NCBI GenBank assembly: GCA_944389525.1 | Contig: CALXMR010000001.1 | Coordinates: forward strand, 33,698 to 97,697 | Source of the DNA: an uncultured Alphaproteobacteria bacterium | GTDB taxonomy: Bacteria > Pseudomonadota > Alphaproteobacteria > Rs-D84 | Length of the DNA stretch: 64,000 nt | Direction: 5' to 3' | Part shown: positions 1 to 64,000 of the stretch, one piece after another | How the letters are laid out: every line of letters starts with the position of its first letter | How positions within the stretch are numbered: the stretch's first letter is position 1 | The notes under the pieces: model-generated | What the model saw: only the letters and a program-made list of their open reading frames with translations | What the model was told of the DNA's origin: nothing | The model's database searches: none | Position numbers and translations under genes: made by a program

Positions 1-528
1 GGCCTCTTCCTGCATTTTCAAAAACGCGTCCAGTTCATCTTTGGTTGCAAACGCATCAACATAAATGCGTTGCAGCATTTTATTTTTTGCGTCCCCCTTC
101 CAGTATGCGCCGGCAACACTGCGAATTTTAAACGCATCACGCGGCAAATCTTTGGAACTATCCACATGCGGTCCGCGACACAAATCCACAAAATCGCGGA
201 AAGTATAAATTGATAAATCTTCCCCCGCTGCATCATATTCATTCAACCATTCCATTTTATACGGTTGGGCTGCGAATATTTCCTTGGCCTCGTCCAGTGA
301 TACATTACGCTGTTCAAACCGACCGTTTGATTTAATTAACTCGCGCATTTCGCGTTCGATTTTTGGAAAATCATCTTCGGAAAAACGGTGTTCTGTATCA
401 AAATCGTAATAGAACCCATTTTCAATGGCGGGCCCCCCTGCGAATTTAACATCTGGATATAATTTTTTCACCGCCGCCGCCAAAACATGGGCCAGCGAAT
501 GCCGTACAGTTTCAATTGGATATGACAT
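1..528 (-). CDS. thrS: threonine--tRNA ligase (partial; start codon complement at 526..528, gene continues past window start)
   Basis: The minus-strand translation begins [44 protein letters not shown]. It carries ...CRGPHV... and ...[16 protein letters not shown]..., which match the ThrRS N2/editing-domain signatures (E. coli [43 protein letters not shown]). It is absent from the ORF track because it runs off the window edge. Confidence 0.8.
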   Translation of the reverse strand, partial: [176 protein letters not shown]

Positions 529-709
529 AATAAACGCCTCTGCTTGTATTTTAAATTATGAATTTTTGTTAATTATTACATTGAACGCGCAAATGCGCAA
601 ATAGAAATCTATACCCCCGCGGGGGTTGTAGTTGTTGTGACAAAGAAAACAAAATATTTTTTCATAACAGGATTAACAATAGTACAAATTCTTTAAAAAG
701 TCAATCTGA

Positions 710-1456
710 TTAAAAATCAATTATGCAACCAAACAACACGGCGAAAAAGAAACACACACTGCCCCCGATTACAAACAGATGCCAAATCGCATGTGAAAAC
801 CGCATTTTCCGCCACAGGTAAAATATCACCCCCAATGAATACGACAATCCACCCGCCAAGATAAACCACAAACCGCGCGTTGGAATATTATGCAACATCG
901 CTGGCAGTATAAACAGCAACGCCCACCCCATTAACAAATACAGACCAACAACCCATTTTGGTTGTTGCTTTGGGTTACGCATTTTCATCACCGCACCAAA
1001 AATAACAATTGCCCATAAAATACCAAACACAGTCCAACCAATCCAACCACGCAAGTTAACCAGCAAGAAAGGCGTGTAAGTACCGGCAATCAACGCATAG
1101 ATAGCAACGCTGTCCCACACTTCAAAAAAACATTCACTTTTTCTGCCGATTGTTGCATGGCACATTGTTGACCCAAAGTACAACGTAAACATAGTTACGC
1201 CAAATATAGCACAAGAAACAATTGACCACGCATTACCAGACAAAGCCGCAAAGACAACCAATAAAGTTAAACCGGCTACTGCAAGACCAATACCAATCCC
1301 ATGCGTCAAGATATTTAAGACTTCTTCCGACTTCGTACTTGGTCTTTCCCAACGAAACAAGCCCGTAGCACGTAGAATACGTAATAAACGACTACCCCGA
1401 GGATTGTGTTTAACTTCTTTCAATTTTTTACGTATAACTTTTGTTGTTTTTGTCAT
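710..1456 (-). CDS. hemolysin III family (PAQR/YqfA-like) 7-TM membrane protein
   Basis: 248 aa, polytopic and hydrophobic, with His-containing motifs typical of the HlyIII/PAQR family. Its start overlaps the upstream gene by 4 bp (ATGA). Confidence 0.65.
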   Translation of the reverse strand: MTKTTKVIRKKLKEVKHNPRGSRLLRILRATGLFRWERPSTKSEEVLNILTHGIGIGLAVAGLTLLVVFAALSGNAWSIVSCAIFGVTMFTLYFGSTMCHATIGRKSECFFEVWDSVAIYALIAGTYTPFLLVNLRGWIGWTVFGILWAIVIFGAVMKMRNPKQQPKWVVGLYLLMGWALLFILPAMLHNIPTRGLWFILAGGLSYSLGVIFYLWRKMRFSHAIWHLFVIGGSVCFFFAVLFGCIIDF

Positions 1457-2469
1457 TTATCGTACTCCTGTTCCAATTGCTTTAAATTTACTTTATTTTT
1501 ACGATTATTCGCATAATCAATATAATATTTTGGCATACCCATCCACTTAACAAGATTTTTATACTGGCTGCGGAAATGCCCTTCACCAAAATGACACCAT
1601 ACAGTATCATTTTTATTTAACGCATCAGCAATTTGATTCAACATATACGGATCACGAAACAGCATAGTCATTTGCAGATATGCATTTGGATTTTGTTTCA
1701 AAAACTCAAAATCCTGAACCCACTTTGAATTCAAAATATTATTCATACCATTAATATCAATTGGTAAATCTGGGAAATTTTCATTCCATGCGCGTACCAT
1801 ATTTCGTCGTAATAACTTTTGAACCGAAATATCCGCTACATTACAATTTTCCCCGCATCCAGCATTAAAAACACGCAATAATTTCTGCCTATCAAATTTA
1901 TAACCGGGATAAATTTCTTGCAACGCATTAAAAACCTGAAGCTCAAACGCCTCAACCATATTAGTACATCCAGTTTTCGGCGTCGCCGCAACCGCTGCCC
2001 GAACATCTATTTTATGCCCAGGAAATGCATCATTTAATGCCGCTTGACGCGCATCGTGCCCAATATCTGCCAAGACGACTGGAACACCCAGACTTGTGGC
2101 CATAGCCGCTCCGTACTCTAATGTATTCAAACTCTTATCACTACTAATTGTAAATTCTTTACCGGGTTCCAATTTTTGCATCGCCGATAATATGTTATAA
2201 AACTTTATACGAGATACCAATGCATCGCTATCTAAATCATGTAGTTTTCGCCCGGAACTTTCATACTCAACAACAAAAACATCAGGCAAATCTTTATGTT
2301 TAAAGCAATCATTAACCATATTAAACGATTCGACAGTCGAATGCGTTTCCGCTAAATAAAATAATTTTTTTCCGTCTCGTTCAAATACTGCAACATACGG
2401 TGGCCGCCGCATACCAGCCTCCATTGGCTTTCCCATATCAATGAAAGTTTCGTCTGGTTTAAATTGCAT
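1453..2469 (-). CDS. hypothetical protein, possibly TraB/GumN family
   Basis: 338 aa, with no signal peptide. It has an N-terminal ...KKLFYLAETHST... and a C-terminal ...VWCHFGEGHF..., reminiscent of the LlGTiH / vGaaHl.G motifs of the TraB/GumN family. Its coordinates overlap both the gltX stop and the hlyIII start, so it sits in an operon. Confidence 0.45.
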   Translation of the reverse strand: MQFKPDETFIDMGKPMEAGMRRPPYVAVFERDGKKLFYLAETHSTVESFNMVNDCFKHKDLPDVFVVEYESSGRKLHDLDSDALVSRIKFYNILSAMQKLEPGKEFTISSDKSLNTLEYGAAMATSLGVPVVLADIGHDARQAALNDAFPGHKIDVRAAVAATPKTGCTNMVEAFELQVFNALQEIYPGYKFDRQKLLRVFNAGCGENCNVADISVQKLLRRNMVRAWNENFPDLPIDINGMNNILNSKWVQDFEFLKQNPNAYLQMTMLFRDPYMLNQIADALNKNDTVWCHFGEGHFRSQYKNLVKWMGMPKYYIDYANNRKNKVNLKQLEQEYDK

Positions 2470-4033
2470 TTTTTACTCTTTGCACAACACGTTCTTGTCC
2501 CATAACCTGCATAATCGAATACAAATCCGGGGTATTTGTGCGCCCCGTTACCGCCACACGCAGATTCATCGCAACATCGCCATTTTTAACACCCGCATTT
2601 GCGGCAATCGCAACAATTTTATTCCACCAAGTGTCCTTGTCATCGCAAATATCAAATGTTTCCAAAAACGCGCGCAATAAATCATGATTGAATGCATATT
2701 CAGTATTTGGTGCGAACAAATCGTCCCAGAAATAGGACACTTCATCCAAAGTCTGTTTCCATGTAATAAAATCTTTGCGAATGCGTTTTGGATTATCGCG
2801 TTCAATTGCCAAAATATTTTTCAGATATTCTGGATTACCACCGATTCGCGCCGCCCATATCGAATCGTATTCGTTTGCCCAATCACGAACGCGCCGCACT
2901 AATTCCTCAACCGACATTGTTCCAATAAATTCACGCGCCCACCATTCCAACTTTCTCATATCAAACAGCGCGCCCGACATTGGGATTTTCTTTGGTCGCA
3001 ATTGGTATTCCCAAATATTTTTAACCTGACCTTTGTTTTTTGCCTCTTCATACCCAGATGCCGCAATATTAAACAGATATTCCAACACAGCCTCGACCGG
3101 CCAACCATCGGCCAGAAAGAATGCAACATTCGCCTCGGGGTCATGACGCTTGGATAATTTTCGCTGTTTTCCAGTATCCGCATCAATTTTGTCAATTGTT
3201 GATGTATGAATATACATCGGCGGGGTCCACCCCATCATACGAAACAATTGAACATGCAGCGGGAATGATGGCAACCATTCTTCACCGCGTACAACATGCG
3301 TTGTGCGCATAAAATGATCATCACACAGATGCGCGAAATGATATGTTGGCAAACCATCATTTGATTTAATTAAAACAATATCTTCGTTATTTTCTGGGAA
3401 CCCGATTGAACCACGCACGGCATCTTTACAGAAAATTCGCTGTTGTGGGTTACCGGTCGAATATAAACGAATCGATGGCACATCACCTGCGTCCAGACGG
3501 CGAATTATCTCTTCTTCTGTGATATCACGATCGCGCGCAAATTCACCATAAATGCCGGTGGCAAATCCCGCAGCCTTTTGATTTTCACGAATGCGCGCCA
3601 TCTCGTCCGCGGTCAAAAAGCACGGATACGCCAGCCCACGCGCCAATAAATCCGCCGCCACACTGTGATAAATATCGCGCCGCTGGGACTGGTAATACGG
3701 TCCATATTCTGGGACATCATTATACTGCAATCCGAATCGCTGCATTGAATTTTTTATAATTTCTACGGCATCTGCAACCTCGCGCTTGGTATCCGTATCT
3801 TCGATGCGCAACATAAAGACACCACCCGTATCATACGCCAATTTGCAATCAATCAATGCCTGGTACAGACCACCAATATGCATATATCCTGTTGGACTGG
3901 GTGCAAAGCGCGTTACATACGCACCATCCGGCAAATTGCGTGGCGGGAATTTTTCCTCCAATTCCGCCAAAGTATATTTTGGCGCGCCGCCCAACACACG
4001 TGCAATTAAATCAGCCGATAAACCTTTACGCAT
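2459..4033 (-). CDS. gltX: glutamate--tRNA ligase
   Basis: The class I HIGH motif RFAPSPTGYMHIGG and the KLSKR (KMSKS-type) motif are present. The 524 aa length fits a GluRS. Confidence 0.9.
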   Translation of the reverse strand: MRKGLSADLIARVLGGAPKYTLAELEEKFPPRNLPDGAYVTRFAPSPTGYMHIGGLYQALIDCKLAYDTGGVFMLRIEDTDTKREVADAVEIIKNSMQRFGLQYNDVPEYGPYYQSQRRDIYHSVAADLLARGLAYPCFLTADEMARIRENQKAAGFATGIYGEFARDRDITEEEIIRRLDAGDVPSIRLYSTGNPQQRIFCKDAVRGSIGFPENNEDIVLIKSNDGLPTYHFAHLCDDHFMRTTHVVRGEEWLPSFPLHVQLFRMMGWTPPMYIHTSTIDKIDADTGKQRKLSKRHDPEANVAFFLADGWPVEAVLEYLFNIAASGYEEAKNKGQVKNIWEYQLRPKKIPMSGALFDMRKLEWWAREFIGTMSVEELVRRVRDWANEYDSIWAARIGGNPEYLKNILAIERDNPKRIRKDFITWKQTLDEVSYFWDDLFAPNTEYAFNHDLLRAFLETFDICDDKDTWWNKIVAIAANAGVKNGDVAMNLRVAVTGRTNTPDLYSIMQVMGQERVVQRVKNAI

Positions 4034-4586
4034 TTTTATTTTCCTTTTCCCATTCTGATTTTAATTTCGAATACACCGCAACATCAGTCGATGCATCGCG
4101 CAAAATATACGCACCACGCAAAACACCCTCGGCCACGTATCCGGCACGTTCAGCCACCGCACATGATTTTTTATTGCGCACATCCACGCGAATTTCCACC
4201 CGACGCATTTCCAACATATCAAACGCCAATTTTTCCATCGCACGCACCGCACGCGTCATAATTCCGCGCCCATTATAATCACGCGATAGCCAATACCCAA
4301 TCTCGGCCGTTTTATGGCTTTCAGAAATTCTTACAAAGTCAATCGAACCGACAATTTTACCATCCATAATGATATAGTAATTCGATGTCGTGATTTCAGA
4401 AGACTTCAACAAATGCGGATACATATCTTCTGGGCAATTTGACTTATCCACCCATCCCAACCATTCGGCCATATACTCACGTTGGGAATCCACCAATTCA
4501 AACAGATAACGCGCCGTATCGAACGTTGGCGCGACTTTTTCCAAACGGAAATCACCACAGTCTATTGTTTTTGGAAAATCAGTCAT
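4026..4586 (-). CDS. GNAT family N-acetyltransferase (RimJ/RimL-like)
   Basis: 186 aa with a GNAT acetyl-CoA binding core (..RVEIRVDVRNKKSCAVAERAGYVAEGVLRG..). Confidence 0.7.
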   Translation of the reverse strand: MTDFPKTIDCGDFRLEKVAPTFDTARYLFELVDSQREYMAEWLGWVDKSNCPEDMYPHLLKSSEITTSNYYIIMDGKIVGSIDFVRISESHKTAEIGYWLSRDYNGRGIMTRAVRAMEKLAFDMLEMRRVEIRVDVRNKKSCAVAERAGYVAEGVLRGAYILRDASTDVAVYSKLKSEWEKENKNA

Positions 4587-4632
4587 TTTATAAATCCTTG
4601 TTTTATCAACTTTTGAATTTTATACTAAATAT

Positions 4633-5274
4633 ATGGAAAAACAAGAAATAAGAACATTTGGCCGCAGACACGGCAAAAAATTATCCGCCCGTCAAACAAT
4701 GCTGATTGACCGGGTTTTACCGACAATTTCACCAACAAATTTGCCGGCAAATACCGGTAAAATACTGGAAATTGGTTTTGGTGCGGGCGAACATTTGCGT
4801 GAAATTGCCCGGCAAAACCCGGATAAAATCATAATTGGCGCAGAACCATTTATGAATGGCGTTGCATCATTATTATCGGCAATTACGAACGAATCGAACG
4901 TTGTTCGCGATGAATATAAAAACATTCGCGTATATCCAGACGATGTGCGCGATTTTTTGCGACAAACCGATTCGCAATTTGAACAAATTTGGATTCTGCA
5001 CCCCGACCCCTGGCCCAAGGCACGACACGAAAAACGCCGCCTGTTACATGCCGATTTTTTAAAAAATTTATTAAATTATCTGACCCCAGATGGCGAAATC
5101 ATCATCGGCACTGACCACTGGGAATATTTTGATTGGATTGTTGAAAACGCAAAAAATGCCGGATTACATGCATCCACACCAGATATAAATACCATTCATA
5201 CCCGCTATCAAAATAAAAATATGGCCGGCACATCGGCACCAAAATATCTGGTTATCCACGCCCAACAGAACTAA
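4633..5274 (+). CDS. trmB: tRNA (guanine-N7)-methyltransferase
   Basis: 213 aa with a SAM-binding EIGFGAGEHL motif and the C-terminal organisation typical of TrmB. Confidence 0.8.
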   Translation: MEKQEIRTFGRRHGKKLSARQTMLIDRVLPTISPTNLPANTGKILEIGFGAGEHLREIARQNPDKIIIGAEPFMNGVASLLSAITNESNVVRDEYKNIRVYPDDVRDFLRQTDSQFEQIWILHPDPWPKARHEKRRLLHADFLKNLLNYLTPDGEIIIGTDHWEYFDWIVENAKNAGLHASTPDINTIHTRYQNKNMAGTSAPKYLVIHAQQN

Positions 5275-5920
5275 TAAAAAACATTGTTCGCGATAAATAA
5301 TCTGGGGCAATTAAATGAACCAGACGCGCGACCTGGTCTATGCGCGATGTGGTCAATCCTGTTGCAAAATGTATCATGCCATCAAAATTATTTTCAATCA
5401 CCCCCAGCATGGCATACACGCGCCCAACAAAATCCGAATCATCGCCATTATCGTGTGTCAGTGCCAATATTAGTCCATCTGTGCGTATTTTTTTTAACAG
5501 CCCAAACAACACCGGCCAATCAAATGGTCCTATCTCGTCAATGTCTATCCCGATGAATAAATCTTTGTTAAAAAACAAATCATCCCGAATCAGATGCATC
5601 TGGGATACAAAATCGGCCAAATCACTAAACCGCACAAACAATTGCACCCCATCGGCGCCGCGTTTAAAAACGGTATTTATTTTTTGTGTGATATCCGCCA
5701 CATCCGCCCCCAGGTATAAACGGGCATATATTTTCACCCCCCTGTTTTCCAACCACGGCCATACTGTTGCGACATTTTCTGGCAACATTGATACAATTGG
5801 AATTTTTTGTGCGATAACATTTTCCGCCACGCGCGCCAAATCTGTGGCATCGCCACCACCTGTGCACCACGTGCCTACACATACATTTGTATCCAACAGA
5901 ATATTTTCACCATCTATCAT
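5252..5920 (-). CDS. hypothetical protein (alpha/beta, possibly TIM-barrel-like)
   Basis: 222 aa of coherent, non-low-complexity sequence that I cannot assign to a family by eye. The antisense part of ORF 5340..6911 covers it and is a spurious Ser-rich reading. Confidence 0.5.
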   Translation of the reverse strand: MIDGENILLDTNVCVGTWCTGGGDATDLARVAENVIAQKIPIVSMLPENVATVWPWLENRGVKIYARLYLGADVADITQKINTVFKRGADGVQLFVRFSDLADFVSQMHLIRDDLFFNKDLFIGIDIDEIGPFDWPVLFGLLKKIRTDGLILALTHDNGDDSDFVGRVYAMLGVIENNFDGMIHFATGLTTSRIDQVARLVHLIAPDYLSRTMFFISSVGRG

Positions 5921-5963
5921 TGCACTTTTTACTTTATCACAAATATGTTATAATAAAAAGCAA

Positions 5964-6911
5964 ATGAGAATCCGATACGACAATATTTTACTGGGAATAT
6001 TATGGCTGTTGGCGATGACACTGGGGGCGTCATTCTGGTTTAACACGGCATACAGTTTTGATATATTTTCATCATCGCATTGGCAATATTTATCTTATAT
6101 GCAGGCATCGCGTATGCCGGTACGCGTTGGTTTTTATATATCGATGGTGATTATTATTTTTGCCACGATATTTGGCCTGTATCTGATTGCACGACCAAAA
6201 TTACGCAAAATCAGATTACCAATTATGAAAACGGGTCGCACCACGACACAGCCTGGGGTAAATTCTGACACAAAAATTCAACAATCTGCCCCAGACACCA
6301 CACGGTCAGATGCATCCACGCTGGACCTACTGCCCGCAGAAAACCAGCCGCCACAAACATCTGCGCGCCCCCAGTCGCCATATGCATCCACGCGACCACC
6401 GCGTCTGGTACTGCCAACAACGAATTCTGGGGCTATCCATCCTGCCCCACGCCAGGCTGGCCCCAACATTCAACCCCAGACCACACCCACCCCCCAGCCC
6501 CAAGACTGGCCCGAACTGCGCGAAATTTTTGCATCCGCCGGATATGTGGTAAAACCCGCCCCACGAATAAACGGTATCCAGATTGCACTGTTGGCAATCG
6601 GCACAAATGAAACATTGTGGATTGGTGGCGTTGGTATCAAGACAACGGATATGCGAACCGCCATAGACAGACTGCAACAAATATTTTCCGACACACTGGA
6701 CGAAACATACATAGATGTAACTGGCTTTGTCATTGCGGCCCCAGATGCGGCAACATCTGAATTTACAGACATATTAATGTTTAATTCCATGTCTGAATTA
6801 CGCGAATACATGCGCGATAAATCGAATCCAGTACTGACAGATGACGATGGTATGTTTGATGCATACTCTGACTACATAGATGCGGTAATCAGTCACATAG
6901 GCAAGATATGA
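5964..6911 (+). CDS. hypothetical membrane protein with Pro/Gln/Thr-rich linker and ~130 aa C-terminal domain
   Basis: This is the first ATG (MRIRYDNILLGILWLLAMTLG) after the antisense overlap. Two N-terminal TM helices are followed by a low-complexity P/Q/T-rich spacer (PQTSARPQSPYASTRPPRLVLP..TPTPQPQ). The C-terminal domain then shows an alternating beta/alpha pattern (IQIALLAIGTNETLWIGGVGI..., DVTGFVIAAPD). Confidence 0.5.
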   Translation: MRIRYDNILLGILWLLAMTLGASFWFNTAYSFDIFSSSHWQYLSYMQASRMPVRVGFYISMVIIIFATIFGLYLIARPKLRKIRLPIMKTGRTTTQPGVNSDTKIQQSAPDTTRSDASTLDLLPAENQPPQTSARPQSPYASTRPPRLVLPTTNSGAIHPAPRQAGPNIQPQTTPTPQPQDWPELREIFASAGYVVKPAPRINGIQIALLAIGTNETLWIGGVGIKTTDMRTAIDRLQQIFSDTLDETYIDVTGFVIAAPDAATSEFTDILMFNSMSELREYMRDKSNPVLTDDDGMFDAYSDYIDAVISHIGKI

Positions 6912-7417
6912 AACAACTAACGCGCGATAACGCGGAAAAAAGATTATCAGACATGAATATGGGCGATATGCCTGTGATAGAGTATCGCCCCAACCCGGCG
7001 CGCATTGATTCAGATTGGTTTAAAAAATACAAAAAATTACGGCGCGAATTTATCATGTCGCTGACAGATTCAGTAGAGTTATTGGCGATGATGAACCTGA
7101 CCCAGGATGAATTTATGGCACTTATAATGGGACGCGCATTGCCAGATAATTTTTCACTACGTATGCGAATTCCACTGATATGGGGCGGCGATTTAAGTAT
7201 CGATAACATGTTCATGTGTCGCACATTTCCCCATTCACAAAAACTGGACAAATTTATACTCGACCAATATGGTAACGATATCATCTGGTTGCCGAATCCG
7301 GCCAAGAAAATATATATACCATTACACAACATATCTGGTGGTGACGGCGGAAACGCCACATCAGACAGACTCAGCCAGATTGCCGCGCAAATTGTCGCCA
7401 ATCGCGGCATGGAATAA
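6908..7417 (+). CDS. hypothetical protein (169 aa)
   Basis: Its start overlaps the upstream stop (ATGA), so it is translationally coupled. No family recognised. Confidence 0.45.
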   Translation: MKQLTRDNAEKRLSDMNMGDMPVIEYRPNPARIDSDWFKKYKKLRREFIMSLTDSVELLAMMNLTQDEFMALIMGRALPDNFSLRMRIPLIWGGDLSIDNMFMCRTFPHSQKLDKFILDQYGNDIIWLPNPAKKIYIPLHNISGGDGGNATSDRLSQIAAQIVANRGME

Positions 7418-7419
7418 AC

Positions 7420-7869
7420 ATGGGGGCATACAAAATGACATGCGCAGAATTTTTATCACAAATGAAAACGCACGGCGCATATATCGCGCCCCCGATGCCC
7501 CAGAATAATACTCTGATTGCGACAACCAACTTGCAACAACTGCGTGTGGCAATGTTGCCGAAATTTATGATTGAACTGTATTCGCAATGTGGCGGATTAA
7601 TACTGGATACCGGGTATATATTCGGTCCGTCTGAAATTAATCGTGGCAAGAATTACCCTGTGCCAGATATTGTCCAGATTAATCGCGATACCGCGGGCAT
7701 ACTGGCACTGTGCGGTAAAACAATTTTTGGCCGCAATGATTTATTTTTGTTTGCGTTTGATTCATTTGGTGTGTGTCAAATGCTGGATAACATAACACTG
7801 GCGGCGATGCGCACATACGATGATCCATGGCGCGCAATGACCGACTGTTTAATCGCGGGAAAATTATAA
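7420..7869 (+). CDS. SUKH (SMI1/KNR4)-like protein
   Basis: 149 aa with LPKFMIELYSQCGGL, IFGPSEI and LFAFDSFG segments. These resemble the LPxxYxxFLxxxNGG, IFg and aFa.dg.G blocks of SUKH-1 immunity-type proteins. It starts 2 nt after the upstream stop. Confidence 0.45.
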   Translation: MGAYKMTCAEFLSQMKTHGAYIAPPMPQNNTLIATTNLQQLRVAMLPKFMIELYSQCGGLILDTGYIFGPSEINRGKNYPVPDIVQINRDTAGILALCGKTIFGRNDLFLFAFDSFGVCQMLDNITLAAMRTYDDPWRAMTDCLIAGKL

Positions 7870-7874
7870 TAACA

Positions 7875-8081
7875 ATGAAAAAACTGTCTGTATCTTTATC
7901 AGGTCACCAAACCAGCATTTCACTGGAACCAGAATTCATTGATGCATTACACAAAATCGCAATGCGCGAAAAAAAATCTGTGGCATCAATTATTGAACAG
8001 ATTGACGCGGCGCGCCATGCTGATGAAAACTTGTCATCTGCGATACGCGTTTGGATTTTCAAAAAATGCTGTATATGCTGA
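7875..8081 (+). CDS. ribbon-helix-helix domain protein
   Basis: MKKLSVSLSGHQTSISLEPEFIDALHKIAMREKKSVASIIEQIDAARHADENLSSAIRVWIF matches the conserved small alphaproteobacterial RHH family (SLSGHRTSISLE...NLSSAIRV). Confidence 0.6.
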   Translation: MKKLSVSLSGHQTSISLEPEFIDALHKIAMREKKSVASIIEQIDAARHADENLSSAIRVWIFKKCCIC

Positions 8082-8104
8082 AAATAATGCATATACAGCG
8101 ATTT

Positions 8105-10114
8105 TTAATCTCTCTTTTTTACTAAATCAATACCTATTACCATCACGCACGAAAACAGCAATATTATTATCATCCAACCATCACGTCCCAACGCACGATA
8201 CGGCGTTATATGTGCACCCGCCACAGTATCATCGGCATAGCCTGATGCACCGATTGGAATTGCTGATTTAATCGTACCATCCGCCCCCACAAATGCACTG
8301 ATACCCGAATAATTTGCACGAACAATCGGCAGCCCCGATTCGATTGCATACCGGCGAACCATATCCAGGTGTTGATATGTTCCCGGTGTTCGCCCAAACC
8401 ATGTGTCATTTGTAATATTAACAATTGCATCTGGCATTTGATTCATTGGCACCAACGAATCGGAAAACACAATTTCATAACATATTGCCGGCGCGAACGA
8501 AAAATTATGCCCACCAACATCAATATTTATCACAGTTGGTCCGTTACCTGGGGTTAACTGGCCCGGTGTTGGAATTAAATCACCAAATGGTCTGTATTCG
8601 CCGAACGGCACCAGGTGTGATTTACTGTATACATGTTGTATTACGCCATTTTTGTTGGCAACAATCATGGAATTAAATAACCCATCCCCAGAATACGATG
8701 TAGCACCCAATATTATAGTTTTATCCAACGCATCTGCCATTGGGATGTTATCACCATCAACAATAACAAACGGATACGATGTTTCTGGGAAAACGATTAA
8801 ATCAGGATTTCCATTTTTTTCCGCCAATGACATCAGCGAATTTATATTCGCAACCGCATTTCGCATGGCGTCTTCGCGGGAATGAGACGCTTTTTGCGTC
8901 GCGCTGCGCGCTGGCTGTATCACCCGGATAACAGGTGACGAATTATTTTCATGCGCCGCCTGTATTATATTTTCGCGCCCCGCGCATATTCCACAGATTA
9001 CCAATACCACAAACAGCCCCAACACACCCCAAGACAATTTACTGCGGCGATTTGATAAGACTTCTGCCACGGCGGCAATCAGTCCGATTATAACAAAGGT
9101 TAACCCCAACGCCCCCCACAGCGACATAGAATTCGCTATTACAGGATATGGCAACATAATATTTGCAATCGGGTTCCACGGAAATCCGGTCAACAACCAT
9201 TCACGCAACCACAGAACAAATGTCCATGTGGCGGCGAACAAAAATGGTCTGCATGCCGGAAATGTGCGTATACACGAAATAACAACAAACGGCACAGAAA
9301 ATATAACCGCCCCCACGATACCAATTCCCACCAATGCAGGCACGGTCCACACAGCGAATTGTTCGGCCAATTCTGGGACAACATATATAGAATTCAAAAC
9401 CCACCAAAACATTGCCATGGCATAGGCCGCGCCAAACGGTGCGGTTCGCCAAAACACGCCCAAAAAACCACCAGGCACACTGCGTGTGGCCATTTTATAC
9501 GCCGCCGCAATTGCCAACATTGTCGCCCACCACATATTAAACGGCGCAAACCCCAGTGAGGCAATTGCCCCCAATACAAACATTATTGTCCCAGGTATAA
9601 TGCCACTTGTTGGGATTTTTAACTTGCGCAAACGCGACAAAAATTTTTGTCCTGGGCAACATGATAAATCGCTGCATACGGCGGAATCGTGCACATAGGG
9701 ATTTTTTATACCCAATTGTTTTAATATTTTCACTTCGGTATTTTCCATAATTTTTGCATCGTTATCATCTATGTGGTCATAGCCTTGCAGATGTAACATT
9801 CCATGCACAACCATATGCGCCACATGGTCTGTAACAGGTATATTTTCTTCCCCTGCCTCGCGCAGTACTGTATCCAGCGATATATAAATATCACCCAGTA
9901 AAATATCGTCCCCCAGTTCAAAAGACAAAACATTTGTCGGTCTGTCAATATCACGATATTTTTTATTCAGCGCATGTATTTCTGCATCATTCGTCAGCGT
10001 AATCGAAACTTCGGCACACGGTGCAACATCAATCGCCGCGGCGCACGCCACGCGTTCAAAGTCAATTTTATATTTACGCCACCGCGCATCATTATAGTTA
10101 ACACATACTTTCAT
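8105..10114 (-). CDS. fusion ORF: endoribonuclease YbeY (N-terminal ~150 aa) joined in frame to apolipoprotein N-acyltransferase Lnt (~500 aa)
   Basis: The N-terminus carries the YbeY zinc motif HGMLHLQGYDH. After a short linker come the Lnt transmembrane region and CN-hydrolase domain (LVPFGEYRPFGDL, APAICYEIVF, NITNDTWFG). The six-frame track shows a single uninterrupted frame. Confidence 0.8.
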   Translation of the reverse strand: MKVCVNYNDARWRKYKIDFERVACAAAIDVAPCAEVSITLTNDAEIHALNKKYRDIDRPTNVLSFELGDDILLGDIYISLDTVLREAGEENIPVTDHVAHMVVHGMLHLQGYDHIDDNDAKIMENTEVKILKQLGIKNPYVHDSAVCSDLSCCPGQKFLSRLRKLKIPTSGIIPGTIMFVLGAIASLGFAPFNMWWATMLAIAAAYKMATRSVPGGFLGVFWRTAPFGAAYAMAMFWWVLNSIYVVPELAEQFAVWTVPALVGIGIVGAVIFSVPFVVISCIRTFPACRPFLFAATWTFVLWLREWLLTGFPWNPIANIMLPYPVIANSMSLWGALGLTFVIIGLIAAVAEVLSNRRSKLSWGVLGLFVVLVICGICAGRENIIQAAHENNSSPVIRVIQPARSATQKASHSREDAMRNAVANINSLMSLAEKNGNPDLIVFPETSYPFVIVDGDNIPMADALDKTIILGATSYSGDGLFNSMIVANKNGVIQHVYSKSHLVPFGEYRPFGDLIPTPGQLTPGNGPTVINIDVGGHNFSFAPAICYEIVFSDSLVPMNQMPDAIVNITNDTWFGRTPGTYQHLDMVRRYAIESGLPIVRANYSGISAFVGADGTIKSAIPIGASGYADDTVAGAHITPYRALGRDGWMIIILLFSCVMVIGIDLVKKRD

Positions 10115-10128
10115 TTTTATTACACCTG

Positions 10129-12048
10129 TTATGCTATATAATTTTTATTATGTATAACATCTGCAAAATTCACATCGCCGCGTTTTGATTTTAGATTATC
10201 TGCACTACGATTAAACGCTGTCAGTTCTTTATCTTTTATTTTTTTACGCAACCGATTGACATCATTTTGTACGCGCCGATTACCATTCGCAACAGACAAT
10301 TCATAATTTTTCAGTGCCCGTTTAAAATCCCCCTGTCGTTCATATGCATACCCAGCATTATACTGTGCGGCGGCATATTGACTTTTGTCTGCGATACGAT
10401 ACAGAACCTCACGCGCCTGGCTGATTGCATCATCATAGCGCCCCAACTGGTTATAAGTCGCCGCCAAATCATTACGCAACAATGCGTTATCAGGATAATC
10501 ATGAACCATTTTTTCAAAACGCATCGCGGCCACAGTATATTGTTCTGTTTTATACGATGCGATTGCATTTTTATACGCCTCATCATACCCGATGACATAT
10601 GTTTCTGTTTCAACAGCGGCCTTGTTTTCCGCCAGTTTTGCAAATTCTTTATTTCCCAACGCGCATTCCCCAGTACTGCAAAACGCTAAAATATCTGACG
10701 GTAAATAGTTACTGACTTTGGGCCAATTTTTCAACGATTGGTTTCGTTCATTTTTTGGATTTTCCAGCCATTGTTTAAACACTTCATATGTTTTTTTATT
10801 CACACGGCGATTATTTTCATCACCTGTAAAGAACGCACTTTTCTTTTGTCCCATGACCTTAAAGAATTCGTACATTCCATTAACTGGGCAATCCAGCAAC
10901 ATTTGTGGCATTATATCACCGGTCAGTAATCCTGCCTCTAACCAGCGGCGCCAATATAATCCGCGCCCCCCTGCCAAGAATCCACCCAATTTATCTGCGA
11001 CCGTATTTATATCCGCATGCCCCAACCATGCCTTGCCGAAACTGGTGGCATCTGTTATCGGATACTTGGCAAAAACATTTTTAACCAGACTGTCTGGAAC
11101 CGCATATCCATATTCATCATACAATTTACGCAATTCATCAAAGCGCATTTGATGGTTTTTATCCCGCGGGTTTTCGATTAATTTTGAATATGCATTATAT
11201 ACAACCGAACTCATCCCCAGTGCTTCATTAGTTGTATTTATATCAACTGCACCATTTGCGACATCATAACAATATAGAACAAAGTAAGTTTCACCATCTT
11301 CCAGATGCCAACGCGCCAGTTCATATGCCTCGTCCGTGGTCATGGGCGGTGTATCCATGGTAACCCGGCTGCCATCTTTCAACATCGTAGATCCAAATCC
11401 GATTGTTGGTATCCCACGCGAATCGCGATATGGCACATGCATACCATTTTCATCGACATGTACCCCTTCTTTGACAATCAGGTCTGCGATCAGGAACGGT
11501 GTTATCGGCCGCATTTTATCCAAAAACGCCTTGTATGTACCGCGGGCTTGGTTTTCTGCCTGGTCATCAATTTTCCATTCTTTATATTCTTGGAATAAAT
11601 CTGGCCCATATTGGGTTGCCACCCGTCCACCCCCAATCAAAGACGCCAACATAAAATACCACAAAATATGTGCCGACAAATTCGGATATTTTTTTGCAAA
11701 ACTGGATAATTTTTTTTGCTTGCCGCGTTTATTTTTTCCGACATTTAACTGTGCAAATTTTTCTTCCATTTTGCGCAACGCCGCATTATCCAGCGTCAAC
11801 CATCGCGCCAGCATTAACAGAAATTGCGCCCCACCCGCCGCCAGCCATGCCGCGCCCTTGGCGGTCCGCAATCCCATAATCGCCGCCGCATCTTTTATTT
11901 CAGCGTTTTCGTCAATTTGATTTGCCGCATTTTTTGCAGTACGACGCGCCCGAATATATTCAACTGGATTTTTTTCGGCAATTTTCTGGCGCAATTTTTT
12001 TGCTGCTTCCTCTGGCGTTGCGACAATTTTTCTAAATTTTTCTGCCAT
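10129..12048 (-). CDS. membrane-anchored lysozyme-like (GH24-type) protein with C-terminal TPR repeats
   Basis: 639 aa with one hydrophobic segment (AHILWYFMLASLIGGG). The segment KEGVHVDENGMHVPYRDSRGIPTIGFGST matches the catalytic E...D..G..TIG.G block of phage-type GH24 muramidases. C-terminal TPR-like repeats are present (YNQLGRYDDAISQAREVL; YNAGYAYERQGDFKRALKNYELS). Confidence 0.6.
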   Translation of the reverse strand: MAEKFRKIVATPEEAAKKLRQKIAEKNPVEYIRARRTAKNAANQIDENAEIKDAAAIMGLRTAKGAAWLAAGGAQFLLMLARWLTLDNAALRKMEEKFAQLNVGKNKRGKQKKLSSFAKKYPNLSAHILWYFMLASLIGGGRVATQYGPDLFQEYKEWKIDDQAENQARGTYKAFLDKMRPITPFLIADLIVKEGVHVDENGMHVPYRDSRGIPTIGFGSTMLKDGSRVTMDTPPMTTDEAYELARWHLEDGETYFVLYCYDVANGAVDINTTNEALGMSSVVYNAYSKLIENPRDKNHQMRFDELRKLYDEYGYAVPDSLVKNVFAKYPITDATSFGKAWLGHADINTVADKLGGFLAGGRGLYWRRWLEAGLLTGDIMPQMLLDCPVNGMYEFFKVMGQKKSAFFTGDENNRRVNKKTYEVFKQWLENPKNERNQSLKNWPKVSNYLPSDILAFCSTGECALGNKEFAKLAENKAAVETETYVIGYDEAYKNAIASYKTEQYTVAAMRFEKMVHDYPDNALLRNDLAATYNQLGRYDDAISQAREVLYRIADKSQYAAAQYNAGYAYERQGDFKRALKNYELSVANGNRRVQNDVNRLRKKIKDKELTAFNRSADNLKSKRGDVNFADVIHNKNYIA

Positions 12049-12428
12049 TACTTTTTCCCTTTTATTTTATTGCGCCCCAGTCCTGTTTTTTTTGCAATTT
12101 TAGATCGCCGCGCGGCATAATTTGGCGCAACAAACGGATAATCATCTGGCAATCCCCATTTTTCACGATACTGCTGTGGCGTCATATTAAATTTGCGTTT
12201 AATATACCGACGCAACATAATGTGCCATGTGCCATCTTCCAAACATTGAATCCTGTCAGGCTGAATTGACGCAGCAATCTGCTGGCGACTGATTGACGCC
12301 CCGCGCAAACTTTCCCGCGCGGCGCGAACTGCCTCTGCCATCGACAGCGCTGGATTTGCCGCAATTGCCGCCGCCGCCAGATTAGCAATCGCCAATGTAA
12401 GTTCAGAATCTTTGGTCGAATTAACCAA
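12048..12428 (-). CDS. mucR: MucR/Ros family transcriptional regulator (zinc-finger-degenerate variant)
   Basis: IQCLEDGTWHIMLRRYIKRKFNMTPQQYREKWGLPDDYPFVAPNYAARRSKIAKKTGLG aligns with the Ros/MucR core (CLECG..FKSLKRHL..HH.MTPEEYREKW.LP.DYPMVAPAYA). The second Cys and the His ligands are replaced (D, Y, KF). Confidence 0.7.
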   Translation of the reverse strand: MVNSTKDSELTLAIANLAAAAIAANPALSMAEAVRAARESLRGASISRQQIAASIQPDRIQCLEDGTWHIMLRRYIKRKFNMTPQQYREKWGLPDDYPFVAPNYAARRSKIAKKTGLGRNKIKGKK

Positions 12429-12508
12429 CTTGATATCCTCTTGTTTATTTACTAAAATTCATTATATCACAAATAAAGATTAAATAAAATCAAAGTAAAA
12501 TATAAAAA

Positions 12509-13792
12509 ATGCAATCTGAAAACAGACCACTTGCCGATTTAATGCGTCCGGCCACGATTGACGAAATCGTGGGTCAGCGTCAATTATTGGGCGAAAACGG
12601 TCTGGTACGCCGTATGGTTGACAACCATAAATTATCCAATTTAATTTTATGGGGCCCACCAGGATGCGGCAAAACAACAATTGCGCGCGCATTGGCAAAA
12701 TCTGTTGATATGGATTTTGTCGCCATGTCGGCGGTATTTTCTGGCACCGCAGATATCAAGCGTGCGATGGATGCCGCGCGTATGAACCGTGAAATTGGTC
12801 GTGGGACATTGCTGTTCATTGATGAAATTCATCGTTTTAATAAAACACAACAGGATACTTTATTACCATATCTCGAAGATGGAACAGTTGTCTTTATGGG
12901 GGCAACAACAGAAAACCCCAGTTTTAATTTAAACAACGCATTGTTGTCGCGTTGTCATGTGGGTGTTTTGCAACCACTGTCCAGCGAAGATTTATTAACA
13001 TTAATGTCACGGGCAGAAAAATTCTTGGACAAAAAATTGCCACTGGACGAAAATGCACGCATACATCTGGCCCAGATGTCAGACGGCGATGCACGATTTT
13101 TGTTAAACACAATTGAATACCTGACAAACGCCAACTTTAAAAAGCAACTATCCCCAGACGCACTGGACAGCGCGATACAAAAACGCGCACCACTGTCCGA
13201 CAAGACGGGGGACGAACACTATAATTTAATATCTGCGGTGCATAAATCATTGCGTGCCAGCGATACGGATGCGGCCCTGTATTGGACCGCGCGCATGATG
13301 ACATCTGGCCAAGATCCGATGTATCTATTCCGGCGTCTGTCGCGATTCGCAATGGAAGATGTCGGCCTGGCCGATCCAAACGCGATGCAAATCGCGCTGG
13401 CGGCATGGCAATTATATGAACGCATGGGCAGTCCCGAAGGCGACCTGGCCCTGACCGAACTGGTAATATATCTGGGGACGGCACCAAAGAGCACGGCAAA
13501 TTATCGTGCCCAAACAGCAGCATACCGCGCGGCCCGCGAAACTGGCAGTTTGATGCCACCGAAAAATATTTTAAATGCCCCAACCCGCATGATGAAAGAC
13601 ATGGGATATGGCGCTGGATACATATATGAACCAGATACCGCATCTGGGTTCAGTGGCCAAAACTGTTTTCCTGAATCGATGCCACGACAAAAATTTTATT
13701 ACCCGATCGAACGCGGGTTTGAACGCGAAATAAAAAAGCGTCTGGACTATTGGGATACTTTGCGAAAAAAATTAAACAAACAATCTGACTAG
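12509..13792 (+). CDS. rarA: replication-associated recombination protein A (AAA+ ATPase)
   Basis: Walker A GPPGCGKTT, a Walker B LLFIDEIHRF segment, and MgsA/RarA C-terminal helical domains. Confidence 0.9.
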   Translation: MQSENRPLADLMRPATIDEIVGQRQLLGENGLVRRMVDNHKLSNLILWGPPGCGKTTIARALAKSVDMDFVAMSAVFSGTADIKRAMDAARMNREIGRGTLLFIDEIHRFNKTQQDTLLPYLEDGTVVFMGATTENPSFNLNNALLSRCHVGVLQPLSSEDLLTLMSRAEKFLDKKLPLDENARIHLAQMSDGDARFLLNTIEYLTNANFKKQLSPDALDSAIQKRAPLSDKTGDEHYNLISAVHKSLRASDTDAALYWTARMMTSGQDPMYLFRRLSRFAMEDVGLADPNAMQIALAAWQLYERMGSPEGDLALTELVIYLGTAPKSTANYRAQTAAYRAARETGSLMPPKNILNAPTRMMKDMGYGAGYIYEPDTASGFSGQNCFPESMPRQKFYYPIERGFEREIKKRLDYWDTLRKKLNKQSD

Positions 13793-14757
13793 CGTGATAT
13801 TTTATTTTCCAGCTCTGCCAGCATTGCCCGAACGTTTTTTAGATTATCTGTCACATACGCCTGGCATCCGACATTTGCGCGATTTATCAATCCAGACAAA
13901 ACCTTGCCCGGGCCCAATTCATATGCACATGTAATATTATACTCTGGAAATTTTTCCATTATTTCCAACCAACGCACCCCATGCGTCATTTGATCGGCCA
14001 AGGCATCTTTCACGTCCTGGGGGTTCGACATAACATTCGCCGTTTGATTAGAAAACCAGTTTGTTTTTGGTGATTTTACATCTATATTTTCCAAACGCGC
14101 ACGCAACAAGTATTCGGCATTTTGCATCAATGCACAATGTGCCGGCACAGAAACATTCAAACGCCGTGCCATTTTCGCGCCCATTGCACGCGCACGCGCC
14201 ACAACCACATCCAGCGCATCATTTTGCCCGCTGATAATAAACTGGTCGCGCGCATTATGGTTCGAAATTGCCGCAAACCCATGTCCACTGGCCGCCAGCA
14301 ATACTTTCTCTATTGTTCCCTTGTCCAGTCCGATTATACATGCCATACCACCACCATCTTGCCCAGCCATTGACATATATGTTGATCGGGCCGACAATAA
14401 CACAACTGCGTCCTTCATTGTTAAACTGCCCGCGCAATGCAGTGCAGAATATTGCCCCATTGAATGACCAGTAACGGCATAGCCAATATTGTACAAGGGC
14501 GTATCACCAAAATGTGTTTCGATAATTTTGGCAATTGATACCGAATGCGCAAATGTCCCCAGCGATATCATTTCTGGCTTGTTTAAAATTTCTTTTGGCC
14601 CAGAAAAACACGCCTGGGCAACATTCTTATGAGAAATATCGGAAACTTGTTCAAAAGTATGCCGAACAACTTGGTATTCATCGTACAAATCCCGCGCCAT
14701 ACCAACGCGCTGTGCGCCCTGGCCCGGAAAAACAAAAGCAATCTTTTCTGTTATCAT
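13789..14757 (-). CDS. fabD: malonyl CoA-acyl carrier protein transacylase
   Basis: FVFPGQGAQ and the active-site GHSMGQY (GHSLGEY type) motif. Start taken at the internal MITEKIAFVFPGQ. Confidence 0.85.
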   Translation of the reverse strand: MITEKIAFVFPGQGAQRVGMARDLYDEYQVVRHTFEQVSDISHKNVAQACFSGPKEILNKPEMISLGTFAHSVSIAKIIETHFGDTPLYNIGYAVTGHSMGQYSALHCAGSLTMKDAVVLLSARSTYMSMAGQDGGGMACIIGLDKGTIEKVLLAASGHGFAAISNHNARDQFIISGQNDALDVVVARARAMGAKMARRLNVSVPAHCALMQNAEYLLRARLENIDVKSPKTNWFSNQTANVMSNPQDVKDALADQMTHGVRWLEIMEKFPEYNITCAYELGPGKVLSGLINRANVGCQAYVTDNLKNVRAMLAELENKISR

Positions 14758-14811
14758 GTACAATATTATATGTACCAAAAATAAAGATGTCAATATTTAT
14801 AATTACAAAAA

Positions 14812-14836
14812 AATATCCCCAAATCTGGGGGATTAT
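14812..14836 (-). terminator. intrinsic terminator hairpin (atccccaaatctgggggat) with flanking A/T tracts
   Basis: A GC stem with an A7 run upstream on the plus strand, which reads as a T-tract on the minus strand. It lies just downstream of the OMP gene stop at 14841. Confidence 0.5.
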
Positions 14837-14840
14837 TAAA

Positions 14841-15572
14841 TCAAAACAATACATTTACATCGAATCCGACCTGTAATTCATCGCTTTCGAATTCATAGTC
14901 TAAATGCCCGGCATATTGCGTGCGCCCATATTGACGAACGATTTTTCCACCCAACCATTCTTGGTCATAATGCGGGTTGGTTGCCTTGCGCAGTGTAAAT
15001 TGCGCCCCCAAACGCCAATCTTCGGTTATGCGAAAATATGCCTCGGGCGCGAAATCGATATACGCCATACCGCGTTCATCATCAAAAATCCAGTTTGATT
15101 GTATTGTCGCGGCCAATGTCATACCTGCCCATTGACGACCAAAACGATACCCCGCATAGTATGTTGAATCCGCATAATACGGCGTACGCACCCGCGAAGA
15201 ACCGCCAAACTTTAACCCGAACAACACATCAGAAATAATATGTGCGCTGTTACCATTGGCCGTACCAACGCGGTAAATCCCACCCAGGTCCAGCGCGGAA
15301 AATCCATCTTCGGATCCGTCAAAATCTTGTTGAAAATGAACATTCAATCCAACAACTAATCGGTTATTTATCCCATATGATAACCGTTCACCCAAACGCA
15401 GAACATTATCCCAATATGTCAGTGTGGTTTCGGATAAAACTTCGCCTATGGCCTGCATATACAATGGGTCCGATGTATCGCGATCCAAACCAACCCCGTC
15501 TGCGCGCGCATCGCCAATTTGCGGCACAATTGTTGCGACCGCGATTAAAAATCCATATAACAGTTTACGCAT
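14841..15572 (-). CDS. outer-membrane beta-barrel protein (OmpW/porin-like)
   Basis: Signal peptide, alternating amphipathic strands, and a C-terminal Phe (..VGFDVNVLF). Confidence 0.6.
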   Translation of the reverse strand: MRKLLYGFLIAVATIVPQIGDARADGVGLDRDTSDPLYMQAIGEVLSETTLTYWDNVLRLGERLSYGINNRLVVGLNVHFQQDFDGSEDGFSALDLGGIYRVGTANGNSAHIISDVLFGLKFGGSSRVRTPYYADSTYYAGYRFGRQWAGMTLAATIQSNWIFDDERGMAYIDFAPEAYFRITEDWRLGAQFTLRKATNPHYDQEWLGGKIVRQYGRTQYAGHLDYEFESDELQVGFDVNVLF

Positions 15573-15631
15573 TCTCTCTGCCTTTTGTGTTTTTATTTAT
15601 TATTTATGCCACACTGGGACAATTCATGAAA

Positions 15632-15654
15632 CGCCGCCCCAAACGGGGCCGGCG
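15632..15654 (-). terminator. possible terminator hairpin (cgccgccccaaacggggccggcg)
   Basis: A GC stem with an AAAC loop immediately downstream of the OMP gene stop at 15672. The T-tract is weak. Confidence 0.35.
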
Positions 15655-15671
15655 TACATCCAACCTGTTTA

Positions 15672-16871
15672 TCAGAACAAGAATATCGCTTGCAAACCGA
15701 TGGTTGCCTCGGAATAATTATCGATATTCGCGTCACCCATATGCGAAAAGATTCCGGTATTCGCATCTGTTCCCCAATACGACAAATCTTTACCGTCTGC
15801 GGAATCATACACCGCCATCTTGCCGTACAGATTTAACGCAAACCAATCATTCGGCTGCCACCCAAGTGCGGCCTTGATACTCAATTGATTATGCCAGTCA
15901 TAGTATCCGAACACACCTTCGAAATTCAGTGTCCAGTCTTCGTCCAACACACTAAATATCCCCAGTCCAACTTCGCCATAAAACACATTATCAACATCTG
16001 TATCATATGCCAAAAAGAATGTTCCTGGTTCGTCTTCTGCGGTAATGCCATTGATACCATTGCCATACGAATTGCCATCAAAATTCACATACCATGCACG
16101 TCCCAATCCATATATTGTGGAACGTCCCAATTTATATCCGCCCTTTAAATCCAATATGACATTGTTGGATACATCATGCTGGTACTGGTAATAGGCGGAC
16201 AGCGTTGCAATCCAATCTGCTGTATCTGCAAACCGCCACTGTACCCCCAATCCAAACAAATTAAATCCATTATCATCCATTGAATCGTCTGGTGCGGTCG
16301 ACCAATCAAATTCATACTTTGAAATATCATATTTCGCCATTGCCAAGACAGCGAAACTGTCGGTTATACCATAACTGAAATCTTCCTTGATAGAAAACTG
16401 GCCCATATCCCATTTGCCATTTGGATCAGACACAGTGCCGTCCGGCTTTAACAAAATATCGTACGAATTCATCGTATACGACAAATCTGTCACAGAACCA
16501 AACTGGCCCGCCAACGGCTGGAAAAACGGGTGCGCCAAATAATATTTGCGTTTCAGTTCACTGCGATATGTTTCCGCCCGTGTTGTACGAACATTTGCCG
16601 ATGAATTGCCGCCCGCATATTGTTTATACAGCGCGCTGCGATTTGCAGGCTGTGTATAATAAATATTTTTTGCATCCGCCGCATCATATGTTTTGGTTGA
16701 TGTGCGCGTTTCATATTTTTCATAGTTAACCTGGGTCCGTTCACGCACGGCCGGCGCGCCTGTTAAATCGGCACTGGATGCCGCACGGGCACCAGAATTT
16801 GTTGCCGCCATCGCCGGCACACCCCCCAGAACCCCAACCATAATTGCAAACAAAGACAAATAATGTTTCAT
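15672..16871 (-). CDS. outer-membrane beta-barrel protein (porin-like)
   Basis: Signal peptide MKHYLSLFAIMVGVLGGVPAMA, aromatic-rich beta strands, and a C-terminal ..GLQAIFLF. Confidence 0.6.
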   Translation of the reverse strand: MKHYLSLFAIMVGVLGGVPAMAATNSGARAASSADLTGAPAVRERTQVNYEKYETRTSTKTYDAADAKNIYYTQPANRSALYKQYAGGNSSANVRTTRAETYRSELKRKYYLAHPFFQPLAGQFGSVTDLSYTMNSYDILLKPDGTVSDPNGKWDMGQFSIKEDFSYGITDSFAVLAMAKYDISKYEFDWSTAPDDSMDDNGFNLFGLGVQWRFADTADWIATLSAYYQYQHDVSNNVILDLKGGYKLGRSTIYGLGRAWYVNFDGNSYGNGINGITAEDEPGTFFLAYDTDVDNVFYGEVGLGIFSVLDEDWTLNFEGVFGYYDWHNQLSIKAALGWQPNDWFALNLYGKMAVYDSADGKDLSYWGTDANTGIFSHMGDANIDNYSEATIGLQAIFLF

Positions 16872-16933
16872 TGTAAAATTCTCCTTTTGTCAAAAATTAT
16901 ACCATAAAAAATCCTCATAACAAAGTAATAAAA

Positions 16934-16960
16934 GCAAAAACCCGCCATTTGGCGGGTTTT
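16934..16960 (-). terminator. intrinsic terminator (cccgcc-attt-ggcggg) flanked by A5 and T4
   Basis: A perfect 6 bp GC stem with a tetraloop, followed by a T-run in the minus-strand reading. It sits 10 nt downstream of the ftsK stop. Confidence 0.7.
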
Positions 16961-16969
16961 CTAATATTC

Positions 16970-19240
16970 CTATAATATATGTCGTTTGTTATTTGCATCA
17001 GGCGGGCTGACGATGCCTTCGGCCTCCATCCGTTCCATAAATCCGGCGGCCTTGTTATACCCTACCCCTAACCTGCGTTGGATATATGAAATTGTTGGTT
17101 TTTTATCACGCAACACATATTCTTTTGCCTGGGTATACAAGTCTGCATCTTTATCAGCCTTGCTGGCCACCGCTGGGGGCATTCCTGGGATTGCCGCGGC
17201 CACGCCGCCATCTTCCCCATCGGTCACACCTTCGGCATATTCTGGTGCGCCCTGGCCGCGCAAGAAATCCCCAACCCGGTTCATTTCTTCGTCTGATATA
17301 AACGCGCCATGTATACGAACCGGAACGCGTCCAGCCTCGCTAAACAGCATATCCCCGCACGATAACAACTGTTCTGCGCCCTTTTCACCCAGTGTTGTCA
17401 TAGAATCAATCCGACTGCGCGCCTGGAACGAAACGCGTGTCGGGAAATTCGCCTTGATAACGCCCGTAATTGTTGTTGCATCTGGTCGCTGGGTCGCCAT
17501 AACCAGATGGATACCGGCCGCGCGGGCCTTTTGTGCGATACGCTGGACACACGCCTCGACCTCTTTACGCGCCATACTCATCAGGTCGGCCACCTCGTCA
17601 ATAATAATGACAATATACGGCATATCCGACAAATCGACTTCTTGGGTTTCGAACAGTAATTCGCCCGTTTCTTCATCTGTACCAACCGCAACCTGGCGTG
17701 TTAATTTTTCACCGGCCGCGCGCTTTTGCCCAACGATTTCATTATAACTTTCTATATTACGGGCATTCACCGTTTGCAGTTGTTTATATCTATCTTCCAT
17801 TTCACGCACCGCCCATTTCAGTGCATTTACCGCCGCCGCTGGATCTAACTTTACAATTGGTGTTATCAGATGCGGGATATCATCCCAGAAACCAAAATCA
17901 ACACCCTTTGGATCAATGATTACCAGTTTGCACTTGTCTGGCGTAAAATGATAAACAATCGACATAATAATAGACTGCACAAACACCGATTTTCCCGATC
18001 CTGTACGACCCGCTATCAACATATGTGGCATTTTGGCCAAGTCATAATACATTGGATGCCCACCGATATCCACCCCCAAGGCCAACGGTATTTTGGATTT
18101 TGAATTTATAAATGTATCATTATCCACCAACGATTGGAAACGCACGGTCTGCCGCGTAATATTTACCATTTCAACACCAATCAGTTGCGTATTTGGAATA
18201 TGTGCAATACGAATATTTTCTGTGGCCATGGCACGCGTCATATCACTGACAGTCTTGCTGATATCGACCATACGCACACCACTGTCCGGCATAAATTCAT
18301 ACAGTGTCACAATTGGACCAGGACGAATACCAACCACCTTGCCGTGAACACCGTATTCGGCAAAATGTACCTCCATCGCAGATGCATTGCGTTTCAGTTC
18401 CGGTGTAATAATATTTTTACCAAAATTAGACCGTTCCAAAAACGCCGGATCCGGCAGTTCATATTCATGCACACCCCCACTGCGGCGCGATGCACGGCGA
18501 ACGCGTTTTTTTTCTGTGCGCCGCGCGACAGGTTTTTCATCTGGTTCTGTATCATCTGTATCTTCTTCATATTCTGCGTCTGCATCGTCATCTTCATCTG
18601 TATCTTCGGCGGGATATTCATTCATCGGCATCAAATGGAACACCGACAGAACCCAACGCACCCCGCGCCAGCATGCATACAGCGCGCTTTTTATATGTGC
18701 CCATTTTATATGTAACAACACAGATGCCAATGCCGCAAACACCAGTACCAGTGCCACCCCCACCATCACCGTCCAATTACCAATTAAACTGCTGACATCA
18801 GTTGCCGCCAACGCGCCAATCATACCACCAAATGATGATGTGGGGACAATCATACCAAATCCCGCCGCACCAACACACACGGCGACAAAGCACCGCAAAA
18901 AATTATATTCTGGGGCCGCATCCGTATCCCAATTCATCAACCACACCAACCCCCAACGCGCAACACATAAAATAAAGAACAATGCCGGAATAAAACCGAT
19001 TACAAACCTTAATCCGCCAACTATATTACCCATTATTGACTGATTACCAAATGTGCTGGCCGCCGCAACCCCATCCAGGTTCGGATTAAAAAGCACCAAT
19101 GCCACCGCTGCCCACAGTGCGATTACCAGCATCGCGCCCCCGCACACGCGTTTTGACAATGCCTTTAACGCACCAGAAACACTTTCCGGCAAAAAACTAG
19201 ATTTCTTTTCCATCCGACATATTTTATCACAAAAAAGCAA
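16970..19240 (-). CDS. ftsK: DNA translocase FtsK
   Basis: N-terminal TM segments, an acidic linker, Walker A GRTGSGKSV, and the gamma-domain winged helix (ISYIQRRLGVGYNKAAGFMERMEAEGIV). Confidence 0.9.
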   Translation of the reverse strand: MLFCDKICRMEKKSSFLPESVSGALKALSKRVCGGAMLVIALWAAVALVLFNPNLDGVAAASTFGNQSIMGNIVGGLRFVIGFIPALFFILCVARWGLVWLMNWDTDAAPEYNFLRCFVAVCVGAAGFGMIVPTSSFGGMIGALAATDVSSLIGNWTVMVGVALVLVFAALASVLLHIKWAHIKSALYACWRGVRWVLSVFHLMPMNEYPAEDTDEDDDADAEYEEDTDDTEPDEKPVARRTEKKRVRRASRRSGGVHEYELPDPAFLERSNFGKNIITPELKRNASAMEVHFAEYGVHGKVVGIRPGPIVTLYEFMPDSGVRMVDISKTVSDMTRAMATENIRIAHIPNTQLIGVEMVNITRQTVRFQSLVDNDTFINSKSKIPLALGVDIGGHPMYYDLAKMPHMLIAGRTGSGKSVFVQSIIMSIVYHFTPDKCKLVIIDPKGVDFGFWDDIPHLITPIVKLDPAAAVNALKWAVREMEDRYKQLQTVNARNIESYNEIVGQKRAAGEKLTRQVAVGTDEETGELLFETQEVDLSDMPYIVIIIDEVADLMSMARKEVEACVQRIAQKARAAGIHLVMATQRPDATTITGVIKANFPTRVSFQARSRIDSMTTLGEKGAEQLLSCGDMLFSEAGRVPVRIHGAFISDEEMNRVGDFLRGQGAPEYAEGVTDGEDGGVAAAIPGMPPAVASKADKDADLYTQAKEYVLRDKKPTISYIQRRLGVGYNKAAGFMERMEAEGIVSPPDANNKRHIL

Positions 19241-19262
19241 ATAATGTTAGTTATACTGCATA

Positions 19263-19964
19263 TTATTTTGCAATATCTGCGCCATGATGTTTCAGTGCAG
19301 CCTTGGTCAAATCTGCCACCGCCATACCGATAAATGCACCTAAAATAACATCAGACGGCCAATGCGCCCCCGCGCATACGCGCGATACACCAACAAGAAT
19401 CGCCAGCGACCATGTAAACCACTTTATCCGCGGCGCTAACAGCCCCAGCATCACCAACCCTGCAAAAGACGCCACCGTATGCCCAGACGGCATTGAATTA
19501 AACGCCCATTCAAACGATGGTGGGAAAAATCCGGTCATACCCAATGCCTCGTAAAATACGGGACGCGCGCGACCGATAAATACTTTTAAAAACCACCCCA
19601 GCGCACTGGCCGCAACCACAGATGTCAAAACAAATATTGCATAACTATTTCTGACCTTGTTCCATCCATCTTTACAGAACACCAGTAAACTAAATTTATT
19701 TTTATCGCCCCTGATACGCGGTTTTTCTATTGCCGCCTTTTTAATATAAAATACTAACAAAACCACCGCCGAAACAATAATCCACATTTCCGCGCAAAAC
19801 AGTTTTTCAAACACGTGCCGAAACAGTAAACAATCAAAATTACGCAAGAATAAATACAGCGGCTTGTCCAACCAGCAAATTCCCACCAGTACCAGTGCGG
19901 CTGTAATCACCGCACCCCATGCCATCCACTTCCATTTAATTTTATTATCCTTGGTCAAGAACAT
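19263..19964 (-). CDS. PAP2 family phosphatase (PgpB / undecaprenyl-diphosphatase-like)
   Basis: PAP2 motifs KxxxGRARP, PSGH and SRVCAGAHWPSD, with multiple TM helices. Confidence 0.75.
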   Translation of the reverse strand: MFLTKDNKIKWKWMAWGAVITAALVLVGICWLDKPLYLFLRNFDCLLFRHVFEKLFCAEMWIIVSAVVLLVFYIKKAAIEKPRIRGDKNKFSLLVFCKDGWNKVRNSYAIFVLTSVVAASALGWFLKVFIGRARPVFYEALGMTGFFPPSFEWAFNSMPSGHTVASFAGLVMLGLLAPRIKWFTWSLAILVGVSRVCAGAHWPSDVILGAFIGMAVADLTKAALKHHGADIAK

Positions 19965-19986
19965 ATTATTTCCCTATTTTTCTGTA

Positions 19987-21495
19987 TCACTCTGCTGTCA
20001 CCAGTCTGTTATAAACCTTGCCATCTGTTAATATTTTAACCGCGACTGCCGCCGCCAGCGCGTCTTCGTCTGCACCACTGGTAATCACTGGGCAACCACG
20101 GCGAACCACATCTGCATCGATTTCATCATCTTGGTTAAAATCCTGGGCATTAAAATCATTATTTATAACATTCAAGAAAAATGCATCTTGCTGGTTACTG
20201 GACCGAATATTAGACAGGCACACAATCGGAAAAATTCCACGACCATCGATGTTGCGCCCACTGCCCGTCTTGATTGATTTGTTCAATAATTCCAACGCAC
20301 CACCATTGGCCAAATCTATACGCGTTGCGATTCGCGCGGCCCCGGCCGTTGGCGTTCCCACCAACACCCCACGCGCATTTTCATATAACGCGGCGACTAC
20401 CGCTTCGGCTGTGCCACGGGTCATATTCGACATCAAAACAACGATTGGCGCATCTGTAACTGCATCGCCCCCAGGGATAACCTCTACCTCGTCCATGGCG
20501 GTTTCAACGATTCGCATAACAGGCCGCGCCCCAATAAACAGCCCTGCCAATTTTGCCGCAGCCCGTTCATCATCACCTGTGGCCGCACGCATATCCAATA
20601 TGATACCAGATACATCAGGATATTTTGCCAACGCCTCGTTAATAATGGCGGCGGCATTATCAGACACACGATGCACCACAATTTCCAATATTGCCCCATT
20701 ATCAGAATTTGTACGATGCACAATATCTGTATCTGCCAACACAATTGACGCACGGCGCAAAACAACATCGCGCGCACCCGCCGGCGTCAACAGTTTCATT
20801 TTTGATGTTCCAGAATTAAACCCATTCATCACAGATTCTAATTCCGCATCCGACATCTGGGCAACCACCCGACCATTTATACCAGAAATTAAATCACCCG
20901 CACGCACCCCCGCGGTATCAGCCGGCGATCCTTTGACAACACCATGCACCCGCCAATTACCACGCGCATCACGCGCCCCCGTCAGGCCGACACTGGTCAA
21001 CAGCCGTCCATCTTCGGCAATTTCTGCGGCACGCGAATATATATACCGGCCATTTTCATCAATCCCGCGCATTAAACTGTCCACAACCAATTGGTACATT
21101 TCGCTGGTTGATGCATGACGCAACACCGGGTCATTCGCACGCAATTTTAAAACCAACGCTGTTGTAATTTCCCCAAACGCATCCCAGTCCTTGTCTGCCG
21201 GGCGCGGATAATTTGCAATGATTGCATCCCGCCATACCAACACAACCCGTTCATCGGTGGCCGCGATATGCGCATTTGGATTTAAACTTTCCAGGCTTTC
21301 AATCGCAACATTAATATTTTTACCGCCCCACTTTACACCGTCTAACTTTTCATAAATATCGGCAAAGGTTGCAGAAACATCAAAAACATTTAATCCATCT
21401 TGCACAGGTTCATCTTCAAAGAACAAACTATCTGCGCACGCCGGCATTGCCACAGCGGCTAAAAACATCCATGCAACGAATTTTATCATTCTCAT
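19987..21495 (-). CDS. ctpA: S41 family carboxyl-terminal processing protease with PDZ domain
   Basis: Signal peptide, a PDZ segment (GVVKGSPADTAGVRAGDLISGING), and the S41 catalytic region (ILDMRAATGDD..). Confidence 0.75.
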   Translation of the reverse strand: MRMIKFVAWMFLAAVAMPACADSLFFEDEPVQDGLNVFDVSATFADIYEKLDGVKWGGKNINVAIESLESLNPNAHIAATDERVVLVWRDAIIANYPRPADKDWDAFGEITTALVLKLRANDPVLRHASTSEMYQLVVDSLMRGIDENGRYIYSRAAEIAEDGRLLTSVGLTGARDARGNWRVHGVVKGSPADTAGVRAGDLISGINGRVVAQMSDAELESVMNGFNSGTSKMKLLTPAGARDVVLRRASIVLADTDIVHRTNSDNGAILEIVVHRVSDNAAAIINEALAKYPDVSGIILDMRAATGDDERAAAKLAGLFIGARPVMRIVETAMDEVEVIPGGDAVTDAPIVVLMSNMTRGTAEAVVAALYENARGVLVGTPTAGAARIATRIDLANGGALELLNKSIKTGSGRNIDGRGIFPIVCLSNIRSSNQQDAFFLNVINNDFNAQDFNQDDEIDADVVRRGCPVITSGADEDALAAAVAVKILTDGKVYNRLVTAE

Positions 21496-21536
21496 TTTGT
21501 TTTTCCCTCCGGCCAGCTGTGGCGGCGCAATGACGA

Positions 21537-22406
21537 CTATTTCTGGTCACCATCGCGCAGGTTAAAGTGATACAGTATTACATTCGAAATATAAATACTG
21601 GTAAATGTCCCCATAACAACGGCGAATGTCATTGCAATTGCAAAATCGCGCAATGCCGGCCCACCAAACAAATACAATGCAACCATCGCCAATATTGTAG
21701 ACACCCCGGTCATGATTGTACGCCGCATCATTTCATTCACAGACAGGTCAATCAAATCATCCATTGGCATCTTGTGATATTTTTTGATATTTTCTTCGAT
21801 ACGATCATAGTTTACAACCTTGTCATTAATGGAATATCCCACCCCCATTAATATAACCGCAATTGCCGTCTGGTTGAATTCCAGCCCCGTGACAGAAAAG
21901 AATCCGAACATTATAACAAAATCCAAACACAGCGATATAAACGATCCAATCGCATATCCACCGCGATATCGCACCCACACATATACAGACATCAGTATGA
22001 ACGAAAACAATACCGCTAAAATACCGCCACGAATTAATTCGTTACCAATTTTTGGCCCAACGATTTGCACCTGGGAATATTCGACATTGTTCCCCAGAAT
22101 ATCTTTGATTTCTGTGACACGCGCATTTTGCTGGGCATCTGTTGCGCCACGCGGCAACCCGACACGTACCAATATCGCGCCATCATCCCCCACAGACTGT
22201 AATTCCGGGCTAAATTGTTCCAAATCCGCGCGCATTTTATCGATTGTATATTCGGCCGATACTGGTTTGACCTCCATCGATATACCACCGGCAAAATCAA
22301 TACCATAATTCAGTCCCCGCACCAACAGCGACAACACCGACAGCACAATAAACGCCCCCGCAATCCAGTACGACAATTTACGATATTTCATAAATTTCAG
22401 TTGCAT
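21537..22406 (-). CDS. secF: protein translocase subunit SecF
   Basis: 289 aa with a six-TM SecF topology, immediately downstream of secD. Confidence 0.85.
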   Translation of the reverse strand: MQLKFMKYRKLSYWIAGAFIVLSVLSLLVRGLNYGIDFAGGISMEVKPVSAEYTIDKMRADLEQFSPELQSVGDDGAILVRVGLPRGATDAQQNARVTEIKDILGNNVEYSQVQIVGPKIGNELIRGGILAVLFSFILMSVYVWVRYRGGYAIGSFISLCLDFVIMFGFFSVTGLEFNQTAIAVILMGVGYSINDKVVNYDRIEENIKKYHKMPMDDLIDLSVNEMMRRTIMTGVSTILAMVALYLFGGPALRDFAIAMTFAVVMGTFTSIYISNVILYHFNLRDGDQK

Positions 22407-22418
22407 AACAAAATCCCC

Positions 22419-23978
22419 TTACTTGCTTTTTACATATCCAATTTTTTTATTTTTGCCGTTCATATACCAATCAATAATAACCTTGGACAATGACACGCAT
22501 GTGAACAGTGTGGTCAGCACCCCAACCGACAGCGTCACTGCAAAACCACGAATCGGTCCAGCACCAAATTGGAACAACACCAGCGAACAGATTAAATTCG
22601 TCAGGTTTCCATCCAACACGGCCTTCATAGAACGGTGGAATCCTGCCTCGACCGCGCGCAGGGGCGTTGACCCCGCACGAATTTCATCGCGTATTCGTTC
22701 AAATGGCAAGATGTTTGCATCAACCGCCATCCCCAGTGTTAACACGATACCGGCAATCCCCGGCAATGTCAGTGTCGCCCCCAGCAATGCCGAAATTCCG
22801 ATAATCATCGCCAGGTTAATTAATAACACAAAACTGGCAATAACACCGAACCCGCGATAACAAACAATCATAAATATCATAATAAATATGACGCCAACCA
22901 CAGATGCAACCTTGCCTGCGGCAATGGTATCCGCGCCCAGTCCGGCCCCAACAGACCGTTCTTCGATAACTTGTAACGGTGCGGGCAACGCGCCACTGCG
23001 CAACAACACGGCCAAATCCTTGGCACCCTGTAATGTAAATCCACCAGAAATCTGGCCACGACCACCCGGGATTGGTTCACGAATTGTTGGCGCCGACAGA
23101 ACAACATCATCTAAAACGATTGCAAATCGTTCATTTACATGTTCTGTGGTTAATCTGGCAAATTTACGCGCACCAGCGGCATCAAATACCGTTGTCACCA
23201 CAGGCATATTATTTTGATCAAAATCCGCCTGGGAATCCTTTAACGATTCACCCGATACTTCTACGTGGGTATACACTGGTATTTTCTGATCTGGCGCGTC
23301 CATATATGGCAAGAATTTTGTACCGCTGGGCGCATGTCCAGACGCCAGTTGTTCTGCCGTCACATCTTCATTTACCAGATGAAATGTCATTTTCGCCGTC
23401 TGGCCAATCAGTTCCTTGATTCGTTCTGGATTATCGACACCTGGCAATTGCACCATAATGTATTTGCCGCCCTGACTTTGAATAGACGGTTCTTTGGTCC
23501 CCAGCGCATCAATACGGCGGCGCACAATTTCAATACTGCGCGACAATGCATCTTGGACCATTTCATCCTTGGCCTTTTGTGAATACGCCAATGTAATATT
23601 GCGCCCATCCACCGACACATCAACAGTGTCACCAAACACACTTCTTAGCCGCCCACGCGCACGCGACACATCATCTTCGTTGCGCACAATAAATGACACA
23701 ACGCCGTCCTTGTTACGCATATTAGAAAATCTGATAACACCCTTGTCACGATCAATCAAGGCCGCGCGTGCTTCCTCGTACAATTGTGCGGCCTTTTCCG
23801 TCATCATGGTGTCGGTATCAACCTCTAATAACAATTGCGCCCCACCTTTCAGGTCCAACCCCAATGGAATTGGCTGAATCCACGATGGGAAATAAGGCGC
23901 CAAACTGGGCGCCATTGTCGGCACCGCCAGCAACACACCAAACACCGCAGTAAAAATAATTGCCAGTTTTTTAAACAT
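22419..23978 (-). CDS. secD: protein translocase subunit SecD
   Basis: 519 aa with a large periplasmic domain and conserved SecD C-terminal TM helices. Confidence 0.85.
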   Translation of the reverse strand: MFKKLAIIFTAVFGVLLAVPTMAPSLAPYFPSWIQPIPLGLDLKGGAQLLLEVDTDTMMTEKAAQLYEEARAALIDRDKGVIRFSNMRNKDGVVSFIVRNEDDVSRARGRLRSVFGDTVDVSVDGRNITLAYSQKAKDEMVQDALSRSIEIVRRRIDALGTKEPSIQSQGGKYIMVQLPGVDNPERIKELIGQTAKMTFHLVNEDVTAEQLASGHAPSGTKFLPYMDAPDQKIPVYTHVEVSGESLKDSQADFDQNNMPVVTTVFDAAGARKFARLTTEHVNERFAIVLDDVVLSAPTIREPIPGGRGQISGGFTLQGAKDLAVLLRSGALPAPLQVIEERSVGAGLGADTIAAGKVASVVGVIFIMIFMIVCYRGFGVIASFVLLINLAMIIGISALLGATLTLPGIAGIVLTLGMAVDANILPFERIRDEIRAGSTPLRAVEAGFHRSMKAVLDGNLTNLICSLVLFQFGAGPIRGFAVTLSVGVLTTLFTCVSLSKVIIDWYMNGKNKKIGYVKSK

Positions 23979-23992
23979 ACTACAACCCTTTA

Positions 23993-24307
23993 TTATTCAA
24001 CACTGGCCACAGCGTTTTTACTTACTTCGATAACAACGCCCTTGGCAACTTCCATTTCTATTGTTTTTTCGTTAATTTTCTTGATTACGCCATAGATACC
24101 GGCCGCCATAACACGATTGCCGACCTGTAATGAATCCAACATTTTTTGATATTCAGCCATACGCTTTTTGTTTGGCCGCACCATAAATATATATATGATT
24201 GCAAATATAATCAGACAGTACAGCAACAATCCCCACCAATCCCCCGTTTGGGTCGCATTTTGTGTTGTTGTCTGCACAGCATCTGCAACAGTATTTGTTT
24301 GTTCCAT
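23993..24307 (-). CDS. yajC: preprotein translocase subunit YajC
   Basis: 104 aa with a single TM followed by the conserved YajC motif (..MVRPNKKRMAEYQKMLDSLQVGNRVMAAGIYGVI..). Confidence 0.85.
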   Translation of the reverse strand: MEQTNTVADAVQTTTQNATQTGDWWGLLLYCLIIFAIIYIFMVRPNKKRMAEYQKMLDSLQVGNRVMAAGIYGVIKKINEKTIEMEVAKGVVIEVSKNAVASVE

Positions 24308-24402
24308 GATAAATTCTCCTTAACTTTTCCAGATATTTATGTGGTCAGAATAGTAAAAAAAGCCGATTATGTAAAGAAAAATAGTTATAAATCCGCCAAA
24401 AA

Positions 24403-26151
24403 TTACACGCGTTCGAACCATGCATCAATTTCCGTAAATGGAATTATTTTATACACTGGCCGACCATGATTGCATTCCCCACCCCGCGTGGTATTTTCTA
24501 TATCCCGCAACAGTGCATCCATTTGCCGCATATCCAGTTTTTGTCCTGCACGCACGCTGTGGTGACACGCCCAATTTGCCAATTTCAAGTGCAATCGTTC
24601 ATCCAACTTTGACGAATGGCCGTGGCCACGAACCTCGTCCGCGATATCATGAAACAGTTCCGCCCAATTCAAATCCCAGTCTGCGGGCTTTTCAAAAATC
24701 GCAATCGCCGTATCACCAAACGCATCAATATGTAACCCAGCATTTCGCATATCATCCGCAATCGATAACACTGCCGCCGCATCTTCGCCGCGCATATTTA
24801 CAACAATCGGCGCCAACAACGGTTGCGTCTTTATCACATGTCGCCGCAATCGTTCATATGTAATGCGTTCATGTGCCGCATGCTGGTCCACAATTATCAA
24901 GTTTTCACCACGTACCGCCAAAATATACTTGTTACCAATTTGTCCAACCGCCCGTCCCAATGGCAAATCAGAATCATCTGGGGCGCCATATTTTTCTGTG
25001 CCGTTATCTGCCGGTACATCGATATTCAAATTCGGGGACGCCACAAACATAAATGCCGGATCTGGCCCACGGTGCGCCGCGCCACCCGAACATCTGGCAC
25101 CAGAAAAAAAATTCATTGATTGCACGCGTGGCATGACATCACCTGTGGGGCGCGTACCAGATGTGGCCTGGTTTTGATTCAATGTTTTTGCCAATGTGTC
25201 ACGCAATGTTTTTATAATAAACGCGCGCACATGTGTTGGTTCCAGAAAGTGCACCTCTGTCTTGGCGGGCGAAACATTAACATCCACACGCCGCGGGTCA
25301 ATCGCCAGGTACAACGCACACAATGGAAATTCGCGCGCATGCATAACATCCATGTATGCCGCCCGCAATGCCCCGACCAAGACCTTGTCCTTGACCGGTC
25401 GCCCATTAACAAACAAATATTGATCAACAGATGCGGCACGCCGCAGTGTCGGTTCAGATATAAACCCATACAGTTTCATTGACGCATCAGACCCAGACTG
25501 TGCATCAACCGCCAACATTCGTCCCCGCACATCATCGCCCATAACCGCGACAATTCGTTCCAACATATCTTGGTTTTTCGGAAAGAACCATTTATTATTC
25601 AATACAAATCCAACATCCGTGCGCGACATCGCCAGCCTTTTTACCACATCAACCACAGACATCATTTCCGCCCGGTCTGCGCGTAAAAATTTTAATCGTG
25701 CCGGTGTCTTGACAAACAAATTCGCCACCCGGATACGCGTTCCCCCATCCCAATCAGACGGCCGAATTTCACCGGTTGTGGCGTCAATCTGCCAACCGTT
25801 CGCATCGGTGCCATTAAATGTATCAATTGTCATATCAGAAACAGATGCGATTGACGGTAACGCTTCGCCACGAAATCCCATAAAATTAATATTTAATAAA
25901 TCATCATCTGGTAATTTAGATGTTGCGTGTCGCATTATACTGTGCGCCAGATCAGTGCGCGACATTCCGCACCCATTGTCGATTACGGAAATCATCGTGC
26001 GACCGCCATCGATGACATCAACCACAATCTGATCTGCCCCCGCATCCAGCGCATTTTCGACCAATTCTTTGACCACACTGGCGGGCCGCGTCACCACTTC
26101 GCCGGCGGCAATTTGATTTATCAAAAAATCAGGCAGAACGCGAATCGGCAT
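24403..26151 (-). CDS. mutL: DNA mismatch repair protein MutL
   Basis: The GHKL ATPase N-terminus (INQIAAGEVVTRPASVVKELVENALDAGA.., DNGCGM) and the C-terminal dimerisation domain. Confidence 0.9.
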   Translation of the reverse strand: MPIRVLPDFLINQIAAGEVVTRPASVVKELVENALDAGADQIVVDVIDGGRTMISVIDNGCGMSRTDLAHSIMRHATSKLPDDDLLNINFMGFRGEALPSIASVSDMTIDTFNGTDANGWQIDATTGEIRPSDWDGGTRIRVANLFVKTPARLKFLRADRAEMMSVVDVVKRLAMSRTDVGFVLNNKWFFPKNQDMLERIVAVMGDDVRGRMLAVDAQSGSDASMKLYGFISEPTLRRAASVDQYLFVNGRPVKDKVLVGALRAAYMDVMHAREFPLCALYLAIDPRRVDVNVSPAKTEVHFLEPTHVRAFIIKTLRDTLAKTLNQNQATSGTRPTGDVMPRVQSMNFFSGARCSGGAAHRGPDPAFMFVASPNLNIDVPADNGTEKYGAPDDSDLPLGRAVGQIGNKYILAVRGENLIIVDQHAAHERITYERLRRHVIKTQPLLAPIVVNMRGEDAAAVLSIADDMRNAGLHIDAFGDTAIAIFEKPADWDLNWAELFHDIADEVRGHGHSSKLDERLHLKLANWACHHSVRAGQKLDMRQMDALLRDIENTTRGGECNHGRPVYKIIPFTEIDAWFERV

Positions 26152-26160
26152 ATTGTTGTG

Positions 26161-26631
26161 TTATTCCTTGAATTTAACTTCCAGAATTTCATATTCTTTT
26201 TCACCACCAGGCAACTTGACGATACATGTATCACCAACGCATCGCCCAATCATCGCGCGCCCAACAGGCGAAGTGCATGAAATAACCTGTTTCCCATCAG
26301 ATTCGATATCCGACAGAATTCGACACTGCATACGATTGCCATCTTCGTCTTCGGCAACGACATGTGCACCAAACACAACCCTGTCCCCAGACAAACTGTC
26401 GATATCAATAATATCTGCATTATTTATAACATCTTCGATAAATTGGATTCGTTTATCAATTTGGCGCTGTTTTTCCTTGGCGGCACTGTAATCTGCATTT
26501 TCAGACAAATCACCCAAACTGCGTGCCCACTGGACCGTTTTTAGAATTTCTGGCCGCTGAACTTCTTTTAAATCTTTTAACTCTTTGATCAGGCTGTCAA
26601 AACCCGCCCGTGAAATCGGTCTTTTATTCAT
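26161..26631 (-). CDS. greA: transcription elongation factor GreA
   Basis: Start taken at MNKRPISRAGFDSLIKELKDLKEVQRPEI... It has the GreA coiled-coil with the acidic tip (LGDLSENADY) and a C-terminal FKBP-like domain. Confidence 0.85.
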   Translation of the reverse strand: MNKRPISRAGFDSLIKELKDLKEVQRPEILKTVQWARSLGDLSENADYSAAKEKQRQIDKRIQFIEDVINNADIIDIDSLSGDRVVFGAHVVAEDEDGNRMQCRILSDIESDGKQVISCTSPVGRAMIGRCVGDTCIVKLPGGEKEYEILEVKFKE

Positions 26632-26717
26632 GTTCAATCCTGTATGCTTTGTCTTGGGAATTATACGCATTCATTTTAATTTTGCAATTGTCTATTTTCC
26701 AGGGTATACTTTTCTGA

Positions 26718-27791
26718 TTGGATATAAAAATGCGAATTCGACCAAAGATTTTGACCAGATTCCTGATGCGCCGATTTTTTTCCGGTGTCGGGTTGGTATT
26801 ACTGGTCGTATGCGGGATAATTATGGCGGTCACATTTGTCGAACGGTTGCCATCGAATCCAACAGCGTTGGCGGCACTGTCTGAATCATGGACACGATTG
26901 TTGGAATATGTGCCACTGTTTTTACCATTGGCGGTATTTATGGGCACATTGCTGGCATCATACAACATGACAAAATCCAGTGAAAAAATCATCGTGGCCA
27001 GTGCGGGTCTGTCCCCGTACCAGATGGCGCGCCCATTTTTGGTTGGTGCGGCATTAATTGGTGTTATTGCAACAACATTGATAAATCCTTATGCTGTCCG
27101 GCTTAGCGCACAAAACATAACATCTGACCACTTGGTTTTAATTGATGGCGAAATCTGGCTGCGCGAGGCATCGGACAACAGATACATCACCATGAACGCC
27201 AAGGGTATGCACAAATCTGGCGCAATATTATTATTCGAAGACGCCACCATATATATCCAAGACCAAACATTCAAATTAACCCAGCGGGTTGAATCAGACA
27301 CGATAACATTATCTGAATCTGGTCTGAACGCGACAAACGCGACCATATGGGATAAAAACGGAATTCCATCACACCAAGAATGGCACACAAACACATTGTT
27401 AACGCCACGCACGGTTCTGGACAGATATCTGCAACCGGACCAGATATCATTTTGGAATCTGCCAGAATTTATATATAAAATGCGCACAATTGGCGTACCA
27501 GTACGCGGGCACCTGGTTCAATTTTGGACCCTGTTGTTTTTACCACTGACCATGGTTGCCATGGCAACATTAGGGGTTGCGTTTTCCCAAACGCGCCAAC
27601 GCCGCAATTACAGTTTTGGCATAAAATTTGGCATTGGAATAATCACATGCTTTGCGGTATATTTTCTGATAAACATGTTTAATGCACTGGGGGCGACCGG
27701 GGTTGTACCGCCACTGTTGGCAATAATTGCCCCGCCACTGATTATTATTGCGGCCGCCGGCGTTTTCATCGCCAGTTTTGATACCATATAA
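26718..27791 (+). CDS. LPS export ABC transporter permease (LptF/LptG family)
   Basis: 357 aa with the YjgP/YjgQ architecture: N-terminal TM helices, a periplasmic beta-jellyroll, and C-terminal TM helices. Confidence 0.7.
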   Translation: MDIKMRIRPKILTRFLMRRFFSGVGLVLLVVCGIIMAVTFVERLPSNPTALAALSESWTRLLEYVPLFLPLAVFMGTLLASYNMTKSSEKIIVASAGLSPYQMARPFLVGAALIGVIATTLINPYAVRLSAQNITSDHLVLIDGEIWLREASDNRYITMNAKGMHKSGAILLFEDATIYIQDQTFKLTQRVESDTITLSESGLNATNATIWDKNGIPSHQEWHTNTLLTPRTVLDRYLQPDQISFWNLPEFIYKMRTIGVPVRGHLVQFWTLLFLPLTMVAMATLGVAFSQTRQRRNYSFGIKFGIGIITCFAVYFLINMFNALGATGVVPPLLAIIAPPLIIIAAAGVFIASFDTI

Positions 27792-27943
27792 CAAGATAAA
27801 CAAACGGGGAAAATTATGCCATTGCGTAAAAAGAACACAAAACGAAACAAGATTATAATCTGGACATTGATTGTGGTTCTGGTGATATTGATGATTGTAT
27901 CAATTCCTGCGACACAACACATGACCGAAATTGTTTTATACCC

Positions 27944-28810
27944 ATGAATTACATAGATGTTTTTTTAGAATCACTGGCCGCAGAACGCGGTCGCAGTCGC
28001 CGCACACTGGCCAGTTATGCCAGTGATTTGCATCATGCAGACGAAACACTGCCAAACGGTTTGATGGGTGCGACCGCTGTGGATATTCAAAATTATCTGT
28101 CCCACCTGCCCCAGCGCGCGACATCAATCGCCCGCCACGCCAGTGCACTGCGCGGTTTTTACAAATTTTTAATGTTGGAAAAAATTATCACAGAAAACCC
28201 GGCGGCAAATCTGGAATTGCCGAAACGCACACGTGCACTGCCGAAATTTTTATCGGTTGATGAAATAGAACTGTTAATTTCTTCGGCGGGCGATACAAAA
28301 AATGCAACGCGTTTGCGCGCGATGATGGAATTGGTATACGCATCAGGCCTGCGGGTATCTGAATTATGCGAACTGCCGATGACGGCAAATCTGGGCGACA
28401 AACTGCTGATTCATGGCAAAGGTGCCAAAGAACGAATCGTTCCCATGCATGAACGCGCCCAACATGCGTTACACAAATGGCTGGAAATTCGTGGTGACGA
28501 TAAATCAAAATATGTATTTCCATCCAACAGTAAATCTGGTCACATAACCCGCGATGGATTTTTCAAGATAATCAAAAAATGCGCTGTATTGGCGGGAATT
28601 GATCCCACCAGGGTCAGTCCGCACGTACTGCGTCATTCGTTCGCATCCCACCTGTTGGCGGGCGGGGCGAACCTGCGCGCGATTCAAACGATGCTGGGCC
28701 ACGAAGACATTTCAACAACCCAGATTTACACACATGTATTGCCCGAAAAATTAAAAGAAACCGTGCGTGCGCATCACCCGCTGGGGCATATGGGGGAAAA
28801 CGAATTATGA
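27944..28810 (+). CDS. xerD: site-specific tyrosine recombinase XerD
   Basis: The catalytic R..H..R..Y region (HVLRHSFASHLLAGGANLRAIQTMLGHEDISTTQIYTHV) and the XerD-like LLYASGLRVSEL segment. Confidence 0.8.
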   Translation: MNYIDVFLESLAAERGRSRRTLASYASDLHHADETLPNGLMGATAVDIQNYLSHLPQRATSIARHASALRGFYKFLMLEKIITENPAANLELPKRTRALPKFLSVDEIELLISSAGDTKNATRLRAMMELVYASGLRVSELCELPMTANLGDKLLIHGKGAKERIVPMHERAQHALHKWLEIRGDDKSKYVFPSNSKSGHITRDGFFKIIKKCAVLAGIDPTRVSPHVLRHSFASHLLAGGANLRAIQTMLGHEDISTTQIYTHVLPEKLKETVRAHHPLGHMGENEL

Positions 28811-29313
28811 TAAAAAAATGCGATCATCCGGGATGCACCCGTGCGGGTACATGTCGTGCGCCAAAAACGCGTGACTTGCGTGAATATTGGTGGTTCTGCC
28901 GTGAACATGCGGCTGAATATAATAAAAATTGGAACTATTACGCCGGCATGACCCCGGACGAGATAGAGGCCGACTGGGAACAACAAACATTTGGCGCACC
29001 ATTAAAAGACAAAGACACTGCCAACCGTGATGCGGCCGATTATACAAAATTTTTAAATGATTTTATAACTGGGCGCGCCACATTTGATAAAATTCCACCG
29101 CGCAATAATACAAATATGCCGCGCACGGTGTTATCTGCCCTGCGCGTATTTGAATTACCAATCAGTGCCAGTTGGCGTGAAATCGCGGCGCGTTACCGCG
29201 CACTGGCCAAGCGGCACCACCCCGACACAGCAAAACATAAAAACGCAGCGGCAGAATTTGCCCGGGTTTCTGCTGCATACGATGTACTGAAAAAACATTT
29301 TGGAAAAAAATAA
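28807..29313 (+). CDS. J-domain (DnaJ-like) protein with N-terminal Cys-rich region
   Basis: The C-terminal part (SWREIAARYRALAKRHHPDT) is a J-domain HPD motif. The N-terminal Cys cluster (CDHPGCTRAGTCRAP..WFCREH) looks like a zinc ribbon. Confidence 0.6.
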   Translation: MIKKCDHPGCTRAGTCRAPKTRDLREYWWFCREHAAEYNKNWNYYAGMTPDEIEADWEQQTFGAPLKDKDTANRDAADYTKFLNDFITGRATFDKIPPRNNTNMPRTVLSALRVFELPISASWREIAARYRALAKRHHPDTAKHKNAAAEFARVSAAYDVLKKHFGKK

Positions 29314-29432
29314 TTATTAAATATTAAAAGTATATTTATAAATCAATTAGAACCATGCAGATATGGGCGGAAAAACGCAGGGAATGTACTGAACGCTACA
29401 TGACCGCAGTTTTTCCGTCCATAGATGCGTGG

Positions 29433-30338
29433 TTATAATTGATTTAGATAGGCGATGGCGTCCATTGCCGCACTGCACCCCGTTCCGACCGCGGTCGCGA
29501 TTTGCATTTTTATTTCTGATTCAACATCGCCGGCAACAAACATTCCTTTTGGCATTTCTGATGGAATCAGACGCCCCATGTTATCGCGCTTGACATCTTC
29601 GGTTAAATAATCTGTGTTTGCCTCATGCCCAATGGCAACAAACAGACCATCACAAATGATTTCTTGGTCGGCTGTGGTTGTGATGCACAGTTTATCGTCA
29701 TCTGTTTTGGCAATTTTTTTCAAATCAGTATTAAACAAACATTCAATGTTTTCGCGTTCAGACACACGGTTGCGCAATACTTCTTCGGCACGGGTAAATG
29801 CGCCCTTGCGATAAACAATTTTTACATTCTTGGCAATGTCGGCCAGATACAACGCATCGTTCAGTGCCGAATTACCGCCCCCCATGACGACAACATCCTT
29901 GCCATAATAAAAGAACCCATCGCATGTGGCACAGTACGAAACACCCCGGCCAAACAATTCACGCGCACCATCTATTTCCAGTTTGCGTGGCGATGCCCCT
30001 GTGGCAATTATAACCACTTTGCCGACATAGCGTTTTCCGTCATCGCATAATATGTTAAATGCACTTTCTGCGTCACCGGCGACTTCTTTGGCCGATACAA
30101 ATTTAATTTCTGCACCAAATATTTCAGCCTGTTTTTTCATAAATTCGGCCAATTCCAGACCACTGCCGGCCCAACCTGGATAATTTTCCAACACGGCAAT
30201 CCCTGCCGTCTGACCACCCAGGCGGTCACCACCCAACACCAGTGTCTTTTTCCCGGCGCGCGCGCAATACAATGCCGCGGTCAGCCCCGCCGGCCCCGAT
30301 CCCAGAATTAACACATCATACATAATAATTTCATTCAT
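29433..30338 (-). CDS. trxB: thioredoxin-disulfide reductase
   Basis: FAD-binding GSGPAG, the redox-active CATCDG, and NADPH-binding GGGNSA. Confidence 0.9.
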   Translation of the reverse strand: MNEIIMYDVLILGSGPAGLTAALYCARAGKKTLVLGGDRLGGQTAGIAVLENYPGWAGSGLELAEFMKKQAEIFGAEIKFVSAKEVAGDAESAFNILCDDGKRYVGKVVIIATGASPRKLEIDGARELFGRGVSYCATCDGFFYYGKDVVVMGGGNSALNDALYLADIAKNVKIVYRKGAFTRAEEVLRNRVSERENIECLFNTDLKKIAKTDDDKLCITTTADQEIICDGLFVAIGHEANTDYLTEDVKRDNMGRLIPSEMPKGMFVAGDVESEIKMQIATAVGTGCSAAMDAIAYLNQL

Positions 30339-30604
30339 TATAAAATCCCTGGTTTGTAATTTATTTCGGGCACCAGCATACCATAATCATGATGCACGCG
30401 CAAATAATTTTAACTGCCCCATAAAATTGGTTGATTTTTATTACACATCACAATAAAATTCACAGTGTTATGAGATTATTAGCATTGAATTGTTTTATGT
30501 TTAAATCATCCCCTGTTGGGGTGTGATTGAATTTATATACATTATATACATACAACAGCAAAATTGGCTAAATACAAACAAAACTCACAAAAGGGAACAG
30601 AATC

Positions 30605-31888
30605 ATGCTGGATATCAGATTTATTCGTGAAAACCCAGATATTGTAAAAAATGCATGTCGCGTCAAGGGATTTGACGACCATGTGGATGAAATCTTGGCA
30701 CTGGACGCGCGCGTACGCGAATTGAAAACAATAACCCAAACAATGACGGCGGAAAAAAATAAAATTACACGCGAGATTCCCACCGCCACGGACAAAGCGC
30801 CATTAATCGCGCGGTCAAAACAAATTAGTGACGAAATCGCCGCCGATATGGCAGAACTGGCCGACAAGGATGCGCGTCTGAATGACTTGATGCATCGCGT
30901 ACCGCAAATTCCGGACGCATCTGCCCCGATTGGCCCAGACGACAGCGCAAATGTCGAAGTACGCCGTGTTGGCACCCCACGCGAATTTGACTTTACCCCG
31001 CGTGCCCAATGGGATTTATTGGATATGAACGGCTGGTGGATGCCAGAAAAAATTGCACAAATATGCGGCACACGTACATACTGTCTGGTTGGCGAGGCCG
31101 CAGAATTACAACTGGCGATCGAAACATATGTTATCCAGAAACTGATTTCGCGCGGATTTACATTCATTGAATGTCCATCTATTACAAAGCCCCAAACAAT
31201 ATTTGACGCGGGTCATTTTATGGGCGCCGATCAATCAATTATGAACAACGATGTGTTTATGTTGGCGGGCACAGACAGATGTCTGGCCGGGACCGCGGAA
31301 ATTATTTTAAATTCACTGCACAGTGGTGAAATACTGCCCGAAAGCGCCCTGCCAATAAAATACGCCGGATTTTCACCATGTTTCCGCAAAGAGGCCGGTG
31401 CCGCCGGTCGTGACACCCGTGGGCTGGCACGCTTTCACCAGTTTAACAAGGTTGAACAATATGTATTTTGCACACCCGAACAGTCGGACGAAATGCATGA
31501 ACATTTGTTAAACAATCTGTGCGATGTAATCGCGGATCTGGAATTGCCGTATCGCGTAATTGCAAATTCCACTGGCGACATGGGATTTAACAAGGTAAAG
31601 ATGAACGATGTCGAGGCATGGGTCCCATCCGAAGGCGCATACAAAGAACTGGGCAGTTGTTCGTCCATCGGGACATTCCAGGCACGGCGCACAAATACGC
31701 GATATCGCGAAAATGGCACGAACGAAGTAAAGTTCTGTGCAACATTAAATAACACTGGCATTGCCGTACCACGCGCACTGGTGCCGCTGTTGGAAAATCA
31801 TCAAAATGCAGACGGCAGTGTTAACATCCCCAAGAAACTGCAACCGTTAATGGGGGGGCGCACAAAAATTGGTGGAAAACACCAATAA
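30605..31888 (+). CDS. serS: serine--tRNA ligase
   Basis: An N-terminal coiled-coil arm followed by the class II catalytic core (..FRKEAGAAGRDTRGL.., ..GTAVPRAL..). Confidence 0.9.
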   Translation: MLDIRFIRENPDIVKNACRVKGFDDHVDEILALDARVRELKTITQTMTAEKNKITREIPTATDKAPLIARSKQISDEIAADMAELADKDARLNDLMHRVPQIPDASAPIGPDDSANVEVRRVGTPREFDFTPRAQWDLLDMNGWWMPEKIAQICGTRTYCLVGEAAELQLAIETYVIQKLISRGFTFIECPSITKPQTIFDAGHFMGADQSIMNNDVFMLAGTDRCLAGTAEIILNSLHSGEILPESALPIKYAGFSPCFRKEAGAAGRDTRGLARFHQFNKVEQYVFCTPEQSDEMHEHLLNNLCDVIADLELPYRVIANSTGDMGFNKVKMNDVEAWVPSEGAYKELGSCSSIGTFQARRTNTRYRENGTNEVKFCATLNNTGIAVPRALVPLLENHQNADGSVNIPKKLQPLMGGRTKIGGKHQ

Positions 31889-31913
31889 AAAACCGGCAAA
31901 TGCCGGTTTTTTT
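31886..31913 (+). terminator. intrinsic terminator (ccggc-aaat-gccgg + T7)
   Basis: A perfect hairpin followed by a T-run, immediately after the serS stop codon. Confidence 0.75.
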
Positions 31914-32163
31914 ACCGTTGATTTTGCAGTTTTGCCGCAAATTTTGTCGACGATAAAAATGGATAATAAATACCTTTTAGTATATTTGATGAATTAACAT
32001 ACTTCATTTTTTTCAATGCTTTTAACACCCCGTTCTGTGACCCCATGTGCTGAGAATTCCACTCCGCATGCAGATCCAGCAGCAGATTAATAACCTTCCG
32101 ATGTGTTAAATATACAGAATTATTGGATACCACAAAATCATCACCAACAACAAATTCTTCCAA
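31912..32163 (-). pseudogene. possible gene remnant / orphan ORF in the 450 bp serS-typA spacer
   Basis: The frame reads ..EEFVVGDDFVVSNNSVYLTHRKVINLLLDLHAEWNSQHMGSQNG.. with no recognisable family and no clear start context. I treat it as a candidate degraded gene only. Confidence 0.2.
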
Positions 32164-32335
32164 GCCATCTTTACACCGAGAAACTTTGCTGGTTGCATCA
32201 TAATCAATCGTTTTTTACACTTCTTAGCTCTAATATAGCAAAATTTACATTTAATTAGTATATATTTGTTGAAAATACGAAATTATAGTATAATCTGTTG
32301 GTTACAATTTTTCGAGTATACGGGGTTAATCATCA

Positions 32336-34174
32336 ATGGTTATGAAAATAAGAAATATCGCAATTATTGCACATGTTGACCACGGCAAAACAACGCTGGT
32401 CGACAATATGCTAAAACAGGCCGGCACATTTCGCGAAAACGAACGCATTGTCGAACGCGTGATGGACAGTGGTGACATCGAACGCGAACGCGGCATCACA
32501 ATATCGGCCAAGCCGACATCTATCCAGTGGCACGATTATAAAATCAATATTGTTGACACCCCGGGCCACGCCGACTTTGGTGGCGAAGTAGAACGCATTT
32601 TATCCATGGTGGATGGTGTTGTATTATTGGTCGATGCCGCCGAAGGGCCCCTGCCACAAACCAAATTTGTATTATCCAAGGCACTAAAACTGGGGCTGCG
32701 TCCGATTGTATGTATTAACAAGGTTGACCGCAGTGATGCCCGCCCAGACGAAGTATTATCAGAAACATTTGACTTATTTGACAAACTGGGCGCGACAGAT
32801 TCCCAACTGGATTTTCCATACCTGTATGCGGTTGGGCGCGATGGTTGGGCCGTGCGTAATTTAACGGACGAACATCGTGATTTAACCCCACTGTTTCAGT
32901 TGATTATCGACCATGTCCCGGCCCCAGATTGCAATGGCACGCGTTGCCAAATTGACGCGCCATTTTCTATGTTGGCCACCACACTAGAAGCAGATCCATA
33001 TGTCGGTCGAATTTTAACCGGAAAAATCGAATCGGGCACGGTACGCGTTGGTCAATCGGTCAAGGCAATAAACATGCACGGCGAATTCATAGAAAATGCA
33101 AAAATCACCAAAATTATCGAACATCGCGGCATTGAAAAGGTATCGCGCGAATCGGCATCTGCTGGTGACATTGTTGTTATTGCCGGATTTTCCAAGGCAA
33201 CCGTGTCTGACACATTATGTGATCCATCTGTAACCGAACCAATTCCGGCAATGCCGATTGATCCACCGACACTGACCATGACATTTTTTGTAAACACATC
33301 GCCATTGGCGGGCCAATCGGGCAAAAAATTAACATCGCGCATGATTGGCGAACGCCTGTTCAAAGAGGCCGAAACCAACATCGCACTGCGCGTTACACAA
33401 AGTGCAAACAACGAATCGTTCGAAGTTTCGGGTCGTGGTGAACTGCAACTGGGGATTTTGATTGAAACCATGCGGCGCGAGGGTTTTGAACTTAGCGTGT
33501 CGCGCCCACGCGTTGTAATGCAAGACGGACCAAACGGCGAAAAACTGGAACCAATCGAAGAAGTTGTTATTGATGTTGATGACGAATTTTCCGGCGTTGT
33601 TATTGAAAAAATGACCAAGCGCAAGGCGCAAATCACCGAAATGAAATCATCTGGTGGCGGAAAAACGCGCATTGTATTTTCTGCCCCGTCACGCGGATTA
33701 ATTGGATACCTGTCCGAATTCCGTACTGACACACGCGGCACTGGTGTTATGAACCGTGTGTTTTCTGGATACGAACCATATCGCGGCCCAATTTCACAGT
33801 ATAGACCAGGCGTATTGGTATCAATGGAAAGTGGCATGACAACAACATACGCGTTGCACAATCTGGAACCGCGTGGTGTGTTGTTTGTTGGTCCACAAAC
33901 CGAAGTCTATTCTGGTATGATTATCGGCGAACACAGCAAAGAAAATGATTTAGAGGTAAATCCGGTTCGCGGCAAAGAATTAACAAACATTCGTTCTGTT
34001 ACATCAGATGAAAAATTATTCTTGGCCCCACCGCGCAAGATGTCACTGGAAGAAGCACTGTCCTATATCCAAGACGATGAACTGGTCGAAGTTACACCCG
34101 CAACCATCCGTCTGCGCAAGAAAGAACTGGACAGCAATATCCGAAAAAAAACACGCAAAAACACCGATGTTTAA
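32336..34174 (+). CDS. typA: translational GTPase TypA/BipA
   Basis: IRNIAIIAHVDHGKTTLVD followed by DTPGHADF, an EF-G-like domain order, and a BipA-specific C-terminal domain. Start may be the third codon (MKIRN..). Confidence 0.9.
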   Translation: MVMKIRNIAIIAHVDHGKTTLVDNMLKQAGTFRENERIVERVMDSGDIERERGITISAKPTSIQWHDYKINIVDTPGHADFGGEVERILSMVDGVVLLVDAAEGPLPQTKFVLSKALKLGLRPIVCINKVDRSDARPDEVLSETFDLFDKLGATDSQLDFPYLYAVGRDGWAVRNLTDEHRDLTPLFQLIIDHVPAPDCNGTRCQIDAPFSMLATTLEADPYVGRILTGKIESGTVRVGQSVKAINMHGEFIENAKITKIIEHRGIEKVSRESASAGDIVVIAGFSKATVSDTLCDPSVTEPIPAMPIDPPTLTMTFFVNTSPLAGQSGKKLTSRMIGERLFKEAETNIALRVTQSANNESFEVSGRGELQLGILIETMRREGFELSVSRPRVVMQDGPNGEKLEPIEEVVIDVDDEFSGVVIEKMTKRKAQITEMKSSGGGKTRIVFSAPSRGLIGYLSEFRTDTRGTGVMNRVFSGYEPYRGPISQYRPGVLVSMESGMTTTYALHNLEPRGVLFVGPQTEVYSGMIIGEHSKENDLEVNPVRGKELTNIRSVTSDEKLFLAPPRKMSLEEALSYIQDDELVEVTPATIRLRKKELDSNIRKKTRKNTDV

Positions 34175-34247
34175 TAATGAAAATATATCAACTGGTATTT
34201 AGTAAAAAATCTGGTTAATATACTATTAAACATAACAGTGCGTTGCC

Positions 34248-35096
34248 ATGAAAAAACAAGAAAAAAAATTAAAACGAATCGCCGCCATTACAATGGCGCG
34301 TAACGATGAATTCTTTCTGGGCCGCTGGATAAAATACTATGGCGAACAAATTGGCCTGGAAAACCTGTATATATATCTAGACGGCACAGACCAGGTAATA
34401 CCCAAAAACGCCGGCGCGGCGCATATAAAAAAATTGCCACATCATGACATGTCACGCGCCGCCGGCGATAAATATCGAATCGGATTAATGAATGATTTGG
34501 CACGCGAATTACTGAAAAAATATGACATTGTAATCGGATGTGACTGTGACGAATTTTTGATTGTTGATCCCAAAATAAATAAATCATTGGCCGAATATTT
34601 ATCAGAAATAAAAATAAAAAATACGGTATCTGGCCTGGGGCTGGATGTCGGCCAAAACATGAACAGCGAACCCACACTGGATGCGAACCTGCCAATATTG
34701 ACCAATCGTGAATATGCATTGCTGTCAACCCGTTATACCAAACCAGTTGTAAAAACAGTCCCCCTTGATTGGGGCAGCGGATTCCACAGCATATCTGGCC
34801 ACAACTTTCACATTGATAAAAACCTGTATCTGTTACACTTTGGCGCGGTTGATATGAAAATGCTGACGTGCAAGGCGGCCGCCCGTGGTGCAGATTGGTT
34901 GGCCCACCTGCGCCGGCGCGGCAATGGGACAATTAATGCGGTAACCACCCTGCCCGCGCATGACGAAAAATGGTTATCGCGCGCACGCACACTGCAAAAA
35001 TTTGCACGTCCAATATACGCATTGGATAAGCCTGGTATGTTTGGGATAAAGCGCGTTGTAAAAATTCCGGCACGATTAAAAAAATCAAATATATAA
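34248..35096 (+). CDS. putative glycosyltransferase (GT-A fold, GT2/GT92-like)
   Basis: An N-terminal IAAITMARNDEFFLGRWIKYYGEQIG segment and a DxD-like CDCDEF, typical of a family of LPS/glycan GT-A transferases. Confidence 0.45.
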   Translation: MKKQEKKLKRIAAITMARNDEFFLGRWIKYYGEQIGLENLYIYLDGTDQVIPKNAGAAHIKKLPHHDMSRAAGDKYRIGLMNDLARELLKKYDIVIGCDCDEFLIVDPKINKSLAEYLSEIKIKNTVSGLGLDVGQNMNSEPTLDANLPILTNREYALLSTRYTKPVVKTVPLDWGSGFHSISGHNFHIDKNLYLLHFGAVDMKMLTCKAAARGADWLAHLRRRGNGTINAVTTLPAHDEKWLSRARTLQKFARPIYALDKPGMFGIKRVVKIPARLKKSNI

Positions 35097-35101
35097 AATT
35101 T

Positions 35102-36133
35102 TTATTTTCCATATTTTACCAAAAATTCTTGGATACGCCGGTGGTATCGATGCGCACGCCGCGTTGGTGGATTATCCATAACGCCATGCAGATACAGTTT
35201 ATTTATATCCCGCGCCGCGGTTATTAAATCTTTTTCATTATCCAGTTCACGCACCTTGCGCATAGAAATAATGATAAAGGGCCACAAGAACTCGCGCTGA
35301 AAGTGTGCAAATTCCGACCCAGTCGCATTTTTCGAATACAAATCAAATGTATACTTTAATCCCACGACAATTGATTCAATCATACGCAATGCCTTGGAAC
35401 TATTCAGCACAGACGATGGGTTTGGCATATAAAAATACAATGGTAATTTTGTAATCATCGTCCGTGGCCGACGCAACATAATTGCCGACCACCATGGAAA
35501 ATCTTCCATAATAATACCGCGAATAAATGGCACAGGTGCAACCAATGCCCGCCGATACAACGCCAACACCGGAAAGCAATGCCGCCGCACCGGACGGCGC
35601 ATCCACAGTGCCCTGTTGCGTTCTGTGCTGTGCATCAAAATCGAATCGGTTTTCCAATAACGAATGTGCCGAACATTGTAAATTATATTCCGCTTTGGCG
35701 GTAACAATTTTGATATATCATGTCCAGCATGCATCATTTTTTTTACAAATTTATGAAACACCGTATCAAATTGAAACAGCACCATATCTGCATTTTGCTT
35801 TTCCGCGATACCACATGTTATTTCCAGTGTTTGTGGATGGATAAAATCATCACTGTCCAGATACAAGATATACTTTCCACGCGCCGCCGCTGTACCGACG
35901 TTTCGTGCATCCGACAGGCCACCATTTTCCTTTGTCACGATTTTAAAACGACCATCACGCGCCGCATATTCTGACAAAATGGCAGCCGAATTATCCGGAC
36001 TGCCATCGTTTACACAAATCGCCTCCCAATCTTGAAAAGTCTGGTTTTGCACACTGTCCAGACATCTACGCAGATATTTTTCAACATTATATACTGGTAT
36101 CACGATTGAAATCACAGGATGACTATGCGGCAT
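35102..36133 (-). CDS. glycosyltransferase family 2 protein (paralog 1)
   Basis: ISIVIPVYNVEKYLRRCLDSVQNQTFQDWEAICVNDGSPDNS, with DSDD (DxD) and ENGGLSDARN; this is a classic GT2 N-terminal core. Confidence 0.8.
   Translation of the reverse strand: MPHSHPVISIVIPVYNVEKYLRRCLDSVQNQTFQDWEAICVNDGSPDNSAAILSEYAARDGRFKIVTKENGGLSDARNVGTAAARGKYILYLDSDDFIHPQTLEITCGIAEKQNADMVLFQFDTVFHKFVKKMMHAGHDISKLLPPKRNIIYNVRHIRYWKTDSILMHSTERNRALWMRRPVRRHCFPVLALYRRALVAPVPFIRGIIMEDFPWWSAIMLRRPRTMITKLPLYFYMPNPSSVLNSSKALRMIESIVVGLKYTFDLYSKNATGSEFAHFQREFLWPFIIISMRKVRELDNEKDLITAARDINKLYLHGVMDNPPTRRAHRYHRRIQEFLVKYGK
35831..36100. repeat. direct repeat copy A (~270 bp, last ~125 bp identical) shared between tandem GT2 genes
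   Basis: By-eye alignment of 35831..36100 against 36865..37136 shows near identity (ggataaaatcatcactgtccagatac ... atatactggtat). The final ~125 bp are identical. Confidence 0.8.
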
Positions 36134-37157
36134 TTTTACACTTCCCTTTTATAAACTGGTGAATATCTGTGCGCAACCGCCGCATCCATCGGCATGACGG
36201 CGCATCCAGTGCACCAATTTTTTCCAATTCGCAAAAACGCCGGCGCGCATCTGCGATATCAGCCTTGTTATCCAAATAGCGCACCTTGCGAAACGCCCAT
36301 TTTATAAAATACCATTTAAACTGTACTGACCACATGCGCATCTGATATTCTGTGGCATATTTTTTATATCGCGTATATGCATCTGTTATTCCATCACACA
36401 AACTGTGCAGTATGCGCAACTGTTTCGCCGACAGAACAATTCCGCCAAAATTTGGAACATAAAAATACAACGGCAACGGCGCAATTGTGACGCGCGGATT
36501 TTTCAGCATAACGGCCGACCACCATGGAAAATCTTCGAATAATATACCCTTGATAAACGGCGTATCTGCAATCAGACTGCGCCGATACATATTTTTCCAA
36601 ACCTGGCAATGTTTAATCAACCAGCGGCGGCGTGGATTGAACATATTATGTGCGCGTTCTGTTGCATATGCGTATACATCATCCGTGACCAGTGTTTTAA
36701 CTGATGCCGGGTTATATTTTTTATGCATGCGTCCTGGCACAACGCCATCAGTATCCATTTTCAGAATATGGCGCACCATTAATTGTGGCCGATAAATTCT
36801 GTCATATGTAAAAGACACAATATCCGAACCATCACGTACGGCTAAAAAGTGTGCGATTTCCATTGTTTGTGGGTGGATAAAATCATCACTGTCCAGATAC
36901 ATGATAAATTCGCCCTGCGCATGTCGCATACCGGCGTTTCGTGCATCCGACAGGCCGCCATTTTCCTTGGTCACGATTTTAAAACGACCATCACGCGTCG
37001 CATATTCTAACAAAATGGCAGCCGAATTATCCGGACTGCCATCGTTTACACAAATCGCCTCCCAATCTTGAAAAGTCTGGTTTTGCACACTGTCCAGACA
37101 TCTACGCAGATATTTTTCAACATTATATACTGGTATTATTATTGAAATTGCCGGCAT
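36123..37157 (-). CDS. glycosyltransferase family 2 protein (paralog 2, tandem duplicate)
   Basis: It has the same GT2 core as 35102..36133. The N-terminal ~90 aa are almost identical to that gene, and the C-terminal halves have diverged. Confidence 0.8.
   Translation of the reverse strand: MPAISIIIPVYNVEKYLRRCLDSVQNQTFQDWEAICVNDGSPDNSAAILLEYATRDGRFKIVTKENGGLSDARNAGMRHAQGEFIMYLDSDDFIHPQTMEIAHFLAVRDGSDIVSFTYDRIYRPQLMVRHILKMDTDGVVPGRMHKKYNPASVKTLVTDDVYAYATERAHNMFNPRRRWLIKHCQVWKNMYRRSLIADTPFIKGILFEDFPWWSAVMLKNPRVTIAPLPLYFYVPNFGGIVLSAKQLRILHSLCDGITDAYTRYKKYATEYQMRMWSVQFKWYFIKWAFRKVRYLDNKADIADARRRFCELEKIGALDAPSCRWMRRLRTDIHQFIKGKCKNAA
36865..37136. repeat. direct repeat copy B of the GT2 5' segment
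   Basis: See copy A. Confidence 0.8.
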
Positions 37158-37174
37158 ATATATCCCCCTCCACT

Positions 37175-38083
37175 TTAATCTTTGTACATTTTGTTTATCA
37201 TCACATCTGCAAAACTGCCAGGGATTGGTTTATCAGTACCACGATAAGTCAACTTTTGAAAACACGCCCCCGCCGTTACTGCATCAAAAGTCTTTTTATC
37301 AAAAGGTTCATTCTGATACGACCACCACAACGCATGCGTTGGATCTTGGTCGACATGGGGCATTTTTTCAAAATATTTTTTTGCCCGCGGATCACCCATC
37401 ACCATCGTCTTGAACAGCAACTGGTGCATAAAGTAATCAAAACTGTGGTTTTCATGTGTCCAATAATCAAAAATCATGGCACGCCACGCGTCCAACAAAT
37501 ATGCCCCGCGGCGCGCACGAATAAAGCAATTCTGCATAAAACTGTACGGACTGCCGACGTTTTTACCGGCCAGATACACAAAGAAATCTTCTTTGATAAT
37601 CCAATCAGGAATTGGTGCGGTTGCAAAATCAGTTGAATCCATCCATATACCACCATATTCATACAACAATTCAACACGACAAATATCCGCAAAATGTGCA
37701 TTTTTTATTTTTCCGGCCGCCCGCTTTTTCCAAATAATATCCGGCAAAGTTATAAATTTGCGCAACTGTTTTTCATCCAGTACAACCAATTCTTGGCGAC
37801 AATTTTTTCTGATACTGCGAAAACATGCCTGAACCAAATCCGGGGCGTTTTTTTCACCCTGTAACCATATTGACCATATTTTTTCATTTTTATCATCGCG
37901 CACCACAGGCCGTTCCACCACCGCGGCCGCGGCCGGCAAATATCGTTTAAAATAGTGGGGGATTATACGCGATATAACATCACTGCGCACTGCGCGGCGC
38001 GTTGCCCGATCACGCCAAAACCAATTAAACACATGTCCGCGTAATAAAACATCAGACATCGCAATCATTCGCGCCAGATTCAT
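37175..38083 (-). CDS. glycosyltransferase, GT32 / capsular polysaccharide synthesis (Caps_synth) family
   Basis: ELLYEYGGIWMDSTDF resembles the GT32 YGGiYlDlD motif. The protein is ~300 aa and soluble. Confidence 0.5.
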   Translation of the reverse strand: MNLARMIAMSDVLLRGHVFNWFWRDRATRRAVRSDVISRIIPHYFKRYLPAAAAVVERPVVRDDKNEKIWSIWLQGEKNAPDLVQACFRSIRKNCRQELVVLDEKQLRKFITLPDIIWKKRAAGKIKNAHFADICRVELLYEYGGIWMDSTDFATAPIPDWIIKEDFFVYLAGKNVGSPYSFMQNCFIRARRGAYLLDAWRAMIFDYWTHENHSFDYFMHQLLFKTMVMGDPRAKKYFEKMPHVDQDPTHALWWSYQNEPFDKKTFDAVTAGACFQKLTYRGTDKPIPGSFADVMINKMYKD

Positions 38084-38103
38084 AAATCCCCCTTTTTTTA
38101 TAT

Positions 38104-39192
38104 TTATTCCATATCTAAACCACCTTGCGGCGTATCCACATCATCATCTGCGGGACCGGTGGTCATTTCTTCGGCGATTCCGTTGGCACGCGCCATAATT
38201 TTATCCAGCAATTCTTGTTGCACATCCGGATGATCACGCAACCACTGGCGCGCATTATTTTCGCCCTGGCCCATTCGTTCATTATTGTACGAATAGAAAC
38301 TGCCCGCCTTTTCGATTAAATCGTATTTCACGCCCATATCCAGAATTTCACTGATACGCGAAATACCTTCGCCATACATGATTTTAAAGTCAACGGTACG
38401 GAACGGCGGCGCAACCTTGTTTTTCACCACCTTGACCCGGGTTTCATTACCAATAACAGTTTCTTTGTCTTTTATCTGACCTGTGCGGCGAATATCCAGA
38501 CGAACCGATGCATAGAATTTTAATGCATTCCCGCCCGATGTTGTTTCTGGATTACCAAACATAACACCAATCTTCATACGAATTTGATTGATAAAGATTA
38601 ACAGCGTATTACTGCGCGATACAGAACCCGCCAATTTTTTCAAACTCTGCGACATCAGACGCGCGGTTGTCCCAACGAACGAATCACCAATATTTCCTTC
38701 TAATTCTGCCTTTGGTACCAATGCCGCAACCGAATCGATAACAACAACATCCACCGCCCCAGATTTAATCAATGTATCAGCGATTTCCAATGCCTGTTCA
38801 CCGGAATCAGGCTGGGATATAATCAGGTTTGCAACATCCACGCCCAATTTTTTTGCGTAACTGGGGTCCAATGCATTTTCTGCATCGATATATGCGCATG
38901 TACCACCTTTTTTTTGCGCTTCGGCCACGGCATGCAACGCCAGTGTTGTTTTACCACTGCTTTCCGGGCCAAAAATTTCGACAATGCGCCCACGCGGATA
39001 TCCACCAATCCCCAGCGCAATATCCAACCCCAACGAACCGGACGAAATCGCCTCTATATTCTGTTGGGAACCATCACCCATTTTCATAATGGCTTCTTTG
39101 CCGAATTGTTTTTGAATTTGTGCCAACGCAGATTCCAACGCCGGATTTTTTGCCGCCGCGCCGCTATCTTTGACTGCTTCTTTCTTTGCCAT
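38104..39192 (-). CDS. recA: recombinase RecA
   Basis: Walker [13 protein letters not shown] and the RecA L1/L2 loop regions, with the expected 362 aa length. Confidence 0.95.
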
Positions 39193-39279
39193 AAAAATCC
39201 CCTTTACTTTTCAGGAAAATAATACAATTTATTTACCGCCCACGCAACGAAAATTCCATTTTTTTCGCGCCGTACATAT

Positions 39280-40473
39280 TTACTTTTTGGCAACCACCAC
39301 CATCGCCGCCAACGCCCCAATTACCGCGGTCACAATCCATACCGCCGATGTTGCCCCAAATGTCGCGATACACAGCGCCCCCAGCAATGGCGCAATAATA
39401 TTTGGCAGATTTACACTGGTGCGGAATATTCCATAATATTTTGTTTGTTCGGCCTTTTTCGTCCCGTCAAAGAACAATAAATCATGTACAGATTCCATCA
39501 ATGCGCCAGAAATTTGCCACATAATAAAGATAACCAGCAATGGCACCCCCGTGACAACAGTGGCCATCGCAGAAAACACCGCAAACGATAAAAAGCCCGC
39601 CACCAGCCATTTTTTCTTGCCATACTTTTTAACCAGGCCGGCCATCATTTCTGACAAAATCAGATACGGAATAATCCCCAGCGTCAACACCCACCCCAGC
39701 ACATCTTTGGAAAAACCATTTTCAATAACAACAATCGGCACATATAAATAGCGCATTGCCCGCAATGAATAGTATCCAAAATTCACCGCATATGCACGCG
39801 GCATTCCACGATGACGAAAAAACGCAACCGCATTTTTCCACAGCGCGCGCGCCGTCCGGCGTGGATCTGCCGGTTTTATTTTTTTGTCTGGTTGAACAAT
39901 TTTAAAATACTTAAACACCCCCCATCCGGCCAAATAAATCAATGCCGATGCAAAGAACGCCGCCCTATTACCATATTGATTTGCAATTGCGACCGCAATC
40001 ATTGGCGCCATCAGCGCACCAACATTTAACCACAAATGGTATCGCGAGTTTAATCGCGCCATACCAATTTTCTGGGAAAAGTCAGACATAAACAGCGGAA
40101 TCAAAACCCCAACCAGTGTTATTGCAATACCTGTTGTATAGTCCAATATAATAAATGTACTGGGGCGGATAGAAAAACTCATCATCGCATAGCACACCCC
40201 CAGCATCAGCATACAAAAATAAAAGACCCGCGCCTTTGTAAATCGGCGCAACAGTTCGTTTGCAAACAATCCCACAATCATGCAGAACGCGGCATAAATA
40301 CCAACATAGACACCAACGACCGCCGAATTCATAAATATTTCCATCAGAACCAACGAATATACGGCATTATAAATACCGTCTGCGAATCCAGTAAACAGCC
40401 CCAGATTTGCAAACGAATATCCGCTGACCCCGCTTTTTACAGAAATATATTTATCCCGTGCCATAGCGGACAT
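39280..40473 (-). CDS. MFS transporter
   Basis: 397 aa with ~12 predicted TM helices in a 6+6 arrangement. Confidence 0.6.
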   Translation of the reverse strand: MSAMARDKYISVKSGVSGYSFANLGLFTGFADGIYNAVYSLVLMEIFMNSAVVGVYVGIYAAFCMIVGLFANELLRRFTKARVFYFCMLMLGVCYAMMSFSIRPSTFIILDYTTGIAITLVGVLIPLFMSDFSQKIGMARLNSRYHLWLNVGALMAPMIAVAIANQYGNRAAFFASALIYLAGWGVFKYFKIVQPDKKIKPADPRRTARALWKNAVAFFRHRGMPRAYAVNFGYYSLRAMRYLYVPIVVIENGFSKDVLGWVLTLGIIPYLILSEMMAGLVKKYGKKKWLVAGFLSFAVFSAMATVVTGVPLLVIFIMWQISGALMESVHDLLFFDGTKKAEQTKYYGIFRTSVNLPNIIAPLLGALCIATFGATSAVWIVTAVIGALAAMVVVAKK

Positions 40474-40555
40474 ATTATATCACAAGAAACACAAAAATAA
40501 AAACATCCGTGCACACGCACGGATGGATTTATTATTTACACCCTGTACCCGGGTT

Positions 40556-41026
40556 TTATTTATTATTCGCTGGCACGCCAGCCGCCGCCGTTTGACCTTG
40601 GGCCTGTTTTTGTCTGTCTTCGTACAGTTTTGCAAAATCAACCGGTTGCATAACGAACGCCGGGAACCCAGATTCTGCGGTCATACGGGTAATCAACGCA
40701 CGCACAGATGGGAACAGCATTGTCGGCACATCGATCAACAGTGCGCGTTTTTTTGCTTCTTCGTCTTTTTCTTCGCCCATCTGAACCAATCCCGAATATG
40801 TTGATTCAATCAAGAAAATAGATTTATCACCATCGTTCAGTTTTGAATGAACCTTGGTAACCAGATCAACCATGAACAAATTGTTTTCTGCGCCCTTGAT
40901 TTGAATATCGATATTTATTTCTAATTTTGCCTGGCCATTATCATTTTTAAAGAATAATTCTGGTACATTTGGGCTTTCAAAAGAGAAATCTTTCAAGAAT
41001 TGTGAAATGATGTTAAATTTTGCCAT
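40556..41026 (-). CDS. secB: protein-export chaperone SecB
   Basis: MAKFNIISQFLKDFSFESPNVPELFF... matches the SecB N-terminus (..iqriY.KDlSfE.P..P..f). 156 aa. Confidence 0.8.
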   Translation of the reverse strand: MAKFNIISQFLKDFSFESPNVPELFFKNDNGQAKLEINIDIQIKGAENNLFMVDLVTKVHSKLNDGDKSIFLIESTYSGLVQMGEEKDEEAKKRALLIDVPTMLFPSVRALITRMTAESGFPAFVMQPVDFAKLYEDRQKQAQGQTAAAGVPANNK

Positions 41027-41107
41027 TGCGTTTACTCCTTTTTTTCCGCATCATTTTATGGTAATATAACACTATGAATATGGTTTTACAAGTGGGGGGC
41101 TAATAAA

Positions 41108-42211
41108 ATGTTATCTGGGATAAAAAGCATGCTGGTTCGCACATTGGCGGTTTTTTCATGTGTGGCGGCACTGACATCGTGCGATTTGTCCACCCCAACC
41201 CACCACGGTGATAATTCTGTAATACCATCAAATTTAAAACGCGTATCGTATAATGAATTGCCGGGCTGGCGTAATGACGATGTTCGCTATGCATTACAGG
41301 CGTTTCGTAATTCATGCCGGGCAAAGATACAATATACCGGCCGCGTTATCCCAGATCGTGCCCTGTTCGAAGAAAAGTGTCGCATGTTACCATCGGCATC
41401 GGCCGATGTGGCAACAATTCGCGCATGGTTTGAATCGAATTTTCAACCGTACCAGATATTGGACGACAACGGTGGCGATCGCGGACTGTACACCGGATAT
41501 TATTCGCCGGTAATTCCGGGCTGTCGCACCAAAACGGCCCAGTGTAATGAACCACTGATGGGCGTACCAACCGATGGTCGTAATTACAAGGGTGTGCCAA
41601 AGAAGACAATTGTTGAACAGCAAATCGGCCGGCCGTTATATTGGGCCAACATTGTTGATGTACAAAACATTCAAATCCAGGGCAGCGGCATGGTCCAACT
41701 GGATGATGGAACATTGGTAAAATTAAATTTTGCCGCGGTGAACGATATGCCATTTAAATCGATTGGTGAACAATTGCGCGCGCGCGGCATACGCCCACCA
41801 AACGGATATTCGGCGGATGCCGTATGGCAATATTTGAAACAGAACCCCACACTTGCCCGCGAGGTTATATATAACAATCCGCGCTATATTTACTTTTATG
41901 AATCCGTCCCGCCAGATGTAATTGGCAAATTGGGTACCCCACTATCCAAGATTCGTTCAATTGCGATGGATGACGATATTTATACATTGGGCATGCCGGT
42001 ATATATTGATACAAACCTGTCCGATGGTCGCCGTTTCAGCCGCCTGATGATTGCCCAAGACACCGGCAGTGCGATAAAAGGCTGGATACGCGCCGACATA
42101 TTCTTTGGCAAGGGTGACGAGGCATACGAATTCGCCCACGGTCAACACGCCCAGGGTCGCATGTATATCCTGATGCCAAAGGAATACACCTATGTCAAAC
42201 CAACCGAATAA
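41108..42211 (+). CDS. mltA: membrane-bound lytic murein transglycosylase A
   Basis: A lipoprotein signal (..AALTSC), the MltA domain, and a C-terminal 3D domain (QGSGMVQLDDGTLVKLNFAAVN; IAQDTGSAIKG). Confidence 0.8.
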   Translation: MLSGIKSMLVRTLAVFSCVAALTSCDLSTPTHHGDNSVIPSNLKRVSYNELPGWRNDDVRYALQAFRNSCRAKIQYTGRVIPDRALFEEKCRMLPSASADVATIRAWFESNFQPYQILDDNGGDRGLYTGYYSPVIPGCRTKTAQCNEPLMGVPTDGRNYKGVPKKTIVEQQIGRPLYWANIVDVQNIQIQGSGMVQLDDGTLVKLNFAAVNDMPFKSIGEQLRARGIRPPNGYSADAVWQYLKQNPTLAREVIYNNPRYIYFYESVPPDVIGKLGTPLSKIRSIAMDDDIYTLGMPVYIDTNLSDGRRFSRLMIAQDTGSAIKGWIRADIFFGKGDEAYEFAHGQHAQGRMYILMPKEYTYVKPTE

Positions 42212-42524
42212 GAAAATCATGTCACGCGCCGCCCGCCCCCAGACCATTGCCGGGGCGATGGGCGGACTGTTGCGTATGTTTGGAATTCGCGCATCTGATT
42301 CAGACCTGGTCATGCGATGGGCGGAAATAATGGGTCCAGAAATTGCAAACATTGCAAACATTGCCGCAATAAAAAAAATGAAAGATGGCCGATTTAATAT
42401 AACACTGCGCCCGACAAATCCGGCATTTACATTGCAACTGTCATATATGTCAGATGAAATAAAAAATAAAATAAATAAATATTTTGGTCGCGATGCGGTC
42501 GCAAAAATCAGTTTCCGAAAATAA
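42192..42524 (+). CDS. DUF721 (DciA-like) domain protein
   Basis: A small basic protein directly after mltA, as in many alphaproteobacteria (..NITLRPTNPAFTLQLSYMSDEIKNKINKYFG..). Confidence 0.5.
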   Translation: MSNQPNKKIMSRAARPQTIAGAMGGLLRMFGIRASDSDLVMRWAEIMGPEIANIANIAAIKKMKDGRFNITLRPTNPAFTLQLSYMSDEIKNKINKYFGRDAVAKISFRK

Positions 42525-42680
42525 TCACTGGAAAAATGTAACACCACACCCAGTTCCCCTCTATGGAGGGGTGCCGCGCAGCGGCGGGGTGGTCAGAGTG
42601 GTCAAGAAACTATTGCCACACTGCCCCACACCCTCTCTCTTGTCATTGCGAGTGCAGCGTGGCAATCCATTTAATAAAAA
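42525..42680. other. structured intergenic element (multiple hairpins) between convergent genes
   Basis: It contains cccctc-tatg-gagggg, a long imperfect hairpin ggggtggtcagagtgg...ccacactgccccac, and gtcattgcgagtgcagcgtggcaatcc. No ORF is present. Confidence 0.3.
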
Positions 42681-42705
42681 ATCGCCCAAACGGGCGATTT
42701 TTTAT
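42675..42705. terminator. bidirectional intrinsic terminator (cgccc-aaac-gggcg flanked by A6/T6)
   Basis: A perfect hairpin with A- and T-tracts on either side. It serves the convergent genes ending at 42524 (+) and 42702 (-). Confidence 0.7.
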
Positions 42706-43028
42706 TTCATCATTTTTCTTTCCCACCACACGGCAATCGCAGGCACCAAGAATAAAATCACACCGGCCAACCCCCACATTGCCAATGTACCAACGGCATA
42801 AACATAAAATACTGGTGCCGATACCCCGGTCAATAACACCCCCATAAATATAAACCCGGGAACAAATGTCAATAACCATACCAGCAATACTAAAACAGTA
42901 TTCACCACAAAGGCGCACATCAATGTACGCTGTATCGACAGCAATTTCATATTATGAATTTCCACCCAATCTGTTTTCATATTGCACCCCTTTTGTTCAT
43001 CATAATGATTATACCATAAATCAGACAA
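42702..43028 (-). CDS. small 2-TM membrane protein, unknown function
   Basis: 108 aa with two hydrophobic helices. It starts 2 nt after the ruvC stop, so it is co-transcribed with yebC-ruvC. Confidence 0.5.
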   Translation of the reverse strand: MSDLWYNHYDEQKGCNMKTDWVEIHNMKLLSIQRTLMCAFVVNTVLVLLVWLLTFVPGFIFMGVLLTGVSAPVFYVYAVGTLAMWGLAGVILFLVPAIAVWWERKMMK

Positions 43029-43030
43029 TA

Positions 43031-43507
43031 TTAAAATTTGAATCTGCTCATATTCGCGTGTGCCAATGCAATTGCAATCGCATCACTTTCATCTGCTGTT
43101 TTTGGTTTTGCCGCCGGCAACAAAATTCGCACCATTTTATACACTTGCTCTTTATCCGCATGCCCCGCCGATGTCAGCGCTTTTTTTATAACATTTGGTT
43201 CATATTCAAAAACAGGTATATCGCGATTTGCCACCGCCACAATTGCCGCCGCGCGTGCATGCCCCAACGCCAGTGTTGTTTGCGGATTTTTATTTACGAA
43301 TGTAATTTCAATGCTGCACGCATCTGGCGAAAATTTATCACACAATTCATCCACCCCACGGAAAATCGTGGCCAAGCGCGCCGGCAATGGTAATGTGGCC
43401 TTTGGCAGAATAACCCCACTGGCAACATAGTGCCGCGCACCACCATTTGAATCAATTATGGCCCACCCCGTATGTAACAGTCCTGGGTCAATTCCTAAAA
43501 TTCGCAT
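43031..43507 (-). CDS. ruvC: crossover junction endodeoxyribonuclease RuvC
   Basis: MRILGIDPGLLHTGWAII.., the catalytic D/E residues, and the expected 158 aa length. Confidence 0.9.
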   Translation of the reverse strand: MRILGIDPGLLHTGWAIIDSNGGARHYVASGVILPKATLPLPARLATIFRGVDELCDKFSPDACSIEITFVNKNPQTTLALGHARAAAIVAVANRDIPVFEYEPNVIKKALTSAGHADKEQVYKMVRILLPAAKPKTADESDAIAIALAHANMSRFKF

Positions 43508-43592
43508 TTATATCACCATATATTTATATACATATATAATATATAAAAAGTGCCGCATATGCGACACCTTTATTTTTGCCAAACAACCAAAA

Positions 43593-44309
43593 TTACGCGG
43601 CCGCGGTAAAGACCCGCTGCACATCGTCATTATCATCCAATGCATCAACCAATTTTTCCAACTTTGCATATGCTTCGTCATCCAGATCCATTGGCATATT
43701 CGGAATCCATGTCAGTTCTGCTTTTTCTGGTTCACCCAGTTTATCTGCCAACGCCTTTTGCACCGTGATAAAATCATCAGGCTTTGTTGTAATGATAAAA
43801 CCTTCTTCGTCTGATTCCAGATTATCGGCATTTGCATCCATAATGATTTCCATCATTTCATCTTCTGTTTTACCAATTGATGCCGGATAGAAAATCTGAC
43901 CAGCGCGTGTGAACATGAAAACAACACTACCTTCTTCGCCCATATTGCCACCATTTTTGGCGAAAATATTACGAACCTCTGGCACGGTGCGGCGTGGATT
44001 ATCGGTTAACGCCTCTACAATAACTGGGACCGCGCCCGGACCATACCCTTCGTACCGAACGGCGACATAGTTTTCTGTATTTGCGCCAGACGCCTTGTCA
44101 ATTGCGCGTTTAATATTGTCATTTGGCATCGAATTTTTGCGTGCATTCAGAATCGCCAGACGCAACCGCGGATTATTATCTGGGTTTTTATCACCCAACT
44201 TTGCCGCCATTGTTATTTCACGCGCCAGTTTTGTAAACAATCCGCTGCGCGCGGCATCCACTGCGCCCTTTTTATGTTGAATATTGTGCCATTTGCTGTG
44301 TCCACTCAT
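43593..44309 (-). CDS. yebC: YebC/PmpR family DNA-binding transcriptional regulator
   Basis: MSGHSKWHNIQHKKGAVDAARSGLFTKLAREI is the hallmark N-terminus. Confidence 0.9.
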   Translation of the reverse strand: MSGHSKWHNIQHKKGAVDAARSGLFTKLAREITMAAKLGDKNPDNNPRLRLAILNARKNSMPNDNIKRAIDKASGANTENYVAVRYEGYGPGAVPVIVEALTDNPRRTVPEVRNIFAKNGGNMGEEGSVVFMFTRAGQIFYPASIGKTEDEMMEIIMDANADNLESDEEGFIITTKPDDFITVQKALADKLGEPEKAELTWIPNMPMDLDDEAYAKLEKLVDALDDNDDVQRVFTAAA

Positions 44310-44361
44310 AATTTGACCTTTTATATATCTTGGATTAAAATTACTGACAAAAGGATAACAA

Positions 44362-44937
44362 ATGATTGGAAAATTGCAAGGAATTGTTGATTACGCCGGC
44401 GATGATTTCATTATCTTGATGGCGGGACCCGTGGGGTACAAGGTTTTTACCTCCGAATACCTGACCCCGAAAACAACCGTATCATTATGGATTGAAACCG
44501 TTGTCCGCGAAGATTCAATTCGCCTGTTTGGTTTTTCCAGTCTGCAATCACAAAACCTGTTTGTACAGTTAACCGGTGTATCCGGCGTTGGCGCGCGTAT
44601 TGCCATGGCAATCATGCGAACGATACAACCCGACACATTAATGTCGGCAATCGCCACAGGGGACGCCAAGACAATCGCCACCGCCCCTGGCGTTGGGAAA
44701 AAGGTCGCAGAAAAAATCATTGTCGAACTGAAAAATAAAATTGCCGGCCCTGCGTTCAGCTTTTCGTCTAACACGACATCTGGCACCCTGCCCGATTTGC
44801 TGGCGGCACTGGAATCATTGGGATACCGCAGACTGGACATCGTGGACATGGCACAAAAACTGGTCGCCGCGAACCCAGGCACGGATGTATCCAAACTGGT
44901 CCCAATGGCACTAAAAGAAATCAGTGGGAATAAATAA
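44362..44937 (+). CDS. ruvA: Holliday junction branch migration protein RuvA
   Basis: MIGKLQGIVDYAGDDFIILMAGPVGYKVF.. and the HhH motifs (GVGARIAMAI, APGVGKKVAEKI). Confidence 0.85.
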   Translation: MIGKLQGIVDYAGDDFIILMAGPVGYKVFTSEYLTPKTTVSLWIETVVREDSIRLFGFSSLQSQNLFVQLTGVSGVGARIAMAIMRTIQPDTLMSAIATGDAKTIATAPGVGKKVAEKIIVELKNKIAGPAFSFSSNTTSGTLPDLLAALESLGYRRLDIVDMAQKLVAANPGTDVSKLVPMALKEISGNK

Positions 44938-44939
44938 AC

Positions 44940-46250
44940 ATGAACAATAATGACATAATTTTTGCGCTGTCATCAGGACACGGAAAATCCGGTGTGGCAG
45001 TAATTCGTGTATCGGGCGATGATTTACGCGACCTGTTTTTAAAAATTACAAATCGTAAATCCGCAGATGCCCGCCACGCATACTTTGCAAATTTTCGTGA
45101 CACATCCGGCGATTTAATTGACCAGGTTATCGCGATATACTTTGCTGCGCCGCACTCGTTCACCGGCACAGATATTATTGAAATACATTCCCATGGCGCG
45201 CCGGCGGTGGTTGATAAAATTTTTGCGTATTTGAATTCTGTGGGTGGTCGCATGGCAATGCCTGGGGAATTTTCACGCCGCGCGTTTTATAACAACAAAA
45301 TGGATTTGACTGATATTGACGGCCTGGCCGCATTGCTGGATGCACAAACCGATGCCCAGCGTAAATCCGCACTGGCATCCATGATGGGCGGGGACAGCGA
45401 AATATACAACGCATGGCGAACCCAGATGATTGAAATTTCCGCATACGCGGGGGCAATGTTGGATTATGCAGATGATGAATTACCCGCAAACATCGGTCAA
45501 ACAATCCGTGACCATACAAAAAAATTATACGATGAAATCAGTGCGGCCATTTCGCGCTATACGGCGGTTCGCGCCATACGCAGCGGATTTAATGTCGCAC
45601 TGGTTGGAAAAACGAATGTCGGGAAATCATCACTGTTTAATGCGATTTTGGGCGCAAATCGTGCAATCGTATCAGACATCCCTGGCACAACCCGCGATGT
45701 AGTATCGGCCAGTTTGGATATTGGCGGATACATGGTAAATTTATCAGATACGGCGGGCATCCGCCGCGCCACCGACCAGGTCGAAAAAATCGGAATTGCC
45801 CGCACAAAATCTGAAATTGAAAACGCAGACATAATAATAAATGTATACAGCACAGAAAACAATCCGCGCATTCCAAAGACAATAAAGCCGAACGAAATTT
45901 ATGTAATAAATAAATCAGATTTATCACCAAACAAAAAACATAAAAATGTAATTTATACATCCACAAAATCTGGTGCGGGCATTCGTGAACTAACCGCAAT
46001 CATATGTGATAAAATATCTGCAATTGCAAAAACGGCAGAAAATGGTGTTGCGGTCAACGCCCGCACCCGCGAGTTGTTGGTAAATGCCGCTGGTGAATTA
46101 AAATCTGCACTGGATGCACCGGTGGAAAATTATGATATTTTTTCTGAACACACCCGCCACGCCGCGGACGCCATTGGTCGAATCCTGGGAACCATCACCG
46201 CCACGGATGTCCTGGATGCCACATTTTCACAATTGTGTTTAGGAAAGTAA
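44940..46250 (+). CDS. mnmE: tRNA uridine-5-carboxymethylaminomethyl modification GTPase MnmE
   Basis: An N-terminal THF-binding domain (IFALSSGHGKSGVAVIRVSG), the G domain (GKTNVGKSSL, DTAGIR), and a C-terminal CxGK motif (LCLGK). Confidence 0.9.
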   Translation: MNNNDIIFALSSGHGKSGVAVIRVSGDDLRDLFLKITNRKSADARHAYFANFRDTSGDLIDQVIAIYFAAPHSFTGTDIIEIHSHGAPAVVDKIFAYLNSVGGRMAMPGEFSRRAFYNNKMDLTDIDGLAALLDAQTDAQRKSALASMMGGDSEIYNAWRTQMIEISAYAGAMLDYADDELPANIGQTIRDHTKKLYDEISAAISRYTAVRAIRSGFNVALVGKTNVGKSSLFNAILGANRAIVSDIPGTTRDVVSASLDIGGYMVNLSDTAGIRRATDQVEKIGIARTKSEIENADIIINVYSTENNPRIPKTIKPNEIYVINKSDLSPNKKHKNVIYTSTKSGAGIRELTAIICDKISAIAKTAENGVAVNARTRELLVNAAGELKSALDAPVENYDIFSEHTRHAADAIGRILGTITATDVLDATFSQLCLGK

Positions 46251-46332
46251 ATTATTAAACAAACAAAATAACTATATAAAATTACAAAATAATTTTTAAA
46301 GTTATAAATTTGCTTTAACTTTATATTATGAA

Positions 46333-46364
46333 TAAAAAACCGGGGCATTTGCCCCGATTTTTAT
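46333..46364. terminator. bidirectional intrinsic terminator (cggggc-attt-gccccg with A/T tracts)
   Basis: It lies between the convergent mnmE (+) and acyl-CoA ligase (-) stops. Confidence 0.7.
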
Positions 46365-47941
46365 TCGTGTCTATCTGGATATTTACCCTCTATCAAATTC
46401 TGTCGCACAACATGGTGTTTGACCTTTTGCGTGCTGGTTGTGGGCAAATCATCTGTTGTCATGGCAAAGTGTGTCACCCATTTATAAGACGCAACTTTCT
46501 TGTTCGCCTGGGCCACAGCCGCCGCCAATTTTTCCATGGTCATGCCTGGCTCTACACTAAACACACCGTATGTCACGGTTTTGTTTTTAACCTTGTGTTC
46601 GAACACAGCCACATTCTTGACCCCGGGTATTTCCATAAACAGTGCCTCTAACTCATCAGGATAGACGTTTTTCCCAGAATCCAGAACGATAACCTGCTTT
46701 TTGCGACCGGCAAAATGCAACTCGCCATTTTTGTCCATCGACACCATATCCCCGGTATTAAAGAATCCGCGTTCGTCAAACACCTGTTCATTTACGGCCT
46801 GGTTATTCATATACCCGCCGAACACCTGGTGACCACGCACCCACAGAACGCCAATACCGTCTTCGTTTTTATCACGAATTTCGCATTCATTGTTTGTGGT
46901 TGGTCCCCCAAACGCAAAAGGATATCTTTTCTTGGTCGGTTTTGAGATACAGATTGGTCCCACCGTTTCAGTCAATCCATATCCCTGGATAAATGTCAGT
47001 CCCAACCGTTCATAGAAAGTTTCCACCTCTGGCTTAGTTGCGGCACCGCCGGCAATCAGCAATTTTGCCCGCCCACCAAACACGGCCAGCACCGGTTCTT
47101 GAACTTTTTTCACCAATTTGCCCAATCCGATTTTTTGCAGCGTCTTGCCGTATTTCAGCACAATTGATGCCAGCCACCATTTATGCTGTGCCTTGATATT
47201 TTCGATAATACGGTTACGCAACACTTCCCACAGACGCGGTACCGCCGGTATCACATGCGGGCGATATTTTTTGAAGTCTTCCATAATTTCTTTGGGATTG
47301 ATGCTGGGCTGTAACAAGACACCCGCGCCATAATGCAGTGTTGCCAATATTTCCACCGCGAACCCAAAAATATGATACATTGGCAAGAATCCATACATAA
47401 TGAATCCCGGTTTAATCCATTCATGCATATCTTCCAGTGAATTAGCACACTCAATCAGGTTAAAGTGCGTCAACGGCACCACCTTTGGCGTACCGGTTGA
47501 CCCCGATGTAAACGACATCGTTGCCGTATCCAGTGATTCCACCTTGGCCGGTTTTAATTTTGGATCTATTTTTCCATCTTTCTTGGTTATATCATAAAAC
47601 TTGAATTTCTTGGTTTTATAAAAGAAAGATTTTTCCGCGCACACCAGATGACAATCTGTGGTTGCGGTCATGTTATCGTATTCAAACGGCGTCAGATTCG
47701 TATCCAACAGCAACGCCACACCGCCCAGATACCATATTGCAAACAGTGTTATTGGAAATTCTGGGATATTATGGGCCAAGACCCCGACAACATCGCCCTG
47801 TTTCACCCCCGCATCACGCAGCGATGCCGCGCGCGCGCGAACCAAATCAATAAATCCGGTGAATGTAACATTTTCACGCACCAGAAACAAATTGTCTGGA
47901 TATTCGGCCGTTGTCCGTTCCAGCAATTGATACATATTCAT
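46361..47941 (-). CDS. AMP-dependent synthetase/ligase (long-chain fatty acid--CoA ligase-like)
   Basis: AMP-binding motif I (FTSGSTGTPK) plus the C-terminal motifs. 526 aa. Confidence 0.8.
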   Translation of the reverse strand: MNMYQLLERTTAEYPDNLFLVRENVTFTGFIDLVRARAASLRDAGVKQGDVVGVLAHNIPEFPITLFAIWYLGGVALLLDTNLTPFEYDNMTATTDCHLVCAEKSFFYKTKKFKFYDITKKDGKIDPKLKPAKVESLDTATMSFTSGSTGTPKVVPLTHFNLIECANSLEDMHEWIKPGFIMYGFLPMYHIFGFAVEILATLHYGAGVLLQPSINPKEIMEDFKKYRPHVIPAVPRLWEVLRNRIIENIKAQHKWWLASIVLKYGKTLQKIGLGKLVKKVQEPVLAVFGGRAKLLIAGGAATKPEVETFYERLGLTFIQGYGLTETVGPICISKPTKKRYPFAFGGPTTNNECEIRDKNEDGIGVLWVRGHQVFGGYMNNQAVNEQVFDERGFFNTGDMVSMDKNGELHFAGRKKQVIVLDSGKNVYPDELEALFMEIPGVKNVAVFEHKVKNKTVTYGVFSVEPGMTMEKLAAAVAQANKKVASYKWVTHFAMTTDDLPTTSTQKVKHHVVRQNLIEGKYPDRHE

Positions 47942-48011
47942 AATAAAAATTCCCTTGTGTTTTTTATATTGGACAGACTATATTATATCCACCAAGGAAA
48001 AGATTGCAAAT

Positions 48012-48782
48012 ATGAAAATACTAACACTAAATATCAACTCTATCCGCGCCCACGCAGAAAGTTTTATCGACATACTGCGCGCCGGCCAGTATGACACCAT
48101 ATTGGTCCAAGAATTAAAGGTTGAAACCGCGGGTTTTCCCCACAATCTGTTTGATGAATACGGATATAATGTCAAAGTTTTTGGCCAAAAATCATGGAAT
48201 GGGGTTGCAACATTTTCTAAATATTCTATCGAAGACACAACCATTGGCATGCCGAATTATTCTGACCCAAACGCGCGATTTATTGAATGCGTGGTTGATG
48301 GTCGCGTGCGTATAATAAATGTCTATATGCCAAACGGCGACACGGTTGATTCACCGAAATTCCCGTACAAATTGGAATGGATGCGCGCATTCACAGATTA
48401 TATTTCACAATACATAAATTCACCCGAACCGGTAATTATTGGCGGCGACTATAATGTCGCACTAACCGATGCCGATGTATGGAAGCCATCTAATTATGTT
48501 GGCATTGCGATTGCGGCACCGGCGGCGCGTGAAATCATGCAATCTTGGCTGTCTGCTGGCTGGACCGATGTGTGGCGCAAAATGCACCCCGACACAATTG
48601 ATTACACATGGTACGGATATCGTGGCCGTGATACAATTGGGAACAAACAAGGATTGCGCCTGGATTACTTTCTGGCAAACCCGGCGGCAATGCAATTGAT
48701 TAAATCATGCGAAATTGATATGAACCCGCGTTTGGCGGCCAAGCCCACCGACCATTGTGGACTGGTACTGGAACTGGACTAG
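48012..48782 (+). CDS. xthA: exodeoxyribonuclease III
   Basis: MKILTLNINSIRA.., the EEP nuclease fold motifs, and a C-terminal ..DHCGLVLELD. Confidence 0.85.
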   Translation: MKILTLNINSIRAHAESFIDILRAGQYDTILVQELKVETAGFPHNLFDEYGYNVKVFGQKSWNGVATFSKYSIEDTTIGMPNYSDPNARFIECVVDGRVRIINVYMPNGDTVDSPKFPYKLEWMRAFTDYISQYINSPEPVIIGGDYNVALTDADVWKPSNYVGIAIAAPAAREIMQSWLSAGWTDVWRKMHPDTIDYTWYGYRGRDTIGNKQGLRLDYFLANPAAMQLIKSCEIDMNPRLAAKPTDHCGLVLELD

Positions 48783-51289
48783 TCATCAACACGCGCCAGA
48801 TCATCGTAAATTTTGTATTTTCTGTCGCGCGTTGGGCGATATTCATACCCCGCCCCACCCACAGAATACATATTTACCAGTTCTGTTGTTTTATCATACG
48901 CGGCGCGCATCATTATATCTGTGGTCGGGGCATCGTATTCGATTGTCCGCACATTACCACTTTTTAATTGCAAGAACAGCATTATCGGCGTTTGTGATTT
49001 TTCCGTTGTATGTACATGAAATCCGCCAGTTTTTAGCATTAATGCCTCTAATGGTAACTGTGGCATTGTACCATCCAACAACTGTGCCTTGGTTGGCACG
49101 GCCCCGGTTTTTATATCCAACACACCGCCATCCCACACGCGGTCTGCGCGTGCACGAATATTGCGTCCTGCGATATTTACCATGCCACCAATTTCTGGAA
49201 CGGCCCCAGGAATTTGTTTCATTATGTCTGTGACCAATGGGGCAATTTCAGTAAACCGCCGATGCCAGAAATGGAACATAACACTGTCTGGCCCCAATAA
49301 CTTTAATGCCGCCGCATCCATTTCACGCACCAACGCATCTGGCGACCAATCGCGCGCCTGTTCAATCACCCCATGCACCAAGTTCCCAAAATGTCGCGCA
49401 TCTGGCATTGTCCAATAATCATCCAACACGCGCAAACGCAAGATATGCTGTACATAGAACGCATACGGATTATGAATTAATTTTTCCAGTTCCGTTACAT
49501 AAACATCCGACCAATCTGCCGGTGGCGTTGGCACAGAATAATCCAGTGGCCGTGGCGCGGGACAATCGCGATTACGCACCGCGCGCAAGATATCATCTGC
49601 CACCGTTATATCATATGCACCACACCGCACCATCACACGCGATAAAAAACGCGATACAGTTGTCTGGACCCCACCAGATACTCGACTGCGCGTCCAATAT
49701 ACATCCGCCCCACACGACAAGTTTATAAAATCCAACGCCTGCAAGGATACTTTTCTATCTGGCGATGGCAATCCAATTTTTTGGGCGACATCGCGTGGCA
49801 ACCATGCGTTTTCATATCCACGCGCTGGAAACATTCCATCGTTTAACCCGGTCAGAATCACAACATCGGCCGTTTGCATACGCGATTCAATTGTTCCCAA
49901 CACGCACACACGCGCATCAGATTTCATCGGATTACGCACCCCTGTCCCACCAATAACATCACCCAGGAACGCACGCGCATCAGACAAATTTACACGCATA
50001 TCATTCTGTTCCAAACAATCAGATAAATCCATAATCGCACGCCACACAGAAACAGACGCCACATCATCTATATCAAACGCCGGTGCTAAATCCACCACAC
50101 CATCATCCACCATTTGCGTGATTGTGCGCATTAAATTACACCCATTGCGCACATACAGTTCATTAAAGACACTATCATCACCGCGTTCAATCCACGCATC
50201 AAACGCATTCAATATTGCCCGCCCCGCCCCGGTCATGGTGCCTGGCACCGCCCCAGAAAAATCCGCATCAATTTGCCGCGCGGCAAACGCCGTGGCGATA
50301 CGCTGGTTTCCGGCGGCGTCTGGTGTTATAACCAACACCGATTTATTATCATTAACCGCACGCGATGCGATTTCGGCGATAACAGATGCTTCTTCGCTTT
50401 CGCGGTCGCACTCGATTAAATGACAGTGCTTTACCGCGTCTGTATTTATATCAACAGATAGATTATTAGAAAACGCCGCATTCATAAATTTAATCGCGCT
50501 GTTGCCAACATCAATCGGGATAACATCACCAGGCAGCACCCCAACACGGGATAAAAATTTATATTCTGCATTATATGGATTTGTATTTAATTCAAATTCA
50601 GATTTTTCCCCACCAATGTACCCAGACAAAATAATCCACCCGTTTTCTGCCGCCGCCACGGCCGCCATCAAATCAGCGGTCGCCGGAACACTGGCGGTTG
50701 AACCACAAACGATAACTGCGCTGTATGCAGGCAATTTATCTATCCACGCGCGAATATCGCGATTACGCACCTGGGCGCTTGTCATACGCGCCCCATAAAA
50801 TTCGTTCTGTGCACGGGATATAATATTTAATATTTCGGCCTTGCGCTGAAAGTGTGTGGCGTATTTTTCATCCACCAATTCTGTCCAATTTATTTGCGCG
50901 GCATCCACCCCTTCGTTTTCCAGGTAATCTTGCATTCGCAATAAATCATGTGCCACTGGCAACGCCGCCGATATAGTACCAATACTGGCATCTGCCGCCA
51001 ACAAACGCGCCATAATTATAACACGCTGTGTATTTGAAATTTCGCCTGGTGCATCTGTTGCGGCGGTATCGTCATCGTCCCCTTCGCCCAGTGCGACCAG
51101 ACGCGGTAAAATAACACTGTGCCCTGCGCGCGCAACCAGATATTTTTCCACGGTTCGCACGGCGCGCCTGCTGGGCAAGAATATCAGCATATCTGCAATA
51201 TCACCACCCGCCCGGTCAATCACACACCCCAGCGCATCCAACATACGCGCCGGATTTGTTGCACAAAAGATATTTTTATTTGATGCCAA
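48779..51289 (-). CDS. addB: double-strand break repair protein AddB (alphaproteobacterial type)
   Basis: 836 aa with an inactive-helicase-like N-terminal region and a C-terminal PD-(D/E)xK nuclease block (ADRVWDGGVLDIKTG). Confidence 0.7.
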   Translation of the reverse strand: MASNKNIFCATNPARMLDALGCVIDRAGGDIADMLIFLPSRRAVRTVEKYLVARAGHSVILPRLVALGEGDDDDTAATDAPGEISNTQRVIIMARLLAADASIGTISAALPVAHDLLRMQDYLENEGVDAAQINWTELVDEKYATHFQRKAEILNIISRAQNEFYGARMTSAQVRNRDIRAWIDKLPAYSAVIVCGSTASVPATADLMAAVAAAENGWIILSGYIGGEKSEFELNTNPYNAEYKFLSRVGVLPGDVIPIDVGNSAIKFMNAAFSNNLSVDINTDAVKHCHLIECDRESEEASVIAEIASRAVNDNKSVLVITPDAAGNQRIATAFAARQIDADFSGAVPGTMTGAGRAILNAFDAWIERGDDSVFNELYVRNGCNLMRTITQMVDDGVVDLAPAFDIDDVASVSVWRAIMDLSDCLEQNDMRVNLSDARAFLGDVIGGTGVRNPMKSDARVCVLGTIESRMQTADVVILTGLNDGMFPARGYENAWLPRDVAQKIGLPSPDRKVSLQALDFINLSCGADVYWTRSRVSGGVQTTVSRFLSRVMVRCGAYDITVADDILRAVRNRDCPAPRPLDYSVPTPPADWSDVYVTELEKLIHNPYAFYVQHILRLRVLDDYWTMPDARHFGNLVHGVIEQARDWSPDALVREMDAAALKLLGPDSVMFHFWHRRFTEIAPLVTDIMKQIPGAVPEIGGMVNIAGRNIRARADRVWDGGVLDIKTGAVPTKAQLLDGTMPQLPLEALMLKTGGFHVHTTEKSQTPIMLFLQLKSGNVRTIEYDAPTTDIMMRAAYDKTTELVNMYSVGGAGYEYRPTRDRKYKIYDDLARVDD

Positions 51290-51830
51290 TTATTGTCCTT
51301 AACGCGTCCAGTCCTGTTTTCTTTTCTGCCGATGTTTCCAGTATTTCTGGAATCATTGCCGGATGCACATTATAATCGATTTTTGATTGCGTTTGTTCAC
51401 GCACCCGCTTGTCCTTTTTGGTATACACAACCTGGTATGATATTCCGTTTTTATCGCAAAAATCCATCAAGTCTAAATCAGCCGGTCGCGCCCCGATGCG
51501 CGAATCAATTAAAATAAACAGCCGCCGCAATTGTCGCCGCGTCATCAAATATTCTTCCAATCTGTACAGCCACCGCAATGCATCCCCGCGCGACACCCGC
51601 GCATATCCATACCCCGGCAAATCAACAATCATTATTCTGTCATCGACATTAAACAGATTCAGCGTTTGTGTGCGTCCTGGCGTATTTGATGTACGCGCGA
51701 CATTCGCCCCAACAATTGCATTTATCAATGATGATTTTCCAACATTACTGCGCCCGACAAAGGCATATTCCGGGAACATCGTATTCGGCAAACTGGCCAC
51801 CGTATCAAATGCACCAACGAATTTAATCAT
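51276..51830 (-). CDS. engB: ribosome biogenesis GTP-binding protein YsxC/EngB
   Basis: Start taken at MIKFVG... It has EYAFVGRSNVGKSSLINAIV, TPGRTQ and DLPGYGY motifs. Confidence 0.85.
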   Translation of the reverse strand: MIKFVGAFDTVASLPNTMFPEYAFVGRSNVGKSSLINAIVGANVARTSNTPGRTQTLNLFNVDDRIMIVDLPGYGYARVSRGDALRWLYRLEEYLMTRRQLRRLFILIDSRIGARPADLDLMDFCDKNGISYQVVYTKKDKRVREQTQSKIDYNVHPAMIPEILETSAEKKTGLDALRTIIGIK

Positions 51831-52623
51831 CTGCGCCCCCTTTGTCCAGCATGCGCCGATACGCCTCTTTCTTGGATATTCCGGCACGCCGCGCTAAATC
51901 AGCGGCCGCCGCCTTGGTCGAAGATGCCGCAATATCATTTACGATATTTGTAATTTCGCTGTCTGTCATTTTTTTATCTGGCGCCGGTGCAACCACAATT
52001 ACAATTTCGCCACGCGGGGCGTCTATGTGCATTAAATCTGCGGGATATCCGATAATTGCCTGTTCATGAATTTTTGTAATTTCACGAACAATTGCGATTT
52101 GTCGTTCTGGCATCACACGCGCCAATGCGGCAATCGTATTCATGATACGACTGGGACTTTCGTAATAAATAATCGTATGGCGTATTTTGTTATCATCATG
52201 CAACTTTTTTTCATCGAAAAATCCACAGAATGTAAATCTGTCTGTTGGAAACCCAGATAACACCAACGCCGATATCGCCGCCACTGGACCGGGCACAACA
52301 TACACTGGAATATTTTCCGCACGCGCGGCACGAACCAACCGAAACCCCGGATCGCTGATTCCCGGCATACCGGCATCAGACACCGCCGCAATTGTCGCCC
52401 CGGCGCGTAATTTTTCAATCAATTGTGGCACAACATCGCGTTCATTATGCTCATGACACGACACGCGCGGCGTTTTGATATCAAAGTGCGCAGCCAACCT
52501 GGCAAACACACGCGTATCTTCGGCGGCAATTAAATCAACATTACGCAAAACATCAACCGCCCGTGGTGACATATCGGACAAGTTTCCAATTGGTGTTCCA
52601 ACAATATACAGCCCTGTTTGCAT
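51823..52623 (-). CDS. rsmI: 16S rRNA (cytidine1402-2'-O)-methyltransferase
   Basis: LYIVGTPIGNLSDMSPRAVDVLRNVDLIAAEDTR matches the RsmI tetrapyrrole-methylase-like N-terminus. Confidence 0.85.
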   Translation of the reverse strand: MQTGLYIVGTPIGNLSDMSPRAVDVLRNVDLIAAEDTRVFARLAAHFDIKTPRVSCHEHNERDVVPQLIEKLRAGATIAAVSDAGMPGISDPGFRLVRAARAENIPVYVVPGPVAAISALVLSGFPTDRFTFCGFFDEKKLHDDNKIRHTIIYYESPSRIMNTIAALARVMPERQIAIVREITKIHEQAIIGYPADLMHIDAPRGEIVIVVAPAPDKKMTDSEITNIVNDIAASSTKAAAADLARRAGISKKEAYRRMLDKGGADD

Positions 52624-52671
52624 TCGTGTTCCTTTTATAGTAAAATAATACAAAATAAAATGGATTTTTCA

Positions 52672-54279
52672 ATGCATATGAACAGAATTTTTGGATTTTT
52701 GGCATTGCTGTTCATCGCTGGATGTGCCGGCGATGCCCCCGACCATACAGATTGGTTCAGTGAATATGGCACACTGGAAACCGGTACCCCGGTACAAATG
52801 CAATACGGTTCACCCGATATGCAAATGGGCGTGCCGTCTGATAATTTGATTGGCGCCCCTGTGCACAGGATGGCGGTATTGTTACCGACCAGTGGCCCCA
52901 ACGCGAATGTCGGCAATGAAATCCGCACATCTGTTGAAATGGCGGTATTACAGAACGCGCCGCAAAATCTGTCTGTGTCATTTTATGATACGGCATCCGA
53001 TACAAACGCGATGAATGCGGCATTGGCTGACAACCCGGCGATAATCATCGGCCCAGTATTTTCAAACGATGCACGCACATTGCGTGATATAAAGCCTGCA
53101 ACCACCCCAGTACTGTCATTCACATCAGATGCCACGGCGGTCGGTGACGGTGTTATGTCTGTGGCCCTGTTACCCAAGAATAGTATAGAAGCAATTATCC
53201 AAGAAATGCAGGCCGACAAAATCAGTGAATTTATAATCATCGCCCCCGATGACGCATCTGGCCACCTGATGGCGGGCGCGGCAGACACGGCCGCCCAGAT
53301 ATACGGTCTGCCCGTATCTGGGATATTCTATTACACACCGCATGATACAGAATCAATCAAGAACACCGCGATGGATGCATCAATGAACGCGGCCCGCACG
53401 GCGGCAAACAATCGTGCCCGCGCGGTATTATCCGATATTCTGACCGCAGAGCAGTTAAATGTATTGGAAAAATCATCACTGACCATACAACTGGACAGAA
53501 TATCAAAATCAGAAACATTGGGCAAACTGCCTTATAACGCCATATTATTCTTGGGTGACGGCAACGACACAGAAACATTGGCGTCATTTTTGCGCTATTA
53601 CGGCGTTGCCGCGCGTGATGCCCGCTTTTACGGCACCGCGTTATGGGATGGTTCCGACATAACATCAGACATAACGATGGCAGGCGCAAAATATGCCACC
53701 TTGCCTGACCTGCCACCATCGTTTGTATCGTTATATGAACGGATATCTGGACGCATACCTGGCCGTATGGCGGCCCTGGGCTATGACGCAACAAACATGG
53801 CAATCGGCATGATATATTCACAGAAATCAGACGCGGCATACTTGCTGGACCCCAGTGGATATGCCGGTGTAAACGGCCTGATGCGTTTGAATCCCACGGG
53901 CGAAAACGAACGCGGTCTGCGCATTGTTCAACTGACTGGCAACGGCACCGTGCAAACCGTGCGCGATGCCCCGGCAAACTTTATGGTACCCGTATATCAT
54001 ATAGAGCAGCGAAAAATCAAACCTGCTGAATCAATGGAACTGGAAACCCCGGGCATTGACCCAGACGATTATATAACAATACCTGTGCGGTTCCGGGATA
54101 AATATGAATCTGAAACATACGGCGCGCACATCACCGCCCCAGAAACACCCAGTGCAGCTGATGTGATAACCATCCTGCCCGAAGATGACAGTGATATAAT
54201 CATATCGCCTGATTTTGAACCCGTTGCACTGGAATCCGTGAACAAAACCTATATCGACAGCGTGGAAATAACTGAATAA
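52672..54279 (+). CDS. LpoA-like lipoprotein (penicillin-binding protein activator family; periplasmic-binding-protein fold)
   Basis: A lipoprotein signal (MNRIFGFLALLFIAGC), a Leu/Ile/Val-binding-protein-like domain, and divergent placement from rsmI, as with E. coli yraL/yraM (rsmI/lpoA). Confidence 0.5.
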   Translation: MHMNRIFGFLALLFIAGCAGDAPDHTDWFSEYGTLETGTPVQMQYGSPDMQMGVPSDNLIGAPVHRMAVLLPTSGPNANVGNEIRTSVEMAVLQNAPQNLSVSFYDTASDTNAMNAALADNPAIIIGPVFSNDARTLRDIKPATTPVLSFTSDATAVGDGVMSVALLPKNSIEAIIQEMQADKISEFIIIAPDDASGHLMAGAADTAAQIYGLPVSGIFYYTPHDTESIKNTAMDASMNAARTAANNRARAVLSDILTAEQLNVLEKSSLTIQLDRISKSETLGKLPYNAILFLGDGNDTETLASFLRYYGVAARDARFYGTALWDGSDITSDITMAGAKYATLPDLPPSFVSLYERISGRIPGRMAALGYDATNMAIGMIYSQKSDAAYLLDPSGYAGVNGLMRLNPTGENERGLRIVQLTGNGTVQTVRDAPANFMVPVYHIEQRKIKPAESMELETPGIDPDDYITIPVRFRDKYESETYGAHITAPETPSAADVITILPEDDSDIIISPDFEPVALESVNKTYIDSVEITE

Positions 54280-54306
54280 AAAATGTCCCAAACGGGACAT
54301 TTTTTA
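54277..54306. terminator. bidirectional intrinsic terminator (gtccc-aaac-gggac with A6/T6)
   Basis: It lies between the convergent LpoA-like gene (+) and the cupin gene (-). Confidence 0.7.
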
Positions 54307-54681
54307 ACACGCATCAGCATCGGCAAAACCAAATTGGGTCAGCGAATTTTCGCGCGCCTGGATACAAATAAATTGCATCTCGCCTGCCCCCGTATTTTCA
54401 ATTGTACGCGCCGCACCAGTCGCAATACGAACCGCACTGCCCGCCTTAACTGGAACTTGTTCACCATCAACCGTAATTATACCTGTACCAGATAAAATAA
54501 TATAAACTTCTTCATTTTGATGATGCACATGATTAAACGGAACCTTGAAACCCGCCGGCACAGAGTTTATCGACACTTCGCAACTGGTCAAATTCAACGC
54601 ATCGTGCAAAAATACTTTGCCGTTTTCACGCTTTGCAATTTCATCCATTGAACCAAAATCAGATTTAGTATATTTTGACAT
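54304..54681 (-). CDS. cupin domain protein
   Basis: 125 aa with the two-motif cupin core (..PFNHVHHQNEEVYIILSGTG.. / ..GSAVRIATGAARTIENTG..). Confidence 0.65.
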   Translation of the reverse strand: MSKYTKSDFGSMDEIAKRENGKVFLHDALNLTSCEVSINSVPAGFKVPFNHVHHQNEEVYIILSGTGIITVDGEQVPVKAGSAVRIATGAARTIENTGAGEMQFICIQARENSLTQFGFADADAC

Positions 54682-54864
54682 TCATTTCCCCTTTTTTGTT
54701 AAAAACTGTGCATGAAATATATGGATAAAAAATCATTTTGTAAAGTACGCACAAAAAAGTAAGCATACATACCTATTGGTAATTTTTGCCGGATTTCGTA
54801 CATATATACGATGAAAAAAATTTTTATAATTGTCTTTTTTGTATATTACTGTATAATTTGAAGT

Positions 54865-55200
54865 ATGAAAAATAAAACCAAAGAAATTATATCTGCACAA
54901 TGCCCCGTTGCACTGACAGTATCACTAATCGGCAACAAGTGGAAATTAATGATTATGCGCAATTTACTGATGCGACCATGGCGATTTAATGAATTGCAAA
55001 AAAGCATTGGCATCATCAGTCAAAAGGTATTGGTCGATAACCTGCGCGCAATGGAAACAGATGGTCTGGTAATTCGTACCGTATTCCCCGCGGTTCCACC
55101 ACATGTTGAATATTCACTGTCTGAAATTGGTCAATCAATGCGCCCAATATTAACCGCCATGGAAAAATGGGGCACCGAATATCAGAAAAAGCATTTATAA
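54865..55200 (+). CDS. HxlR family transcriptional regulator
   Basis: 111 aa with a winged HTH (CPVALTVSLIGNKWKLMIMRNL..F.EL). It is divergent from the cupin gene, a typical regulator/target pair. Confidence 0.75.
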   Translation: MKNKTKEIISAQCPVALTVSLIGNKWKLMIMRNLLMRPWRFNELQKSIGIISQKVLVDNLRAMETDGLVIRTVFPAVPPHVEYSLSEIGQSMRPILTAMEKWGTEYQKKHL

Positions 55201-55202
55201 AA

Positions 55203-55238
55203 CAAAAAACCGACCATTCGGTCGGTTTGTGTTTTTTA
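55203..55238. terminator. intrinsic terminator (ccgacc-attc-ggtcgg + T-rich)
   Basis: A hairpin directly after the hxlR-family stop, followed by gttttttattt. Confidence 0.65.
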
Positions 55239-55289
55239 TTTAATATATAATCATTCTGTTACTATCACAAATATATAAACACATCACAT

Positions 55290-55838
55290 TTACCTAACAT
55301 CAGATTTATTTACGACTTCGATACCAGACTCAAAACTTTCAACAAAATGCCAACCATCGTCATCCAAAGTAAAATGAAAACATTGACAATTTTTAATATG
55401 CCCAACACGCATTCCCGCCGCCCAACACAACGCACGCGTCACGCCACCATGCGATGATATGGCAATGTCTGAATATTTGCTTTGCGCAACGATACGCCCC
55501 AACGCGCCACTAATGCGCTTGAAATTATTATCTATGCGATGCTGTGCATCAACATCATCGGTGTACCAAAATCCGAATGCAACCTCGATAAAATCATCTT
55601 CGATAACAATCGGTGCCGCCGGATGATATTCACCCACAATTTCGGCCGTACGCACCGCCCGTGGCAATGGCGAAGAATAAAACGCATCTATTTTTTTATC
55701 ACGCAAAAATTCGGCCAATCGTTCGGCCTGTTTAACACCATCAGACGTCAAATACGCATCTGTACGATTGCCCTCTCTTGCGCCTTCGGCGTTTTCATTT
55801 GTTTGTCCATGCCGAAAGAAATAAAAATTCCGCACCAT
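55290..55838 (-). CDS. histidine phosphatase family protein (phosphoglycerate mutase-like)
   Basis: A RHG catalytic motif (FYFFRHGQTNEN) and a downstream SHGG segment. Confidence 0.7.
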   Translation of the reverse strand: MVRNFYFFRHGQTNENAEGAREGNRTDAYLTSDGVKQAERLAEFLRDKKIDAFYSSPLPRAVRTAEIVGEYHPAAPIVIEDDFIEVAFGFWYTDDVDAQHRIDNNFKRISGALGRIVAQSKYSDIAISSHGGVTRALCWAAGMRVGHIKNCQCFHFTLDDDGWHFVESFESGIEVVNKSDVR

Positions 55839-55859
55839 ATTGCACCCCCACAGGAACAA

Positions 55860-56444
55860 CTATTTATTCACATATTCCGAACGCAATTTGGACCACATCA
55901 TATTATCGTATAATTTTCCATCTGAATACACACCACTTTGACGTGCAATACCGTCCAAATGAAATCCAGATGATTTTATTGAATTGGCTGAACGCACATT
56001 ATCCTGGCTGCATTGCCGAACTATACGATTGGCGCCCAAATTTTCAAACGCAATACGTTCTATCTCGTCCGATGTTTCACGCGCAAACCCATGTCCCCAT
56101 GCCGAACGAACCAACCATACGGTCGCCATTTGCAATGTCCGCGTTGCATCATCATAAAAAAACAACCGCCGATATCCAATAAATTTATCATTTTGAAACA
56201 AGTATAATGCAACACCATTATCTGCCGTCCAATCTGATTCACGTTGCATAAATTTCAATACTTCATCAGCCGATTTTGGAACGATGTTATCAACGCCAAT
56301 TGAATTAAAATAAAAATCAGATGGATTTTCATCTTTTATTGCATTAAAAATTATTTCCGCGTTTTCATGCGTCACATCCAGTTGCCGCATTTCTAAACGC
56401 GCTGTTTTTATAACCCGTGGCAATTGTTTTATTGGATTTACCAT
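55860..56444 (-). CDS. GNAT family N-acetyltransferase (RimJ/RimL-like), second paralog in window
   Basis: 194 aa with a GNAT core (..WGHGFARETSDEIERIAFENLGANRIVRQCSQDNVRSANSIKSSGF..). Confidence 0.7.
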   Translation of the reverse strand: MVNPIKQLPRVIKTARLEMRQLDVTHENAEIIFNAIKDENPSDFYFNSIGVDNIVPKSADEVLKFMQRESDWTADNGVALYLFQNDKFIGYRRLFFYDDATRTLQMATVWLVRSAWGHGFARETSDEIERIAFENLGANRIVRQCSQDNVRSANSIKSSGFHLDGIARQSGVYSDGKLYDNMMWSKLRSEYVNK

Positions 56445-56560
56445 TACCTGTCTCCTATTTTACCAACAATCCAGATTTTACTAAAAAAACGCCGGTTTTA
56501 CAATAACCCAGTTTGGCAAATTACGAACCTGTGGTTCTCATCTCACCACTCCATCACAAA

Positions 56561-56592
56561 ATAAAAATGCCCCATTCGGGACATTTTGATTT
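56561..56592. terminator. intrinsic terminator (tgcccc-attc-gggaca with A/T tracts)
   Basis: It lies downstream of the GNAT gene stop and adjacent to the tRNA-Tyr 3' fragment. Confidence 0.55.
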
Positions 56593-56611
56593 TGGTGGGA
56601 GTGGGTGGATT
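56592..56611 (-). repeat. 20-nt duplicate of the tRNA-Tyr 3' end (att-like direct repeat)
   Basis: ttggtgggagtgggtggatt is identical at 56592..56611 and 56761..56780. The latter is the true tRNA 3' end (...aatccacccactcccacca). Confidence 0.8.
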
Positions 56612-56727
56612 GTAATTCCCACCGCAATAAATTGCGGCGGGTCCCTTTCACTGCGCGCTGGCGCGCTTGTTCCGAACCAAACAATCTAGCGATTGTATGG
56701 CCTAATCCATATACCACACCCCAAAAT

Positions 56728-56758
56728 ATAAATACCCGCCATTCGGCGGGTATTTATA
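56728..56758 (-). terminator. intrinsic terminator (cccgcc-attc-ggcggg) immediately 3' of tRNA-Tyr
   Basis: A perfect 6 bp GC hairpin with AT-rich flanks, 4 nt beyond the tRNA CCA end. Confidence 0.65.
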
Positions 56759-56761
56759 CTT

Positions 56762-56848
56762 TGGTGGGAGTGGGTGGATTCGAACCACCTCAGGCTTAAG
56801 CCAACAGATTTACAGTCTGCCCCGGCTCTCCAACTCCGGCGCACGCCC
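56762..56848 (-). tRNA. tRNA-Tyr (anticodon GTA), class II with long variable arm, CCA encoded
   Basis: On the minus strand: GGGCGTG-CG-CCGG-AGTTGGAGAG-CCGG-G-GCAGA-CTGTAAA-TCTGT-TGGCTTAAGCCTGA-GGTGG-TTCGAAT-CCACC-CACTCCC-A-CCA. One C-U mismatch at acceptor pair 4-69. Confidence 0.8.
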
Positions 56849-56930
56849 AATCTCGTCTTCCGCCCGCCTGCGCCAGCGGCTTCGGTGGGCAATGGATTTT
56901 CAGCCCTTGCTGCGCTGCGGTGAAAATCCC

Positions 56931-56948
56931 TGGTGCGGGCAGCGGGAA
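56931..56948 (-). repeat. 18-nt duplicate of the tRNA-Gly 3' end (att-like direct repeat)
   Basis: tggtgcgggcagcgggaa is identical at 56931..56948 and 57045..57062, which is the true tRNA-Gly 3' end. Confidence 0.8.
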
Positions 56949-57044
56949 ACCGCGCGTATAAAAACACAACGAGTTGCGTTATTAGCAACGAGTTGATGTT
57001 TGCATCGCAAGGTTACCCAACTCATCGGCACCCCATCTCGTTTC

Positions 57045-57119
57045 TGGTGCGGGCAGCGGGAATCGAACCCGCATTTCAAGCTTGGAAGGCTTGCATACTA
57101 GCCTTTGTACTATGCCCGC
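57045..57119 (-). tRNA. tRNA-Gly (anticodon TCC), CCA encoded
   Basis: On the minus strand: GCGGGCA-TA-GTAC-AAAGGCTA-GTAT-G-CAAGC-CTTCCAA-GCTTG-AAAT-GCGGG-TTCGATT-CCCGC-TGCCCGC-A-CCA. The acceptor stem pairs perfectly. Confidence 0.9.
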
Positions 57120-57193
57120 AACAAATAAAGCCCTGTGATTATATACTAAATTTAACTAAACGCAAGTATTTAATTCACCAGGGCTGTTTTTAA

Positions 57194-58069
57194 CTAGCGA
57201 ATACCATGTATGATATCTTCCATTTCCAACAAGAAATCCATATCATACCCGCGGGCTTTTAAACGCTGCAACATCAAATGTGCTGCCTCTGCGACACCCA
57301 GGCTTTTGCATATTTCAACAACAGTTACAATTTCATCACGGTTCATTTTATCGGTTGGCATTAATGCAACCGCGACCCCTAATTCACGCAGTGCGGCGCG
57401 CATATACGCCCCACGATGATCCCGGCAACCGTATTCAAATAATACAGCGTATGTTTTGGCATTATTCAAAAAATCGCCATAATAATACGCCGCTGTATTA
57501 ATATTTTTCATAACACGATTTTCAATCGTTTCGCAAATTTTTTCATCAGAATACAAATATTCAATCGATGTCATTTCACTATTATCGTCCTCATATACTG
57601 CACGCAATCCATCCGCAATCGCCTGTTTGCGTGCGGCCAAATCCTGGAACAATTGGGCATTTTCTGGGCATCCGCGCTGTGCCAATACTGTATATATTTC
57701 CGCAGAATTTTGTTGATCATACCAATTCATCTCATCATCCGAGACTATACTTTTCAACAGTGTATCTTCAATAACCGCACAGGCGGGGCGAATGGCCAAA
57801 TCGGTATCTTCTGATTCCACACTGGCAACATCTGGCACAACCGTATCGTCTGGCACACTTGTCGGTATTTCTGTGGCAACTGCCGCTGCTGGTGTTGTTG
57901 CAACAGGGGCATTTTTGGCACCAATTATCCCACCATCATACAGCACCCATGCCGCCGCACCAACCAAGATTAATACAACCAACACAGTCCATAACCGCAC
58001 CCGCCGTGCATGACGTTTTGTATTGCTGCGTGATGTATTTGATGTTTTTTCTTTCATTTTCCCCCCCAT
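57194..58069 (-). CDS. membrane-anchored hypothetical protein (paralog family member 1; Cys-bracketed helical modules)
   Basis: An N-terminal basic segment plus TM anchor (RLWTVLVVLILVGAAAWVL) and a P/T/V-rich linker. Its modules C..IE..L..Y..QN..Y..LA..GC.ENA and its C-terminus DMDFLLEMEDIIHGI are shared with 58760..59479. Confidence 0.55.
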   Translation of the reverse strand: MGGKMKEKTSNTSRSNTKRHARRVRLWTVLVVLILVGAAAWVLYDGGIIGAKNAPVATTPAAAVATEIPTSVPDDTVVPDVASVESEDTDLAIRPACAVIEDTLLKSIVSDDEMNWYDQQNSAEIYTVLAQRGCPENAQLFQDLAARKQAIADGLRAVYEDDNSEMTSIEYLYSDEKICETIENRVMKNINTAAYYYGDFLNNAKTYAVLFEYGCRDHRGAYMRAALRELGVAVALMPTDKMNRDEIVTVVEICKSLGVAEAAHLMLQRLKARGYDMDFLLEMEDIIHGIR

Positions 58070-58083
58070 CTGGTTTATTTAAC

Positions 58084-58767
58084 TTATAGTCCTGGTATTG
58101 CACTGCCATCATTCAGTGGCGCATGGCATTCACCATCCCCATCGTCTGGACAGCACATAAATTCCAGATTACCTGTATCCCGGAATGTTTCACCATCACA
58201 ACATCCGAACTTATTCGGCGCATCCCCATTCGGGCACAGACCGGCCGCCATATTTGCCACCGCTGTTTCAGTATCAATTACCACCGCTGATTTATCGATG
58301 TCATCACCGCAATCAGCACTGTATTGATTGCGCAACGGCTGTAATTCGTCATCTGTGGCCCCGCCCGATTCCAGCGCACTGATATCCGCCGTCAATCCAT
58401 CGCACAATGTGCGCCGCGCCGTCAGATAATTTGTCAGCACATTGTATGCAGTCACGGTTTCCACCGCCGTGGTTACAGGCACCGCCGTATCTGTTGTTGC
58501 CACCACAGACATAGTTGATACCCGACCAGACGTTCGCCGCCCTGCGGCCGCACGCGCACAACTGGTCCGATATTGATTTTGCAAATTGGCCAATTCTGTC
58601 GCCGTTGCATCATCAGGATTCGCAATCGCCGTCAATTCGCCAATACGATTACTAATTGCTGTACAATCAACCGCCGCCCTATCTGCGACCGTGCCATCTG
58701 CCGCCACGGCCACCCCCAGTGGCATACAAATCAAGAATGCAAAAAACCCAACTAGACTTTTATTCAT
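58084..58767 (-). CDS. secreted Cys-rich repeat protein
   Basis: A cleavable signal peptide (MNKSLVGFFAFLICMPLGVAVAADG). It has two internal ~40 aa repeats, each bracketed by Cys (DCTAISNRIGELTAIANPDDATATELANLQNQYRTSCA / LCDGLTADISALESGGATDDELQPLRNQYSADCG). The C-terminus is a CC..CC..C cluster. Confidence 0.55.
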   Translation of the reverse strand: MNKSLVGFFAFLICMPLGVAVAADGTVADRAAVDCTAISNRIGELTAIANPDDATATELANLQNQYRTSCARAAAGRRTSGRVSTMSVVATTDTAVPVTTAVETVTAYNVLTNYLTARRTLCDGLTADISALESGGATDDELQPLRNQYSADCGDDIDKSAVVIDTETAVANMAAGLCPNGDAPNKFGCCDGETFRDTGNLEFMCCPDDGDGECHAPLNDGSAIPGL

Positions 58768-59479
58768 TTATTATCTGTTCCATTTGTAAGATAAAATCAG
58801 TTGCTGGATCAACCAAGCGTTCAATTTTATCCAAAAACTCCCTGGCTTCTTGTTGCATATCCAGTTTTTTAAATGTATCTATTACGATTTCTGCATCACC
58901 TTCGCCCATATCTTCTTCGGGTTGTAATGCGGATGCAATTTCCAATTCACGCAACGCCAAAGCCTTGTACATATCTGCATTTTCGGCACATCCCTTGTCC
59001 GCCAGTGAACTGTAAGTATCGGCGTTTTGCAAATGTTTCCAATATTCTGGGCTGTCTTCGGAATACAGACGCTGGACCAACAGTTTTTCAATACGCATGC
59101 ATGTCGACATAATTTCTGGCCGCGATGCAGGTGTATCCACACTGGCCACTGAGGCGGGCGCATCGCGTTCAATTATAACCAGACGCCCGGCGCATCCACT
59201 TGTATACGCGGCGTTTAATTCGTTCAAGATTTTTGCATCTTCGGCATTTGCGCCGCGTTGCGTAATGGACACAATTTCATTTGCGATTGCATCACATTGT
59301 TCAATGCTCAACACATCGCGCGCGACCGGTTCGCCCCTGTATGTCAGGCCCAACATCAATCCACACACAAACAGCCCCGCCAACGCAATTGCACCCCAAA
59401 CCTTGTGCGATGTACTGCAACAGTTAATTGGACATGGCGCCGGCTGCTTTTTTGCCGTTGTCTTTTTTGTTTTTTGCAT
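58760..59479 (-). CDS. membrane-anchored hypothetical protein (paralog family member 2)
   Basis: A TM anchor (GAIALAGLFVCGLMLGL). The module EQCDAIANEIVSITQRGANAEDAKILNELNAAYTSGCAG resembles the repeat of the secreted protein. The STCMRIEKLL..YSEDSPEYWKHLQNADTYSSLADKGCAENADMYKAL module and the C-terminal TDFILQMEQIINE parallel member 1. Confidence 0.55.
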   Translation of the reverse strand: MQKTKKTTAKKQPAPCPINCCSTSHKVWGAIALAGLFVCGLMLGLTYRGEPVARDVLSIEQCDAIANEIVSITQRGANAEDAKILNELNAAYTSGCAGRLVIIERDAPASVASVDTPASRPEIMSTCMRIEKLLVQRLYSEDSPEYWKHLQNADTYSSLADKGCAENADMYKALALRELEIASALQPEEDMGEGDAEIVIDTFKKLDMQQEAREFLDKIERLVDPATDFILQMEQIINE

Positions 59480-59522
59480 TGCTTACACCTCTCTCTCTTT
59501 TTACTTTATATTATATCATATA

Positions 59523-60233
59523 TTATTCCACAATTCCGTCATGAATTGTAATTTTTTTATCTGCACGCGATGCCAGATTCATATCATGCGTCACGAACAA
59601 CATTGCCATTTTATTTTTCCGCACCAAATCCAACAGCAAATCAAATACTGCCACCGCATGTGATGGATCCAGACTGCCGGTTGGTTCATCGGCCAATAAT
59701 ATTTCTGGATTATTCGCCAACGCGCGGGCAACCGCGGTGCGCTGTTGTTCACCGCCCGACATTTCCCCCGGCAGATGCGATGCCCGGTGTGCAACATTTG
59801 CCGCACGCAATAATTTCATTGCCCGCGCCATTGCACTGCGTTCATCCACACCGTTGGCCAACATCGGCAGCATAACATTTTCCAACGCGGTAAAATCAGA
59901 CAATAAATTATGCCGCTGGTATACAAACCCAATTTTACGCCGGCGCATCATTGTACGCATTTCATCGTCCATCTTTTGCACAGGGGTCCCCGATAACAAT
60001 ATACTGCCCCCTGTGGGCTTGTCCAATAAACCAACACACTGCAACAGTGTAGACTTACCACTGCCCGATGGTCCAACCAGTGCGATAATTTCCCCACGAT
60101 GCAAATCGAAACCACCCCCGCGCAGAATATGCAACGGTTGGCCGCCTTCGATAAAGGTCTTTTTAATATCACGCACAGACAATACAACATCGCCCTGCTT
60201 AATTTTTGATAAAGAATTCAATATATTCGCCAT
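59523..60233 (-). CDS. lolD: lipoprotein-releasing ABC transporter ATP-binding protein LolD
   Basis: Walker A GPSGSGKST, the signature LSGGEQQRTAVARAL, and Walker B LLADEPTG. It sits in the operon with lolC/E. Confidence 0.75.
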   Translation of the reverse strand: MANILNSLSKIKQGDVVLSVRDIKKTFIEGGQPLHILRGGGFDLHRGEIIALVGPSGSGKSTLLQCVGLLDKPTGGSILLSGTPVQKMDDEMRTMMRRRKIGFVYQRHNLLSDFTALENVMLPMLANGVDERSAMARAMKLLRAANVAHRASHLPGEMSGGEQQRTAVARALANNPEILLADEPTGSLDPSHAVAVFDLLLDLVRKNKMAMLFVTHDMNLASRADKKITIHDGIVE

Positions 60234-60240
60234 TATGAAA

Positions 60241-60990
60241 TTAATTCCTTTCAATATTATGTTGCAATTTTTTTTGTTTCTTTATTTCATCCAGTATAAT
60301 TTTTATTCTGTCCGGTTGAATAAACACGTGTGGCCCGTCACCAATTAAATTTATAAATTCTTCTTTACGTTGTTCTTTTCTTATCCGCGCCAAATCGTGT
60401 TTATTGTCGATATAATATTTTATATCCATGGGCGCGTATCCATAACTGACACCGTCCAAAATTTCAAAAAAATCTTGCAGATTTTTATTATCCCAATTTA
60501 TATCCAACAATTCTGGATTTAATTCAATCGTCTGTGACAATAAATCAGCAACCCGCGCCACCACAGTACTGCGTTGTTGTTGAATATAATCCGCCAATTG
60601 ATTTTTGTCCGCATCAGACAAATTTTTAACCGGACCACACATTTTATCAATCAGATTCAACTTTTCTTCTTCCGTTATTGGCACCATATTTTTATCTTCC
60701 TGTGCCATCCGTTCCATCCCGGCTATCATAGATTCCGCATACCCGCGGGGATTGGTTATACGCCCAACATCGAACGTATAAAAGAAAAACAATGTCCGCA
60801 CTTGTTCTTCGAATTTCTGTGGCGTTACATTATTTGGATATTTATATTCATGGAATAATTTTATTGGTAAATGGATACCACGCGCTGTTAAAAAATCCTG
60901 ATAATTTTTTGCGCTGGACGACCAATGACCACCAGGCACAACGGTATTATAAACCAGCGTTCTTAAAACTAATTCTAAATTTTTATTCAT
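60241..60990 (-). CDS. hypothetical protein (249 aa) inserted between lolC/E and lolD
   Basis: There is no signal peptide or TM and no recognisable family. It overlaps the lolC/E stop by 8 nt and ends 8 nt before the lolD start. Confidence 0.5.
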   Translation of the reverse strand: MNKNLELVLRTLVYNTVVPGGHWSSSAKNYQDFLTARGIHLPIKLFHEYKYPNNVTPQKFEEQVRTLFFFYTFDVGRITNPRGYAESMIAGMERMAQEDKNMVPITEEEKLNLIDKMCGPVKNLSDADKNQLADYIQQQRSTVVARVADLLSQTIELNPELLDINWDNKNLQDFFEILDGVSYGYAPMDIKYYIDNKHDLARIRKEQRKEEFINLIGDGPHVFIQPDRIKIILDEIKKQKKLQHNIERN

Positions 60991-62239
60991 TTCTTAAAAC
61001 CTCAACCGGGTCTGTGCTGGCGGCCTTCCACGCGGGATACAGTGTCGCCAAGAATGCCAACAACACGGCAATTAACGCGATTCCAACAACCTCGCCTATA
61101 ACTAATTTAGATGGTAATTCTGACAAATAGTATAATTCAGCGGGAAATAAATCGCGCCCTGTTGCCCACTGAAAGAATTGTCGTATTGGTTCAATATATA
61201 TCGCAATCAGAACACCAAACACCGTTCCGAAAAACGCACCCAAAACACCAATACTGGTCCCAGACAAAATAAATATCTTCATCATGGAACGGCGCGACAC
61301 ACCAAATGTACGCAACACGGCAATATCTTTGGATTTATCTTTGACCAGCATGACCAAACTGGACACGATATTAAACGCCGCCACAATTACTATCAGCATT
61401 AATATTAAAAACATAACATTCGATTCAACCTGTAACGCACCAACAAACCCACGATTTAAATCACGCCAATCACGAACAACAAATCCATTCGGCAACAGAT
61501 TTGCCAACGCATCACGAACCGCAACCGTATCTTCGGGATTATGCAAGAACAAATCAATATGCGTAACGGCACCCGGAATATTTAAATACTTTTGTGCGGT
61601 TTCCAGCGGCATAAATATATACCCAGAATCATATTCATACATCCCCATAAAGAACGAAGACATAACCGGATACGCCATAATACGCGGCATCGAACCAAAC
61701 GGCGTTGGTGTTGCCGCATTCGCCGACACCAATGAAATATTATCACCCATTCCCACACGCAACGCACGCGTCAGCGATGCCCCCGCAACCAATTCGCCAT
61801 CATGGATTTTATCCAACGGCTTGCCATATATTTTTGTACCACTTTCAACCTTGGCCGCCAGGTCAGACATCTTTATCCCGCGAATCATTGCGCCCGTATT
61901 ATTACCATTTGCAGTGGCCATAACCTGCCCTTCGGCGATGGGGACAATACCTGTGGTATTTGCGGCAACGACTTTGTTCTGTTTCATTTTATCAATCAAG
62001 AAATCATAGTCCGCGATTGCACCATCTTGGTGATAGACAACAACATGCCCATTCATTCCGATAATGCGCGACAACAGCGTATCATGAAATCCGCCCATCA
62101 CCGACATTACAACAATCAGTGTTGCCACCCCCAATGTAATACCAACCAGCGACACCCACGAAATCACAGAACCAAATCCGCGCTTTTTCGCGCCTAAATA
62201 TCTGAATGCAATTTTGCGTTCCAGCCTTGAAAACAACAT
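60983..62239 (-). CDS. lipoprotein-releasing system permease LolC/LolE family
   Basis: The N-terminus IAFRYLGAKKRGFGSVISWVSLVGITLGVATLIVVMSVMGGFH is the LolC/E hallmark. It has a MacB-like periplasmic domain and a 4-TM FtsX fold. Confidence 0.8.
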   Translation of the reverse strand: MLFSRLERKIAFRYLGAKKRGFGSVISWVSLVGITLGVATLIVVMSVMGGFHDTLLSRIIGMNGHVVVYHQDGAIADYDFLIDKMKQNKVVAANTTGIVPIAEGQVMATANGNNTGAMIRGIKMSDLAAKVESGTKIYGKPLDKIHDGELVAGASLTRALRVGMGDNISLVSANAATPTPFGSMPRIMAYPVMSSFFMGMYEYDSGYIFMPLETAQKYLNIPGAVTHIDLFLHNPEDTVAVRDALANLLPNGFVVRDWRDLNRGFVGALQVESNVMFLILMLIVIVAAFNIVSSLVMLVKDKSKDIAVLRTFGVSRRSMMKIFILSGTSIGVLGAFFGTVFGVLIAIYIEPIRQFFQWATGRDLFPAELYYLSELPSKLVIGEVVGIALIAVLLAFLATLYPAWKAASTDPVEVLRNE

Positions 62240-62251
62240 TTTATTTTACCC

Positions 62252-63589
62252 TTAATCTTCTTCGCTTAAAAACGCACGCAGCGCATCACCCACCAGTTGG
62301 TCTGGATTAACCGATTGCACATCTGTTTCTTCGACAATGGATATTAAACGCGGCGACATAAACACAACCAGTTCCGCAAACGGACTGATTAATGTTTCAG
62401 GCGTTGTAACAAACGAATGTGTCGGAATACCAATTATTACATAATTATCACCAATACTAGACGGTATATTAAACGATGACAATTCACCATTACTGGTGCG
62501 TAAAACAATTTTCGCATCGATTTTATCAGTACCACCAAAATCACCATATGTACCAGTTGCACCGATTATCAAATCTGTTTCCAATCTGTCTTCTTTGCTG
62601 CATTGCCCGATATCAAAGCGCGACTGCCATCCATTTGGGATGATAAACTGTCCTTGGGAAATCAAGACAACATTCGCCTGTTGCGACAAAAATTCTTGCA
62701 GTGTTTTTGTATTTATTTCTGGTCCAACAACCAACGCGCGACCAACCACACCCGGGATAGACATCTTGATATTTTTATCACCAAACGCCGGTAATAAATT
62801 CATCCATATAATTGGGTTATCTGTACGCGGATACACACGATATACATCAATATCCCATGCCAGCATGTATTTTTTAGACGCAAATTCAGATATTATTTTT
62901 GTCACTTCGCGTTCTGTTTGATAATTACCTTCGAATACAACGGTTTTATCCTGCCAATCGACCAGCAAGTTGCGCATATCTGCACCATGCATCGCATCCA
63001 GCAATGCCATGATTATATTTTCATTCTTGGGCATTTTTATCATCCACTTTGCCCGATTATCCAGATGAATTTCGGCGTTTTCTGCATCGTACGAATAATA
63101 CGCGCGGCCCATTTTCGCCATCAATTCAACCGTATCAGCCAAATTTCCTGATGACACCGTCCCAGAAATTTTATCGGTCAATTCACCATCTTCGATAACA
63201 GAAATATCTGTACCTTCTAGTAACTTGTCCAACGCCTCTTTAACACTCAACTGTTTAAATTCGTAATCCGAGACCACTAATTCAGGCAACGCATCCCCCA
63301 CCCCCAGACGCACCATTTCTATTTTTTCATGTGGCACAACAGATACAACATTTTGATTATCCCAATCAACCGTGCATCTTTTTGGCAGTTCTATGGAAAA
63401 CCGTTGTGCGGTATCTGTGGTCAGGGCGGCCTTTTTCGGAAAGATTGGCACAGAATTTTCATCAATCACAAAATTTTCAACAACATTTATTGTGTCGTAT
63501 TGGGGAACTTGTTCTTGACGCTGCTGATTGGCGCATGCCACCACCGTCACAGAAAACATAGCCAACAAAAAAAGATTTATTTTTTTCAT
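62252..63589 (-). CDS. lipoprotein of unknown function with secretin-N/STN-like N-terminal modules
   Basis: A lipobox (..SVTVVAC). The segment QLSVKEALDKLLEGTDISVIEDG resembles the STN/secretin N0 signature, and a second KH-like module follows (IIMALLDAMHGADMRNLLVDWQDKTVVFEG). The C-terminal beta-rich region lacks the canonical secretin GG motif. Confidence 0.4.
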   Translation of the reverse strand: MKKINLFLLAMFSVTVVACANQQRQEQVPQYDTINVVENFVIDENSVPIFPKKAALTTDTAQRFSIELPKRCTVDWDNQNVVSVVPHEKIEMVRLGVGDALPELVVSDYEFKQLSVKEALDKLLEGTDISVIEDGELTDKISGTVSSGNLADTVELMAKMGRAYYSYDAENAEIHLDNRAKWMIKMPKNENIIMALLDAMHGADMRNLLVDWQDKTVVFEGNYQTEREVTKIISEFASKKYMLAWDIDVYRVYPRTDNPIIWMNLLPAFGDKNIKMSIPGVVGRALVVGPEINTKTLQEFLSQQANVVLISQGQFIIPNGWQSRFDIGQCSKEDRLETDLIIGATGTYGDFGGTDKIDAKIVLRTSNGELSSFNIPSSIGDNYVIIGIPTHSFVTTPETLISPFAELVVFMSPRLISIVEETDVQSVNPDQLVGDALRAFLSEED

Positions 63590-63601
63590 ACCGTCCCCTT
63601 C

Positions 63602-63928
63602 TTAGATATTCATTGCGCGTTCAAATTCTTCCAGTGTCATTTCGTATATTGGTTTTTGCGTTGGCGTAACCATCTCTTTGACGCGTTCATATTGCACACG
63701 AAACTTTTCAATCACCGCGGCGACATCGTCCGGCACAGATTGTTTTTTTGCATCCAACAACCTGCGCCCGTATTCATAAACAAATTCCAATGTATCTGCC
63801 GCAAAGAATCGCCCCGCATAATTTTCGGTTGCAATCCCGCCCTTTTGCACACAGATTGCCGACATCATCATCGTCATCTGGTTGTAAAAGTTTGCCAGTT
63901 TAATAAAGTTCTGAACCGTCAATGCCAT
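63602..63928 (-). CDS. hypothetical protein (108 aa)
   Basis: A coherent ORF heading the minus-strand run that includes the lipoprotein and lolCDE. No family recognised. Confidence 0.4.
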   Translation of the reverse strand: MALTVQNFIKLANFYNQMTMMMSAICVQKGGIATENYAGRFFAADTLEFVYEYGRRLLDAKKQSVPDDVAAVIEKFRVQYERVKEMVTPTQKPIYEMTLEEFERAMNI

Positions 63929-64000
63929 GTCTCTGTCCTATGCCCCTTTTTCCCCATTATAAAAACTATTGCCCCCATAAGGCAATTAAATTATAATACA

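Follow-up and report, generated by a model that had tools for sequence, protein, structure and literature searches.

The closest described counterparts of the locus analysed here are the YhhZ–YrhA and IncHI2 HNH–YrhA pairs, in which a YrhA/SUKH gene lies directly after, or overlaps, an HNH-domain gene. E. coli YhhZ is presumably a member of the Hcp-ET1 class. This class, the YhhZ type, consists of Hcp-fused T6SS effectors (PMC6730261). For most HNH toxin families, SUKH is the immunity partner given in the portion of the polymorphic toxin survey available (Zhang et al. 2012, PMC3482391). The export routes in that portion of its toxin table are T2SS, T5SS, T6SS, T7SS and others, with T4SS not among them, and the phrase "type IV secretion" is absent from the main text. 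NERD (PF08378) membrane proteins combine an N-terminal membrane anchor with a cytoplasmic PD-(D/E)xK-type domain. Type IV coupling proteins have accessory sets, an example being DotL with DotM, DotN, IcmS and IcmW in Legionella.

The locus lies in a 64-kb stretch of DNA from Rs-D84, gut alphaproteobacteria with very small genomes, the whole of which was analysed and is referred to in the following as the window. It consists of four co-directional, tightly packed genes, here called g1 to g4, with a strong hairpin at the end:

5252..5920, minus strand: divergent gene, 222 aa, no family match.
5921..5963, plus strand: divergent intergenic region, 43 bp, with a candidate extended −10 promoter and an imperfect inverted repeat.
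5964..6911, plus strand: g1, a 315-aa inner-membrane protein, as judged from the ORF, hydropathy, linker composition and family alignment.
About 5985-6041 and 6126-6194, plus strand: transmembrane (TM) segments of g1, predicted from hydropathy.
6222-6503 (aa 87-180), plus strand: P/T/Q-rich linker of g1, from composition.
6504-6908, plus strand: C-terminal domain of g1, a shortened NERD-like domain.
6908..7417, plus strand: g2, a 169-aa cytoplasmic protein of HNH fold.
7151-7261 (aa 82-118), plus strand: ββα (HNH/His-Me finger) core of g2, with the ββα-metal fold.
7337-7372, plus strand: invariant C-terminal motif GGDGGNATxDRL of g2, from the family alignment.
7435..7869 (ORF opens at 7420), plus strand: g3, a 144-aa SUKH-fold protein, a divergent relative of the YrhA family.
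7875..8081, plus strand: g4, a 68-aa ribbon-helix-helix (RHH) protein, the last operon gene; Pfam RHH_4 (PF13467), E 1.5e-21.
8062..8106, no strand assigned: hairpin with an 11-bp stem, GCTGTATATGC / GCATATACAGC, flanked by an A-run and a T-run.

The sequence-only reading of this DNA had described four ORFs here, and all were found as described. The g1 stop overlaps the g2 start as ATGA at 6908-6911, as it had noted, and an overlap of 1 or 4 nt is also seen in the related loci L001, L004, L010 and L053; the 169-aa ORF that it placed after g1 is g2. The 149-aa ORF reported 2 nt after g2 does open at 7420. Since nearly all of the 30 homologues aligned with it (31 sequences in all) begin at its Met6, and most are 144 aa long, the g3 start is probably 7435, giving a g2–g3 spacer of 17 nt instead of 2 nt. 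The RHH gene was called at 7875..8081, and a longer ORF from 7827 was set aside. This gene had been described as adjoining a three-gene module; it is present, and belongs fully to the operon, situated 0–27 nt after g3 in the window, L001, L004, L010, L047 and L051, which cover four different genomic contexts. Homologue searches found 584 clusters for g2, 159 for g3 and 205 for g1, and the gene order was kept in every related locus examined. With homologue clusters this numerous and gene order conserved, g1–g4 are real genes, chance ORFs being ruled out by conservation, and the locus is a genuine four-gene operon, g1–g2–g3–RHH_4.

The g2 profile picked up the C-terminal domains of proteins of 180–433 aa (HMM E 1e-7 to 1e-15), referred to in the following as long forms. 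These aligned with residues 251–385 of E. coli YhhZ (hhalign 98.6%, E 7e-16) and also matched the IncHI2 "HNH endonuclease" and the pyocin AP41 DNase. A direct comparison of the g2 family with YhhZ was not significant; on these profile alignments, g2 is related to the YhhZ C-terminal DNase domain through intermediates. The IncHI2 protein, which is homologous to g2, passes Pfam HNH (24.7 bits vs. a cut-off of 21.4), and the Pfam HNH gathering score was reached by neither g2 nor the long forms. When the g1, g2 and g3 profiles were compared with PDB sequences, only chance-level matches were obtained, the sole exception being pyocin AP41 with the long-form profile. A 1785-aa repeat protein (P0377) picked up by the g2 profile was rejected as a g2 relative, its match being apparently spurious and due to low complexity.

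In the alignment of g2 with the IncHI2 HNH protein (80%, E 1.4e-5), R85-M86 falls on the HH dyad. At the colicin-type HH...N...H...H positions, g2 has R85, M86, N100, S110 and D114. Asn alone is retained, and other residues stand in for the general-base His and for each of the three metal-binding His residues. Among 26 aligned g2 homologues, R85 and D114 were invariant and position 109 was variable; in all of the 37 long forms, the dyad consists of H and a non-His residue. The alignment may misplace the His dyad by one residue, and other residues (R85, R87, D114 and Q120) could form an active site. Compared with the enterobacterial YhhZ and IncHI2 HNH proteins, which lack the invariant GGDGGNATxDRL tail, g2 has R, M, S and D in place of the HH dyad and both helix His residues. 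Unlike YhhZ, g2 stands alone as a 169-aa nuclease-fold domain, lacking the YhhZ N-terminal part (≈250 aa) or any other N-terminal trafficking or secretion domain, and in contrast to the YhhZ–YrhA and IncHI2 pairs, g2–g3 forms part of a conserved operon that also contains g1 and RHH_4.

In other gut Alphaproteobacteria, relatives of g1, g2 and g3 flank a VirD4-type coupling protein in 36 of 36 loci (35/35 RF32-type loci plus L057), in the order g1-like, VirD4-type coupling protein, long g2, g3-like. VirB6/TrbL-like genes were found ≈9 kb upstream in 21 loci. The L057 module sits amid housekeeping genes, and a complete secretion system is not evident there, because no other T4SS genes occur within 10 kb. 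The coupling-protein-linked variants have no RHH gene yet retain the trio, which is therefore not dependent on it; their g2 proteins are marked by an N-terminal MWDWSG.K motif and a linker, both absent from the short g2. Short-form operons were without the ATPase throughout, in four contexts, and a tblastn search of the window revealed neither a VirD4/TraG-family coupling protein nor VirB6, the rest of the window being housekeeping. The coupling-protein linkage distinguishes the g1–g3 relatives from the polymorphic toxins, as described in the available portion of PMC3482391. By arrangement alone, the sister-lineage loci can be likened to type IV coupling protein accessory sets, in that genes for a membrane protein bearing a cytoplasmic domain, and for small soluble partners, surround that of a VirD4-type ATPase; the window operon differs in lacking the ATPase. 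The accessible portions of the literature contained no mention of a linkage between the g1, g2 or g3 families and a type IV coupling ATPase, and a literature search on secretion systems in Rs-D84 or RF32 gave nothing relevant.

The SUKH-like character that had been proposed for the 149-aa protein was borne out at the level of the α/β fold, although no curated SUKH model scored above its cut-off. No Pfam match was found for g3 itself, and SMI1_KNR4 was matched weakly by 10 of the 31 g3 homologues (best E 0.022). The YrhA model NF038335 (NCBIfam) aligned with g3 over the full model length, with a score of 18.1 bits (E 0.0019) against a cut-off of 55 bits. The proteins that occupy the g3 position in the L012, L009 and L047 operons scored 76.8, 63.7 and 57.3 bits, respectively. 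As these pass and g3 does not, g3 is a divergent YrhA relative and not a member under the curated rule. An hhalign comparison of the g3 family with the IncHI2 YrhA was not significant. Structural matches of g3 included Smi1/Knr4 and FBXO3. The loci examined were the window, the full set of fetched short-form loci and the 36 coupling-protein loci; in each, a g3 gene lay directly downstream of g2, and the downstream partner of the long forms belongs to the g3 family (hhalign 91%, plus HMM matches).

The two TM segments and P/Q/T-rich spacer previously noted in g1 were recovered, with hydrophobic segments at about aa 8–26 and aa 55–77 and a linker that contains 17 P, 15 T and 11 Q among 94 residues. 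Family alignment showed two conserved motifs in the linker (DASTLD and RPPRL), and the N-terminal membrane domain was highly conserved, as was its periplasmic loop (FNIFSxxHWQYL). Basic residues border both TM segments on their N- and C-terminal sides; by the positive-inside rule, both the linker and the C-terminal domain are expected to lie in the cytoplasm, a predicted topology that contradicts the earlier suggestion of an envelope-spanning module. There was no Pfam match to g1, including none to NERD. However, the C-terminal domain aligned with that of a coupling-protein-linked paralogue (hhalign probability 92%, E 6e-7), relative to which it carries a 24-aa deletion, and 4 of 14 coupling-protein-linked g1 homologues matched Pfam NERD (best E 2.1e-5). 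The NERD-like C-terminal HMM matched all short-form g1-like proteins (E 4e-26 to 3e-11); a comparison of a second RF32 g1 paralogue with the g1 family was not significant. The D/E-x-K signature is conserved neither in the g1 alignment nor in that of the coupling-protein-linked g1-like proteins. The g1 protein resembles NERD membrane proteins in its anchor and predicted cytoplasmic domain, but the domain is ≈24 residues shorter and has neither a Pfam match of its own nor the D/E-x-K signature.

The 43-bp region upstream of g1 is nearly invariant in the window, L001 and L004, despite the flanking proteins being only 47–57% identical. It contains a candidate extended −10 element (TGtTATAAT, 5946-5954) that ends 9 nt before the g1 ATG, and an imperfect inverted repeat, TATCA-N6-TGtTA. 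We infer from this pattern that it may hold both promoter and operator. A generic promoter scan was uninformative (11 matches vs. 9.9 expected). The 222-aa gene on the other side of this region was kept beside g1 in L001–L006 and in the distant L010 (36% identity), and was absent from the other fetched loci covered by the query, which included short-form L045–L048 and left L051 and L052 outside. Because the conserved intergenic region is common to both, the 222-aa gene may be associated with the operon. At the other end, the hairpin had a predicted RNA folding energy of −19.2 kcal/mol (z −6.2), with 0 of 200 shuffles equally stable, and is likely to terminate transcription in both directions, from the operon and from the convergent ybeY–lnt gene. 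No Rfam family was found within 5000–8600, and a literature search on PF13467 gave nothing relevant.

Across Rs-D84 ("Ca. Enterousia"), the operon was conserved and syntenic, with complete synteny with GluRS, TrmB, YbeY–Lnt and MgsA in related loci, and it was retained at 39% g2 identity although most other flanks differed. The same four genes recur in three other genomic contexts. Conservation of g2 was similar to that of YbeY–Lnt (66–69% vs. 64–66%), with one g2 orthologue per locus and a constant length of 166–170 aa, and the operon was single-copy and syntenic over an order-level clade. No match to g2 was found in phage or plasmid collections. RHH_4 was the only match above threshold when the window proteins were scanned against Pfam, NCBIfam, PADLOC and PHROG, and no known TA toxin family was detected among them. 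The operon is thus inherited like a core gene set and not as a mobile toxin cassette, which is ruled out by synteny, single copy and vertical conservation. Rs-D84 genomes are smaller than 1 Mb (PMC12306168), so the genes retained in them are unlikely to be dispensable. Relative to the polymorphic toxin systems in the available portion of PMC3482391, g2–g3 shares with the HNH/EndoVII toxins that have Imm-SUKH the combination of a nuclease-fold domain and a downstream SUKH protein, but differs in having no trafficking domain, cassette variability, polyimmunity array or active site, and g1–g4 differ in their vertical, core-like inheritance.

We favor a reading, to which we would give about an even chance, in which this vertically inherited operon has as its core a domesticated, non-catalytic nuclease-toxin/immunity pair that is membrane-tethered and RHH-controlled, with a function that we infer as follows. 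The g2 protein would have descended from a YhhZ/colicin-type HNH DNase domain, losing DNA cutting with the general-base His and three metal-binding His residues, and would now act as a non-catalytic module that binds nucleic acid or protein, with the invariant R85 and R87 presumably at the old active-site position. Its SUKH (YrhA-type) partner, g3, would bind g2 as SUKH immunity proteins bind nucleases and gate its activity, while g1, contacting g2, would tether the complex to the inner membrane on the cytoplasmic side by means of its long flexible linker and degenerate NERD-like domain. The RHH_4 protein would repress the conserved promoter region upstream of g1, and thereby its own operon. 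Since the sister-lineage trio brackets a VirD4-type ATPase, the ancestral role was probably in a coupling-protein-centred machine for DNA or protein handling, of which the Rs-D84 lineage may keep a version with no ATPase in the operon. Of the earlier proposal of a degenerate polymorphic-toxin/immunity cassette, the ancestry holds, g2 being a degenerate HNH-fold derivative of a YhhZ-type DNase domain, while the cassette itself is replaced by a single-copy, syntenic, vertically inherited operon. That proposal had not recognized g2 as HNH-fold, g1 as NERD-like or the sister-lineage association with a type IV coupling protein.

Loss of the catalytic His residues, together with conservation in synteny, argues against an active polymorphic toxin cassette. 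A working toxin–immunity or addiction module is quite unlikely for related reasons. In such a module, g2 would be toxic in a non-canonical way, e.g., by tight DNA binding, g3 would neutralize it, the RHH protein would autoregulate as in type II TA systems, and the operon would persist because its loss kills the cell. The tight translational coupling, the RHH regulator in the same operon and the SUKH gene directly after an HNH-fold gene, which is the classic arrangement in the available portion of PMC3482391, are all consistent with this. However, all four colicin-type His residues are replaced, with R85 and D114 invariant, and there is no trafficking domain, variable C-terminal cassette or extra immunity gene. 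The single copy, order-level synteny and core-like conservation are also unfavorable, as are the lack of a match in PADLOC, phage or plasmid collections and the absence from TA systems of a counterpart to g1. A regulatory switch, in which the g3–g2 pair receives a membrane or envelope signal by way of g1 and regulates the DNA-binding RHH protein, g2 having no nucleic-acid role, seems very unlikely: SUKH proteins are versatile protein binders, including regulatory ones such as the Smi1/Knr4 and FBXO3 matches, the g1 membrane domain and periplasmic loop are highly conserved and the operon consistently retains its RHH gene, but the coupling-protein-linked trio persists without an RHH gene, and family scans found no known signaling domain in the operon proteins.

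The linkage in the sister lineages raises a further, rather improbable, alternative, that the operon serves as an accessory to a type IV secretion or coupling-protein machine whose genes lie elsewhere in the genome, with g1 as the membrane adaptor of the coupling ATPase, g2 as a substrate or recruitment factor, g3 as its chaperone and the RHH protein as a DNA-binding accessory of the relaxosome kind. Relaxosomes commonly use RHH proteins as accessory factors, and the conserved gene order in the RF32-type loci and L057, the upstream VirB6/TrbL-like genes and a related HNH–YrhA pair adjoining IncHI2 transfer genes all point in this direction. Against it, the window has no coupling protein or VirB6 amid its housekeeping genes, the ATPase is absent from the short-form operons in all four contexts, the short g2 lacks the motif and linker of the coupling-protein-linked forms, and the L057 module has no other T4SS genes nearby. 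It is also doubtful, though worth stating, that the g1-, g2- and g3-like proteins form an unrecognized accessory module of the VirD4-type coupling ATPase, made up of NERD-like and HNH-like pseudo-nucleases and a SUKH adaptor, which would be a platform for handling DNA or substrates and not a weapon, with Rs-D84 keeping an ATPase-free, RHH-regulated version as an essential core function, e.g., DNA handling at the membrane.

Bacteria are known to use HNH–SUKH pairs as weapons in their conflicts. In this case, the catalytic site has been lost and yet the pair has been kept, along with a membrane anchor and a DNA-binding protein, across a clade with genomes reduced to less than 1 Mb, which argues for a new cellular job for a former toxin. 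Because none of them has a curated family, g1, g2 and the 222-aa neighbor would define new families, and the linkage to a coupling ATPase in sister lineages may indicate either that coupling proteins have a class of partners not recognized before, or that secretion-linked toxin pairs have a path into the housekeeping gene set.

Four genes run in the same direction through positions 5964–8081:

g1, 5964–6911, + strand, ORF of 315 aa, membrane protein
g2, 6908–7417, + strand, ORF of 169 aa, HNH-fold protein
g3, ORF opening at 7420, likelier start at 7435 (from homologue starts), + strand, SUKH-fold protein
g4, 7875–8081, + strand, 68-aa RHH_4 protein (E 1.5e-21)

The TGA of g1 and the ATG of g2 overlap as ATGA at 6908–6911. 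For g3, 7435 is a likelier start than 7420 because nearly all of 30 aligned homologues, most of them 144 aa long, begin at codon 6 of the ORF that opens at 7420. The spacer between g3 and the RHH_4 gene is 5 nt, and a hairpin at the operon end (8062–8106; −19.2 kcal/mol, z −6.2) is faced by the convergent ybeY-lnt gene. This ORF (8105–10114, − strand, 669 aa) fuses the YbeY endoribonuclease (PF02130) to the apolipoprotein N-acyltransferase Lnt (LNT_N plus CN_hydrolase); the fusion is also present in the homologous loci L001–L006 and in the distant locus L010. At the other end, a gap of just 43 bp (5921–5963) separates g1 from a divergent gene (5252–5920, − strand) whose 222-aa product had no match in Pfam, NCBIfam, PADLOC or PHROGs. 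The 43-bp region is almost invariant among relatives; the proteins flanking it there are just 47–57% identical. It contains a TGnTATAAT element that ends 9 nt upstream of the g1 ATG, and no obvious Shine–Dalgarno sequence precedes g1 within it, which suggests that the g1 leader is very short or absent.

Homologues of g2, g1 and g3 formed 584, 205 and 159 clusters, respectively. All of them derive from uncultured Alphaproteobacteria, and Candidatus Enterousia and "Rickettsiales bacterium" are among the names given. All three are real, conserved genes. Candidatus Enterousia belongs to the order Rs-D84, whose genomes are smaller than 1 Mb (PMC12306168). In contigs where g2 is 66–69% identical, the whole neighborhood is syntenic, in the order GluRS, acetyltransferase, TrmB, 222-aa gene, the four operon genes, YbeY-Lnt, TPR protein, MucR and MgsA. 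The identity of g2 is similar to that of YbeY-Lnt (64–66%), and both are below GluRS and MgsA (85–91%). The TPR protein (10129–12048, − strand, 639 aa) has a weak phage-lysozyme-like region at residues 204–285 (E 3e-4) ahead of its C-terminal TPR repeats; both its sequence and its position next to the MucR/Ros gene are conserved in relatives. L010, where g2 is only 39% identical, keeps g1, g2, g3, RHH_4 and YbeY-Lnt, with other flanks that differ, and even there the divergent 222-aa gene stays beside the operon (36% identity). The remaining genes in the window are housekeeping genes, including MutL, SecDF, FtsK, RecA and RuvABC.

The g1 protein has two hydrophobic segments (approximately residues 8–26 and 55–77), a 94-residue linker with many P, T and Q residues (17, 15 and 11, respectively) and a C-terminal domain of ≈135 aa. 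This domain is akin to domains that match Pfam NERD (hhalign 92%); 4 of 14 relatives of the g1 domain gave such matches (best E 2.1e-5). In g1 the domain is truncated by ≈24 residues and lacks a conserved D/E-x-K signature. By the positive-inside rule, both termini of the membrane hairpin are predicted to be cytoplasmic, and all four products would therefore work in or at the cytoplasm.

A g2 profile run against 1.8 billion representative proteins gave 75 matches, including proteins of 180–433 aa that carry a g2-like domain at the C-terminus, referred to in the following as long forms. Nearly all of these (36 of 37) start with MWDW[ST]G.K, followed in six sequences inspected by a low-complexity linker that is P/Q-rich in most. 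Another match, P0377 (1785 aa, with tandem repeats of ≈60 residues), was hit 17 times, only at profile positions 133–154, and looks like a low-complexity artefact. The long-form domain aligns with residues 251–385 of E. coli K-12 YhhZ, a "putative endonuclease" (hhalign 98.6%, E 7e-16), and also matches a 191-aa "HNH endonuclease", itself passing Pfam HNH, on 458 mostly conjugative enterobacterial plasmids. The only PDB sequence match of the long-form profile was the DNase of pyocin AP41, with the motifs in register, and the g2 family itself aligned with the IncHI2 "HNH endonuclease" (80%, E 1.4e-5). YhhZ is presumably an Hcp-fused HNH DNase. Such DNases are among the type VI secretion effectors of E. 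coli (PMC6730261).

Catalytic residues have been lost in the long forms and in g2. In colicin-type DNases such as colicins E7 and E9, the metal is bound by two histidines of the helix, and an HH dyad provides both the general base and a further metal ligand. The enterobacterial proteins read VHHK at the dyad. In each of the 37 long forms the first H of the dyad is followed by a non-His residue (I, V, L, R, M or Q), which means that the general base is gone; the other three histidines are kept. In g2 the dyad is R85-M86 and the helix positions are S110 and D114, with N100 alone retained; R85, R87, N100 and D114 are invariant across 26 aligned homologues. Judged by these residues, the nuclease site of g2 is dead. 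A GGDGGNATxDRL segment is invariant in g2, where the model shows it at low confidence as a loop ahead of the final helix. It is missing from the enterobacterial proteins; its GG....D core is common to all alphaproteobacterial forms.

The g3 sequence fell below every curated family cut-off. Its sole NCBIfam match was the YrhA family, over the full model length (18 bits; cut-off 55), and the proteins at the g3 position in L012, L009 and L047 pass that cut-off. In E. coli K-12, yrhA overlaps the end of yhhZ. The sequence-only reading, which had called g3 SUKH-like, was right as to ancestry. HNH toxins usually have a SUKH protein as their immunity partner (PMC3482391).

When genomes were scanned with the long-form alignment, 34 loci were recovered, only one of which does not come from an uncultured bacterium. 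Most of these bacteria carry the label Alphaproteobacteria, and many are gut or rumen MAGs (e.g., Acetobacter sp. CAG:977 and UBA, HGM and RUG bins). In these and in L009 (35 of 35 loci), a VirD4-type coupling protein lies directly upstream of the long g2, with a g3-like gene after it; the ATPase was identified by PF02534, PF10412 and PF12696 in L012 and L009, and by sequence clustering elsewhere. In 33 of 35 loci, g1-like genes, usually two, lie upstream of the ATPase, and 21 loci have VirB6/TrbL-like genes ≈9 kb upstream. In L012 (6067–7020), as in equivalent sister-lineage (RF32-type) loci, the coupling-protein gene is directly preceded by an ORF of 317 aa. This ORF resembles residues 248–366 of the same coupling protein (28% over 119 aa, E 9e-9), a likeness that points to partial duplication of the ATPase gene. 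In L009 (3334–4149), a protein of 271 aa in which GTITNQPE(N/K)V is repeated many times in tandem is encoded between the VirB6-like and g1-like genes. On the Salmonella IncHI2 plasmid pMS114_1 (L055, IncHI2A replicon), an HNH endonuclease and YrhA-family pair (7827–8918) directly adjoins Tra2 transfer genes (a TraG N-terminal domain protein and TrhH); the HNH gene comes first in the pair. The YrhA neighbor and Tra2 context were read only in this plasmid, and the HNH gene was matched on 458 plasmid records.

In the main rival explanation, a coupling-protein or type IV secretion machine encoded elsewhere in the genome would still make use of the module. The ATPase also occurs in another lineage, L057 (GCA_965319345.1, 6555–11537), where genes for a g1-like protein, a VirD4-type coupling protein, a long g2 and a g3-like protein lie among housekeeping genes, between PBP1a and BipA/DnaJK; it is apparently an orphan coupling-protein module, since no other type IV secretion genes were found within 10 kb. 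ATPase-free short forms (g1-like, g2, g3 and RHH_4) occur in two more contexts, not adjoining ybeY-lnt in L047 and between AccAD and AsmA/UvrB in L051, and L045 has g2 and g3 alone. These comparisons show that g1, g2 and g3 are a stable unit, with either the coupling ATPase or RHH_4.

The earlier suggestion of a degenerate toxin/immunity cassette holds for ancestry, but not for the cassette: the operon is single-copy, syntenic and core-like, has no trafficking domains and no cassette variability, and the nuclease site is dead. An active toxin–antitoxin system is unlikely. The folds are already known; neither the combination of a NERD-like anchor, dead HNH, SUKH and RHH_4, nor its conservation as a core-like unit in a minimal genome, nor the linkage of g1–g3 to a type IV coupling protein was found in the curated libraries or literature searched. 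The best-supported mechanism is a domesticated nuclease–inhibitor complex, for which we infer all contacts and the biological role. In such a complex, g2 would bind nucleic acid or protein without catalysis, with g3 as its SUKH partner and g1 as a membrane tether, and RHH_4 may regulate the operon by acting on the conserved 43-bp region.

Follow-up and report, generated by a model that had tools for sequence, protein, structure and literature searches.

A predicted membrane-anchored GH24 lysozyme with a TPR domain at a conserved chromosomal position in Ca. Enterousia and related gut Alphaproteobacteria

Gene X and its chromosomal setting

The window, which is the whole 64-kb stretch of DNA that was analysed, contains a 639-residue reading frame that we refer to as gene X. 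It starts with ATG and occupies positions 10129..12048 of the minus strand, exactly as the initial annotation had stated, and its start overlaps the stop codon of mucR by the single nucleotide reported there, the ATG sharing a base with the TAA (...AAG TAATG GCA...). The close packing with the downstream ybeY::lnt gene is likewise seen, but the true gap to the ybeY::lnt ATG is 14 nt and not the 15 nt first given. The block KEGVHVDENGMHVPYRDSRGIPTIGFGST, which had been singled out as the catalytic region, is located in X at aa 193-221. The genes and features are:

12048..12428, minus strand: mucR (ROS/MucR family), the upstream gene (Pfam ROS_MUCR, E 1.5e-27)
10129..12048, minus strand: gene X, predicted membrane-anchored GH24 lysozyme-TPR protein, 639 aa (ORF list)
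11680..12048, minus strand: N-terminal module of X, aa 1-123, basic, helical and predicted to be cytoplasmic (invariant columns, charge counts)
11788-11865, minus strand: helix H1 within the N-terminal module, aa ~62-87, weakly hydrophobic and Gly/Ala-rich
11611..11679, minus strand: membrane anchor H2, aa 124-146 (LSAHILWYFMLASLIGGGRVATQ), predicted N-in/C-out (hydropathy)
10909..11535, minus strand: GH24 (T4/P22-type) lysozyme domain, aa ~172-380
11392..11469, minus strand: catalytic motif, aa 194-219, E194-G...Y207-R-D209...T215-I-G-F-G (alignment)
10588..10908, minus strand: conserved C-terminal extension, aa 381-487 (CPVNGMYEFF...C457xxxxC462; model, searches)
10183..10587, minus strand: TPR domain, aa 488-622, three repeats and a long capping helix (Pfam, Foldseek, AF2)
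8105..10114, minus strand: ybeY::lnt fusion, the downstream gene, 669 aa (Pfam YbeY, LNT_N and CN_hydrolase; TIGR lnt and ybeY)

The start codon of mucR is TTG, with AAGAGGA ahead of it, and ybeY::lnt is a single ORF in all 73 assessable loci. Tight spacing on the same strand bears out the operon-like packing of X with its two neighbours. A scan for promoters and terminators performed no better than expectation from shuffled sequence (19 found, 15 +/- 4.3 expected) and gave no terminator-like site between mucR, X and ybeY::lnt on the minus strand. From mgsA through mucR-X-ybeY::lnt to RHH4-orf149-orf169, gene order is conserved as one block in about 70 of the 75 related genomes. At this depth relatives do keep X between mucR and ybeY, but deeper relatives do not, with X lacking mucR in L088 and both neighbours in L086 and L084. 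Functional coupling of X to mucR and ybeY::lnt was considered and rejected, and the meaning initially attached to an operon shared with a global regulator and lipoprotein maturation is not supported; because the whole block is conserved and dissolves in deeper relatives, we regard the arrangement as inherited synteny that is no evidence of shared function. In the examined loci and the annotated parts of the window the neighbours of X are housekeeping genes and no phage genes are seen, and secretion, pilus and flagellar genes are absent within 10 kb in loci L076-L088 and from those parts of the window that are annotated. Positions 41108-42211 of the window code for an MltA + 3D protein, and the idea that X is the sole glycan-cleaving enzyme of a minimal genome was rejected on account of this MltA homologue. 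An LppC/LpoA-like envelope protein lies at 52618-54279.

The family to which X belongs is narrow, forming about 46 clusters (50% identity) within a set of 1.84 billion proteins; nearly all of the 285 homologues are 600-670 aa long, and a protein identical to X is present on 15 metagenome contigs. Across Ca. Enterousia and related reduced-genome MAGs from the gut, members occur in 75 species-level genomes, and X is conserved there to nearly the same degree as Lnt (median 53% and 57%, respectively). We found no description of the family in the literature, and database names are either absent or 'hypothetical protein'. Genomes of this lineage (Rs-D84/Enterousia) are smaller than 1 Mb and are without many biosynthetic pathways, flagella are reported to be absent, and the bacteria have been proposed to draw metabolites from other cells (PMC12306168).

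A more complex arrangement is seen at locus L080, where two paralogues lie in tandem: a 443-aa protein (P0160) that has an intact catalytic core and no TPR, and a 618-aa protein that carries the N-terminal module, a degenerate core and the TPR region over its full length (BLASTP, hhalign). Fission of a single X gene was rejected as an explanation, since the longer of the two proteins is itself a complete paralogue, and a tandem duplication is indicated instead. In L079, a distant member of the family is encoded beside a divergently oriented AmiC-type (AMIN-Amidase_3) amidase. This amidase neighbour, and the separation of an intact from a degenerate core in the L080 pair, are hints that link X to the wall.

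The lysozyme domain and its catalytic residues

X alone scores 21.4-21.8 bits (E 3e-4) against Pfam PF00959 Phage_lysozyme, just below the cutoff of 22.3; the same model is matched by 17 of 17 aligned family members (best E 3.5e-7), and distant members reach 35-44 bits. The GH24 identity holds despite the sub-threshold score of X because of the profile and fold evidence. The family profile (A2) aligns with 36 phage lysozymes with a probability of 99.7% and E 1.8e-26 (hhalign), all seven of its PDB profile matches are lysozymes, X matches phrog_7 (endolysin), and exhaustive searching with the family (hmmsearch) finds outside it only lysozymes of 140-200 aa. A Foldseek search of the PDB with full-length X was swamped by TPR matches and the central region was therefore remodelled alone, giving a two-lobed T4/P22-lysozyme fold over the full domain; a fold unlike that of lysozyme would also have counted against the muramidase assignment. 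Structurally, the domain is matched best by GH24 enzymes of the endolysin type and not by machine-associated families. Approximately 40 extra residues are present in the C-lobe (aa ~290-355), and a 6-residue insertion relative to the phage enzymes follows the catalytic Glu.

Absence of the catalytic Glu, Asp and Thr from a proper alignment had been named as grounds for abandoning the muramidase assignment, and all three are present. E194, D209 and T215 are invariant in 19 family sequences and align with the lysozyme catalytic E/D/T (E11/D20/T26 of T4 lysozyme), and Tyr207, the equivalent of T4 lysozyme Y18, is conserved across the family. A census of 157 family sequences gives counts of 157 for the Glu, 157 for the Thr, 156 for the Tyr and 150 for the Asp, which is replaced by S, I, C or A in a few lineages. 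Judging from these residues, X is probably catalytically active. By homology with the T4 and P22 lysozymes, Glu194 would serve as the general acid, Asp209 and Thr215 would position the attacking water, and the bond cut would be MurNAc-beta-1,4-GlcNAc, by hydrolysis. Intact residues do not, however, prove bulk lytic activity, because SpmX, a characterised domesticated GH24 protein, is attenuated. An active lysozyme without regulation in a cell's own periplasm is dangerous.

Topology and accessory domains

The membrane anchoring of X stands as proposed, although the count of a single TM segment does not, as X has a pair of weakly hydrophobic helices (aa ~62-87 and ~124-146; mean Kyte-Doolittle 0.4-1.5). 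Only the second (H2) matches the single anchor of the relatives, occupying the position of the lone signal-anchor or signal peptide in short forms, and in the AF2 model it is the beginning of a long helix of aa 124-168. Preceding it, the N-terminal module contains the invariant residues M1, V9, P12, D87, N88, R92, E95 and P122, is missing from short-form relatives and is kept in the L080 paralogue. The N-terminal tail of X has 14 K/R and 9 D/E, and the loop between H1 and H2 has 11 K/R and just 2 D/E. This loop is similarly positive in the long forms (9-13 K/R against 1-6 D/E in 18 of 19 aligned sequences), and the segment following the anchor is neutral to negative in all 19. By the positive-inside rule the N-terminal module is thus probably cytoplasmic.

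That the enzyme body is exported follows from the N-termini of distant relatives, which begin with a lipoprotein signal (lipobox VAGC in P0146, MTSC in P0123), a signal peptide (P0162) or a single signal-anchor (P0164, P0141, P0137 and P0151). A two-TM hairpin with a cytoplasmic lysozyme was rejected, since the inter-helix loop is positive (18/19) and the short forms export the same domain. The topology we propose would place aa 1-123 in the cytoplasm, aa 124-146 across the inner membrane and the remainder in the periplasm.

The extension (aa 381-487) packs with the lysozyme domain such that aa 165-480 are modelled as one unit (pLDDT ~90, pTM 0.89). It has no Pfam match, its fold matches in PDB and BFVD cover the lysozyme part only, and it is found solely within the X family, with no recognisable relatives. 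It is followed by the C-terminal TPR repeats that had been noted from the outset, which score above Pfam thresholds (TPR_12, 35.3 bits against 30.1; TPR_19, 29.3 against 25; TPR_17, 26.0 against 24.4) and are modelled by AF2 as seven helices (aa 488-622); aa 623-639 form a disordered tail. PDB sequence matches of this domain are consensus TPR proteins, and the TM values from Foldseek are 0.76-0.84 for CTPR3-type proteins and 0.78 for the YbgF TPR (2xev). Scores against models of YbgF, BamD and other specific TPR families are far below cutoffs (YbgF NCBIfam, E 3e-4). We are highly confident that X combines an exported GH24 fold with a TPR domain.

Relationship to known systems and possible roles

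The nearest outside relatives of X are the phage GH24 endolysins (P22, phage 21, DLP12 RrrD and FAHEc1 LysF1; PF00959, PHROG 7). X differs from these in its 639-aa length and in being chromosomal, vertically inherited and outside any lysis cassette, and it adds to them the insertion of six residues after the Glu, the ~40 C-lobe residues, the ~105-aa extension, the TPR domain and a 123-aa module ahead of the anchor. The family is new and unnamed, but of a familiar enzyme and not a new kind of system. The phage affinity (phrog_7) and the Gly/Ala-rich, weakly hydrophobic anchor, which resembles that of signal-arrest-release (SAR) endolysins, would suit a remnant prophage endolysin without a host function. 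We nonetheless find this origin very hard to credit. The TM segment of SAR endolysins is at the extreme N-terminus and is able to exit the membrane, whereas the anchor of X follows a 123-aa charged module with 25 K/R, which appears incompatible with SAR-type release, and lies 48 residues before the catalytic Glu; SAR endolysins belong to phage lysis cassettes, and there is no holin, spanin or other phage gene near X. Moreover, X is found at one and the same chromosomal position in 75 species, its length and invariant residues conserved, and has acquired about 470 aa of non-phage modules.

SpmX of the Caulobacterales (PDB 6H9D) contains a domesticated GH24 muramidase domain, with an N-terminal muramidase, a variable linker and two C-terminal TM segments, and its remodelled active cleft (D20L/R/G, with T26 and Y18 relaxed) is attenuated (Randich et al., bioRxiv 10.1101/418723). 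By analogy, the lysozyme domain of X could bind or locally nick peptidoglycan, with X, through its cytoplasmic N-terminal module and its TPR domain, being a positional scaffold or a polarity or division landmark and not a bulk hydrolase. We consider such co-option unlikely. The equivalents of the residues changed (D20L) or released from selection (T26, Y18) in SpmX are D209, T215 and Y207, which X retains and which 150-157 of the 157 family sequences share; the order of the domains and the mode of anchoring are reversed, the hydrophobic helices of X preceding the GH24 domain and its C-terminus being TPR; the host clades differ and there is no common sequence family. At L080, a degenerate paralogue lies beside one with an intact core, which argues that catalysis is still retained at the locus.

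Roles outside the cell's own wall metabolism are less probable still. The genomes of less than 1 Mb, the missing pathways and the proposal that metabolites are taken from other cells (PMC12306168) would suit a weapon or feeding tool that attacks the wall of a partner or competitor for access or muropeptide harvest, as would the intact catalytic residues of the family and the lipoprotein members P0146 and P0123, which could sit in the outer membrane. However, X and most relatives are attached to the inner membrane through an N-terminal anchor with a 120-aa charged module ahead, there is no secretion system, immunity-like small gene or toxin-type context near X, and one fixed housekeeping slot in 75 genomes is unlike the typically mobile effector loci. 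We regard this role as improbable, and the original suggestion of an effector finds no support, given the housekeeping neighbours and the anchoring of the protein in its own membrane. The accompanying suggestion of a secretion-system function is unsupported on the same grounds and by the reported lack of flagella in the lineage (PMC12306168). A 'space-maker' for a secretion system, a pilus or another machine that spans the envelope, in the manner of VirB1, EtgA, FlgJ or Brucella SagA, is accordingly quite improbable: those enzymes are encoded within or beside machine genes, whereas neither the 10 kb around X in L076-L088 nor the annotated parts of the window contain such genes, and the best structural matches of X are of the endolysin type.

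Slt70 and Cj0843c (GH23), in which a helical-repeat scaffold is joined to a lysozyme-like domain, and MltG/YceG, with a membrane anchor and a periplasmic domain, are housekeeping glycan cleavers. Their likeness to X would be a functional analogy only, as X has a GH24 hydrolase-type triad whereas they are GH23 or YceG lytic transglycosylases, and there is no sequence relationship. CpoB/YbgF, NlpI and the LpoA N-domain are periplasmic TPR adaptors of wall enzymes; they share with X a short TPR array, predicted to be periplasmic in X, but are separate adaptors, whereas the TPR of X is fused directly to the hydrolase.

A plausible scenario, and the one we favour with moderate confidence, is that X descends from a phage-type GH24 lysozyme, has been passed on vertically as a chromosomal gene and, in the reduced-genome gut Alphaproteobacteria formed by Ca. 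Enterousia and its relatives, acts as a membrane-tethered periplasmic peptidoglycan muramidase. A housekeeping remodelling role with docking through the TPR domain has, in our estimate, about an even chance of being correct. The enzyme would remodel the wall during growth or division, beside conventional enzymes such as the MltA homologue; the TPR domain and the extension would dock or restrain it on wall-synthesis or division partner proteins, and the conserved cytoplasmic N-terminal module could couple it to a cytoplasmic partner. A more specific form of this muramidase reading, which we offer as a speculation with a small chance of being right, is a transmembrane-coupled hydrolase in which the conserved N-terminal module (invariant D87-N88, R92, E95) would detect or bind a partner in the cytoplasm, control a fully active periplasmic lysozyme through the anchor and leave the TPR to pick the site. 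The partner of the module might then be a cytoskeletal or division protein. If true, this would be a second way to tame a phage lysin, by a mechanism unlike the active-site attenuation of SpmX, and in a partner-dependent lineage X might even be directed against the cell wall of an attached host.

The practical value of these findings is modest, being an improved annotation and a candidate for the study of wall remodelling in reduced genomes. They offer a function for a conserved 'hypothetical protein' of Ca. Enterousia and its MAG relatives; this gut lineage is uncultured and widespread, and in its genomes of less than 1 Mb each retained envelope gene is likely to matter. Among domesticated phage GH24 lysins, SpmX alone has been characterised as part of the bacterial core gene set, and its taming was achieved by a blunted active site. 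In the X family the catalytic centre seems instead to have stayed complete, and what has been added is an anchor, a module on the cytoplasmic side, a further subdomain and a TPR domain; the family may thus represent a second, testable answer to living with a phage lysin in the cell's own periplasm.

A GH24 domain in a composite protein

The gene at 10129-12048 on the minus strand, here called X, was confirmed as a 639 aa open reading frame with an ATG start, and lies downstream of a gene for a ROS/MucR regulator (Pfam E 1.5e-27). The ATG shares one base with the upstream TAA stop codon (GGGAAAAAGTAATGGCA), as the initial annotation had stated; the spacing to the downstream ybeY::lnt, from stop codon to ATG, is 14 nt and not the 15 nt it gave. 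No terminator-like site was found on the minus strand between mucR, X and ybeY::lnt, with the consensus scan overall at the level of shuffled sequence. An extended -10 (TGATATAAT, 12469-12461) in the AT-rich spacer 5' of mucR is a by-eye reading of little weight.

Parts of X, with boundaries from the full-length structure model (pLDDT 83.8) and alignments
aa 1-123: N-module, helical and basic, holding a weakly hydrophobic Gly/Ala-rich helix (about 62-87)
aa 124-146: hydrophobic helix, extended by a long stalk reaching about aa 168
aa ~172-380: GH24 domain, its C-lobe enlarged by about 40 residues
aa 381-487: conserved extension, in which cysteines C387, C457 and C462 are also conserved
aa 488-622: TPR domain, three repeats and a capping helix
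aa 623-639: disordered C-terminal tail

The N-module has invariant residues D87, N88, R92, E95 and P122, and no counterpart of the extension was found in Pfam, PDB or BFVD. The C-terminal TPR repeats described previously are borne out, with several TPR models exceeding the Pfam threshold.

Taken alone, X scores 21.4 bits against Pfam Phage_lysozyme, slightly short of the 22.3 threshold. All 17 members of a profile of aa 165-480 match PF00959 individually, distant family members score 35-44 bits, and the PDB matches to this profile are GH24 lysozymes only. In a profile-profile alignment with 36 phage lysozymes of the ordinary kind (probability 99.7%, E 1.8e-26), E194, D209 and T215 fall on the catalytic Glu, Asp and Thr, and relative to these enzymes X has a six-residue insertion after the Glu. 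The homologues number 285, almost all of 600-670 aa and without names; in 19 that were aligned, with identity down to 48%, E194, Y207, D209 and T215 are invariant, as is the block W366-R-R-W...E371. The catalytic residues are thus present in a proper alignment and the fold is lysozyme-like, so that the GH24 assignment of the initial annotation stands: its homology, its fold and its catalytic residues place X in the GH24/Phage_lysozyme superfamily, and its active site, judged from the alignments, is apparently intact.

A motif census by simple pattern match, in which at least one match (P0151) is mis-registered, located the site in 157 of 165 sequences, with Glu and Thr each in 157/157, Tyr in 156/157 and Asp in 150/157; the other seven carry C, A, I or Y at the Asp position. 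The homologue P0158, missed by the pattern, has Ser there by eye. In P0158, P0162, P0130 and P0154 the equivalent of T4 lysozyme D20 is Ser, Ile or Cys, and Glu and Thr are kept; D20C and D20A remain active in T4 and P22 lysozymes (Randich et al., bioRxiv 10.1101/418723).

Membrane topology

Lys and Arg are abundant in the N-tail of X, most of all in the loop between its two hydrophobic helices (7-13 K/R versus 1-6 D/E in 18 of 19 sequences), and a neutral to acidic segment follows the second helix in the 19. The relatives are more decisive than this charge distribution. Divergent relatives that lack the N-module begin with export-type signals: a lipoprotein signal in P0146 (...VAGC) and P0123 (...MTSC), a cleavable-looking signal peptide in P0162, and a single signal-anchor in P0164, P0141, P0137, P0151 and others, which argues that the catalytic body is exported across the family. 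Helix 124-146 would therefore be the anchor, N-in/C-out, and the first hydrophobic helix is probably membrane-associated and not spanning. The single transmembrane segment proposed earlier is right in effect, with one anchor, among what are two hydrophobic segments.

Distribution and gene order

An exhaustive comparison of the X-core profile with 1.84 billion cluster representatives gives 46 with E < 1e-30, most covering almost all 316 positions of the core; a few are fragments. Beyond these, only phage-type lysozymes of 140-200 aa match, aligned to positions ~30-130, which makes the family a narrow one with sharp limits. Among GTDB species representatives X is present in 75 loci, in Ca. Enterousia and unnamed gut Alphaproteobacteria, one of them on a closed chromosome of 958,618 bp. 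Enterousia falls in the GTDB order Rs-D84, for which genomes below 1 Mb, a lack of flagella, the presence of RodA, MreB and MrdA and a probably partner-dependent lifestyle are described (PMC12306168). In databases the protein is named only 'hypothetical protein', and a literature search found no paper on the family.

Features of the window
5340-6911 (+), 57194-58767 (-), 62252-63589 (-): long ORFs without Pfam match
6908-8081 (+): orf169, orf149 and RHH_4 trio
7827-8081 (+): RHH_4 ribbon-helix-helix protein (E 2.9e-21), sharing 43 nt with the end of orf149
8105-10114 (-): 669 aa, YbeY with N- and C-domains of apolipoprotein N-acyltransferase
14841-15572 (-), 15672-16871 (-): adjoining ORFs of 243 and 399 aa
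34248-38083: four glycosyltransferase or capsule-synthesis genes (GT2 x3, Caps_synth)
41108-42211 (+): MltA + 3D lytic transglycosylase
52618-54279 (+): LppC/LpoA-like periplasmic protein

The order mgsA(-), mucR-X-ybeY-lnt, RHH4(-)-orf149(-)-orf169(-) is kept in 69-74 of the 75 loci, with median spacings of 10 nt between mucR and X and 13 nt between X and ybeY. X has the lowest conservation in the block (median identity 53%; Lnt is similar, at 57%). Since the whole block is conserved, the mucR-X-ybeY::lnt linkage is as expected from vertical inheritance in small, stable genomes. In deeper relatives it is broken: X adjoins ybeY::lnt without mucR in one locus (L088), has neither beside it in another (L086), and lies in unrelated surroundings in a third (L084). 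In L079 (GCA_031549365.1) the homologue P0164 is divergent to an adjoining AMIN + Amidase_3 (AmiC-type) cell-wall amidase, the pair occupying 4592-5878 (minus) and 6001-7626 (plus); MotA/ExbB- and OmpA-family genes are close by.

In the distant locus L080, the slot after mucR holds tandem paralogues of X (6001-7332 and 7356-9212). P0160 (443 aa) corresponds by hhalign to X aa 167-461 (E 2.5e-42), keeps the catalytic motif intact (EGFELKPYQDSRGFWTIGIG), and lacks the long N-module and the TPR. The next gene encodes 618 aa, with an N-module strongly conserved relative to X (BLASTP E 9e-21), a TPR, and a degenerate central domain that aligns poorly, Met/His falling at the E194/D209 positions, where the alignment is of low confidence. 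Gene fission was rejected, as the 618 aa protein aligns to X aa 1-620, N-module through TPR (probability 99.9%); the pair is a tandem duplication. The duplicates apparently share out labour, judging by their sequences, which suggests that N-module and TPR are selectable apart from catalysis.

Among other features, ybeY-lnt is one ORF in 73/73 assessable loci and in the distant L080, L082 and L088. Two enzymes unrelated in function, an rRNA maturation RNase and apolipoprotein N-acyltransferase, are thus fused, and the fusion is conserved. The trio lies directly 3' of ybeY::lnt on the opposite strand, with matching genes in about 70 of the 75 loci; orf169 and orf149 have no significant Pfam match. 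The 243 and 399 aa ORFs, conserved in related loci and with no Pfam family on record, have signal-peptide-like N-termini and end in ...F, as is typical in outer-membrane beta-barrels. The cluster at 34248-38083 adjoins recA and suggests surface polysaccharide synthesis in a reduced genome. No Pfam match at E <= 1e-5 was obtained for long ORFs of 523, 291, 227 and 445 aa; that at 5340-6911 overlaps opposite-strand genes called in related contigs and is possibly spurious. Every 2-kb bin of window 1-64000 shows negative GC skew (cumulative -5.05) and long ORFs are mostly on the minus strand, consistent with a window entirely inside one replichore and read against the leading strand.

Proposed role

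In T4 and P22 lysozymes the Glu is the general acid, and Asp and Thr position water. A plausible scenario, by analogy, is that E194 would be the general acid and D209 and T215 would position the water, hydrolysing the MurNAc-GlcNAc bond, in a housekeeping remodelling enzyme that may be docked via its TPR; the fold, residues, TPR, conservation and relatives' export signals are themselves established. Genes within 10 kb of X and over most of the window are housekeeping (SecDF, S41 peptidase, FtsK, FabD, MutL, GreA, LptF/G, an XerC/D-type recombinase, RecA, SecB and tRNA synthetases). X is not the organism's sole glycan-cleaving enzyme, since the window encodes the MltA + 3D lytic transglycosylase; with the LppC/LpoA-like gene, further wall-remodelling components are present.

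The main rival to a remodelling enzyme is that, as in SpmX, the domesticated GH24 muramidase-domain protein of Caulobacterales, peptidoglycan binding or very local nicking by X serves localisation. However, SpmX has D20L, with T26 and Y18 no longer conserved (Randich et al., bioRxiv 10.1101/418723), whereas X retains all four residues. X is neither SpmX nor a SAR endolysin, since features that define each were looked for and not found in X. A weapon or feeding tool, ranked lower, is attractive given the proposed partner-dependent lifestyle of Rs-D84 but fits poorly with an inner-membrane tether and a fixed housekeeping locus. Insertion of an envelope machine and a prophage remnant also rank lower and found no support; no phage or secretion-system genes were found within 10 kb of X or across most of the window. 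The most novel interpretation would make X a domesticated lysin that is fully active and coupled to the cytoplasm, and that might be used against partner cells; we consider it improbable.

The housekeeping enzymes Slt70 and MltG, in which a lysozyme-like domain is joined to a helical-repeat scaffold or membrane tether, offer an analogy only. The novelty lies in the X family, an unannotated, lineage-restricted architecture fixed as a core gene, which runs from a predicted cytoplasmic module through an anchor, an expanded GH24 domain and a novel extension to a TPR, with an active site that is apparently intact.

Follow-up and report, generated by a model that had tools for sequence, protein, structure and literature searches.

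Repeated tRNA 3′ ends at the Gly–Tyr pair

The window, by which we mean the whole 64-kb stretch of DNA analysed here, carries a tRNA-Gly and a tRNA-Tyr gene side by side, a pair that is kept in nearly all of 116 related loci. Both genes lie on the minus strand, so that downstream, in gene orientation, means towards lower coordinates. An earlier note, made from the letters alone, had reported that the 3′ end of each gene recurs downstream of it, and both recurrences are exact. The Tyr repeat comprises 21 nt (plus strand TTTGGTGGGAGTGGGTGGATT; 56591–56611 and 56760–56780; period 169 bp) and the Gly repeat 19 nt (CTGGTGCGGGCAGCGGGAA; 56930–56948 and 57044–57062; period 114 bp), and their cores are the last 19 nt of tRNA-Tyr (nt 58–76) and the last 18 nt of tRNA-Gly (nt 59–76), respectively (Table 1). 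This span from T-loop to CCA is the usual form of att repeats in tRNA genes. Each repeat occurs exactly twice in the 64 kb with up to three mismatches allowed (0.00 expected from 100 shuffles), which is non-random. Two assemblies made independently from separate samples (L001, ENA; L006, Logan) match the window at 100% identity over both repeats, which shows that these are not an assembly artefact.

Table 1. Features of the tRNA-Gly/tRNA-Tyr locus, in gene order.
Feature	Positions	Strand	Basis or remark
tRNA-Gly(UCC), first gene of the Gly–Tyr pair	57045..57119	−	ARAGORN; Rfam tRNA 71 bits
Gly rod unit, 96-nt insert directly after the tRNA-Gly CCA	56949..57044	−	
Distal 18-nt copy of tRNA-Gly nt 59–76, TTCCCGCTGCCCGCACCA, exact; base 56930 also identical	56931..56948	−	
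Ancestral Gly–Tyr spacer with two hairpins	56849..56930	−	Directly 3′ of tRNA-Gly in L009
tRNA-Tyr(GUA), acceptor-stem mismatch C4.U69	56762..56848	−	ARAGORN; Rfam tRNA 38.5 bits, one non-standard pair marked
Long terminator-like hairpin (A-tract/GC/T-tract) that opens the Tyr unit; stem extends into the tRNA 3′ end	56721..56761	−	
Body of the Y unit: 5′ segment GGGG(U)GUGG, then four hairpins	56612..56720	−	Folding and homologues
Distal 19-nt copy of tRNA-Tyr nt 58–76, AATCCACCCACTCCCACCA, exact; next two A (56591–56592) also common	56593..56611	−	
Terminator-like hairpin after the distal Tyr copy	56564..56587	−	Same hairpin 3′ of a Tyr copy in L009, L010 and L031
Truncated 5′ fragment of an older X-type unit, GGAGTGGTGAGATGAGAACCACAGGTTCG, without a tRNA copy of its own	56523..56552	−	Model R2

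Integrase genes and further copies of the repeats had been proposed as search targets. There is no integrase between the window's repeats, the only related gene in the whole 64 kb is XerC/D-like (27944–28810), and a third copy of either repeat is absent from the window; integrases were found at tRNA-Tyr of relatives, as described below. The neighbouring Cys-module genes, which had been suggested to be cargo left behind by an element, lie 5′ of tRNA-Gly and are enclosed by no repeat, and nothing points to them as cargo. Relatives have genes of similar size at the position of these Cys-rich genes, likewise without Pfam matches; the likeness is one of size and position only.

Structured units behind the two tRNA genes

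In the Gly unit, ~27 variable nt on the 5′ side precede a conserved long hairpin, the rod, whose apical hairpin (GTTGC-TAATAAC-GCAAC) is followed by a U-rich stretch and whose base is formed by the first bases of the distal Gly copy (TTCCC). The 10-nt tandem motif that had been remarked in this spacer is real: CAACGAGTTG occurs twice, at 56967–56976 and 56986–56995, as parts of the two arms of this one hairpin, and a terminator-like site lies within the rod at 56973–56989. In an alignment of Gly rods, 99.7% of cells are paired over 24 pairs, five of which show compensatory changes, and the covariation score of 0.18 (0.088 in shuffles) is reached in 0 of 500 shuffles. A covariance model of the rod (R1) scores 138.8 bits on 56931–57044, its sole match in the window. 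In relatives, the rod core lies behind four different tRNA sequences, and the copied end is always that of the local tRNA, including a variant tRNA-Gly(UCC), tRNA-Gly(CCC) and tRNA-Glu. A promoter-like sequence was seen by eye only 5′ of tRNA-Gly, at a site that the promoter scan did not flag. As the rod is placed between the two tRNA genes, with such a sequence only upstream of the first, it is probably transcribed together with the tRNAs.

The Tyr unit, referred to as Y, opens with an inverted repeat (arms 56721–56740 and 56745–56764; 20 nt, 95% complementary), and a terminator-like hairpin of this kind comes after every Tyr copy in relatives. The body that follows has a minimum free energy (MFE) of −52 kcal/mol (z = −4.25) and carries, between its second and third hairpins, the motif GGTTCG, which is invariant in 27 units. 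Homologues of the Y unit are present in L022, L028, L070, L072, L098 and L115. By eye, the 5′ segment can pair with nt 65–72 of the tRNA copy (eight pairs, one bulge); in the MFE fold, this pairing is formed in a shifted register. Covariation was assessed on a curated alignment of the Y subfamily, the mixed set of Y-type units having aligned too poorly for RNAalifold; 91.5% of its cells pair, and support from covariation is weak, with two compensatory pairs and 19 of 500 shuffles. Further downstream, model R2 scores 31.2 bits (E = 9e-7) on 56457–56552, although the alignment is convincing for no more than the first ~30 nt, and the same X-type remnant precedes a GNAT gene in L009, L010 and L027.

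Two further unit types occur in relatives. X units show five compensatory pairs and a P1-like pairing, GGAGUGG/CCACUCC, recognised by eye. Z units have compensatory changes at 11 of 28 pairs and a clear P1-like helix of eight pairs, a closing helix that draws on the tRNA copy; in all of these P1-like pairings the 3′ strand is fixed. The segments enclosed by the window's repeats are members of structured families conserved across many species and not arbitrary remnants of deletion, one of the two possibilities raised in the earlier note.

Rfam searches of the window region and of eight relatives placed no unit above threshold. Matches to psRNA14, STnc370 and microRNAs were look-alikes of terminators and hairpins. 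A tmRNA or permuted tmRNA was rejected at 15–19 bits, with none called by ARAGORN and an acceptor identity of Tyr, not Ala; by eye, there was no plausible tag frame in rod or Z units. Neither ARAGORN nor the Rfam tRNA model recognises a tRNA in the units, their calls being confined to the two true genes, and a search for intron-bearing tRNAs or pseudo-tRNAs with relaxed ARAGORN settings gave only spurious calls. A primer-binding site would be as long as the 18 nt of nt 59–76; none of the genes checked encoded a reverse transcriptase, and an origin of the copies from a retro-element is only remotely conceivable. When viral contigs were scanned with 25-mers and 18/19-mers taken from the 3′ ends of the two tRNA genes, there were 0 matches, and a scan with the apical 17-mer of the rod yielded 13, which is chance level only.

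Empty sites, arrays and integrase islands in relatives

Alignment with orthologous loci, as the earlier note had recommended, revealed insertion polymorphism at both sites among the relatives compared (Ca. Enterousia and allied gut Alphaproteobacteria). The Gly site is empty in L009 and L022 and occupied in the window, L011, L012 and L017, both states being seen in two different downstream contexts; at the Tyr site, L011 has two units that L012 is without. Spacing between the two tRNA genes is 5–13 nt in ~30 species and up to 229 nt elsewhere. The ancestral layout is tRNA-Gly, 5–13 nt, tRNA-Tyr, to which the window has added 114 bp behind tRNA-Gly and 169 bp behind tRNA-Tyr, each addition bounded by an exact copy of the tRNA end.

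A scan of a genome collection found a second copy in ~45–50 of 116 matched stretches, nearly all from related gut Alphaproteobacteria. In relatives, the DNA behind tRNA-Tyr holds arrays in which up to six full or decayed copies mark off units and gene cassettes; the cassettes have conserved ends and alternate with the units. L017 has three tandem Tyr units, and in L022 units and cassettes are delimited by six 19-mers, of which five are perfect, counting the end of the tRNA itself, and the other carries a single mismatch. The distal Tyr copies are progressively decayed in L011, L012 and L072. Perfect identity of the proximal copies between species may reflect gene conversion instead of turnover. 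Copy length differs by unit type, from 15 to 22 nt, and the left boundary falls at nt 58/59 for Tyr and Gly in Enterousia and likewise for Tyr in Escherichia coli.

The same tRNA end also receives larger elements. In L090, the window's 19-mer occurs in two perfect copies that flank a 4.46-kb element with a tyrosine integrase; L135 has a similar integrase element after tRNA-Tyr with four errors in its distal copy, and L276 an integrase directly 3′ of tRNA-Tyr, with no distal copy within the DNA covered, so that two perfect flanking 19-mers are found in L090 alone among these three. Related integrases, from a family of >230 clusters, are located at tRNA-Thr and tRNA-Lys (the Lys island with a 16-nt repeat), and the islands carry rolling-circle Rep-like genes (PF23343). 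Tyrosine integrases targeting tRNA 3′ ends are abundant in the clade, but arm sequences such as those of the single island compared are missing from the units. L074 is a clear deletion derivative, in which part of an X unit is joined to the right-hand 1.3 kb of an element resembling that of L090. When the L090 and L135 elements were compared by blastn with all units and cassettes, only the 19-mer matched. The units are therefore not the joined ends of an L090-type island, and the arm sites of that integrase are absent from them. At the Gly site, no large or integrase-bearing element was found in any species examined.

Origin of the units and comparison with known systems

The reading we lean towards, with somewhat more confidence than doubt, is that the duplicates are the 3′ termini of small, gene-less structured modules that sit directly behind the tRNA CCA and are tRNA-derived, non-autonomous and situated in a recombination hot spot. 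New DNA would enter by recombination inside the last 18–19 bp of the tRNA gene. The incoming piece would bring a tRNA end with it and displace the old end downstream, so that the newest unit would adjoin the tRNA. Having no recombinase gene, the modules would be moved in trans by a recombinase, and unequal crossing-over between copies would add or remove units. They would be co-transcribed with the tRNAs; by analogy with what is reported for E. coli RtT, the copied tRNA end and its 5′ complement could then form an acceptor-like helix and permit release by the tRNA-processing machinery. Against this reading stand the XerC/D-like protein as the window's only recombinase, the lack of common sequence beyond the 19-mer between the units and the island ends, the Gly site without an island in any species examined, the weak covariation of the Y subfamily, and two features that a simple attL/attR model does not predict, a ~96-nt duplication that flanks the rod core behind tRNA-Glu in L271 and a terminator that is repeated as well in L207.

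The earlier note had read the repeats as att footprints, and part of that reading stands: the form of the repeats, the empty and occupied sites and the Tyr integrase islands all agree with it, while the enclosed DNA does not correspond to the ends of the elements compared and no island was seen at the Gly site. Taken as a full explanation, it would make the locus the residue of integrase islands at both tRNAs that were almost entirely deleted, the 96–150 bp being neutral junk in minimal CIMEs. Islands do occupy tRNA-Tyr in L090, L135 and L276, real deletion does occur (L074), distal copies do decay, and accretion and decay of this sort are known from CIMEs (PMC5704250) and from tycheposon islands (10.1101/2020.12.28.424599). 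Independent deletions, however, would not converge on the same 96 nt and 150 nt in many species, and conservation as families with compensatory changes disfavours junk. The units are also unlike island ends, the Gly site is never seen with an island, and E. coli has this design with no integrase at all. We regard plain footprints as unlikely.

A slightly stronger though still doubtful candidate is a self-standing miniature mobile cassette, in which a folded single strand (RNA or single-stranded DNA) would mimic the tRNA end and a dedicated enzyme would insert it at nt 58/59, building leader-proximal arrays as in integron attC cassettes or CRISPR repeat duplication. The rod core, which behind each of four tRNA sequences comes with that tRNA's own 3′ end, would fit this, as would the X-like body joined to a tRNA-Gly(CCC) end in L207, the fixed left boundary (Enterousia Tyr and Gly, E. 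coli Tyr), the gene cassettes with conserved ends that alternate with units, and selection on structure rather than sequence. The Rep-like genes (PF23343) on the islands make single-stranded DNA forms plausible. Yet no enzyme emerged as a candidate, free or circular forms are undocumented, the boundary differs by unit type, and ordinary integrase action with unequal crossing-over fits all of the observations too.

It is improbable, in our judgement, that the units are instead decayed tandem tRNA duplicates, that is, pseudo-tRNAs without mobility whose 3′ end is kept by gene conversion. Their landmarks do follow tRNA order: a 5′ segment GCGGGCA resembles the acceptor 5′ strand in the Gly units of species with a variant tRNA, GGGG(U)GUG in Y compares with GGGCGUG in tRNA-Tyr, and a T-loop-like GGTTCG or TTCGG motif precedes the true 3′ end; the E. 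coli pair tyrT–tyrV, moreover, is itself a tandemly duplicated tRNA gene, and its spacer holds an RtT unit. But the units go unrecognised by tRNA detectors, distal copies show no homogenisation, close relatives have different unit types at the same site, and empty sites exist. The rod behind tRNA-Glu and tRNA-Gly(CCC) weakens the idea further, since the same core behind unrelated tRNAs was not derived locally each time. Returning to the non-autonomous modules, a broader conjecture, which we hold only tentatively and think rather unlikely, is that RtT-type units (those of E. coli included) and the rod together form a widespread unrecognised class of tRNA-mimicking, non-autonomous mini-cassettes, inserted structure-dependently at nt 58/59, which would carry or regenerate the local tRNA end and whose leader-proximal arrays would also capture protein-coding cassettes. 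If such a class is real, it would be a tRNA-anchored analogue of integron and CRISPR arrays, even in genomes of <1 Mb.

The design of the E. coli RtT repeats is now seen in distant uncultured gut Alphaproteobacteria of the order Rs-D84, where natural variation (empty sites, tandem copies, unit types, cassettes, and a 19-mer that integrase islands also use) allows the question of what RtT repeats are to be tested by comparison. A genome of <1 Mb here tolerates or needs several hundred base pairs of non-coding but structured DNA following tRNA genes that are apparently single-copy, and strain-specific genes build up at the tRNA-Tyr end, a hot spot of repeated insertion by mobile DNA. For annotation, short duplicates of tRNA ends should not automatically be taken as island scars.

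Among known systems, integron attC cassettes are alike by analogy only, in that promoterless-looking cassettes without a recombinase stand in an array, separated by imperfectly palindromic sites whose structure is conserved more than their sequence; in contrast to integrons, the repeat here is a tRNA 3′ end, and no IntI/attI or R′/R′′ (GTTRRRY) boxes were noticed in the loci inspected. Accretion of CIMEs and integrative elements at tRNA 3′ ends shares the direct repeats of the tRNA end, att sites without an integrase, newer elements adjoining the gene with older, decayed ones further out, and integrase-bearing relatives at the same site (PMC5704250). It differs in that the units here are gene-less, 96–150 nt long, conserved as structured families over many species and unrelated in sequence to the ends of local integrase islands. 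Prochlorococcus tycheposon islands are likewise hypervariable and seeded at tRNA genes of a streamlined genome, with partial tRNA copies separating successive insertions and degenerate remnants; in the portion of that work consulted, the remnants are fragmented integrases and partial tRNAs, and no conserved family of gene-less, structured units is described (10.1101/2020.12.28.424599).

The Tyr unit is close in design to RtT (gene rttR). The 178-bp repeats that follow tRNA-Tyr in E. coli came to light in the late 1970s, and their RNA product, rtT, in 1991. In E. coli tyrTV, we find the 19-mer of nt 58–76 six times, three of these downstream at a 178-bp period; used as a control, the Rfam RtT model (RF00391) scores 133–137 bits there, its P1 helix pairing the unit 5′ end with the tRNA copy. 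The rtT RNA is a product of these repeats, freed from the transcript of the tRNA operon (PMC3318445, PMC4986893). By score, the window Y unit and the X units fail membership of RF00391: Y had no match at E ≤ 10, and the X units of L017 align end to end at 14 bits, below the gathering threshold of 45 bits; reciprocally, our X-unit covariance model falls in register on E. coli RtT at only 6.7–7.6 bits. Besides this low sequence likeness, the units here differ from RtT in opening with an intrinsic-terminator-like hairpin, in being interleaved with protein-coding cassettes and integrase islands, and in their host, an alphaproteobacterium with a genome of <1 Mb. Shared with RtT are the position directly behind tRNA-Tyr, a similar unit length (178 nt in E. 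coli and 157–191 nt here, with 169 nt in the window), an exact end of every unit in nt 58–76 of the preceding tRNA-Tyr, the blocks GAUGAGAAsC, GGUUCGAC and UGCCsGCAGGC of X units in preserved order, and a copy number that varies, with some strains having no units (PMC3318445). A P1-like pairing of the unit's 5′ part with the T-stem/acceptor 3′ strand may be a further common trait, being clear in Z units and seen by eye in X and Y. On the evidence of sequence and predicted pairing, the Tyr module is built like an E. coli RtT repeat, from its putative 5′ complement through the GGUUCG motif and hairpins to its end in nt 58–76.

Duplicated tRNA ends in the window

The earlier note had reported that tRNA-Tyr and tRNA-Gly are each followed by a duplicate of their own 3' end. 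Both duplicates are present (19 nt for Tyr and 18 nt for Gly), and the window contains exactly two occurrences of either pattern with up to three mismatches permitted, where none is expected by chance. The same arrangement is found for both repeats in independent assemblies from other samples. The 10-nt tandem motif described in the Gly spacer, CAACGAGTTG x2, was confirmed as well and belongs to both arms of one hairpin.

Features at the tRNA locus and the recombinase gene (window coordinates)
Feature	Position	Strand	Details
XerC/D-like tyrosine recombinase	27944-28810	plus	PF00589, E = 1e-43; PF02899
Copy of last 19 nt of tRNA-Tyr (nt 58-76)	56593-56611		AATCCACCCACTCCCACCA, plus two A in common; 169 bp downstream, gene orientation
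Body of the Y unit	56612-56720	minus	gene-less unit behind tRNA-Tyr
tRNA-Tyr(gta)	56762-56848	minus
Gly-Tyr spacer	56849-56930	minus	82 nt, two hairpins
Copy of last 18 nt of tRNA-Gly (nt 59-76)	56931-56948		TTCCCGCTGCCCGCACCA, plus one G in common; 114 bp downstream
Rod insert	56949-57044	minus	96 nt, directly after tRNA-Gly CCA
tRNA-Gly(tcc)	57045-57119	minus
Three adjacent Cys-containing proteins	57194-59479	minus	291, 227 and 239 aa; between lolD and tRNA-Gly

Flanking genes and a scan for the Tyr 19-mer, with one genome per species, assign the window to Ca. Enterousia and related uncultured Alphaproteobacteria of the gut; Enterousia belongs to order Rs-D84 and has genomes smaller than ~1 Mb (PMC12306168). 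tRNA-Gly and tRNA-Tyr are paired in nearly all of the 116 related loci recovered (L-numbers below denote individual loci and contigs). The two genes lie 5-13 nt apart in ~30 species, taken here as the ancestral state, and are separated by a spacer of up to 229 nt in others. Diverged relatives of the window's spacer occur in many species with stems apparently kept, and the spacer may represent an internal element that is processed. The window tRNA-Tyr has a C4.U69 mismatch in its acceptor stem and C at position 8, which is usually U. Its 5' end was matched with at most three errors in ~100 related loci; in L011 (1100-1204) it reads GGTGCGCC versus GGGCGTGCGCC and the gene is uncalled by ARAGORN, a sign either of misassembly or of gene damage in that strain. 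Five short contigs assembled from other samples (L002, L003, L005, L007 and L008) stop within tRNA-Tyr, two at precisely its 3' end; assembly graphs may branch there through the repeat or population heterogeneity.

Structured modules behind tRNA-Gly and tRNA-Tyr

Comparison with the tRNA loci of relatives, as the earlier note had proposed, revealed empty and occupied Gly sites and variable Tyr arrays. In L009 and L022, tRNA-Gly adjoins the downstream spacer directly, and in the window, L011, L012 and L017 the 96 nt and the 18-nt copy stand at exactly the same point; each state was found with two different downstream sequences. The insert occurs once in the window and in 16 of 100 related loci searched, without exception between tRNA-Gly and tRNA-Tyr. 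It folds as a long rod hairpin, with 24 aligned pairs (5 with compensatory changes, 99.7% of cells paired) and a covariation score of 0.18, versus 0.088 for shuffles and ≤0.059 with partners slid. A metagenome scan using the invariant apical 17-mer as query also located the rod core behind variant tRNA-Gly(UCC), tRNA-Gly(CCC) and tRNA-Glu(CUC), each followed by a copy of its own 3' end. In L164 (12050-12135) the core lies without a tRNA copy in a divergent intergenic region, with compensatory changes in its stem, upstream of a tpiA-like gene (the N-terminus reads by eye as triose-phosphate isomerase); ~200 nt beyond there may be another rod-like stretch, in degenerate form. In L271 (853-1170, counted on the reverse complement), a ~96-nt duplication flanks the core behind tRNA-Glu(ctc); made up of the tRNA end, a tandem pair of 30-nt repeats and a further 16 nt, it is far longer than the usual 18 nt.

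The region downstream of tRNA-Tyr ranges from nothing to long arrays, with at least two copies in about 45-50 of 116 matched stretches and an A-tract/GC/T-tract hairpin after every copy. L017 has three 176-nt units in tandem; L022 carries five perfect 19-mers (the tRNA's own end included) and a sixth with one mismatch, bounding gene-less units, a GNAT cassette and a small lipoprotein cassette. Distal copies degenerate progressively in L011, L012 and L072. Gene-less units fall into types X, Y (that of the window) and Z, plus intermediates, all with an invariant GGTTCG motif and a tRNA copy as 3' terminus. Compensatory pairs were found in X units (n = 5) and Z units (11 of 28, including a closing helix in which the tRNA copy takes part); covariation support for the Y subfamily is weak, its sequences being too uniform, and the window Y unit folds much better than shuffles (z = -4.25). 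Beyond the window's distal Tyr copy lie 30 nt left over from an older X unit, a remnant common to L009, L010 and L027.

Z units (180-260 nt) have no Rfam match, are absent from the window and form the distal-most unit after tRNA-Tyr in L046, L073, L082, L086, L096, L108, L120, L125, L141 and others. They start with GGGAGTGGGTGGAT, complementary to the 3' strand of the tRNA, and finish with ATCAAGGnnCACCCACTCCCACCA; they are a candidate new tRNA-end-mimicking RNA. Protein-coding cassettes between tRNA-Tyr and the GNAT gene in L011, L012, L022 and L123 encode a second GNAT, small proteins of 67 and 78 aa, and a 254-aa protein; they have ~100-nt left and right ends in common, and partial tRNA-Tyr ends (for example, ACTCCCACCA, AATCCCCCACCA and TCTTCCACCA) form their boundaries.

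Integrase islands and the origin of the duplicates

The earlier note read the duplicates as attachment-site footprints enclosing deletion remnants of integrated elements, and the search for integrases supports this in part. L090 holds a 4.46-kb element with a perfect 19-mer copy at either side, a 502-aa tyrosine integrase (PF00589, E = 3e-13) as first gene and a rolling-circle Rep-like gene; L135 has a similar element whose distal copy contains four errors. This integrase family comprises >230 clusters in the protein collection, with members directly 3' of tRNA-Tyr (L276), tRNA-Thr (L278) and tRNA-Lys (L281); a 16-nt repeat of the tRNA end marks the limits of the tRNA-Lys island. The wider island family at these three tRNA 3' ends (L090, L135 and L276-L282) encodes a ~500-aa integrase, a protein of the DUF5906 or DUF927 type, a REP_ORF2-G2P-like Rep and cargo, for example genes for restriction-modification or superinfection immunity, and has conserved left ends (AAAAACATTnGAAAAnC plus a hairpin). 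L074 is a deletion derivative in which a partial X unit is joined to the right-hand end of an L090-like element. The tRNA-Tyr end therefore does serve as an attachment site in this clade, where deletion remnants also exist.

The window itself has only the XerC/D-like gene, the sole recombinase recognised among ORFs ≥100 aa in a survey whose Pfam run covered that ORF alone, and no island was seen at the Gly site in any species examined. The enclosed segments are not arbitrary remnants: they are members of conserved structured families and have nothing beyond the 19-mer in common with the ends of the islands compared. Nor does anything mark the Cys-containing genes as left-behind cargo, as had been suggested; no tRNA-end repeat encloses them, they have no Pfam matches on record, and relatives carry similar-sized genes at their position. 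In our interpretation the duplicates are, in line with the footprint reading, joints formed by recombination within the tRNA 3' end, but the DNA they bound belongs to conserved, tRNA-derived, structured module families and is not scraps.

Perfect copies adjoin the tRNA and decayed ones lie farther out, which suggests that new units would enter beside the tRNA gene and accretion proceed outwards; such polarity is described both for CIMEs and for tycheposon islands (PMC5704250; 10.1101/2020.12.28.424599). The tandem identical units of L017 and the shuffled terminator/body combinations are consistent with unequal crossing-over inside the 19-mer, which could multiply and shuffle units. The Gly copy would keep the ancestral tRNA-end/spacer junction intact, and the rod, lying between two tRNA genes served, as far as seen, by one promoter, is probably part of the tRNA precursor. 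A simple attL/attR scheme fits neither the 96-nt duplication of L271 nor a repeated terminator in L207, and a dedicated, structure-dependent mechanism behind unit movement is possible.

Comparison with the E. coli RtT repeats

The K-12 tyrT-tyrV operon contains six copies of its own tRNA-Tyr 19-mer (nt 58-76): two in the genes, one in the intergenic spacer and three downstream with a period of 178 bp. The Rfam RtT model (RF00391) identifies four units there (133-137 bits), and in its consensus the unit 5' end pairs with the tRNA-derived strand. The repeat units are the source of rtT RNA, which is freed from the tRNA operon transcript (PMC3318445, PMC4986893). The same block order is seen in Enterousia X units: tRNA-strand complement, GAUGAGAAsC, GGUUCGAC, UGCCsGCAGGC and an AAUCC...CCA end. 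However, X units score 14 bits against the 45-bit gathering threshold and the reverse comparison gives ~7 bits, both far too low for membership, and the window Y unit has no match to the model, so we regard the units as apparently RtT-like in look and working without classing them as RtT members. In E. coli SK1144 (L275, NZ_AP018784.2:2698000-2728000), tyrT and tyrV lie 33 nt apart, RtT units are absent and the tyrV-narI interval holds a 7-kb lipid-modifying cluster (desaturases, PAP2, F390 synthetase-like and KAS III), indicating that the E. coli tyrT 3' region is likewise a variable locus. Among known systems, the Enterousia modules come closest to a combination of the RtT repeat with tandem accretion at an attachment site in a tRNA gene, and the long-standing RtT puzzle gains from this locus a rich comparative system.
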